From Hormiphora californensis (taxonomy: Eukaryota; Animalia; Ctenophora): a stretch of DNA of 64,000 nucleotides. The DNA lies in the NCBI GenBank assembly GCA_020137815.1, contig CM035352.1, positions 6,510,001 to 6,574,000 on the forward strand, read 5' to 3'. The position numbers and the translations under genes are program-made. Below, piece by piece: positions 1-64,000 of this stretch. How positions within the stretch are numbered: the first letter of the stretch is position 1; every line of letters begins with the position of its first letter. The notes below the pieces were generated by a model. It searched no databases and was not told the DNA's origin. It saw only the letters and a list, made by a program, of their open reading frames with translations.

Positions 1-804
1 GGAACTTGAGTCGCAGCTTTAATATATAGCATGGCCCGTTTTGAGTCATTCGTATGTAAATTATGTTATGTTATTCAAGAAAACACGGTGACTTTTGGGG
101 CTGTGGCATTGCCACCACAGTTGAACTTAATTCGAATGGCTCATTTCCCCTGTTTGTAACATCAAACATGTGCTACTATCCCTGTACTATTCCAAACCCA
201 AACACGCTGCATGTGCAGTATACTGATTTGTGAGTGGCCCAGCTGTTGCACCACACGTTATTTGTTTATACACACACACACACACATGTCTCTCCTTGCA
301 GGGACATGATTACACAACATAGTACTCCACAGCACATATAGATCATACATGACGTAATTCTGTGGGGTACTGTAATCTTGCCTTGTTGGTCCCCCCTCTC
401 TCTCATGGTTAGGAGGGTTAGAACATAACAGCTGTAATCCCTTCCTTATATTGCTCCGTTACACGTCAGCATTATAAGTCCCATGTTATTCGCTGCAATG
501 TAATTATTATGTGTAATACACATTGTGTGTGTAAGTCCTGTCTTTAGCTCTGAATTTCAGAAAACTATGCAAAGTTTGAAATGTAATTGATATATATGTC
601 TACACTCACATGACACTTTATGTAGTGCACTCACCCCTCACACCTGCAGTATGACTTGTCTCTATATGTAATTGAAATAAAATTAGAATGCTGTTTTAGA
701 GAAACGCAAGAAAGACAGTTGGGGGTCTAGGAAAGGAAAATATTAAAATCTAATTGGGTTATTTTAAAGTACATACTTTCTATTAACTTCTAGGGTTTAA
801 TATA

Positions 805-1939
805 ATGTCCCTTTCAGAAAGTGAGCCAGCCTCCCGGCCCGGCCTGTTTGAGAGGTTTAGAGCTAGTTTTAGGAAGGGACGGTCAACCAGCACTACCCCA
901 GAATGTGATCCACTTGATGAAAGTGAGGTAGGTATTCCGGGGGCAGTTTTGAAAGATTGGCTGCTCCTTACTTGTACTGAATTCGCCAGTTGCATTCCCG
1001 ACATATCTGCGCCAAGATATGAGACGGAGAATCAATCTTACAGAACCATATAAACTATTCGTCAATTGCATTCCCGACATATCTGCGCCAAGATATGAGA
1101 CGGAGAATCAATCTTACAGAACCATATAAACCCATTAAACTATTCGTCAGTTGCATTCCCGACATATCTGCGCCAAGATATGAGACGGAGAATCAATCTT
1201 ACAGAACCATATAAACCCATTAAATTATTCGTCAATTGCATTCCCGACATATCTGCGCCAATATTATAGACGGAGAATCGTAAACACTTAACAATGTTAC
1301 AGAACCATAAACCCATTAAATTATTACAATCAGGTGACATGCGAGGACGGGGAAGATAAAGAGAACACTTGCGTGGAGCCAGCTGTACTACCAGCTGAAG
1401 GTGTGGAGCCAGCTGTACTACCCGAAGGTGTGGAGCCAAACAAGGAGGAAAGTAAGGAGGAAGTGGAGGCCGGGGACTCAATGAGTGATGTTATTGGGGA
1501 TGATGACGTTGACGAGATATTTAGCGATGGATCAGGTAATGATTTGATCGACCCTGTACTGTTCTATATAACTATTTAAAGTACAATTAAACTGTAAAGG
1601 CTCTCTCTCTACACACGTGATCCATAAACGTAGCTTCTTTCGCCACATTGACAGGTTGCACTCTGAAATATATTCCTGATATGGTAATCATATACGTTCA
1701 GCAGACTTCCTGGATCTCAATCTGACATCTTTTCAGTGAAAGGTCGAACAGCATACCAGTTTACAAATGCAGACCCCAACAACCAATCATGGAAACAGCG
1801 GATTTACAGGTCTTTCAGAAAGACGAAGAAAAACAAGCAGATTGCTGAGGATGAACCCTCGCCAGTGCCATTCAAACGGAGATATTCTCTGCCTAACTTT
1901 CGTCGAAAAAAGAAAAGTATAACGTATGAAGCACTGTAA
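805..1939 (+). CDS. Three-exon gene (805-927, 1334-1535, 1737-1939), ~175-aa low-complexity protein of unknown function
   Basis: Three ORF pieces join in frame via GAG|gtaggt...aatcag (phase 0) and G|gtaat...tttcag (phase 1). Acidic middle, basic C-terminus, no recognisable domain. Confidence 0.6.
989..1325. repeat. Intronic tandem repeat, 4 units of ~76-86 bp
   Basis: Unit ttgcattcccgacatatctgcgccaagatatgagacggagaatc... recurs near 990, 1066, 1151 and 1236. Confidence 0.9.
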
Positions 1940-2783
1940 GAGATTTGACTAGAGGCAGCTGGGGAGAGAGACTGGGAGCTGAGAAAAACTTGTGAAGAAG
2001 TTTCGTTTAGGCGCCAATTTGAAATTTCTATTAAATGTGCTGTTTTTAAAATATATTTTAAATCAAAAACAACTCAAAATAGATACCGTTTACTAAAGTA
2101 TACAAGTTATATGATAAGATGTTGTACAATGATCCGTTGAAGAAAAATGTCACGTGTTTTGTTTGTTGATTTTGTAAAAAAGTGCAATGTTTTTAAAACT
2201 GCAATTTATTAATTGCAGAATCTAGATGCGAGTTATGTATGCACGTGTATTATAGTGCCCGTTTGTATTGTATTTCTGCATAAGCATTGGTTCTTTGATA
2301 TAAAATTTGATGTTTTCAATTTGCCTTCGATTTACCGTCGACAGTCGGACATCTCGGGGAATGGTTTTTGTAAGGTATTTCTAGGTCTACCGAACCAGTG
2401 TGAGCCACATGTAAGGTAGTTGGAGGTGAAATATTACATCCCTTGTTGGTGTGGTTTCCAGTAAATCAAGATTCGACATATATTATTCATATAAATGTAT
2501 TATAATATGATATAGGTATGATTTGCAGCAATTTTGAAGAAGTATCCTTCTGAAAAACGGCACCTCAAAAGTCAAAAGTGTAGTTAAGAAATTGCACTGT
2601 CACTGCAGTAGGTCACGTCCGATACTGATATATTGCAAGCTGTCACTGGGTCTGGCAAAAAATCTCGATTCTTTTTGTAATTGCTCTCGTCCCGTCGATT
2701 GAACACTATCGGTATTTGGTGTCATCACGCTCTGTCACTGGGTCCGGAACTGAATCCGTAGATCCTACATTCTCACATGGTTA

Positions 2784-3854
2784 CTAAGATTTCTCCCTGG
2801 TTGAATATTCATCTGTGGAGGATGTCGTAGCGACCTTTACCCTGGCCGAACGACCAACAAACACTCGCCGCGACTTCGCAGGCTTGATCCTATGATTTTT
2901 AGTCATCAACAGATATATAGTCGGGTTTAGGGCACTGCTTACAATTGGCAACACTTGGAAAAGAAGGAAGAAAGTTACTACCGCTTTGAAGGGCCTGCCA
3001 CCGATTTCCAACCTCAAATCTTCCAAGTTAGTTGAAGTCCTCTGAGAGTGTTCTGTTATTAGCGACTGTGCTGTGACTAGACCACAAAAGTTCCCCAAAC
3101 TAAGGGTATTTAGGAGGAGTATTTTTAGGGTTCCGGTTATGGACCGGGCAGAGCTATTGCAGACTGGCCGTAGGTACCTTAAGAAGATACTGGTTAAAGT
3201 GAGAGTACTGAAAATTATACCGACTAGCTGAACAACTAGACATGGAAATGCGAAGATTAAAGAGAGATGATTCCTTTTTATACCCCAAGCTGGAACACCC
3301 ATTATCGGATTACAAATCTGAGAGTACGTAGCGAATATTGACGTGTTTTCCCAATCAACGGTGTATACCACAAGGAAAACAAGGGGTGTCCAAGAAATGG
3401 AAAGGACCAGGACGGCAAGGAAGGGCCACTGGGGTATGTCACGGAGAGGGAATGCTATTTGGAGGAACCGGGCTAGTGTCAGGAACCCTGTGGTTAGTAG
3501 CGGTGCGAAGAAGAACACCCAGGTTCCCACTGTGACCAGTGCACAGATCTCCGTACCCGGTCGTACATACAGATAATATTTTTCCTCACACGCAATGAGG
3601 GAGGTTGTGTTGGTACAGTCGGTGTCATTTGCAGGCCAGAGGCCCCAGGCAAGTCTGTAGGACATGAACGGGGCTCCGATTAGGTCGCTGACGGCAAGGA
3701 TTATGTACATGGTGCGGGCTATTGAGCGTCGTTTCCAAATGTTGTGACGTAGTACCATTAGATTGAGCGGGATGGAGAGGGAGGGGAAGGAAAGGAAGGA
3801 TAGGAATAGTGGGAAATCTGGGAAAGAGGTCCCGCCTCCACTATATATTGCCAT
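2784..3854 (-). CDS. Intronless rhodopsin-like (class A) 7TM GPCR, 356 aa
   Basis: Multiple hydrophobic helices; TM2 LAVSDL, TM3 end LARF (DRY-equivalent), TM7 SALNPTIY (NPxxY). Confidence 0.85.
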   Translation of the reverse strand: MAIYSGGGTSFPDFPLFLSFLSFPSLSIPLNLMVLRHNIWKRRSIARTMYIILAVSDLIGAPFMSYRLAWGLWPANDTDCTNTTSLIACEEKYYLYVRPGTEICALVTVGTWVFFFAPLLTTGFLTLARFLQIAFPLRDIPQWPFLAVLVLSISWTPLVFLVVYTVDWENTSIFATYSQICNPIMGVPAWGIKRNHLSLIFAFPCLVVQLVGIIFSTLTLTSIFLRYLRPVCNSSARSITGTLKILLLNTLSLGNFCGLVTAQSLITEHSQRTSTNLEDLRLEIGGRPFKAVVTFFLLFQVLPIVSSALNPTIYLLMTKNHRIKPAKSRRVFVGRSARVKVATTSSTDEYSTREKS

Positions 3855-4889
3855 GTTACTCTATCGATTGGAAATAGTGATGAATATTAGTACGTATGCA
3901 CTATACTAACGACACAAAAACGCATGAAATTTCTATAGAAACGTTAGCGAAACCAAAAAGATACTTAGGAAAGTAAAGAGGTTTATGGCAAGTGGTCTGT
4001 GGTATACTAATTATCTTTAAGTGGGAAGGCATAACCAGTAGAGCTGAAACCACAAATTGCTTTCCTTGCTAGGCAACTAGACAAACTGAATCAGCCAGCC
4101 ATGTTGGGAGATTATATTATGAAATACCGTGCGTGACGTGTCATAACTTACAGCACGAAGACTCAAGACGAAGTTACTACAGCTACAGATCACCCTGTGA
4201 CGCGTTAGTAAGGCTGGAACGTATCTAAAACTTAGTCTTATCTCCTAATTGGTATAATTGTGGAGGATTATGAGTCATATAAGATGGTTCTTAGTCAACA
4301 TTTATGACTAAGAAACATCTTATAATTGCCATCATACCCAATACTTCATTTCATGTTGTATGGTAAAACAGGGCCTGTTACAGAGGACCAGATTATCGAA
4401 GACGAGATATCGAATGCGTTCAACGAGCAGGCATCAGGTAAATCATTGATCCATGGATGAAGCACGAATAGAATGACATAACCGTTTTAGCTTTTATAGC
4501 CAGCTTAAATTTAAAACTGGAGTCCTGTTTATTACCTCATTACCTCCCAGTGCTCTTACCCCCTCATGAGTCCTGTTTAGTTAAAGTGATAGATCACATC
4601 ATTTTAAGTGCCTTTTAGAAGAAAAAATGATTTTTGGCACCTCTTTAACTTGGATATATACCGGCATTATCTCTCTGTTCTAATCTACTACCAATAATGG
4701 TAGTAGAAAAGTATTTTAGAAGCTTCAAGTAGCTCTTTATCTAGCTGGCAGTCTCCCCAGGTGACAGATACCATCCCTTCATTGGCTACCCCACAATCAC
4801 ATGACACAGTTGAAGGACACAATCGACTTTGAGTCGCTTGACACTGTTTCTGTGCTCCGCAGAATAAAAATGAAGTATGAACAATGAAC

Positions 4890-5026
4890 GCTATTGAGCG
4901 TCGTTTCCAAATGTTGTGACGTAGTACCATTAGATTGAGCGGGATGGAGAGGGAGGGGGAGGAAAGGAAGGATAGGAATAGTGGGAAATCTGGGAAAGAG
5001 GTCCCGCCTCCACTATATATTGCCAT
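4890..5026 (-). pseudogene. Truncated duplicate of the first ~46 codons of the 2784-3854 GPCR
   Basis: MAIYSGGG...KRRSIA is identical except one residue, then runs into unrelated sequence. Confidence 0.8.
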
Positions 5027-5922
5027 GTTACTCTATCGATTGAAAATAATGATGAATATTAGTATGTATGCACTATACTAACACAAAAACGCATGAAATT
5101 TCTATAGAAACGTTAGCGAAACCAAAAAGATAGGAAAGTAAAGAGGTTTATGGCAAGTGGTATACTAATTATCTTTAAGTGGGATGGCATAACCAGTAGA
5201 GCTGAAACCACAAATTGCTTTCCTTGCTAGGCAACTAGACTTTAGACAAACTGTATCAGCCAGCCATGTTGGGAGATTATATTATGAAATACCGTGCGTG
5301 ACGTGTCATAACTTACAGCACGAAGACAAAGTGTTATAAGGGTAGTTACTACAGCTACAGATCACTCTGTGACGCGTTAGTAAGGCTAGAACGTATCTAA
5401 AACTTAGTCTTATCTCCTAATTGGTATAATTTTGGAGGATTATGAGTCATCTAAGATGGTTCTTAGTCATAATTTATTGCCATCATACCCAATACTTCAT
5501 TTCATGTTGTATGGTAAAACAGGGCCTGTTACAGAGGACGAGCTATCGAATGCGTTTACTTAATGAGCAGACATCATGTAAATCATTGATCCATGAATGA
5601 AGCACGAATAGAATGACACAAGCGTTTTAGCTTTTATAGCCAGCTTAAATTTAAAGCTGGAGTCCTGTTTATTACCTCATTACCTCCCAGTGCTCTTACC
5701 CCCTCATGAGTCCTGTTTAGTTAAAGTGACAGATCACATCATTTTAAGTGCCTTTTAGAAGAAAAAATGATTTTTGGCACCTCTTCAACTTGGATACATA
5801 CCGGCATTATCTCTCTGTTCTAGTCGACTACCAATAATGGTAGTAGAAAAGTATTTTAGAAGCTTCAAGTAGCTCATTATCTAGCTGGCAGTCTCCCCAG
5901 GTGACAGATCACAAGTATGAGG

Positions 5923-6141
5923 GTGTCAATCAAGCGACTCAAAGTCGATTGTGCCCTTCAACTGTGTCATGTGATTGTGGGATAGCCAATGAAGGGATGG
6001 CACTAATACCTCATAACTCATGTACTATATATAGTACATGACTCATGAGTTATGAGGTATTAGTACCATCCCTTCATTGGCTACCCCACAATCACATGAT
6101 ACAGTTGAAGGGCACAATCGACTTTGAGTCGCTTGACACTG
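5923..6141. mobile_element. Foldback (palindromic) MITE-like element
   Basis: ~95-bp inverted arms tcaagcgactcaaagtcg.../...cgactttgagtcgcttga around the palindrome catgtactatatatagtacatg. The same terminal motif recurs near 7178-7195. Confidence 0.75.
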
Positions 6142-7307
6142 TTTCTGTGCTCCGCAGAATAAAAATAAAGTATGAACAATTCAAGAAAGGCTCTGCAGAA
6201 CTCCCAGATTGTAACTCTCGGTTGAAATATAACTTCAATGATATACCTGACGAGATGAAGCAGCAATCGTGTTCTCAACTTCAGTTTTCCTGTCTTGAAG
6301 TTGGGCAAATGTGTCAGGGGAGAAACCCATTTTCTCGATCTTTCTCTCGATGTCACACGGTCGCTTGTAGTGGGAAAACGGTAATGGAAAACGGAGATAC
6401 AGTAAGACGACACGCAACCGTGGCCAATCAAGGCGCTAGTACGTGCTGAACACATGCACTTTTTGCCGCACGTTTTGCAACGTGCGTGTTTCATTACTGT
6501 ATTTCCATTACGGTAATACGACTACAAGCAGCACACTGAAAGCCGCGCAATTGTTAGAGCTGTGTGTTCCGAGAAGAGAGCATTACCCGCTATCTCCATT
6601 TTCTTCTTCTCCTCTTTCTCCGCCTGAAAGGGTGTTTCAATTCAGAATTTAGAATTAAATTCGACCCAAAATGAGTTAAAGTGACAGTGGACCGAATCAG
6701 AATTGGACAAGTTTGTTGTAGGTAGTAGAGATTAGCTTTCTGAGCATTTTGCGTTTTTGCCGCTCAAAATCGACCCACCCATCACTGAGATATTTTTGTT
6801 ATGAAAGAAGCATAATTTTGTGAGTCCGTAAAACTTTTGTTTGACGAAATTGGTCAAGAATCAAAGGTGTGCTGCTGTAAACAAAAGCACCCAGGTAAAT
6901 ATCATATATTGTGCTAGAGAGTTCGAATAAAATATGCTACTTAAGTTTGGTCTTGAGTCCGCAGGGCGAACAATATTCGTAATATGATGAGATAGGAGGT
7001 GTGCGATTCGTCGGGGGTTAGATGGTTAAATATTATTCCCTCGTGGTTTAGGGTCCACCACGCATTTCGGAGCGTGGTATTTCGACTCGTTCAGACCGGC
7101 CAGTTGGGCCATGTCCCCCGAACAGTCTTACCATCTCTGATGTCAGTGGAATTGTTCAATTACTGTTTGTTAGACCACAGTGTCAAGCGACTCAAATAAA
7201 ACCCAGTATTACAGTCTGTTTAAAAGACAATTTAAATCTGGATAGCGTGTTTTGTTAATCAGGCAGCTGCAGCGAAACATCAATGAAACTACAATAACTG
7301 TTCCAGT

Positions 7308-8726
7308 TTAGACCTTTGAAATTTTGTCTCTCGAGGTTATGATTTGTGCCCTCTTCAAAGGATCACATGCTTTTGTGTCCGCTTCTCTAACATTGTCGCT
7401 TTGAGTTTGAGGATCGCAACCTGCTTCCAAATATTTATTTTCATTCATTTGTAGGACCTTTTGTAGATTTGGCCAAGATTTCACAACTTTGCATGATCTG
7501 TCCTTCACGATCTCGTTAATAGAGTCCATCCTACTCACTTCTTTATCTGACGAAGTTGGGTTTATCGTCACGAGCCCCACTCCACCAGAGGCACACTGGC
7601 AAATACTCTGGCAATTGCAATTATGAGCTGCCCTCGAAACAGGATTTTCATTTTGAAATCCTAACTCTATGATTACTTCAGAAAAGTCTCGATCCTCAGA
7701 AAAGCCGGATGCCTCTGGACCTACGCAGATAACAAACTTAGGGGCATTTCCTCTTTCCGCTGTATCATTCGTGGAAATCTGTGGCTGTTGGTCTATGCTG
7801 GAAACAGAAGAAGATATAATATTTCGAACTTTGGAAACAATTGATCTCCATGGCCTAGTAAATAAAGTTCTACAATCAGTATGAGTTCCAATAATGGTGA
7901 TGGCGTTCGCCAGGGCGTTTAGTTGAAGATTCCGAACCAAGAAAACTTCTCGAGTGGCCACCATGTAATTTTTCATTATATCAGCTCTACTGCTGAACAT
8001 AAATATCACGGAGACTACCCAGAAGGACAGTGAAAAGAAGATGTAAAGCGTGGTCATGATGCAAATTGTCTTGATGCATTGTTGCCTGATGTTGTTGTCT
8101 TGCCGGACACCCACCCGTCCTATGTAGTATATGTGTTGGTACAGTACCACCCCTATTGTTATGAAAAAACAGAGTAGAATCATTGGACAGGGTAGAATTA
8201 CCAGTGACATGTTCGTTGCATGAACTATAATTTCACCCACCGTTTTGTTAACATACCCTCCCGGTCCGAGACGGATGGTACCACTGGAACAGTAACCAAT
8301 ATTTAGGAAGGTTATGGTTTTGGCGTTATAAACTCGGATAAGACCAATTATCACTATGTCCACCGCCAGGAAGGCGAATATGATCCCCTTGCTAAGCTTG
8401 TAATTGAGTTTGATAACCTTCATCAGTCGACACACCGCTAGCAACAGCATAATATGTGGCGAGAGGGAAAGTAAACATGCGTAGACGGAGCCCCAAGCAA
8501 CACAGAAAGTTTTGTTTTGGAACGGAGAACTTTCGCGTCCCACTATCCTAGTGAAATCAATAGCAGAGGACATAGCACATATAACCATATCAATGGCAGA
8601 ATTCATTGCCAGCAACATCTTCAGAACCGGGTTGAAATTCGATCGGGCAAAGTAACAAGTGGTCAGGAGGTTAAGTAGGGTGCCACAACCGGTACAAAGT
8701 GCCAGTGAAATCCAGCTAGAGATCAT
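7308..8726 (-). CDS. Intronless divergent 7TM GPCR-like protein, 472 aa, long C-terminal tail
   Basis: Hydrophobic helices, TM3 Cys (FCVAWG), LLAVCRL at the DRY position, degenerate TM7 NALANAI. Confidence 0.75.
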   Translation of the reverse strand: MISSWISLALCTGCGTLLNLLTTCYFARSNFNPVLKMLLAMNSAIDMVICAMSSAIDFTRIVGRESSPFQNKTFCVAWGSVYACLLSLSPHIMLLLAVCRLMKVIKLNYKLSKGIIFAFLAVDIVIIGLIRVYNAKTITFLNIGYCSSGTIRLGPGGYVNKTVGEIIVHATNMSLVILPCPMILLCFFITIGVVLYQHIYYIGRVGVRQDNNIRQQCIKTICIMTTLYIFFSLSFWVVSVIFMFSSRADIMKNYMVATREVFLVRNLQLNALANAITIIGTHTDCRTLFTRPWRSIVSKVRNIISSSVSSIDQQPQISTNDTAERGNAPKFVICVGPEASGFSEDRDFSEVIIELGFQNENPVSRAAHNCNCQSICQCASGGVGLVTINPTSSDKEVSRMDSINEIVKDRSCKVVKSWPNLQKVLQMNENKYLEAGCDPQTQSDNVREADTKACDPLKRAQIITSRDKISKV

Positions 8727-11041
8727 GAGTTGCTGAAAAAGATCCGGTTAATTATTACTCTAGTTACCCCCATCTCTCTCTCTGTCTGTCTCTCTTTCCC
8801 CTCTTTCTCTCTCTCTCTCTATCTCTTTTTTTCCCGTTATAAAGAAGGGTTAGAACAATTATATAGTCAATAATTTGTGGGCTGTTAAAAAAGATTGCAT
8901 AACACGAAAGTAACTCAAGATTTCAATCGCAAACAATCATTGTAAGTTCTTCTAACGCAGCCTGAGTCGCGTGAGAGAGCTTGTCAGTTTGTCACGCAGC
9001 ATTTGCATACAGTCTGTAGGCAGATATGTACCTTATAAATATAAAGGTGATCTCCTTCTGTTGCTGATACACACACACACAAGCTCTCTAAACAACAATT
9101 TAATGGAGAAGGCCAAGGGGGGTTGGAAGCTTAGTGAATAACTTAGTACATATATACCTGAAGGTCCCTGGTTACATCCCTGCCAAACCCACTATTATTC
9201 GATCGACATGTAGGTGTGTTTTTCATTTCATCAATCCCATTAAAGTATGATATTGCAGTGAGTCATGACACCTCAAGATATAATGATAGAGAGATCTATT
9301 CTAGAACAAAGACTTTTAAAGGTTGACGTCAACGCACGTGCTAAAAAGATCATTCAGGGTTTAGAAATCAGCAGATTGTGTAGTTAACTAAAATGTCCGT
9401 CCGTCCGTCCACCGTTACACATAGCAACAAAGTCTGCTCCTTCATAAATCTTTCAACTCACACTTTGTTGATGCAACAAAGGAAATGATTAACACATATT
9501 GTGGCGCGCAATTACTCACTCGTAACACTTCCTATTTTCACCTGAAATCACTTTGGGTACCCTACAGCCGTACCATGACGTGGTAGCAAGTCTTCCAAGC
9601 ATGAAACTACTATCACACAATAATTGCAAGTGACTGGTTGTTAAGATTACTGAGGCCTGAGGGTAAAGGTGAAGCGCTTGGTCACCAACTAGGGTCTCCT
9701 AAGCAACTGTCTTGGTTATCATAGCAACTGCCTTGGTTACCATAGCAACCACCCTGGTTACCATAGCAACTAACATCGTATCAGCCAAAAATTGCTCTTA
9801 GAGTGCAAAATTCATCAGAAAATCTGAATTTGAAGCTTAGTCATCAATTTTACACCCATCTAGGGCAGGGAAACACCGCATTATGAATACATAATGCAAT
9901 AATTCTTGTTTGTCGGCTAGAAATATGTGCAAAATAGGGGGTATACTGATAAACGAGAGGCGTAATTAAAAAATTGATACCGTAATATCTCCGGTTCCTG
10001 ATGAGATACAGAAACCGTTTTGGTAGCGTTGGAAAGGTCTTCTTGAGACCAATCCAACGCAACCAAGAGCAAGTAGCTATCTTTTGAGGAACCGGAAACG
10101 TGAATTTCAGTGCTGACAATATCGGTAGACCCCCTATTTCGAAATTTTTTCTAGACGACAACAAATTCTGAAAAAATGCTTAAGATTAATGATTAATCGA
10201 AAAAAGACTATAGCCGAAAAGTTTTAGGTATCTTGTCAACGAGAAATTAAATAGGGAGATGAAAGAAAATGCAATTAAAGCCGGATTTTTTTGAAGTTGT
10301 CACCCCCTTTTTACGCGCAGCGTTGTATTTGCACGTGACAGCCCCCACTTCCTCTCACTTTTCGGCAAAAATCCGCATATCATCGGAAAGAGCATAATTT
10401 TTTGAGTCCGTAAAGTTTTTGTTTGACGAAATTGGTCAAGAAACAAAGGCGTGAGAGCCAAAACAAGTTTCCGGTGTGCAAATAAAATGTCGCGTGCCAC
10501 CCAGGGGGGTGACTTACTATGTGCCGTTATTTACATAAATACGGTCTATAGCCCAGCTGTTCATTCTGAGAATTCTAATACAAAAAAAGGCCCAAGCTAT
10601 CCCAGTTATCCTGACTTAATATTTTGGTGGTTACTGCTATGCAGTAGGGTATACGACATTTTCTTTTACAAGACTGAAGACAGTAACACAAAAGTTAATA
10701 TAGCCCACGATGCCCTTACCGTCCCCTAAACTGCTTGCCTGTTATTTTCAAATCCGTTGGTTAAAGGGTCCTACCAATCAGAGGACGCTTAGTAATGGTA
10801 GACCATTACAAAGCCTCCTCTGATTCGTCCCTTTTTCTCACGTGGCCATCCACGTGGTCAACTATTATATTCGAGTACAATAAACGGTTCCCATTTCCCA
10901 AGCAAATATATATTATATGCACACAACGCTTGCGATTCTCACTAACTCACCACTCCCACATCTAGGTAGCGCAGGGGTTAAGTAATGCATCCCAGCAGTA
11001 AATAATAAATATATGCTTTAACGGGTTTAGTTTACTTCTCA

Positions 11042-11213
<172 letters not shown>

Positions 11214-11641
11214 TCGAGCTGTATAATAGAGCTCGCGATGAGGGGTAGTTTCATTACCAAAGTTACCCGCCCTATAAAAACTATCTCAGCAACGAATGTT
11301 GAGAGCGGGAAAAAGACAAAATACTGATTGGAGAGCTAAAATAATTCTCTACCACCCACAACAATATTGTCAAATTCGAATTAATTTAGTTTATGTCCTT
11401 GTTATACTCTAACCCTCGATTGCATTTGCAGGGGCGCTGTGAAACAGGGTCGAGCAAGGCAATTATGTCCACTCCCATCAAAGTCTGTACTCTGTTGGTT
11501 ACAACGTATAGTATGAGGCACGTCCCTTTAACGTCTGTTGAAAGTTTACGTCGTGATGTAATATGCAAGATTGGCCAAAATGTTGAAAACCATGACACAA
11601 TGGCCGAATGGACAGACTGTGTAGCATGGCAAGTCTTTTCA

Positions 11642-11866
11642 CAGTGGTCATCCAACATAATTGCCATACCTCGACGTGAAATTCGACGAGAATCTCGACC
11701 TGGAATGAGGCGCGCATTCGTAGTGAGAGAGACACAAAGACTAGCGAGAGAAAAGAGTTGAAGCGCGACATCATTTTCTTACTGCGGCACATCTCTCTGA
11801 TGCGCGGCTCATTCCAGGTCGAGATCTAGGTCGAATTTCACGTCGGAATATGTCGGAGGACCACTG
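11642..11866. mobile_element. MITE with ~70-bp imperfect TIRs (CAGTGGTC...GACCACTG)
   Basis: cagtggtcatccaacata...cgacgtgaaattcgac is mirrored by gtcgaatttcacgtcg...tatgtcggaggaccactg. Confidence 0.7.
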
Positions 11867-12693
11867 TTACCTCAGAACATCTTTAGTGCGACACAAATAC
11901 GTGTACTACGGATCACAACGTAGTCTTGTGCACATGCAATTTTTCCAGTGTTGTCACGATTATTGCTTGGATATAGATAAGATGACTCAGCATTATCGAA
12001 GGTTTTGTCTGCTAGGTTAGATTGACAGGCTGTCTCCCACGACCCACAGAGACGACGACGACAGAGAAGGGGATTCATCTGTATCAGGGCAAAATAAATT
12101 TTTTGTCGTGATAATCGGGATATCTGGCCTACGGATTTTATGAGGGGGTATATTTCAATTTTAGTATCATGGACAGGAGTTGGTAGGTACAGCTTCAATG
12201 TAGCACATAACCGCGATGAGCGTGTGTTTGAGGCAGTATCAGGATTGTATGTAACGCGCGGAGTGACATTAAGCAGTACTCTCAGCGCGCAGCTTACACT
12301 CTCCTTACCGTGGGAATATTTTACACTGCAGTAAGCAGTTCTCCCAGTTCCCACCAGCTCTGGTTGATGGACCATCAATGATGGTTCTCCAATGAATCGG
12401 CTCCGCCTGTCGCCAGACATATCTTACTCAACCCACCACTTGGACCAGGAGGCAATATTTTCAATTTTGAGCATGGGTTAGATAAGGTAGGCCTGTTGAC
12501 CTTGTTCGAAATGGCTAGCAGAAAGAATTCTACCCCGTGACCAAATTAATTTATAAAATAAAAACATTCTAAGTTTGAGTGTTTGCTAATGATAGTGAAA
12601 AACAAAAGGTACATTTCACTTAAAAATCAAACAGAGTCTTCATTAATCGGGTCTTCATATCTATGACACCTCGTCCAAAAGAAGGTGCTCCCT

Positions 12694-27598
<14,905 letters not shown>

Positions 27599-28387
27599 AT
27601 CACGTCTGTCTCTCTCTCTCTCCTCGGTTGAGAAATGATTACAGTGTGGGGTCCTCAAGTTCTTTTAAGCTCCCTTCCCAGCTCCCAACTCCTAATGACG
27701 TGTTGGACACAGTTTTCCATGTTGAACGGAGCTCACATGTCCACCTGATGGTCAAGCGATGCTTTTTCACCGGGTCAGAGAGGGAGGCATGGAGAGAGAG
27801 AGAGGGAGAGAGGTAGAGATAACTATAGAGAGAAATATAGAGAGAGAGGGGTCTTGGATGGTTAAATCGATTAAGGAATAGTTTGAAGCGGCTATACGGT
27901 TACCGCCACGTCGCCCCCTGGAAGGATTAGGAGAAGTGGGCCTGTGTGGTGGAAGAAGGTTAGTAAGAGTCTTACTAAGACTAAGAACGAGGCAGAACAG
28001 CTGAAAACAGATCAGCTCCTTTTCTCACTTGTTGAGTAAGGCCAAGGGTGGGAGGGTCGTGTGGAACACTTCCAACATCACACTTACCCCCCTTCCAACA
28101 GCACACCAATTTCACAATCAATTATTATCCAACTGCCAATTCGCCTCACCCGGTGCGGCTTTGTGAACATGAGGGGCGCGACGTGCCCAAGGTGCGGCTG
28201 CGTGCACGATATTATAACAGTCAAATATTACATTCAGACAGAGAGTCTGATAACATTGTTAGTGTTCTACAAAATGATAGCAGATATAATTTATAAGGGG
28301 TAAACTTTAAACTTTTCTACAGTAGTATTTACACAAAGTTATGATACATATATAATCTCATGGTCTCACTGCTCAGCTGCTCATTGC

Positions 28388-28459
28388 CTGTCAGGCCAAT
28401 GCTCTGACCACAGTTCTTCTTGAGAGAAACGAGATTGGGTCAGGCCAATGCTCTGACAG
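28388..28459. mobile_element. 72-bp mini transposon, same family as 26262-26331
   Basis: ctcattgc|CTGTCAG...CTGACAG|ctcattgc. Confidence 0.85.
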
Positions 28460-28718
28460 CTCATTGCTGATTGCCGGACTCCTGATCATCCACCTCTCTA
28501 TCTTCCTCTATCCTAATATATCTCTCTGACACTATCGCATTCTCTCTGAAACTTTCGAGCATTCTCCCTGTTACTCTCTAACCTAGTAGTAGCACGATTA
28601 ACAAAAGTAAAACACAAGCTGCTGCAGCGCTAAAAGTTCAGTCAGGATTTCGTCCCAAATCTATAGTTGGGATCACTTGTAGGAAGAGTGGCCTACTGCA
28701 GTTAGAATTGGGAAAATC

Positions 28719-31700
28719 TCACGCGGCCAGTTCCTGAAAGATAAAAAAACAGATTTAGTTTTGGTGTTGTACAAATAACTCTGGATAGGAACTACAGTAT
28801 CATAGTAGTACAGTATCATTTATGATCTACAGCTGAACCCTCACAGAAATAAAATGACGGCACGTGTGACCAGTGCCACACAACAGTGTAAAGACAACCT
28901 ACCTCTCTGAGTTTTTTGATGTCATAATTCTTCCTCCGTATCTCTTCCTGGTGTTGCTTTTTCAGCATGTCTATCTGACCCTCAGTACGGGGGTCAGGAC
29001 AGTGATGGTGAAGAGAGGGCTCTGATGATCCTACTCCGTTCTTTACAGCCTGAGAAATATTAGGTTATATCAGGCTATTAGATCATACGTGTGTGTAATA
29101 ATTCTCTGTTGATGAATAATTATCCATTGATGAAAAAATATCCATCGATGACTAACGACGAAAAGTAAAAGCTCTTATGACACAACTTGTGTGTGGAAAA
29201 CAACGTACATTCCTCTGGACTAGAGCGCTATTTAGTCTCTGTTGTTGGTCCAGGTCTCCCTTGAGATGGTTTATAGTCTTCCTAAGAGTTCCTGTCTCCT
29301 CCTGGAGAGAGGCTAGCTGCTTCCGGAGCAGTGTCGCATCCGTTTCAGCATTATCCGCGGACACCTCACAGTCCCTGAAAAGTTGAGAATGTCGGGGATG
29401 AGGAAGGGAGAATATTGGGGAAGGGGAGAATCAATGATTGTAGATTTAAGTTGCCTAATATTTTCATTGTATTGATTTAAAAAACATATTCTTTGATTTA
29501 AAACGTCTTATCTACATTACAGATTAACCGCTTAACCTCAAAGAGTATTCGGTAGTAATGTATTGAACCAACAATGTTGGTACGATTAAATCACTCGAAC
29601 AAACGACCACCAATATTCCAGCTCATTTTGTTGAGTAAGGGGGAGGAGTGGGAGAGGTCTCACACTCTTCCCCTTACTCAACAAAGCTCATTAGCATCAG
29701 ATTCAAGTTACCTTAGCTGAGAGAGATCGTCCTGGTATGAAGATAAAATGACATCTTTCTGTGTGAGTCTCGTTGAGATTGCCACTATTTCAGCTCCCAG
29801 GTCGGCTGTAAGGAGGGCTCTATCCTGCAGGAACTGCTCCAGGTGCTCCACAGTTAGGGCCGGGATGGGAGGTTGTGGCTGGTTGAGGTGCCCTCGAATC
29901 TCATTAGCCAGGGTTGAGAACTGGGGAAACATGGGGTTATTAGAACATTTCAAAATTAGTACTTATAATACACTGCAATCTATCATCTACTACTATCAAT
30001 AAACACGGTGATTAAATAAAGAACAAAAATACTGTGTAATGCAACTACTTACACACGCCTCAGAGTGTCCCAGTAACCGTTGTGAGTCGTTCAGTTCTCC
30101 CTTCAGGTGCTTCAGCAGGTCAGAATTCTTCTCAGTCGTTGTGTTGAGCTGGCGAGCCTATCGTGTTACGTTTAGCCAAGAGTTGTGTGTGTGAAGTGAG
30201 CTGCGATGATGTGAGTCGTACAGAGTGTCTTGAAATAATTGTTGCTGAAGTGAATGAACAAGTAATATTGATTAGGGGAGCCACAGGTAATATGGGAAAT
30301 TTGGTAAAATGGGAAATCGGTGTTTTGAAAAGATTGGCCATGTTACAGGCTCATAAATAGTTAATAACTCTTATTAGTGATCTTAGATTAGTTCTGAAAC
30401 CGTTTATAGCCTTGGTGGGAAGTGTTTAGATGGTACACTAGCACCCTCGTCATCTTAAAATAAGGAAAGTAAAAATTCAGGCCACTTTTTTCATTTGGTA
30501 CACACGTCTCTGTTTCTTTGAGAAATTATCGATTGGCTTAGTTTATGAGCAAGATATTTATTAGCGATACCTGAAGAGATCAGATCATCAGAATGAACGT
30601 GTCTAATTATAATTAGCTAATTATAGAAACTCATGGTTTTGGTATAATGGGATACTTTTATTTTACTGAAATGGGATACCCCATTTTACCAAATTTTCAC
30701 TATCCCATTTTTCCAAAACATGTTTTTGAAAAATGGGATACTGAAATTTTGGCTGTTTAAACGGCCATTTTAAACGCAAACTTCTCAGTTAGGATTATTA
30801 ATATAGCCTATTTTCGTTCATAACTCGAAAAAAACTTGTATTCTCTGAAAAAATGCACCGAGTGACAACTGCAGAATACGACTACACGTGTGGATATAAT
30901 TATTCAATTCTCATTAATCTAATCTTCTATTATAGACACCAAAAGGTTTCTGATATCCGTGTAGCTTTCTTAGTTTAGCAGTTACTAAATATTATCCACA
31001 TTTATGTGTTAACGATCGACTCTTTGGTCCCCAATTCTTTAGCAAATTTTAGAGAATTTCTAAATTTTGGACCTGTCTGAAATTATATACAGGTAGCACC
31101 CCGCTAGGAAATGAACATGTTCACGCTTTTACCCCTCCTGTTGAACTTAGTAGTGTTAAATGAGGCTTTAGGGACCCGTTGGTGAAGAAATTAGGCAGCT
31201 TGTTCCTAAATTTTCGTGATTTCACGGCTGCCGTCTATTATAGGGCCTTCAGACCATTTACTAATTATAAATAAAACTTAAATACCATTACAAACTAGTT
31301 TAATCTAAGCAAAGTGCAACTTAAAGTTACCATATTTTGAGGAAAATTAATTTTGATAAAATGGGATACCAATTTTTTGATAAAATGGGATATCCCATTT
31401 TCGTTAAAAATGGGTATCCCATTTCACCAAAATAAAATTCCACTGCATATTTTCAAGGTAATATGGGATAGTGCCAGATCTCCGTTGTGGAGCATTCGTT
31501 AGGATAATTTTGGTGGTAATGTGTTAGCCTGGTCCAAATAAGACACACCTATGAAGACGGCGTGACTTTATTGTCATCTGAGAAAAAATTATGGCCAAAA
31601 GTTGTTAGGTATCCCATATTACCTGTGGCTCCCCTATATGGAAAACGGGAAACCCCATTTGTGTGTATTTCAGGAACCGACCGAATTAGGAAATACTGGT

Positions 31701-34700
31701 CCCTGATTGGCTGATAACCAGTCACGTGACCTAAATAACGAGTTCTGATTGGTTGTTTACTTGTTTCGGTCGGTTCCTGATATATATACCTTGCTCTTTA
31801 GTTCATTTTCCTTCTCCTCCCACTCCGAATCTTTGGATTTTAGTGCTGTTCTCAACTCATTCAGCTCCTTCTTCAAACGACAAACCTGCTGGTTGCCCTC
31901 TGCTGGCTCTGAAATCATTACAAGTTGGGCAGAGATTACAAACTGCTGAATTCAGTCCGATATATAGTTGGAGTTGCGATAAAAATAGAAGGTGTAAGAG
32001 AGAGAGAGAGATATCTCGAGATACTGTTCATATATTTTCTTCGGTACAATAAGTATGTAATCTCACCTGGCAGGCTCGGTGACTTCTTCTTAATTTCACG
32101 CCGCAGCTCAGAAAGGGCAAGTCTCTGTTTGTCGATGATAATGCTATGCCTCTCACTAACACACTTGTGTCCCTGCTCCATTGCATCCTTGCTCTCAGGC
32201 GTCTGAAAAGTTACTTTGCTTGACCTGCCGAACCCTTACAGAAATGCAGAGTGAGTTAAATATAGCACTTAAGATGGAATCTACAAAGTGAAACAAGCGG
32301 TTTCAGAGAATAGATGGAATCTAAAGTGCTTTCTATACTAATTAGTGAGACGGCACTGGTGAAAGTGCTCTACAAGCTCGAGCTGTTATATCTTTTTGCT
32401 AAATGCAAAATGATAAAAAGATATTTCCAGATTTCCAAAATCATAAATATAAGTTTCCGAACTTACCAACTCCTTTTCTCGGTACTCGATCTGCACTTTA
32501 GGAGGAGATCTGGGTGCCAACCTCTCTGGTACATTAGCTAATTTCTTCTTTGTGTTCGCTAGTTCCCTCTTCAGCCCCTCGACAACCTTGACATGGGCAT
32601 CAATGGCCCTCTCCTGTTCCACTACCTTCTCCCTCAGCGTCTCCATCTCTATCTTTTGTCCCTCACTCAGTTCCCCGCTCATGTCAGATAGACGGGCAGC
32701 GGCACCCGCTAGATCGCACCGTAGACCCTGAATCTGGACCGCACGTTGGTCCGCCTCCGCCTTGGCTAGGCCGTACTCTCGCCTGGTAATATGGGAGATG
32801 TCAATATGGTGGTTAGGAAGTCACCCATTCACGTCAGATTAACGTCACTGGGGTGCCCGTGGGGAAGTCATTATAAAGGTGCCATTACACTTGATAAGAT
32901 CTTTATATTAGGAGATCTAGTAATACAAAGATGCAGCTGGACACAGAAGGCACCAAGCTGTTGGTTACGAAATAACCCCTCCTTCGTAGGTCGTGCTTGC
33001 AGTGGTGCTCCCTCATATTGGCCACCCGCGCAGCGCCACCCAAAGCGTTGTCCACGACGTCCAAGACGCACCAAAAAAGCGGACTGCGTCTAATTGACGT
33101 CTTGGACAACGCTTTGGGCGACACTTTATGTAGGGATCCAATATGACGGAGTACCGCGTCGGAAAGGGAGGGGTTCAGCTTCGTAACCAAATCAACCTGA
33201 GGGTATTGGCGAGTGTTGTAAGCCGGTGTATATCTTTCTTCATATCTTCCTCTCTTGCCTTTAAGATATCATATGGCTCCGGGGGAGGAGGTGGCATACC
33301 TGAAACATGGTGGTCCTTGTTTGGGCTGCTACTGCAGAGAGCAGTATAATATTTTCTGGGAGTACCATCCTGACTCATCAGTCCCAACATCTTATTAAGT
33401 ACTACTGGTAATTAAGATGTCATCAGTCCCAACATCTTATTAAGTACTACTGGTAATTAAGATGTCATCAGTCCCAACATCTTATTAAGTACTACTGGTA
33501 ATTAAGATGTCACCACCAGTAGTACTGCAGTTCTACTACACAGTGTCAACTAGTAATGTCCGGACTGATGATGGTAATCCCCGAAAATATTCTACTGCTC
33601 ACTAGGGCTCTAGGCAGAGAAAGAGGGGTTCTAAACTAGGAACCGACCGAAACACGTAAACTGATTCGGTCGGTTCCTGCTCTAAACACGTACCATTCAA
33701 CTTGCTGATAGAGGTGGTAAGGTTGGTTTCTAGCTCGGTACACTTTCCAGACATGGTATGTAGTCGATTCTCCATGGTTACTATGGTAACCGCATACTGC
33801 CGGTTCTGAAAAGAAAGGACAGCTGTTATGTAGAGACAAACCGATATGAGTCCACAAAATGGGGTCCTGGTGCAGTGCCAGAAGCTGCGGTGTTGTGAGT
33901 TGTGAGAAATGGTTGTCACCAGCATCTCTCATCAAGTTGACAACAGTTCACCTGTTCACGAAGAGACTCCTGTCTCCTCCTCAAGAGAGGTCATCTTCTC
34001 ACTCTGGCTGAGACACCTTCCCCTCAGTTCCAGGGTATCACTATCAAACTTAGAGATCTTACTACGCAGACTCTCCTGACAAGCACAATGTGTTAGATAT
34101 ATAGGTTTTATTACACCGTGTCTCAATCTTTTATCTTCTGGCTTATTCTATCTAATTTCTCTCTTTCCCTCTCTTATTTCTTTTATCAACTTGTTTCTTG
34201 ACATGCATGGGATACTATATGCATTTGTGGAGCAGAGAGATATGATCGAGGACAGTTAAAACCTATCCTGAATAGAATACTCAGCATGTCATGCCGAATT
34301 GTTGTGATCGATAATACGATAATTTACCAAATACGTCATGGATAATTACAGATGACACTTGAGATGAAGCAGATATAGAGAAGAGAGAACTCTATTTTCC
34401 AACAGTTGCCATGGCAACATCTCAATATCGAATGAAGTGTGGCCTCGCACAACAACGCGCACCCCGCGCCCCTCCCTGTGGCTGAGTAGAGTGAAAACTT
34501 TTAACTAAAGGGATGTTACCGCGCGTTACAGACATGGAGGGAAGTAGTGGGGGACAGGTGTGTGTCACACATGGGTATCCTCACTACCCCCACGTGCAGA
34601 TCCAGGTCAAGCAAATGATCCTCTTACCTCAATCAATTTTGAGGTTTTCTCAGTGTTTCGCAGCTCTTCAACGAGTCCCTCTAGCTCAGTTATCTTGCCT

Positions 34701-37700
34701 TGAAGCTCCGCGTTGGACTGAAAGAGATGGTCAATGTTTAGTTTTCTTGGGAGATATTATATGGACATTCTATCATATAACCAATTATTGAAAAAGTTCA
34801 AATTACCGATTTTAGGGTCCCAAGTTCTTGTTCCATATCACATATCGTTCCCTTCATGTTGCCTCTCTCCCTACAGTGTTCCTTCACAAGTTCATCTTGT
34901 TTTTGCTGTTCCGACACGTACAAAGCTCTCATCTGCTCCTCATGCACCCTCTTCAGACTCTAAATAAAAGTTAACTTTCAATTAAAATAGGAGTTTAGAG
35001 GATTTATTGAGGTAACATTAGAGTCGGTTATGTGTTTTGCAGGTGTATCAATCTATTATGAAGGCTCCCAGACTCCCTGCAGTAGTGGATCTAAAACGTA
35101 CCGATATTTCGTCTCGTTGCTGGGTAGTCAGTGTCTTGTGCTGGAGTGCTAATTGAGCCTCATAAGTTGTCAATAGTGTTGGTCAGTTTCCCCTCCAATG
35201 ATGCCTTATCCTGGCCCAACGCCAGGGCTTTTTCCTTCAGACTCTCCAGGATGAGATCGGCCCCTGGGGAGCCTTGGGTTTGAAGATTAATAGAGCGAAC
35301 ACGTAGCAGCAGACATTAGTTAGCATTTTATTGTTCTAACAATCTAACCCTCCTTTTATTTACAGGGTCGAAAAAGGCAAGATTAGCAGATGAGAGAGAG
35401 AGGATATTTTAAGATTTGAAATGAACAATGATTCAGCTTCCCAGCAATCACAGCTTTACAACACACCAGGAACCGACCGAAACAAGTAAACAACTAATCA
35501 GAACTCGTTATTTAGGTCACGTGACTGGTTATCAGCCAATCAGGGACCAGTATTTCCTGATTCGGTCGGTTCCTGCAACACACCACCAATACACACAAGT
35601 CCTTACCAATATCAGACGGTATAGAGGTAACTTTTGCAGCTTTACTCGCCTTTCTCTCCTTCATCTCTAGTTCTGTAGCTAGCCTTTCTACACTTCGTAC
35701 CATTGTCAATATGGCTCCCTGTCACACAATAGGGTAAACCGGGGCAAAATGGTTAACTTTTTACTTAATCGGTTCTCACTCCCATTTAAAAAAAGATACA
35801 ATGAAATCTATCTCATCCGAATTGTCTTCTAGAACATTTTACACTCTAGTGGTGCTACAATCTGCCCAACCCCTTGGTTGTGTTTGATCGTTTTCGTTTA
35901 TCTTTATCACCATTGGAAATGTTTACACCTCTCATCTCATCACCAACAACATCACGGTACCAATCATCCATCAAGGTCGTAAGTTCACCTGTCCGTATTG
36001 TTTGTTCATTTATTGTGTACAGTTGATATTGTGAATGTAATTGATTGTTCAATAATTAAGAGTAAGACAAGACATAGCTTGAGAGTGTGCCCCAGACAGA
36101 CCAACATACGATAAATATCAAACCAGACCAAGACCCTCTCAAAGGCAAAACGTTACCTACCCGACCAAGACCTTCTCAAAGGCAAAACGTTACCTATTTT
36201 CAAGACCAAGACCCTCTCAAAGGCAAAATGTTACCTACCCGACCAAGACCCTCTCAAAGGCAAAACGTTACCTATTATCAAGACCAAGACCCTCTCAAAG
36301 GCAAAATGTTACCTACCCGACCAAGATCCTCTCAAAGGCAAAACGTTACCTAAAAGACCAAGATCCTATCAAAAGTTCCAGAAATTTAAACCATGAGTCT
36401 CTTTCTCTCCCAACGGGAGAGAAAGGGACTCAGCGCCATAGTTACCACATACCCGGGTTGGTATGGAGGTTTGCTGAGCGTATCCCATGGTTTAGTGACA
36501 AACAAACAAACAAACAGGTAACTTTTGCAGCTTTACTCGCCTTTCTCTCCTTCATCTCTAGTTCTGTAGCTAGCCTTTCTACACTTCGTACCATTGTCAA
36601 TATGGCTCCCTGTCACACAATAGGGTAAACCGGGGCAAAATGGTTAACTTTTTACTTAATCGGTTCTCACTCCCATTTAAAAAAAGATACAATGAAAAAA
36701 ATTATATAGGATTAAAGTTCATTATTTTATCTTTCAAATAAGATAAATTTCAACTATAGGGACCATCATTTACTTAACTAAATAACTAATTGAAAAATTT
36801 TGGTCGGAAAAATTGGTACCGGGGCAATTCGAGCATCACCAATAGGAGTGCTTTATTTCGTCACGTGGGAGTCACGTGAACGTCCTCACAACACCAGAAG
36901 AAGATTCCCGCCTGGTGTTGTTAGAGGTGGGGGCAATTCGAACAATGTAATCTACACGCAATCTACACGCTGGTCGTTCTTGCTCGAATTGCCCCGGTAT
37001 CACGCGTGATCACGTGGTGCAAAGAACTGTACATCATTGGCCCGGGAGTTAACCAAATTGCCCCGGTGTGTTAACCAAATTGCCCATGTTCGAATTGCCC
37101 CGGTTGTTCGAATTGCCCCGGTAATCTTAATTTACCAGAATTTGGAATGAAAACATGCGAATATTCAAATAATTTTTATACCATCTGAAAGCTGATATTA
37201 TTAGCTTTCAGCTGGTTTTTTCAAATCGGAAATTGACCAACTTAAACCGGATCTAGAGCCTATTTAGTGGTAACGGGCAGGCTCGAACGAGCAGTTTTCT
37301 TCTGGAGATAGGATGACGTCATTATGATAGCTTAACTAGGTGAGAGACGGGCAGTACTATGTTCGAATTGCCCCAGTTGTTCGAATTGCCCCGGTTTACC
37401 CTAATAATTACTAAGGGACTATGTAGTGACGCTTTTGAATGAAAAGGTCTTCCATAAATGGGATAAACGTTGTTTTACAAATAAATTCTTGGGGGGATAG
37501 AGTCTAGATAGACTGTTCTGTGCAACGCATTAACTAAACTCATACATCTTCAAAGACATTGATTGGTTATAGCTTCACATTTTTCTACGTTTCCCAGCCT
37601 GGAGGTCTACCGACATGGAATAGTTGATGCATGTTTGGTTACATATATTACCTGAAGCCAGTTGATGTTCTCAGCTATCTCGAGTGCAGCTATCTTATCT

Positions 37701-38659
37701 CCCTCCTTAGAGACCCTACTACTGAGATCATGAGAGGTGGTTTCCTGGTGAAGAATCTCCATTAGAGAGAGCGTCTCCAACTCAATCTTAGCGAGATCAC
37801 CATGCACTGATTCATAACCTGGGGGAGTTAAAATAGTTTACCACGCGGAGTTTTAATCAGAAGATGTTTGTCTTACTCGACCTTCTCTCACTTTTGTAAA
37901 AGAAGGGTTAGAACACAACCCGAAGAAGTTCGCTATGTATGTGGGTGTGTATAACACTACAAACTACCTGTCCTGAGCAGGGAAAGTTCCTCCTCTGTCT
38001 TAGAAAGGTTAGTTCTAGTTTCCAAATGGCTCGCTACAAACTGAGACAATCGATCTAACAGCTCCCCCTCTCCTCCCTCGGGTGAGACCTTTGCCAAACT
38101 TTCCCGCAATCTTGATTCGTGGTTCCGTAACTGGGGGTTGGATCAGAAATAAAGTGGCTGATCTTTGTCTTCATTACATTTGGCTAGATACATGTTCAGA
38201 TCTTACATAATATTAATATATAATCAAGGTTTATTATTATGTATCTAGGGTAGTCGCCAGCCGGACTAGAAATCAGGAACCGACCGAATCAGGAAATACT
38301 GGTCCCTGATTGGCTGATAACCAGTCACGTGACCTAAATAACGAGTTCTGATTGGCTGTTTACTTAATTCGGTCGGTTCCTGCTAGAAATGAACAGTACC
38401 TTTACATCAGCTTCCTTTGCCTCTAATTTCAGCAGCTTCTCCAGCCTTCCCTTATCAGTAACTTCCGACTGTAACTTCCCTACCATATCCCGTGCTTGCA
38501 CGTGCATACGTGTCTCGTGTGCCAGTTTGGTTTGGAGCTCAGCCAGATCTCGCTCCAGATGGGCCGCCTTGTCCGAGTTTTCCTGGCCTTCCCTTTTAGC
38601 ATCTCGTACTTGCTGTGGAAGGATTGGAGTGGAGTGAGAGAGAGAAAGAGAGGGAGAGA

Positions 38660-38730
<71 letters not shown>

Positions 38731-41029
38731 TGAGCGCTTGTCAAACATATGATGCAATGCTGTGAATGGCTATTATACATGCGTGCATCTCGCAAGGAGA
38801 GATTGAGATAAAACTAAAGATTAAGAGACATGTGTCTTTGCCGCAGAGCCGCACTATGCAGACATGCTATGTGAATGTTGAAAATATAAAATTCTGTCAC
38901 GCCACAGGATTCCCAAGAATTAAGATTTTAATTAACCGTAAATGTGACTCTTCATCGTTCATCTTAAACTAGAATTAAAGCTCTAGAGAGCGGAATCAGC
39001 AGCAGCAGCAGCAGCAAGTTTGTTTTGGATGCTTGGAATGCATGTGGAAGATTGGAAATTATCGTGTCAGCAAGGTAACAAGTTAAGATGCACACGTGTA
39101 GAGTCTTCCATGATTTCTATCCCCCTCTCTTTCTCTCTCTCCCTCGCCCCCTTCCCTCTTTCAATATTTTGCTTAAACAGCAAATCAAAAAGCTAAAAAA
39201 GCTAGAAATTAGTGTGTACCTTTCTCAGGCACTTGTTCTCCTTCACATAGATCAGGTTTTGTTCCTTCAGCTCGTCTGGTTTCACCCTGAAGGTATTAAA
39301 CTCGGCCCGGACATGCCGCAATTCAGCCTCTTTCTCTGCCAACTGCCGCCTCAACGTTACAACTGGAGAAAATCGGGGTGCTGTACACGTGTTAAATTAG
39401 TGCATTTAGGAACACTATTAGTGGTGTTGAGAAAATGAGTCGATCCTCAAAACAAGAAATAAAATGAAACAAGATGAGAATGTAATCAGGTATACCTGTG
39501 CCACTGTTGGCGTTTTTATCACGATTCATAGTTTCAACCTGACCCTTTAGCTCCTCTATCTTTCTATCTCTATCCTGCAGCTCACTCTGGAGACTTGACA
39601 AAACAGCATTTGCAGTTTGCACTTCCGTCTTCTGTTTCTCCAGCTTGAACAGGGCGGTATTCTCCCCGTGCCGGAGGCTGTCTATCTCTCGTTCTGTAGT
39701 GGATCCGAGTGGATAATATGAACAAACAAGAAATAGAATTTGTTGAAAAAAACATCAGAACCTCGAGAACAATCTCCTGATATCCGCCTGCCCATAATGC
39801 GAAACCACCGGACGGTGGTTCCTGATGGTAGGGGGACCCATGTCAGGTTGGGCCAAAAGACGTCGGAAACACTCACCTAGTTTTGATATGCTGCCAGCAT
39901 CAACCTGCTGAACTTGACAATTCCTAAACTGCTGGACCTCCTCCGATAACGCGGATAACTTGCCCTCCTGGGCCACAACAGTCCTTTGTAGCATATCTAG
40001 CAGGCCATTCTCCCCAGTTTGTTGCTGTGAAGGGTGGTAGTGTGGTTGGGCGGGTGGAATTCCGTTTAGGATATTCCGCTTCATTGTACTTCGCCTGAAA
40101 CATGATAAATGCAATGTTGAGATGGCATTATGGTCAATTTGGTACACAATTGGTTTATTGGGAGACATCTCTTACCCAGATAAAATAGCAGAATGTGCCC
40201 GTGGACCATTTATGTCTCCATTTTGTTCCTGCTGAAATAAGAATCTCACTTTACTATACTGCAATACCAGAATCATCTAATGTTTCAACAAAATTCAATT
40301 CATCACACGGTTACCATGGCAACTGCATACCTTTCGTGTGGTTGGTGCAGATGATGCCCTGCTATCAGGACCAGTTATTATGGGCGTCAGGAACTCAGGC
40401 TTGTTGCCACTTGGAGTTAGAAATGTGAACGCTGGACTATCTAAAAAGTGGGGTTTGATGTTCAATAGAATGAAGTTCAACAGACATGATTCTATCATTA
40501 AAACCATTACACCTGTTTGAGCAGCTTCAATAATCAAAATCATCGCATATTGGATTATGGGAATGAGTTTCTGAGTCGATACTACAGAGCCAATTGAACT
40601 TGCAAAACACCAACTTACTCGGTCCAAGTTTAATAACATCCCCACAATTCAGTTTCACCGAAGCACCGCTTACTCTACACTGATTAACATATGTTCCTTC
40701 AGACGTCCCTAAATCATGTAGCACATAGTCAGATGAACTCCGTTTTTCAATGATCAGATGTTGGGCTGCAACCTCCGGACCCTGAAAGATTGTGCTATCA
40801 AAGGCCTCCCTTGCACCTCCAGAGATCTCCCGACGACGTTCCCGGGAGATCTCCCAGAGACGTCATTGATGATCGTCGTCTTCCGTCTATATTGACATCA
40901 GTCATCAGAGTGTCCAATACAATGGAATAATTAACTAACCTGTACTAGCAGTTCACAGTCTTTAGTACCAATAGTAGTTTTAGGAACAGAAAGACAAATT
41001 TGGCTATTGTCAGGGTGCTGTCTCAGCAT
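28719..41029 (-). CDS. FHAD1: Multi-exon (~25) FHA-domain + long coiled-coil protein, FHAD1-like
   Basis: N-terminal exons give KTTIGTKDCELLVQ|GPEVAAQHLIIE..YVLHDLGTSEGTYVNQCRVSGASVKLNCGDVIKLG, an FHA domain resembling the FHAD1 N-terminus. Many heptad-rich exons follow with GT-AG junctions; last exon ELAA-stop at 28719. Start codon tentative; orthology not tested. Confidence 0.75.
30275..31634. mobile_element. Non-autonomous DNA transposon, TA-flanked, TIR GGGGAGCCACAGGTAATATGGGA
   Basis: Perfect 23-bp TIRs, subterminal aaatgggata repeats, no ORF. Confidence 0.85.
31671..31779. mobile_element. 109-bp hAT-type MITE, copy 3
   Basis: Same TIRs; TSD degenerate. Confidence 0.85.
33376..33512. 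repeat. 46-bp tandem repeat x3 in intron
   Basis: catcagtcccaacatcttattaagtactactggtaattaagatgt repeated. Confidence 0.9.
33637..33679. mobile_element. Internally deleted 43-bp derivative of the hAT MITE (copy 4)
   Basis: aggaaccgaccgaa...ttcggtcggttcct; near-TSD ttctaaac/ctctaaac. Confidence 0.8.
35467..35575. mobile_element. 109-bp hAT-type MITE, copy 5
   Basis: Same TIRs; TSD caacacac. Confidence 0.9.
35807..36515 (+). mobile_element. 709-bp non-coding retroposon-like insertion with (CAAA)n tail and 182-bp flanking direct repeats
   Basis: Direct repeats at 35625-35806 and 36516-36697; tail acaaacaaacaaacaaac; internal ~36-40-bp tandem array ccaagaccctctcaaaggcaaaa at 36128-36365. Confidence 0.65.
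36623..37401. mobile_element. Non-autonomous DNA transposon, TA-flanked, TIR GGGTAAACCGGGGCAA
   Basis: ta|gggtaaaccggggcaa ... ttgccccggtttaccc|ta; internal aattgcccc repeats; related to 17862-19489. Confidence 0.85.
38274..38382. mobile_element. 109-bp hAT-type MITE, copy 6
   Basis: Same TIRs; TSD ctagaaat. Confidence 0.9.
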
Positions 41030-41679
41030 CCTAGAATTAAGATAATGTTATTTACTGTGCATTACAAAGGCAATTGATAGACATAGACTTGCAAAATCCA
41101 AAGAAGTGCCGAGTGGGCGCTTCCTTCGAAGTTATAAGTGTTTTTATCTTCTTTTGACAGTGGTGAGTGATCACTGGTCAGTGACAATGTGACATAGCCT
41201 TCAAACGGGTTCATTAACGATCTGGGCTTCGTTGTAAAGGAACAATTGATTATGAACAAATTGAATAGAAAATTAAACTTTCGCCAATCACCTCTCAGCC
41301 TCTCCAAATTGGTGCAATGGACGGAAACAAGTTCAATCATCGGCATTGCTTCAGGCGATTTTCAAAGCTTTTCAAATAGTGAGGGAACTGGCTCTCCGGC
41401 CAAGCGGTTCCCTGTGCTTCCGAGATCAGAGGCGTATGGCGGCGCATTGACGCAAAATCAAAAAAAATAAAAACATGAAAAAAATAAAAAAACGTGTTTC
41501 AAAAAACATGTTTTTAAAAAAACATGTTTTCGAAAATTTTGATTTTGCGTCAATGCGCCACGTAAGCCGGCTCAATGACGCAAAATCATGTTTTCAAAAA
41601 TTTTTATTTTGCGTCAATGCGCCACGTGGCCGGCGCATTGACGCAAAATCAAAATTTTCGAAAACATATTTTTTTAAAA

Positions 41680-43322
41680 CTAGAGTACCCGTTTGCTGGG
41701 AACCCGTGACCTGGTAAATGGTAATTGGTAAATCATTTACTGTAACGCGCGAATTTTTCCAAAAAAGCGCTGCTTTTTTACGCCGCGCGCGGAACCTAGA
41801 ATTACGCGCGCAGTGTAAAATTTTAAAATTCATTGAAAATTTCCTCGCGTTTTATGTCGCCAAAAAAAGTCGACGAAAAATTCCAAATTCGTGAATTTAG
41901 AATTATAAGAACTCCGGTCCGTTTTCCGGGAACCCCTGGCCAAAGGACATTAAAGTTCACATAACGACCAAGTTTCATATCGATGGGGGGGGGGTCGGCC
42001 GATATTGGCCTTGAATATAAATAGTGGTACACACACTAACAATGTCAATAATAAATTAATCAAACGGGGTCAATAAATTATATAAATAAAGATTTAGTCT
42101 ATTTGGTAGATACTGTCGTCCCTGCTGCTGCTGCCTTCCGCCCTAAGCCGTCCGCGGTGCCCCCTGATGGAAATGGTGACGGAGCGGACCATGGCAAATG
42201 ACAACCTTAGCCTCAGGTACCGGATACACTGATCGTATGAATATCCTGTTTTAGTCGCCTTCTTCTCAGCCAACTGTTTCAAAGTCTTATTAAATTCCCT
42301 TCCGAGGCCCCCTGTTGTTGACATTACCAGTGGTGTGAATGTTGACTTTTCCACCTCTAGGACACGGTGGAGGTAGGATGTTTTCTTCTCTCTCTCGTGT
42401 TTTTCATATGTTTTGGCGATGGTCTGGTTTGAGTTGGACGATATCCTTGGATTGAAAATCCTAACATCAAAATAGATATTGTCCATATCCGACCAAAAGC
42501 CGCGACTACTGATGTCAAGTCTGGCGCCATCGGCTATTATAGTGCCAGCCGGAAGATTCACCCCTCGAACATTTAGAAGATGGGGCTCGATCTTAGTGTC
42601 GACACATACTTTATTCAGTTCGTGGCCAATGAGATCTCTCACGTTGTTGTGTCGGAAACATACAAAACCTCCGAGTTTACAGGATATGAGGTGGTCGATG
42701 GTGTTTTCTTCCCCACATGCACAATGCTGAGGTAAGGCCTGTCCGACGAGAGGCAGGTTGTACCGAGCAGACATGGCGTCATGCCACTCTTGCCTGTTGA
42801 GTGTGAAGTTCAAGGATTGGAGGGGGAGACATGTTAACCAGGATGAGGCCCCCTTTTCGTTGAGTAGGTCCAGATTTCTGATTTCAGCTGATGTCATCAA
42901 ACTTTTGATCTCATATCGATTGGATAAGATTTTGGGTGGCTACGGTGAAAAATATCGTATTTTTGGCATTTTTAACTTTCCCGACGCGATTTACGACCCT
43001 TAAACATTGAGTTACGGGAAATCGCTATCATGTAAAATGAAGTTCAAACGATTCTCTTTCCCCACTATTGCGTTAGTTTTTTGATTTAGAGCCGTTTTCA
43101 GGGTCTTAGAAGCGTTTGAAAAATGTAAGTATTTTTGGCGCAATGACGTCACCCCGTGACGTCACTGTTGTAAAGATCGGATCAAAAATCTGAGCCCGTA
43201 CTTACACCCGCCTAGGGTCCAAAGTACCAGTGTACAAATTTTCAGGGGTCTAGCTCAAAAACTGTAGGAGGAGTAGGGAGAAAACAATTATCGGACTAAC
43301 ATTTTGGAAATTATTATATGGA
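41680..43322 (-). mobile_element. Non-autonomous Helitron
   Basis: On the minus strand A|TCCATATAATAA...cccagcaaacgggtactCTAG|T: 5' TC, 3' CTAG, AT target, no TSD. Confidence 0.7.
41985..42910 (-). mobile_element. 5'-truncated CRE-like non-LTR retrotransposon (zinc knuckle + restriction-like endonuclease; ORF 42094-42900)
   Basis: GASSWL, CACG..DHLISC, RHNNVRD, RLDI..GFW..YFDVRI, HEREK motifs; 10-bp TSD tcatatcgat (41975-41984, 42911-42920). Confidence 0.85.
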
Positions 43323-43439
43323 TATGTTTTTTGAAACACGTTTTTTATTTTTTTTAACTTTTTTTACTTTTTTGATTTTGCGTCAATGCGCCGCCATACG
43401 GCAGGGCTGAACCTTGGTGTGCGCTGCAGTCAACAATGC

Positions 43440-43909
43440 GTATGGCGGCGCATTGACGCAAAATCAAAAAAGTAAAAAACGTTAAAAAAAATAAAAAACG
43501 TGTTTCAAAAAACATGTTTTTAAAAAAATATGTTTTCGAAAATTTTGATTTTGCGTCAATGCGCCACGTAAGCCGGCTCAATGACGCAAAATCATTTTTC
43601 GAAAATTTTGATTTTGCGTCAATGCGCCACGTCGCCGGCTCAATGACGCAAAATCAACATTTTCGAAAACATGTTTTTTTCCCGAAAATTTTGATTTTGC
43701 GTCAATGCGCCGGCCACGTGGCGCATTGACGCAAAATAAAAATTTTCGAAAACATGATTTTGCGTCATTGAGCCGGCTTACGTGGCGCATTGACGCAAAA
43801 TCAAAATTTTCGAAAACATGTTTTTTTAAAAACATGTTTTTTGAAACACGTTTTTTTATTTTTTTCATGTTATTATTTTTTTTGATTTTGCGTCAATGCG
43901 CCGCCATAC
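43440..43909. mobile_element. Foldback MITE, uninterrupted copy
   Basis: Palindromic along its length, built from ttgacgcaaaatc modules. Confidence 0.85.
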
Positions 43910-44276
43910 CACTCAACCGTTTTGGCTGATTCAAAGTTTATCTGGTAGGGAATGTCAAGGCCTAACCCCAACCCAAACCCCAACCCTAGCCCTAACCTTA
44001 CTTTAGCCCTAACCCTAAAAAACCGTTTGTCAGCACTCCCAAAACACCCAGATTTTAACGCTGGCCGGAAAAATGGAGGAAAATTTTGTCAAAAAATCTT
44101 CAAAGAAAGCCAAGAACATCTTCAAAGAAATTTTCGCCGCGCCGTAATTTTCTGTACTGAACCGCAAAATGTGGCGCGCGAAATTTAATATTTAACACTG
44201 CGCGCACAAACGGTTTTCCTCGTATCGCGTTTTGTGAATTTTTGCCAAAATCGACGAAAGTCGATTTTCAACTTAA

Positions 44277-44405
44277 AGTGTAAGCGAAACAACAACGAAC
44301 TGGCTGCGCGTCCCGCAACGTTGCGCATGTGAATCTCTCCGGTGAGATCGTTATGCGCAACGAATGCGCGACGCGCAGCCAGTTCGTTGTTGTTTCGCTT
44401 TCACT
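44277..44405. mobile_element. TTAA-flanked MITE (Kolobok-like AG..CT termini)
   Basis: ttaa|agtgtaagcgaaacaacaacgaactggctgcgcgtc ... gacgcgcagccagttcgttgttgtttcgctttcact|ttaa. Confidence 0.75.
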
Positions 44406-45051
44406 TTAAAATTGGAACACGTTTGGAATGCGCTGCAGTATGGAGGCACCCCGAATGTGTTGAGACGCGCATATCGCGACGCGCATGAGACGCGCATGCG
44501 ACGCGCACATTGCGACGCGCACCAAATTGGTCAAATTCAAAAAATGTGAAAATGCGTTTTTAAAATTTTAAGACTTGAGGCCTCTTGGACGTTTTGGGAG
44601 ACTGATGGTGACCCATAAGGAGTCCGAGAGCCTCAAAGAGAGTGCACAGCATCGGAAAGAGACTGCACTGTGCAGTGCACGCAGCATCCAGAATAGAGCG
44701 CGCGCTTACCACGTGAAAGTGGCTCACCGCGCGAAGTAAGCAGTACTTTACCCTCAATTTTCTTCTCGCGCGTTACATAACTCTCAAAATGGGCCGAACA
44801 GATCGAGAAATGCGAGCGGAAATTCTCGGTTCACCTGGAATCGATCACGTACCCCATCCAGGCAAGAGACCGAAAGTAACAAGATGGCGGTTTTTGATTT
44901 GACAATTGTTGTGATCATCTCTGATCTCGAACTGTGTGCCAGCACCAGACCCCAACTCAGCAGTGCCAGACAGATCACGAACATTGTGGCCAGTTCCTTG
45001 AGAAAAACAAACATTTAACAAATAGAAATTAACCGAGAATACATTATACAC

Positions 45052-45645
45052 TAAGCATACTGATCGTGATGATCATAATCAGGTCAGTGTGCGGACGTTT
45101 TGATGGTCACCATCAAAGGAGCGCACACACTGATGGTTATCATCATGATGGAGGCTTGATGCATCATGATGTTCTCAAACCATAGTGTGTTCACGTTTGA
45201 TCATCATGAACCATAGTGTGCTCACGTTTGATCATCATAAACCATGCTCAACTTGCTGGAACTTGCCTTTTGATCATGATCATCATGACCAGTGTGCTCA
45301 GCATGATGATGCTATCTCCCGGGAGCTCCCCCTTGCCTAGTCGCGCGCTCTGAGAGGCTGTTGCATATCACGTGACCTGTACAACAGCCTCTCGCGCGCG
45401 CGAAGTCGTACCACGTGGTACATATCACATGACTACAGTGCAGCCCTCCACAAGAATAAGATCAAAACCTGCGCACACTAGGTGTTGATGATCATCATCC
45501 AACTTAAGAGACGGCTCCAGGGCCAGCTCTTACGTGATGATCATAATGTTCCGCACACTGTAGTTTTTTGCAGATGATGATGATCAAAACCATGAGCACA
45601 CTTCATCTTTTTAACTGATTATGATCATCACGATCAGTATGCTTA
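45052..45645. mobile_element. MITE with 31-bp TIRs (taagcatactgatcgtgatgatcataatcag)
   Basis: Perfect TIRs and internal gatcatcat repeats. Confidence 0.8.
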
Positions 45646-46258
45646 TAGCCTGAGAATACAAAATAATATCGTTTACTCAATTACAGTGTCACTCAAGGTT
45701 CGGATCATCCTTTGACTCGTTAAGAACAATTGCCAATTTTCTCTCCCATCGCTTTATAAGAATATCTTCGATTCTTGCTCTGCGGATAGGGTCGCTCAGT
45801 ACTCTCAGCTGCTCTGAAATGAGGGACGAGGGTCAGTAACAGTTTATTCATAAATCAAAGGTATTCAAATTATGGAGTATGGACTATGGTGGAAAGTGGA
45901 GACCTGTTGTGAAAAAGAGAGATTCTTGAGTATCCATACGTTCTGTACAAGCTTTATCAATAAATTTCCTCATACATTCTCTCCAATATTCTATAGGCGA
46001 ATCCATCTCTAGACACCAAATATGCAACGGGACGGAGGCTGGAGGGATAAACAAGCACGAGCTATACAGGTGGCAACTAACTTAGAGGGGGAGAAAGACA
46101 AAGGGGTAGGGCAGTTCTTGATGTCATGAAATTTTACAGTAGATAGATTTTCATTGTCATTTGGCTGATACATATAACCTGCTGACTTTCCACGTCATCT
46201 GAGTGTTGGCTCCTTTTGAGCTAAAGCTTTGTGTACAATACTAAATTTATTTATGAAT

Positions 46259-46300
46259 GTTTCAAACTTTTCAACACTACTTTAAACAAATTAATTTGAG
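46259..46300 (+). other. Genomic copy of the ctenophore spliced-leader exon forming the 5' end of a LINE insertion
   Basis: GTTTCAAACTTTTCAACACTACTTTAAACAAATTAATTTGAG matches the Pleurobrachia/Hormiphora SL as recalled from memory. It is not followed by a GT donor, so it is not an SL RNA gene. Confidence 0.8.
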
Positions 46301-47168
46301 TTTGCCGTCAATCGATCTGATAACTGTGTTAGCATCTTATCTCTAATCTTTTTGATCTCTGTTGAGCCTACTTTAACGTAACTTATGAGTGAAATCTGTG
46401 AAGAGTTTTTTGTAGATGTAGCACTAAGAGTGAATTTGAAGATGTGTTATCAGGTGATGTATTAGACAAGTATAAAGGTAGTGATTTGTTGATTTGTCTT
46501 AGGAGGGATGACACTAATTGCCCATCGGGTCTTTTGAAACCTCAGCTGTGGGATATTCTCAAGGTTTGTTACAAACTGATCCCAGCTTCACTGCCTTACT
46601 CTGTTCCTGCAGACAATATGGACCTGAGAGAATCGTTTGAGAAGCTTCAGAAGGATCTCATCAGTACCATTTCATCATTGGTGAGACCAGTGGCAGAAAG
46701 TGAAGGATTGGAAGGTGTGGCTGAGAAACCGAAAGATATTCAGGAAGAACCGGAGACTCCTGAGATGAAACATTATGTCAACATAACCACCGGAGGAGGC
46801 CAAGGTGAAGAGGAATCTTTCTGTGCAAAAAAGTGGGCGGAATTTGTGAAACCCAAAGTAGAAAGTGCCCTGAAGAGTGAAGACTGTCCCTGTGGTTAGA
46901 TCTAGAGTCAATAGTGATCACACCAGGTTGTATTTTCCGGATGAGGACCAACTGAAAGAAGCAGAAGGAGGAACAGCAAAAGTATGAGGATTCTGAGGAA
47001 CATGAAAAGTATGAGGATTCTGAGGAACATCAAAAGTCTGAGGATTTTGAGGAACACGGGAAATATGAGGAACATGGGAGGTATGAGGATTCTGAGGAAA
47101 CTGGCACTGAGGGCTGCACGCCTAGATGGACAGATTTTGCAATTGTTAAGGAGGAAGAAATAATATCT

Positions 47169-48770
47169 GTGATCAAGTCAATGTCTAACAAGCACTGCGA
47201 CCTTGACCCCTTACCTACTTCTGTTGTGAAAGAATGTGTCAGAGAACTAGCACCAGTACTAACTGCAATGGTGAATCAATCCCTTCAAAAATCATCGGTA
47301 GCGGAGACACTTCAGAAGGCACTTGTTTTCCCAACCATCAAGAACCCTTATGGTGATCGTGAAGCTCTGACGAACTATCGGCAGGTATCGAATATACCAT
47401 TCCTTTCAAAACTTCTGGAGAAGGTTGTTCTGGGACAACTTAATGACTATATCCAATGTCACTCTCTTCTCGGAAAGCACCAGTCTGGTTACAGGGTTGG
47501 GCATAGTTGCGAGACTCTCCTCGTTAGTATGTTTGATGATCTTCTTGGTGAAATGGACAAAGGGAATGTGGTAGCTCTCATATGTCTTGACATGAGCGCT
47601 GCCTTTGACACAGTAGACCACGAAGGACTCCTTAAAGTACTACAGCAGAGGTTTGGTGTGGATGGTGTACCACTCCAATGGTTTAAGAGTTATCTGGGCT
47701 CTAGGTCTTTCTCGGTATCGGTACAGGATTGTCTATCTGAAACCTTGGCATTACTCTGTGGGGTGCCTCAGGGCTCTCTTCTCGGACCGGTTTTGTTTCT
47801 TCTTTACATCGAGGCTATACAGGACATTGTGAAACCTTATGGACTACGGATTAAGGTGTATGCAGACGACTCCCAATTGTATGTCAGTCTTGTACCCACG
47901 GACCCTATAGGATGGATGAGGACGAAGGCGGACATTGAAGAATGCCTTGCTAAGCTGAAGTGGATGGTGGAACAGTGGCTGAAGTGCAATGAGGCAAAGA
48001 CGGAGTTCATTCTAGTTGGCAAGAGCAGCTCAATCAGTAAGATGTCATTTGAACCGGTCATCAACTTTGGAGGAGAAGATATTTACCCAACGGAGTGTAG
48101 TGGAACGGATGGTAAAACTCTTGGTGTTCTTTTGGATCATAATCTGACAATGGAGAGGCAGGTCAACAACGTTCGGAAACAGTGTGGCTTGGTGTTGAGG
48201 AATCTCTGGCAACTGAACAAATGTTTCGATATTTCAACGAAGATTATGCTAGTAAAGCAGTTGGTGATATCTAAGATTGATTACAGTAACATACTGTATT
48301 GTGGACTACCTAAAAAGATCTTGGATGGGCTCCAGAAAGTTCTCAATTCCTGTATTCGCTTCATCTATAACCTCCGTGGGCACCAGGAAGACTACATGGA
48401 TTTCTTCCGGCAGTGCCATATTCTTCCGATCACTCAGAGACTTACTTTCAAAGCTTGCTTAATAGCCTACAAGATAGTCAGCGGTACAGCACCGGAATAC
48501 CTTCAAGATTTGGTACCTCTTGATGATTGTTGGGGAGCATCTAGAACTACACGGATGACAGGAGTTCTTGATCCCTACAGGCTCAAACACCCTAAGATGT
48601 CCAGTATCAATGCTAACTCAAAGCTAAGACGGAGGAGGATATCTGTGTTCCTGCCAATGGTGTGGAATGACCAACTAAGATCTATTCCTAATGTGGACAC
48701 CTTCAAATCTCGGTTAAAGACTCATCTGTTCACTGTGGCATTCGGCGAGGTTCCCACGGTTCTGGTATAG
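47169..48770 (+). CDS. Non-LTR reverse transcriptase (L2-like), N-terminally incomplete
   Basis: NYRQVSNIPFLSKLLE, QSGYR, LDMSAAFDTVDH, GVPQGSLLGP, YADDSQLY, C-terminal FKSRLKTHLF. Confidence 0.9.
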   Translation: MIKSMSNKHCDLDPLPTSVVKECVRELAPVLTAMVNQSLQKSSVAETLQKALVFPTIKNPYGDREALTNYRQVSNIPFLSKLLEKVVLGQLNDYIQCHSLLGKHQSGYRVGHSCETLLVSMFDDLLGEMDKGNVVALICLDMSAAFDTVDHEGLLKVLQQRFGVDGVPLQWFKSYLGSRSFSVSVQDCLSETLALLCGVPQGSLLGPVLFLLYIEAIQDIVKPYGLRIKVYADDSQLYVSLVPTDPIGWMRTKADIEECLAKLKWMVEQWLKCNEAKTEFILVGKSSSISKMSFEPVINFGGEDIYPTECSGTDGKTLGVLLDHNLTMERQVNNVRKQCGLVLRNLWQLNKCFDISTKIMLVKQLVISKIDYSNILYCGLPKKILDGLQKVLNSCIRFIYNLRGHQEDYMDFFRQCHILPITQRLTFKACLIAYKIVSGTAPEYLQDLVPLDDCWGASRTTRMTGVLDPYRLKHPKMSSINANSKLRRRRISVFLPMVWNDQLRSIPNVDTFKSRLKTHLFTVAFGEVPTVLV

Positions 48771-49124
48771 GTACTTGGCCGTGGGCAATTGGTGTCATCC
48801 CTTTTATTTCATTTCGGCTTTCATTACCTAGTACCTTGTTTTCAAGCTGGTGTGAGTATAGAGTGTGTTAAATTTATATCGACAGGTTTATGAGACCCGA
48901 TTGTTTTCTCAGTTACCATTACATAGTCACCTGTATTAGTCTACTTTAAACGTTTTTTTCTACCCAGTGTTGTTTGTGTGAGAGCATTATATATTACCTC
49001 TAGGATATACCGCTCTGATGATTTGACAGTTCAGTGTTAATTATATTACTCTGATACTGTTGAATATGGGCGGTATATAAGCTCCAGTTATTATTATTAT
49101 TATTATTATTATGAATGTTTAAAA

Positions 49125-49535
49125 AGTATCCTTCTTCATAAACTGAAAAGATATGGTATCAGAGGAAGACTACTTCAGAGCCTTCCTCGATGGTAGGTCA
49201 CAGACTGTGGTGATAGACGGAGCATGCTCCAGGGCCGAGAGTGTCACCAGTAGTGTCATCCAGGTCATCTGTGCTTGGACCCCTTCTATTCATCATATAT
49301 GTGTGTGACTTGGTATCCCGGACGACGGGAGGTACGCTTACCTTCGCGGACGACACCAAAAGCCGCCAAGCAATTACTGGATTGAAAGACAGGGATGCCC
49401 TACAAGAAAATCTGGAACAGATAGCGGAATGGTCGGGAAGAAATAATATGCTGCTGCATGAGCAGAAGTTTGAAGTCCTAAACTACACCCTCAACAAGAC
49501 CAGAGAACTCCGGGAGATGCCCTTCAACTCGGAGA
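49125..49535 (+). pseudogene. Degraded CR1/Jockey-type RT fragment
   Basis: ILLHKLKRYGIRGRLL, SVLGPLLFIIYV and FADDTK motifs with frameshifts. Confidence 0.75.
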
Positions 49536-51345
49536 TACTTACTTGATACTTGGTTCGGTCTCCTCAATCATTCGAGTGGCCGGCTCCAAGTATCCTCGCT
49601 CGTAGCGACGTGAGCTGTCTCCATTCATTTCTGTTCTCTGCAGTGTTAGTAATAGCACGGAGAGACTGGGATTGACCCGTAGCGTCTCGATAATCGTTCA
49701 GAACACAGGAAGTCCAGGTTTTACGCGGTTTTCCTCTGAAACGTCTCCCATGACTAGGCACCCAGTGATAGAGTTTGTTGGGCACCCTATCCTCAGGCAT
49801 TCTAATCAGGTGTCCAAACCAGCGGAGTCTTCCATTGCCAATGAACTTCGAGATTGGTTCTATCCCCGACCTCTCCAGTACCTCCCTGTTAGATACTCTC
49901 CTAAACCACTGTATTCTCAGGATTCTACGCAGGCACCGTTGGTGGAATGCCTCTACCCGGCGATCTTGGACCTGAGTAGTTGTCCAGGCCTCACAACCAT
50001 AGAGAAGCACGGTCAGAACAGCAGCCCTGTAAATCCTAATCTTGGTACAGGTCCTGATATTACGGTTGTACCAGATCCTACAGAGCATACTGAATGCACT
50101 ATATGCCTTCCCTATCCTGATACCCAGCTCCTTGTCGATGGTACCATCAGAGGACATAGCCGATCCGAGATAGGTAAAATTGGTCACCTGCTCAGCCGGA
50201 CTGCCCTCCACAGATATGTTGACCGTATCCGCCTCCGAAAAAGGACGCTGGTTAAGACCCTTAGAAAATGCCATAACTTTAGTCTTTTTCGCATTGATCT
50301 TCAAACCAGCATACCCTGCGTATTTAGCCAGTAAATCCGTTGACTCCTGGAGCCCTTCCTCTATATCATCCATTACAGCCATGTCATCCGCGTAATCGAG
50401 GTCCAGAAGCCACTCCCCTCCATCCCCACTCTCAACACCCTGAAGAGTGAGCCCCCTGGAGACAGTCTTGTTACACTCAGCAAGCTAAGCTGCCCAATTT
50501 ATAACGATGTTAAAGACTGGCGGCCCCTGGATGTCGCCCTGACCAGTACCACTAAGAACACTGAACCAATCGGAGAGTTCCCCACCATGTTTCACTGCAC
50601 TCACTGTACCATCAAAAAACGCACGAATTATCCGGATATATTTCTCAGGAAGACCATAATGGCGAAATGATGCCCAAACAAATTCTCTGTTTATACAATC
50701 GAATGCTGATTTAAAGTCTATAAAGTTTATGTACAATGGTAAATTATATGCTATACACTGGTGTATGATAGTACGGAGGGAATAAATCTGATCCACACAA
50801 GAACGGTTTCGCCTAAAACCGCACTGGTTTTCCCTGAGTGCCAGTTCCAGGCCTGATGCCAACCGATCCAGCATTACAATTTGAAACAACTTAGAGGTTG
50901 TTGACCGCAGTGTAATACCCCTGTTGTTAGAACAAATACTGGGGTCACCCTTTTTAGGGATCACCGAAATAACCCCTTTCAACCACTCCTCCGGGACCTT
51001 CTCCTCCCTCCAGACTCCACCAAACAAATCCACTAGGGGGCCGACAAGACCACTCGAGCCATACCGAAGCTGCTCATTCGTAATCCCATCAACGCCAGGA
51101 CTCTTATGATTCTTGAGCCTCTTCAGTGCCGCTAAAACTTCTCCACGAGAAGGTGGAGGATCATCCTCACCAAGGTCCTCAAAACACGGGTCCACATCCA
51201 GACCATCCAGATCCGAGAGCTGTGATGTAGTTACAGGGGGGTTTAACAGCTCAGAGAAGTGCTCCGCCTAGCGCTCCCGCTGTTGAACAGGATCAGCAAT
51301 GAGTTCACCGTTCCTATCGCGAACAGCAGTACCACCACGTTTCCT
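49536..51345 (-). mobile_element. RTE-clade LINE, 5'-incomplete, with in-frame stops
   Basis: KSPGVDGI, NNRGITL, QCGFR, FIDFKSAFD, GTGQG, YADD, LRWFGH motifs across ORFs 50485-51195 and 49564-50382 (TAG at 50485); tail caagtatcaagtaagta. Confidence 0.85.
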
Positions 51346-51399
51346 CACACCGGAGGAATGAATAGAAGGAGGAAATGGCGAAGGAGAATGAAGGGAACA

Positions 51400-54095
51400 A
51401 ATGAAGAAAGAGAGGTAGATGAGGGTGGGGTTAGATGAAGGGGTTGGCTCCATTGCAACCTAGGATAAAATGGGGAAATGAAGAAACGGATAGATGGAAG
51501 GGGGATATGAAGGGGGAATGAATGAGTAGAGGAAGAAGGAGAGAAGGAAAAAGGGGGAGATGGAGGGGATTTGAGGGGAGGAATAGCAGGCCAAGGGGAA
51601 ATGAATGTAGAAGGATGTGACGGAGGGGCTGGTATACAGTATGGGTAGATTATGTGCAGTGGGTGTGGTGGAGCGGGGGTTGTATGGTAGAAGGGGAAAA
51701 CTGTTTGGAATAAGGGAGGCTGACTTACTGCGAAAAGAAGCAGATGGATATGGAGCGGAGATGGTTCAGAGAGAAAAGGCCATATCTGCATAACCGAGAG
51801 TGCCCCAGGGCTTTTCTTCACTTCAGTAATCAGTAATAGTGTCCACATGATGAATTCGAGTCACTGGAAGTTACTTTTAGATTGATAAATGCACCACCAA
51901 TCCAGAGTATCAAATTTTCAGCCGTTCTATCGGAATCCTGGGAGAGGTAAAGAAGGGTTAGTACAAATGAGAGAGACTAAATTGATACACACTTTACTCG
52001 ATCTTATAGTGGATACGGACGGGATATGGAGGAGAGGGGGAATGAAGGAGATGGGGGATGAAGTAGGAAATGAATGGGTATCTACCATCTAGAAAGCGTG
52101 GACGAAGGAGGGCGAAGGTCGAAGGGGGGGGGGGGTAAAGTGGTAGGATAAAAGGGGAATGAAGGAACGGATGGAGAGGGAGATGAAGGGGGAATGAATG
52201 AGTAGAGGATGAAGGAGAGAAGGAAAAAGGGGGAGATGGAGGGGAGGAATAAAGGCCAAGGGGGAAATGAATGTAGAAGGATGTGACGGAGGGGCGGGTA
52301 TAAAGTATGGGTAGATTATGTGGGTGTGGGGGAGCGGGGGTTGTATGGTAGAAGGGGAAAACTGTTTAGAATAAGGCTGACTTACTGCGAAAAGAAGCAG
52401 ATGGATATGGAGCGGAGATGGTTCAGATAGAGAAACAGCCCTCACCGAGAGTGCCCCAGGGCTTGTCTTCACTTCAGTAATCAGTAATCGTGCCCACATG
52501 ATGAATTCGAGTCACTGGAATTTACTTTTAGATTGATAAATACACCACCAATTCAGAGTATCAAACTTTCAGCTGTTCTATCGGAATCCTGGGAGAGGTA
52601 AAGAAGGGTTAGTACAAATGAGAGAGACTAAATTGATACTACACTTTACTCGGGGAGTCTGCACTTTAGACTCCGAGGAAGATGAAGGAGAGGAAGATGA
52701 ATGGGGATAGTAGATACGGACAAGTTATGGAGGAGAGGAATATTAAGGGGAGGATCAAGGGGAGGTTGAAGAGGAGTAGAGATAGAGAGGGGTATAATGA
52801 AGGAGAAAAGACCGTCCCTCTCTTTCTCTTGTTTGTGTGGGTAGATTATGAGGGTGGGGAGCCGGGAGGTTGTATGGCAAGAGGGGAGGATGTTTTGGAA
52901 TTTCACTTACTTTAGCGAAAAGAGGCAGATTGATACGTAATGGAGACGGTTCAGATAGAGAGAGCCCTCACCGAGATTTCCCCAGGGGCCAGGGCTTATT
53001 CTTCATTTATTTCAGAACACCATAAAACTCGTTTATCTGCTGTTTCCGACCAGCTAGCCCCAGACTATCGCAGACTTCATGATGAGCTTTGTAGACGTGG
53101 CTCTTCCACCTGGTTGACAACCCTTCCCTTGGAGGAACACGGCTTCAATCTCAACAAATCCGAGTTTCGTGATGCTCTTGCCCTGAGGTATGACCTTTCC
53201 CTTCGGGAGTTTCCCAACCATTGTGCTTGTGGTAAACCAAACTCCATCGAACACTGTCTAACTTGTGCTCGCGGAGGCTATGTGCATCTCAGGCACAACC
53301 AGATTCGCGATCTAACTGCCAATCTTCTGGTGGAGGCTGGGTGTACGGATGTTAAAGTGGAGCCCCATCTTCTCCCTCTAACTGGTGAGACACTCCAATA
53401 TGCCTCCGCGATCACCAATGATGAGGCACGTCTTGATGTCTCGGCTCGTGGTGTCTGGTCTGACTTATCAAAACTGTTCATTGATGTCCGCATCTTCAAT
53501 TCTCGAGCCCCAACCAACAAATCATTGCCAGTCAACAAGGTTTTAAAGAAGCACGAGGACGAGAAGAAGCGTACTTATGGAGAGCGTGTACTGCAGGTAG
53601 AGAAAAGCTCCTTCACACCAGCTGTTTTCTCTACCTCTGGAATCATGGGCGATGAGGCTGATAAACTTTACAAACAGATTGCCCACCTACTCTCAAAAAA
53701 GACCAAACAGTCCTACCCCGATTGCATCCGGTATATCAGACAGAGACTATCTTTCTGCCTGTTAAAAACTCTTATCATTAGTCTCCGGGGTCATCGTGGC
53801 CAGAGCCCGAAGAGTTTTAGTGATCGCAATGATATTAACATTTTATACATGATTAAAAACAATAACCAGAATTAATTTATTATACCCAATTTATGTACAG
53901 ATAAGATTGATTTCTATATCCATTTTACTAATTGAACCGGTACCCCGGCTTTCGTAAAAAATTCATTTATTTCAGTAATCAGTAATAGTATCTACATGAT
54001 CAATGATGCATCACCGGGAGTTCCTTTTAGATTGACGAATACACCATCAATTTACAGTGTCACATTTTCAGCCGTTCTATCTGATTCCTGGGGGA
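51400..54095. repeat. Three diverged ~550-650-bp purine-rich tandem units; third unit interrupted by a retroposon
   Basis: Core ccgagagtgccccagggctt..cttcagtaatcagtaat..ttttagattga..ttcagccgttctatc near 51795, 52445 and 52970/53975. Confidence 0.75.
53016..53961 (+). mobile_element. 5'-truncated CRE-like non-LTR retrotransposon (zinc knuckle + RLE)
   Basis: GSSTWL, CACG..EHCLTC, RHNQIRD, RLDV..GVW..FIDVRI motifs; A6 tail; 14-bp TSD ttcatttatttcag (53002-53015, 53962-53975). Confidence 0.85.
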
Positions 54096-54744
54096 GAAGG
54101 GTTTTTACTTTTTAAAAACAATAGAGACTTTGGACTCATCGCGATAGCCGGAGGTCTATCTCAGTGGTCATCTTAATCAATGAACGGTTCAACTTGTAAC
54201 TATCCAATTCACTTCGATCCATCAGATGGACATTCTTATGTAGCAGTGGAACCGTGAACCGTCACGACATTCCTTGCAGTCAGCAGTTGCACCTCTGGGG
54301 ATATCTCCCAAAGACGTCCCACCGCAAGAGACGAAATATACTGCCGGAAAAGTGACTCAGTGACAACTCTGACACACTTTCTTGGCGTAGCATGACCTCC
54401 CGGTTGGTGCATCTGTCCTAAAACTCACCGTAGAACTTGATTAAGCTAAATATTAACGGATTGGAGCATATCCTTATTAGGTAAGGCAATTTATAGGTCT
54501 TTGCCCTCATGAAGTACATAACACGGAAGGAAGTAAGTACTCTATTCAAATCAACTCATAACAATTTTCTTTGGGTTTTCGCTAACTGAGAGTCGGCCAT
54601 ATTGGATTTGGGTCGAACCAGTGGAAATCGAATGATATTTTTTCCAGAATCATTTGAAATTGGTGCGCGGCTCACTTTAACACATGCGCGTTAGCAATAT
54701 TAAATAGTGTGCGCGGCTCTACATTTGCGCGTGCAAAAGTGATC

Positions 54745-57700
54745 TGTTTCGGGGTGTTCGGGGGGTTACAGGGGGCCAGGGGCGTTGGGTGACCGTACCG
54801 ATGTATTTCCGTAGACAAAGATAAACACAGGATCTTACAAAGTGAGAAGAAGGTTTCAAGGTAAACGAAGGTATAGATTGTTAGGAAGAATCTGACAAAC
54901 TTTCTTGCATTCTCACAAAACATCTGAGGTAAAACATCTCTCGCGCGGCGGAATATGGCGTGATTCCGCGCTCGCGATATCTCACAACACATTTGGAACT
55001 CTCGCGCGTTCCATACAAACACTCAGGAAAACTGTGCCACACTCATGGCACACATCGCACACACACGTTACACACACAAACAAACTATCAGTTCACACCT
55101 ATCACACTCCCCTCTCTTTCCTTTTCCGAATCGAGAGATGAGCAAGCAGGAGATTCAGGTCCGGCAAACTACAGGTCAGGGCTAAAAATGAACACTGTCA
55201 TGAGTGGCTGGATGTGAAAAAATAAAATGGCAGGGAAAAGAAAAATGCCAGTCGGCTAATAAACTCGTGACAAAGCATCAGGTGAGTTGAAATAAGTGAA
55301 GAACAAAAATCTATCACTGGGTAAAATAAGTAGTGAAAGTCAGGTGAGTTAAATATACACACTGGGTGAGTAGTAAGAAAACGGGTTAAGAAGTAAAAAC
55401 TGGGTTAAAATAAGGTGAGATAAAATACAAAAGTAGGGATAAAGTAAACGGTTACAGCATTCCGTTGATAACGTCCGGGTTCACTCCTCTCTTTGTCAGG
55501 ATGTCAGCGGGGTTCAACTTTGATTGAATCCAAGAGACTGTGACTTCCCCTCTCTCGATTCTCTCTTGAACTTCTCGTAACGTGAGAATTGTTGACTTAT
55601 CTTCAGGGGTTGAAGACACCTTGTTTGCAGAGTCAACAACTTGTTTGGAGTCAGTGAAAATCTTGATTCCCGGGTCAAAAGTGAGTTCTCTCAAGAAGGA
55701 TTGGATCAGGATTGCATATCCCAAACCATCACTCACTGCATAGAGTTCTGCTGCGTAGACACTTTTCACAACACGTTTAACCTTGTTGGAACTGTAGGCT
55801 ATCAGGTTAGCGTGAGAGTTGTCTCCTGTTTCAGTTTGAGGGTCTCCCCAGAAAAGAATGACACCTTCCCCGGTTTTCTTGTCATGGAGATTTCCAAGAC
55901 TAGCGTCTGTAAAAACTGAAATATTAGCGTTAGTGTGAAAAATAGGGGAAAAAGTAATCTTTGTTGGGGATAAATTCTTGACAATCTTCTTCAGCTCTTT
56001 GAATTGTTTCCCAGTCCACGGTGATGTCGTAGTAATGTCAAGAAGGCTAAAACAGATCTGTGGCATAGTCTGTGTTGCCAGCCAATTCAACTTTCCAATC
56101 ACAGTCCTCATGAGAGATTGGAGGTTATCGTCAACTTCTTCACTATTCTGGGGCACAGGTTTGACAGAATTCAACTTTTCCATCATACTGTCTCTGACAT
56201 AGTTACAGTACTGCTGCTGTGTGACGAATATGTTGTTTCCTTGCTGTTTGACTTGCCAGCCAAGGTAATTGAAATCGGTTATCTCCACTCGTCCTATCTT
56301 GTAACTGTTCAGGGCGGGTTCCACTTTAGCGAAGAAATTGTGGTCACCTGTCATCAGAATGTCATCAACTTGGACAACTAGTAATCCTTCTAGCTTTCCA
56401 TCATCTCCGATGGTGAAGAATACGTTTTTGTCAATTTTAGATTGACGGAGAGTCTTCTTCAGAGTTGCAGAGAGAGAAAAATACCATTTTCTACCAGCGT
56501 CTCCTAGTCCATACAGGGGTTTCAGAAGTTTCCACAACACTCCTTGTTTCCTCATGGAATTAGGTGGTTTAACATACACCTCTCTTGACATAGTGTCTGA
56601 TTGCAAATAAGCGCTTGCTACATCAACACTCTTCAGGTTCCAGTTGGTTGTAGTAGACAGACTGAGTAGAGTTCTCACTGCATACTTTGTTACAGTTGGG
56701 GATTGGGTTTGGTCCTCTAACTTTTCCTCGAATCCACGGGCAACTAGACGGGCCTTGACTGTCCCATCATCCTTTCGGGTTATAACCCATCGGGTGCTTA
56801 CCCGGTCCTGTCCTGTGTCAGGCACTTCTTCAAATGCTTTAAACTCCTCCAGTTTATCGATCTCTTTCCTTCGTGCTAATTGCACTTCCTCTTTACCCAT
56901 CTTTGATGCTGCTAGGAGAATTTCATCATGTTCGGGACTGAAGGGTTCTTGATCATCTGGGGGTTTTCTGGGACTGTCCTCTCTGGGATCTGTAGTCTCA
57001 GGTAAAAGTACCTGCTTCTGCTCAACATGATCATCAAGATTCTGGAGCTGTTCACTTTCTGGAACATTTATCTCAGGGCAGATCCACTTTCTTGGGATAC
57101 TTCCTCAATCGGATTATCAGGATTCGGAGGCTGTTCACTTTCTGGAACATTGTTCTCTTGGACAGATCCACTTTGGGATTCTTCCTCTACCGCGTTACCA
57201 TTTTTAGTAACTTCAATCACTGTGTGTTCACTTTCGGAATCTGATACAGGATGTGTTGTTGCGGGGGTGTCTCTATGAGTTTTACTCCTCAATCCGAAAT
57301 CTCTTGCTGGGGGTGTCACTTTGGGTTTCTTCTTCTTGGGCTTCTTCTTCTGTATTACCTTGGGCTCGGTTGGCCTATCCTCGGGTTCATCTTCCTCACT
57401 TGAGTCTCCCAGTGCTAATCGCGAATTGGGGACTGTCCTCTGGTTCTGGTCTTTTCGCTCATGGACTAGCCTCACTTTACAAGGATGTGCACGTAGTAGT
57501 GCTCCACCGTGCTTGATTAAAACATTGTTATCGATCATTCCAACAACTGTAGCGGGTCCCAACCAGGTTTTGTGAGCTTCACGCTTGTAGAATACCTTAT
57601 CTCCCTGGACATAGGTATGTTGATCCTGTGTTGGTCCGGCACTATTTAGTGCTCGTTTCAGTCTGGAAGAATTTTCCAATTCGATAAACTTTAATCGGGC

Positions 57701-60071
57701 TGTCTTCATGGCTTGTAGATTCTTCACTACTAATTCATCTCCGTGAGCATTTCCTCCGTGAGCAGGTAGGCATTCTTCTGAGTCCAATACGTGTGGAAAG
57801 GTAGGAGCTGTGCCAAAAACTAGTTGATGTGGTGAAAATCCCATCTGATTGCTTAGCTGGTTCTTAGCATTGCTAGACCAAGCACAAGCCACTGGTATAG
57901 TGCATCCAGTGTCATCACGAGTTTTGACAACCATGTCTCCAAGAATTCCGTTGTGTCTCTCAGTAAGACCATTGCACCATGGGCTCTCAGCTGGGGTAGC
58001 TTTCAACTCAATATCTAGGCGGCTTGCCATCTCCAGGATAACTTCGTTGGTGAATTCTCCTCCGTTGTCCGATAGGATCCTCTTGGGGCGACCAAAGATA
58101 GAAATCCAACATGTGAAGAATTTCTGAACACATTCTTCTGCTGATTTGTTCTCAATGGGGACCATAACACTGTACCTGGTTAGTGTATCAATGATATGAA
58201 TAGTCCACTTTGATTCACCCGAGCTGAATTTCAACATCTTTAAATCCATCGCAACACACTCATTGAAAGTGTTCCCGAGAGGTAATGCAACTTTCCTCCT
58301 AGGTTTGGATCGTTGATGCTCCATGCATTGTTGGCATTCAAGTGCAACTTGGTGAAGTTCTCGACAAATCTCCTCCTTGTTGGGGTGATTGGAAGATTTA
58401 GCTACCTCCTGGATTTTCGCAGTCGAGCCATGGGCAAAGTAACGATGGAGTTTCTGGGCAATCTTTCTGGGTGATGTGGTACCTGAATCCGAAGATGTTA
58501 AAAGAGTAGTTGGAGAAAGTTTGGAGTTTAAATCAATTGTGACGTGACCACTATCAGTGAGATGTAACTGTGTTTGTTTACCCGAGACCTGTAGCACGTC
58601 GTTCCCAAAATCAATCACCGCTCCTCTCTCGCTAAGTAAAGCTCTGGATAAAAGAGGTGGGATGTTAAGGTCTAGGACAAACACGGGTACTTCATCACAT
58701 GACAAACCAAATATATCTGTGGGGATATACGCAATCGATTTAGACGTTACAGATTTGGAATCACCAAAAGTAAAATGTCTCTCACTGACAGTCTCTCTCT
58801 TACAACGTATACAAGATTCACTCTCAAATTTACGTAACCAATTTGCACCACACACTGAGATAGCTGCACCAGTGTCCAAAATCGCTCTTAGGCCACATTG
58901 TTCAGTTAGTGAAAGAATATACTCTGTACCGACAACCATCTTGAAAACTCCGTGCTGCCTGCCGCCACCACGGCCACCACGATTACCACGACTACCACCA
59001 CTGCCACCATATTTCGACTCCTTCCTGGCGCTATTCTTCTTTAGACAGTTGGAGGCCACATGTCCGGGTTTTCTACAGTTAAAACATACAATCAGAGTTA
59101 ATGATTCTGTTTCAGTTTTCTCAGAGTTAGAAACTGCACCATTTGACTCGGGAAGGTTGGCACCAAAAGTCCTTTTCATCGATTGAATCATGTCCTCTAA
59201 ACGAATATTAGGACAAGTTGCTCGTAGAAGGCGTTTTTGCTCCGGGGTCAGATTTGCTTGTTCAAGGAGTCTATAGGCAAGGATCTGAGATCCGTAGATA
59301 GCATCTTGAGTCTCCACTTCACACCTCTGCTTCAACTCATTGAGCCGTGTTGAGAACTCCGAAATGAACTCAGGAATGGCCATATCGGAAGGTCTCACAA
59401 ATTGTTCGAACCGTTCTATGGCGGTGAACAAGCTTACAGTCTTATCCCTACCGAAAACACCTTCGAGATCTTTTAACAGATAGGCCACGCCATCATCTGT
59501 TTGCAGTTTCGAGATATCCAAGCCTAGGGCATGTTCCTTCGCGGCACCAGTTAGGACATAGGCGAGGCGGGCTGCCTGGCTCTTTGGTGGACATGTTGTT
59601 CCAGCGATCCAGAGAAGCACGTCCCTTCGGTAGACATCGAATGGTAACTCGGCGTTGAAAGTGGGAGGATATATGTCTGACGGCATCGAATTGCACTTGC
59701 TGCTACCACTGTTTCGGGGTGTTCGGGGGGTTACAGGGGGCCAGGGGCGTTGGGTGACCGTACCGATGTATTTCCGTAGACAAAGATAAACACAGGATCT
59801 TACAAAGTGAGAAGAAGGTTTCAAGGTAAACGAAGGTATAGATTGTTAGGAAGAATCTGACAAACTTTCTTGCATTCTCACAAAACATCTGAGGTAAAAC
59901 ATCTCTCGCGCGGCGGAATATGGCGTGATTCCGCGCTCGCGATATCTCACAACACATTTGGAACTCTCGCGCGTTCCATACAAACACTCAGGAAAACTGT
60001 GCCACACTCATGGCACACATCGCACACACACGTTACACACACAAACAAACTATCAGTTCACACCTATCACA
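54745..60071 (-). mobile_element. Full-length Ty1/Copia LTR retrotransposon (GalEa-like)
   Basis: 362-bp TG..CA LTRs at 54745-55106 and 59710-60071; 5-bp TSD tgatc; PBS TGGTAGCAG (tRNA-iMet type); PPT gagaggggag; order gag-PR-IN-RT-RH. Confidence 0.95.
55452..59686 (-). CDS. Copia gag-pol polyprotein with one frameshift near 57075
   Basis: CFNCRKPGHVASNC knuckle, LDTGA protease, zinc-binding H..H..C..C and SDNGGEF integrase, KARLVARGF/LYGL/QVDD RT, TDAS..AELYA..NPADILTK RNase H. Confidence 0.9.
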
Positions 60072-61050
60072 TGATCGATTTCCAAAATTGAAAAGAGAGT
60101 CATCAAATTCATGTCAAATGCTACCAATTCCCAAAATTTGGTGATTGTACGACCTCCGGAACATGGTCAAAATGACTTGGGACAGGATCCTGTACATGCG
60201 CGGTGTTCCCTCCTTATCCCTGTTCTGCGCCACGCGCAGCGCGGGATAAGGCAGCGCTTTTCAATCAAAATCAGCGCTACAATGCGAAGAGATTACAAAG
60301 AAAGCTTCAAAGTTCAAACACGCCTTTTTTAAGCACAGGCTCAGAAACGTAGCCCTGACTTAATTGACCGTTTGGCCACATTGATGCCTGAGTGAGATCG
60401 ACCGAGATCGATCTCACATCTAGGCCTCCGGCCCGTTATTGATTTTAGAGCAAACTTTTTCAAAGACCTGGCTGCAAGGAACTACTGAACCGATTTGCAT
60501 CTCGTTTGTTGCTCCTGGCAGATAATTGTCTCTAGTTTTACGGAAAATACCCGCGAGTATCAGCATTTGAGGAATAGTGGGTCAAAATTGCCGCTAAACA
60601 TGAGCAATTCTTTAAAGACCTGGCTGCAAGCTCCTACTCGGTCCTGGGACAATCTGCAGGTACTGGGGGAATCGTCATGGCATTGTGAATATGGGAAAAT
60701 ACCCGCCGATTCATCACGATGCGAAATGAGGCCATAATTGACCTTTGAGTAGTGCTAGGTCAGCTAAAAAGGTCTCCAAAAACGGTCTATCACGCGCGAT
60801 CTGCTGAAAACGTGCTTTATATCGCGCGCACGTGAGTTCTTGCTCTCAACGGGCCGGGATCCTATTATTCGCGGAGCGAGAATAGGATGCGATGGATCCA
60901 AATTGACCGTTTAGTCATTGGAAATTCCTCGATACTGTCTTGCCAACGAGCCTAAGATTGTGCGATGTGGACAAGAATTGACAGAGTTATTGCCACAAAA
61001 AAAGTCAAAATTTGACAATAAAAGGGGTTTTACTCCACCGTTAAAGTCCA

Positions 61051-61188
61051 TTTTTATTCAACTGTTCACCCCTCAACTCGTGCGCGTGCGATATTTTAAT
61101 TTACGCTGCGCGCGCTACACGTTAACATGTGATAAACGCGCAAAACAATTCCGCGCACGACTTTGGGGGGTGAACAGTTGAAAAAAAA
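61051..61188. repeat. Short inverted-repeat (MITE-like) element
   Basis: ttcaactgttcacccctcaactcgtgcgcg mirrored by cgcgcacgactttggggggtgaacagttgaa. Confidence 0.7.
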
Positions 61189-61228
61189 TGGAGTATATCC
61201 AACTGGGTAAAGTCGGATTTTTTGAAAC

Positions 61229-64000
61229 TGTCACCCCCCTTTGTCAATATGGTGATGGGAAGGTGGACGAATGGAAACACGGTAGAATTAGATAACGGGT
61301 GGTTAACAAAATAGACGGATCAGGTAGTACAACGTTAAGGTAGTTCGATATTGGGAATCTGACAAAGTGCTTGTCACCTCAAAACTCATTCGATCTTCAC
61401 AAGAAGCACGTGCGCGCACTTGAAAGGTGCATTTCAAGTGCGTGCACAAAAGTGTCACATACTAATGATCAGTTCGCGCGTTACGTCCGGTAGGCGGTAA
61501 CAACTGCGACAGTGTGTGTCCCACAGAACAATACACTCAATCTCATGACACACAGCTCATGACACTCCCCTCTATTTCTTTCTCAAAAGGACTTACCGAA
61601 CTCGAGACCGATGAGGCAATGAAATTGAACGCCGAGAGGGTTCCAAACCGTGTCAAGGCTAAAACTGTCATTTGTCAATGTCGTAACAATACAAGCGAAA
61701 GTTAACTGGGAAAAACTAACAATGTGGAAATACTGAGATACGAAAAGGTACATGTTGTCTATGTCTGGAAGAAAAAAATAGAAAACAAAGTCAGTTGTCC
61801 GATAAAATATTTAAACTGGAGAAATAAAGTTAAAAAAATACAAGTAGGTTGGAAAACACACTAGATCATCCTCTCGATCACTCTGGGACTCACTCCTCGC
61901 TTTGTGAGTACATCAGCGGGGTTAGACTTCGACTCCACCCAGTTGATGGATGCTTCTCCCTTTTCGACCTTCTCTTGAACTTCACGTAGCTCCAAGATGC
62001 TTCCCTTATCAGTTGGTACAGCTGAGACGGAGTTAGCCAAACTCACAACTTGTGCGGAGTCTGTGAAAAGTCTGATGGGAGGGTCAAAAGATAGTTCCTG
62101 GAGGAGGGCTTTAATCATAACTCCATATCCCAATCCTTCAGATACAGCATACAATTCTGCGGCAAAGACGCTCTTCACTACACGTTTTACCTTGCCACAC
62201 GAGTAGGCGATCAAATTGAAATCAGAGCTGTCTCCCCAGAAAACTACAACTCCTGCTCCGCTCTTTCTGTCAGCTAGGTTGCCGAGACTGGCATCAGTGT
62301 AAACAATTATCTCAGCTGTGGTAGGGTTAAAAGGGGAAAAGGTTATCGTTGAAGGAGAAAGGTTGGTCACAATCTTCTTCAGTTCTTTGAACTCTTTGCC
62401 GGTCCAGGGTGATTTCGTCGTAATGTCAAGGAGACTGAAACTGATCTGTGGCATACTTTGGGTAGCCAGCCAGTTCAACTTTCCGATCACCGTTCTCATA
62501 TAGGATTGAAGATTCTCATCAACCTCTTCTTGATTCTGTGGTACCGGTTTAACAGCTTTCATCTTGTCCAGGATATCCTCTCTGACAAACTTACAATACT
62601 GTTCCTGGGTTACACAAATATCAATTCCTTGCTGTTTCAACTGCCATCCCAGGTAGTTGAATTCAGTTGTTTCAACTCTTCCTATCTTGTAGTTGTCAAG
62701 AGCGGGTTTAACTTTCTTGTAGAAGTTGTGATCACCAGTAATAAGAATATCATCCACATGAATTACTAGTAATCCTTGTAGTTTCCCGTCATCTCCAGTG
62801 GTGAAAAATACATTCTTGTCAATTCTTGACATCTGGAGAGTGTTTTTCAACGTTGCGGTGAGTGACATGTACCATCTTCTTCCCGCGTCACCAAGACCGT
62901 ACAGTGGTTTATTTAGTTTCCACAGTACATCCTTCCTCTTGAGGTAAGCTGGGGGTTTGATGAACACATCTCTTGTCATCTTATCTGACTGCAGGTAGGC
63001 ACTGGTTACATCAACACTTTTCAGGGTCCAGTTACTGGTAGTTGCCAAACTTAGCAAGATCCTCACTGCGTGTTTAGTAACAGTCGGTGAGTTAGTCGGG
63101 TCCTCGAGTTTTTCCTCAAATCCTCGGGCCACCAGCCTGGCTTTCACTGTGCCATCATCTTTCCGTGTCATCACCCATCTGGTGGTGACTGGTTGTTGTC
63201 CTGTATCGGGTACTTCCTCGAAAACATTGAATTCACGGAGTTTGTCAATCTCCCTATTTCGTGCTGTCTGCACTTCTTCCTTGCCCAGTTTAGATGCGGC
63301 AAGAAGAATGACCTCCTCAGCATCAGAATCGGGATCTGAGTCCTCTGTGTCTTGATCTGGGGTCTTTGCTGCGTCCTCTGCGGGCTCTGCAGCATCCTCT
63401 TGTGGCGTTGATGTGTCCTCATTGGATCTGGCGCTGTCCTCTGTGGGATCTGGCTCTATGTCTCTCTGACCAGTTGTATCCTCAGTATCCGGGCTGGGTT
63501 CACTTTCAGGAACTCTCACAACAACAGGTCCACTTGTTGTGGCCTCATCCTCCTGCTGGTCCTCGGTTGGGACGGCTATCTCTGCATAAGTAGGTTCTCT
63601 GGGAACTTCTTCAATGTTACTCTCACTGTGTCCATCTTGTGGAGTGTCCTCTTCGGGATCTGTTTCACTAGGGATGAGTAGTTCATCTGCAGGATGCTCT
63701 GGTGGGGGGGTTTGTCGTCGGTTGTGCCGGAGATTGTATTTTCTGGTCGGTTCACGGACTGTCTTCTTTGGACGTCTGACTCTGCTAACCTTCGGTGGCT
63801 GCAATTTAGATTTCTCTATCGGTTCCGGGACATCTTCATCAGTCGTCACTTCCGGTGCAGTCTGCATCTCGGGGACGTGTCTCTTGGAACTTGATTCCTC
63901 GTTTCGTTTGTACTCCTCTTTCCGTTGTTGGTCCTCTGGGGTTTCTTGTCTTTGTTGTACCAGTCTCACTTTGCATGGGTGTGCTCTTAGTAGTTGCCCG
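61229..64000 (-). mobile_element. Second, related Copia (GalEa-like) element, 3' part; continues beyond the window
   Basis: Open RT-RNase H frame ending at 61861 (KARLVARGF, HVDD, NPADVLTK); PPT at 61565-61573; 3' LTR ~61229-61564 with uncertain outer edge. Confidence 0.9.

Follow-up and report, generated by a model that had tools for sequence, protein, structure and literature searches.

Leader-bearing retroelements in other organisms

Retrotransposons with spliced leader (SL) sequence have been described in parasitic flatworms (Boroni et al. 2018, PMC5832876; Calvelo et al. 2025, PMC12582326), at 6 and 597 loci, respectively. In the passages of these papers that concern the loci, a genomic leader without the features of an SL RNA gene lies on LINE or LTR elements, and the authors infer that a trans-spliced retrotransposon RNA was integrated. 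These passages are side remarks on partial leaders, leave chimeric assembly possible and contain no analysis of target-site duplications (TSDs) or junctions. The kind of event is thus already known, and the idea is less new than an earlier note on this DNA had supposed. The unit described here lies in the window, i.e., the whole 64-kb stretch of Hormiphora californensis DNA that was analysed. In contrast to the flatworm loci, it has a near-complete leader, a TSD and a constant join between leader and element.

The relict DinoSL retrogenes of dinoflagellates (Song et al. 2017, PMC5585692; Slamovits and Keeling 2008 as cited) are similar in that trans-spliced RNA was reverse transcribed and integrated with its leader. 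As the relevant parts of that literature describe it, the recycling is repeated, and the relic is proposed to aid re-expression; the retrogenes are host genes, and re-splicing at an AG inside the relic leads to tandem relics. In the ctenophore unit, the tag belongs to RNA of the LINE itself, only one leader heads the element, and AG occurs in the relic leader only as its last two bases. Transposable element (TE) transcripts of Hydra (PMC12220107) and Cer1 of Caenorhabditis elegans (PMC3315495) indicate that animal retroelement RNAs are substrates of SL trans-splicing, in the sections concerned at the RNA level only. The leader is found on about 30% of Hydra TE long reads (PMC12220107), and Cer1 RNA is SL1-spliced, but its genomic 8-kb RNA is not trans-spliced (PMC3315495).

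The body of the unit resembles Jockey-superfamily (CR1/L2 group) LINEs with type I ORF1, which, in the part of the source on these elements (PMC4120745), have two ORFs, Cys/His knuckles in ORF1, an AP endonuclease and a reverse transcriptase (RT) in ORF2 and a short-repeat tail. Type I ORF1 is found in the L2, CR1 and Jockey lineages. The window unit differs in its leader head and in being a copy without the ORF1 start and the endonuclease, and its ORF1 type and clade are presumptive. Leader sequence also adjoins the non-LTR elements CRE, SLACS, CZAR and NeSL, which insert into SL RNA genes, encode a restriction-like endonuclease and have leader sequence duplicated at both ends. The earlier note had set the unit apart from such SL-gene-targeting elements. 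This distinction holds, since the endonuclease of the family is of the AP type, leader sequence heads the unit at a single end and occurs once in the window, the target is unrelated and the duplication consists of flank sequence.

Neither a prior ctenophore report nor a promoter-free trans-splicing LINE cycle was found by title or abstract start in the open-licence literature. What appears new is a ctenophore case with a clean insertion scar, which turns a side remark from flatworms into a case in a new animal phylum.

Leader identity and insertion scar

The unit is a copy, with internal parts deleted, from a family of two-ORF LINEs in ctenophores, and is headed by the host leader. It was likely formed by target-primed reverse transcription of a trans-spliced LINE RNA. 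Its features are as follows (L001 and P0001 belong to relatives; X numbers denote sequencing runs).

46251..46262, + strand: left TSD, 12 bp, exact repeat of 49109-49120; the retained leader sequence begins with its last 4 bases
46259..46300, + strand: spliced-leader exon, nt 3-44 of the 44-nt Hormiphora leader; 42/42 identity, no GT donor next
46301..46413, + strand: 5' UTR remnant; 46340-46413 81% identical to L001
46331..46332, + strand: first AG downstream of the leader; second leader join in run X8 (X8 joint)
46413..46414, + strand: breakpoint of a 51-nt deletion including the ORF1 start codon (L001 comparison; X1 record 2; X8 loose end; X7 loose end behind 46413)
46414..46965, + strand: 5' part of ORF1, broken by a 7-nt duplication at 46871-46877; 86% DNA identity to L001
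46965..46966, + strand: breakpoint of a 1,891-nt deletion (L001 comparison; X2 records 11 and 12; X5 record 19)
46966..48770, + strand: 3' part of ORF2 in open frame, with acidic repeat linker, reverse transcriptase and C-terminal region; 90% identity to P0001 residues 381-976
48771..49087, + strand: 3' UTR, 317 nt, from the sequence
49088..49111, + strand: (TTA)8 tail, from the sequence; its last unit overlaps the right duplication
49109..49120, + strand: right TSD, exact repeat of 46251-46262

The 42 nucleotides at 46259-46300 were compared by eye with the 44-nt leader given in the Hormiphora genome paper (PMC8527503) and were identical to it at all 42 positions, so that the earlier note was right to take them for the ctenophore leader. 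The first two bases of the leader are missing from the genomic copy. At up to 3 mismatches, the 42-nt leader had a single match within the window, and 0 of 100 shuffles gave a match. Shorter leader-like matches in the window, of 14 nt at 19100-19113 and in 10-nt pieces at 17373-17394, were rejected as leader copies for want of leader context.

As the earlier note had claimed, no GT donor follows the leader. TT stands directly after its end at 46300, and a pattern search found no Sm-like motif in 46301-46420. The Rfam scan gave no family at gathering score and only two sub-threshold hits. The arrangement of an SL RNA gene, an exon followed by a GT donor and an Sm site, was not found at 46259-46300. 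The arrangement of an SL-tagged retrocopy was found: the leader is that of host mRNAs, neither GT donor nor Sm site follows it, and it lies between target duplications in a unit with a tail. Folding of leader and UTR, run without a shuffle control, showed nothing distinctive.

The 12-bp direct repeat that the earlier note saw around the unit is exact and not extendable and occurs only twice in the window. Neither 3000 random draws nor the 604 AT-rich zones of the window yielded any stretch of at least 12 nt in common with the tail zone, which places the repeat beyond chance. The overlap of the first four leader bases with the left duplication was confirmed, and three bases of the tail, whose (TTA)n form had also been recognized, overlap the right one. 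The position of the leader between the duplications indicates that it was inserted together with the LINE. A simple-repeat 3' tail and a TSD are also what characterizes an APE-type two-ORF LINE.

The left flank is a repeat, and the 46251-46262 unit is native to its other copies (X5 loose end behind 46262; 3 contigs). The right flank differs from the continuation in these other copies, and that continuation was not found within the window.

An error of assembly, or an SL RNA gene that has decayed (from GT to TT) beside a 5'-truncated LINE, would fit the fact that the left junction of the window locus, flank plus leader, was not among the contig pieces listed. Either is extremely unlikely, given the lack of an Sm-like site, the continuity of leader and LINE UTR in X5 and X7 contigs, the L001 match from 46340 and the matching duplication at the far end.

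A one-off event would be a template switch of the RT to SL RNA or to a leader-bearing mRNA, or the landing of a LINE behind a genomic leader copy. U6-LINE chimeras form by RT template switch in mammals, and no empty allele was seen among the run contigs listed. Leader sequence to land behind is plentiful, with 718 copies in the 110-Mb genome according to the counts in the genome paper (PMC8527503). Such an event is nevertheless very unlikely, as the leader lies within the duplication, and the join, placed exactly at the leader 3' end, is also found in a diverged copy and under a second organism label.

The LINE body

The LINE copy in the window is dead. Two deletions and one frameshifting duplication have left neither ORF1 nor ORF2 intact, and the larger deletion, of 1,891 nt, removed the rest of ORF1 with its Cys/His knuckle-like motifs and the AP endonuclease of ORF2, so that the copy is non-autonomous. 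About 6 letters fit both sides of the 46965/46966 breakpoint; this deletion is absent from the earlier note. In L001, which stood in for organism A's own sequence here, the ends of neither deletion are GT..AG, and spliced-out introns were rejected on this ground.

The RT reported in the earlier note is present as a non-LTR reverse transcriptase (RVT_1, E=5.7e-24) with a YADD motif. Its LDMSAAFD motif looks L2-like, and the L2 affinity given in the earlier note is presumptive. L001 is a single locus from 206 candidate stretches of the metagenome scan and begins at the equivalent of 46340, without a 5' end. In its 413-aa ORF1, motifs resembling Cys/His knuckles fell short of the zf-CCHC_6 cut-off (E=3e-4), and RRM gave no match. 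Exo_endo_phos was found in L001 ORF2 and in P0001, indicating that the family has an AP endonuclease N-terminal to the RT. Intact relatives with endonuclease and RT exist in three clusters, with ORF2 89 to 90% identical. Leader and UTR patterns had no match in viral_contigs or genome_contigs, and the ORF2 protein likewise had none.

The ORF1-like frame of the earlier note stands as the 5' part of ORF1 at 46414-46965. Its start does not: the frame behind the ATG at 46386 is short, L001 has ACG in place of this ATG, and the true ORF1 ATG (L001 107) sits in the 51-nt piece missing from the window at 46413/46414. This indicates a family UTR of about 140 nt, not the 85 nt that had been proposed.

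The leader join in other samples and its origin

Contigs from 6 of 22 runs were compared, with small-share seawater runs other than X18 left out. Except for the RNA run X18, the runs were presumed, as a guess, to be DNA. In X7 (organism B), all 58 letters of record 19 align to 46274-46331 with 1 difference. In X5, which is a second sample of organism A, record 13 shows 5 differences and 2 gap letters over 46281-46357, indicating a different copy with the same leader join. In X8 (organism B), one contig joins the leader at 46298 to 46331 (both=2, side 25), ending on the first downstream AG. There was no X8 cover on the unique left flank at 45900-46133, so the organism B join is unlikely to come from the window locus. 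The leader side of the three junction contigs measures 27, 20 and 25 letters in X7, X5 and X8, all below the 31 of the tool's bridging rule, and the tool warns that short-sided joints can stem from repeats.

The recurrence of the join in other samples and the second join at the next AG fit trans-splicing better than a one-off template switch, and the leader-LINE join is probably not a one-off. The X8 joint could also have arisen by deletion of 32 nt through microhomology of two bases (AG). No parent locus with an AG acceptor was seen for the join at 46300/46301, and the second join in X8 falls on an AG of the family UTR.

In X5 and X7, summed depth over 46304-46311 was no lower than that over 46312-46351; in X2 the depth over 46304-46311 was 0. 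Run X2, which has abundant leader contigs and no cover at 46304-46351, served solely as a leakage control, and its zero depth at 46304-46311 indicates that contigs of leader alone do not spill over into this part. Among the 18 of 75 loose-end rows listed, none had its loose end before 46301. The earlier note had asked whether other copies start with the leader at the same junction, and the short-sided X5 and X7 contigs suggest that some do. It had also asked for an outron copy, ending in AG directly before 46301; such a copy was not among these rows or the 24 of 1,246 contig pieces listed, and may lie beyond them. In X2, the family is joined at 46354 to other sequence in one contig; it was rejected as a third leader join, its loose letters being neither leader nor present in the window.

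Under the preferred reading, RNA of the family would be trans-spliced at the position of 46300/46301 and, in some cases, at the AG that comes next. An intact copy would then supply the RT, which would prime on the nicked target, where the TTA tail may pair with 3 target bases, and copy to within 2 nt of the leader 5' end, joining via 4 bases of microhomology. Full-length copies of the family would usually be leader-headed, and the spliced precursor could come from either leader-headed or outron copies. In at least some cycles the leader would be renewed from host SL RNA, and would thereby stay host-identical while the LINE body drifts. This is in keeping with the presence of the leader on 56% of Hormiphora long cDNA reads in the genome paper's read counts (PMC8527503). 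The earlier note's proposal that the LINE RNA was leader-capped before reverse transcription is supported by the identity of the leader, its place inside the TSD and the recurring joins. The RNA itself was not seen with the join, run X18 having 0 contigs over the stretch, which is no proof of absence. The trans-splicing step itself was likewise not caught, as no AG-ending outron copy was seen.

The region behind the leader is also conserved. Positions 46301-46331 are nearly invariant in organism B (X7 records 19, 21, 23 and 24; also X5 record 13), and the first 60 nt or so (about 46301-46362) look more conserved and abundant than the remaining UTR, with an X7 depth of 2,657 to 3,490 at 46313-46362 versus 1,226 at 46350-46413. 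Since the leader is no better conserved than the 31 nt that follow it, its conservation by itself does not prove renewal, and the conserved 60 nt fit an internal promoter equally well.

A possible, though less than likely, alternative is that an ancestor gained the leader once, by trans-splicing or template switch, and that the leader is now fixed element DNA, with an internal promoter in the following 60 nt or so and no need of further trans-splicing. This shares its origin with the preferred reading and differs at the renewal step. The near-invariance of 46301-46331 and the high X7 depth at 46313-46362 are as for a shared functional module, the same join is found under both organism labels, and no outron copy was among the rows listed. 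Internal promoters are the rule for LINEs, and GAG is a weak acceptor that most animals disfavour as a 3' splice site. Against capture on a single occasion, the leader is host-identical at 42 of 42 positions and 2 nt short, whereas UTR and ORF1 are 14 to 19% diverged from L001, and the X8 join at the next AG would require a further splicing-like event.

It is unlikely that active masters keep an upstream promoter and an AG-ending outron while leader-headed copies are promoterless and seldom move again. This would be the simplest use of the host pathway, in which at least 56% of host mRNAs are trans-spliced, and would account for the constant join and the perfect leader. The X2 contig with non-leader sequence upstream of 46354 is consistent with it, and an outron form is possible beyond the 18 of 75 loose-end rows listed. 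Yet a lineage of such dead-end copies should die out, and close intact relatives exist; nor does depth drop towards 46301.

A stronger form of the preferred reading, which we regard as doubtful, is that the family has no 5' end of its own: all full-length copies would be leader-headed, transcribed by read-through and trans-spliced again at the terminal AG of the relic leader. R2 relies on a self-cleaving ribozyme within rRNA co-transcripts, HeT-A borrows the 3' promoter of its neighbour, and neither uses SL trans-splicing. If the promoter-free reading holds, the element would likewise be cut from a read-through transcript at a fixed 5' end, which would add to the ways in which LINEs define that end, with the host spliceosome serving the LINE as the ribozyme serves R2. 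LINE-driven copying of trans-spliced RNAs would then explain much of the 718 genomic leader copies in Hormiphora and the 491 in Mnemiopsis.

The 718 copies are counted in the genome paper, in the section concerned, without explanation (PMC8527503), and retrocopies offer a lead for part of them. In ctenophores as in dinoflagellates, a leader-tagged retrocopy would be the sign of a retroposed RNA, and it would lead the annotation of 5' exons astray. The fixed junction can be tested at once in existing ctenophore long-read genomes and cDNA sets. In the runs, leader copies continue into many different sequences (5, 21, 21 and 25 contigs; agreement 0.42-0.57), and the consensus after them does not begin with GT.

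Leader head and insertion scar

The LINE copy at 46251-49120 (+) begins with an integrated leader, 46259-46300, which by eye equals nt 3-44 of the 44-nt Hormiphora californensis leader published in the genome paper, which places the leader on 56% of the long cDNA reads (PMC8527503). The window contains no second leader match when up to 3 mismatches are allowed. It is followed directly by TT, no Sm-like motif was found after it, and Rfam gave no match above threshold at the leader region, indicating that the relic leader is not an SL RNA gene. The element is bracketed by an exact 12-bp direct repeat (46251-46262 and 49109-49120) that is not extendable and has two copies in the window; none of 3,000 random draws and none of 604 AT-rich zones shared a stretch this long with the tail zone. 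The leader has four bases in common with the left duplication, and the (TTA)8 tail has three in common with the right one. The earlier note's 12-bp duplication, ctenophore leader, missing GT donor, four-base overlap and (TTA)n tail were all borne out. The leader-headed LINE, rightly recognized there, is a real feature in a dead copy.

A repeat makes up the left flank from about 46148, and three contigs of run X5 continue past 46262 into a further copy of its unit. The 12-mer, GTTT end included, therefore belongs to the target itself, and the 5' microhomology is genuine. On the right, the window's flank departs from this repeat, whose continuation was not found in the window. The insertion site was probably already rearranged. 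An RT fragment begins 4-5 bases past the right duplication (49125-49545; 5'-truncated, abundant in the runs, and CR1-like by its motifs). An empty allele was not seen in the run contigs.

Element body and family

The open frame 46956-48770 contains RVT_1 in a domain search. It matches the C-terminal 60% of three proteins of 960-982 aa at 89-90% identity, and in these an AP endonuclease is also present. A protein labelled Pleurobrachia bachei belongs to the cluster of P0007, a relative with 76% identity; taken with the leader, this makes a pleurobrachiid ctenophore the probable host. The RT named in the earlier note is present, and its L2 label is a tentative one based on a motif. Type I ORF1s are found in L2, CR1 and Jockey lineages (PMC4120745).

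Metagenomes yielded a single related locus, L001, whose 413-aa ORF1 bears Cys/His knuckle-like motifs and overlaps an ORF2 that holds the endonuclease. Two stretches present in L001 are missing from the window copy: 51 nt at 46413/46414, which include the ORF1 start, and 1,891 nt at 46965/46966. The ORF1 of the window copy also contains a 7-nt duplication. The previously proposed 85-nt UTR and ORF1 start at the ATG at 46386 are therefore wrong, the true start lying within the missing 51 nt. Neither deletion has GT..AG ends in L001, which speaks against spliced-out introns. A longer form exists under the same species label (A), as contigs of X2 (record 11) and X5 (record 19) extend 691 and 252 letters beyond 46970. 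The deleted form is probably also real, because one X1 contig (record 3) aligned whole over the 1,891-nt deletion point and reaches 29 letters beyond it to the right. The family length is about 4.8 kb; the window copy is a non-autonomous derivative and moved or decayed as such. Its differences from run contigs are few (e.g., over 1,232 letters, 3 that differ and a single 3-letter gap), so the copy is young.

An acidic tandem repeat of EDSEEH-like units (46966-47105; L001 2555-2705) lies in the ORF2 linker between endonuclease and RT; its length differs among the related proteins P0001-P0003 and it is short in P0004.

The leader join across copies

Contigs of 6 of the 22 listed runs, guessed to be DNA, were aligned to the window; the results refer to the best 18 of 75 and best 24 of 286 loose-end rows, and the best 24 of 1,246 and best 32 of 3,239 pieces, in the two alignment sets. 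A 58-letter X7 contig (label B) aligned whole to 46274-46331 with 1 difference, and an 80-letter contig from X5 (a second label A sample) lies on 46281-46357 with 5 differences and 2 gap letters, and so appears to be another copy with the same join. In one X8 contig (label B) the leader's end is attached to the base that follows the AG at 46331-46332. This is the nearest AG downstream of the leader, and an alternative trans-splice acceptor would give such a join; X8 had no cover on the unique left flank. The leader sides of these contigs (27, 20 and 25 letters, respectively) are all below the 31-letter bridging rule; a 42-nt sequence in hundreds of copies would be expected to break such contigs. 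Summed depth, which is not copy number, did not drop from 46351 to 46304 in X5 and X7 and was 0 there in X2, a run rich in leader contigs, suggesting that most UTR copies are leader-linked. One X2 family contig (record 8) joins unrelated non-leader sequence at 46354, which counts against a uniform leader head; it is either a 5'-truncated copy or an alternative upstream region. This sequence ends in an E-box-like palindrome. The one RNA run covered, X18, gave 0 contigs, which does not prove absence.

In X5 and X7, the segment 46301-46362 showed higher conservation than the UTR after it and about 2-3 times the depth; it is perhaps a module common to several subfamilies. The family UTR has several TTAG motifs, 4 of them in L001 1-106.

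We consider it likely that trans-splicing puts the leader on the family RNA and that target-primed reverse transcription, the general LINE mechanism, then copies that RNA. The tail would pair at the 3' end, and the 5' end would be joined by the 4-base microhomology. For the renewed expression of leader-headed copies, a templated head with an internal promoter, which overlaps in part with this reading, is a tentative option; it fits the ~60 nt next to the leader, which are conserved and occur in greater abundance. The constant join also fits outron-bearing master copies outside those seen, which we think unlikely; the matches listed for the six runs showed no AG-ending outron ahead of 46301. 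The promoter-free cycle of the earlier note, read-through followed by re-splicing at the relic's own GAG, is likewise improbable: it would agree with a perfect leader that has no AG ahead of its end, but in most animals GAG makes a weak acceptor. A stronger-looking TAG lies 32 nt downstream of the leader and seems rarely used, because most copies keep 46301-46332.

Possible leader retrocopies, precedents and neighboring elements

Leader contigs had 21 (X1), 5 (X2), 21 (X5) and 25 (X7) continuations, counted as distinct continuations and not copies, with agreement of 0.42-0.57 and a consensus start other than GT. Their upstream ends were equally mixed, several beginning 3-11 bases into the retained leader. 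Numerous retrocopies of trans-spliced RNAs would fit this mixture, which may also include true SL RNA genes. Such retrocopies would bear on the 718 Hormiphora and 491 Mnemiopsis genomic leader copies given in PMC8527503, and are possibly a large class behind the 718. In one X1 contig, a leader cut at 46288 is followed by two extra letters and a fresh leader start, a tandem partial leader.

In Schistosoma, six leader exons merged with transposable elements were attributed to elements that had been trans-spliced and retro-transcribed, with chimeric assembly left open (Boroni et al. 2018, PMC5832876); Calvelo et al. (2025) set aside 597 loci in which partial leaders were linked to LTR/LINE elements, with the same reading (PMC12582326). 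The kind of event is already known; the ctenophore case has better junction evidence than these flatworm remarks. Leaders also occur on about 30% of TE long reads in Hydra (PMC12220107), the short Cer1 RNA is SL1-spliced (PMC3315495), and dinoflagellate retrogenes retain relic leaders (PMC5585692). The consulted passages of PMC11067881, PMC12460157, PMC10282587 and PMC4558846 held nothing on leader-headed LINEs. Among the titles and abstract openings listed by searches of open-licence literature, there was no ctenophore report of one and no promoter-free trans-splicing cycle.

The window also contains the following features.
2784-3860 (-) and 7308-8747 (-): long ORFs, each a single exon, in which several hydrophobic stretches give a GPCR-like look; Pfam yielded nothing at E 0.1
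42094-42939 (-) and 52934-53875 (+): a related pair of ORFs whose Cys/His motifs presumably resemble the end that bears the restriction-like endonuclease in CRE/R2-type elements
49564-51267 (-): a further non-LTR RT, interrupted by a stop, that matches RVT_1 and DUF6451; probably RTE-like
54744-60071: LTR retrotransposon whose two 363-bp terminal repeats are identical, with integrase and RVT_2 matches
61890-63309: 70%-identical relative of the RT region of that LTR retrotransposon
43324-43909 and 41432-41679: long nested palindromic repeats (~470-590 bp, 92% arms) and a shorter relative, possibly foldback or MITE elements
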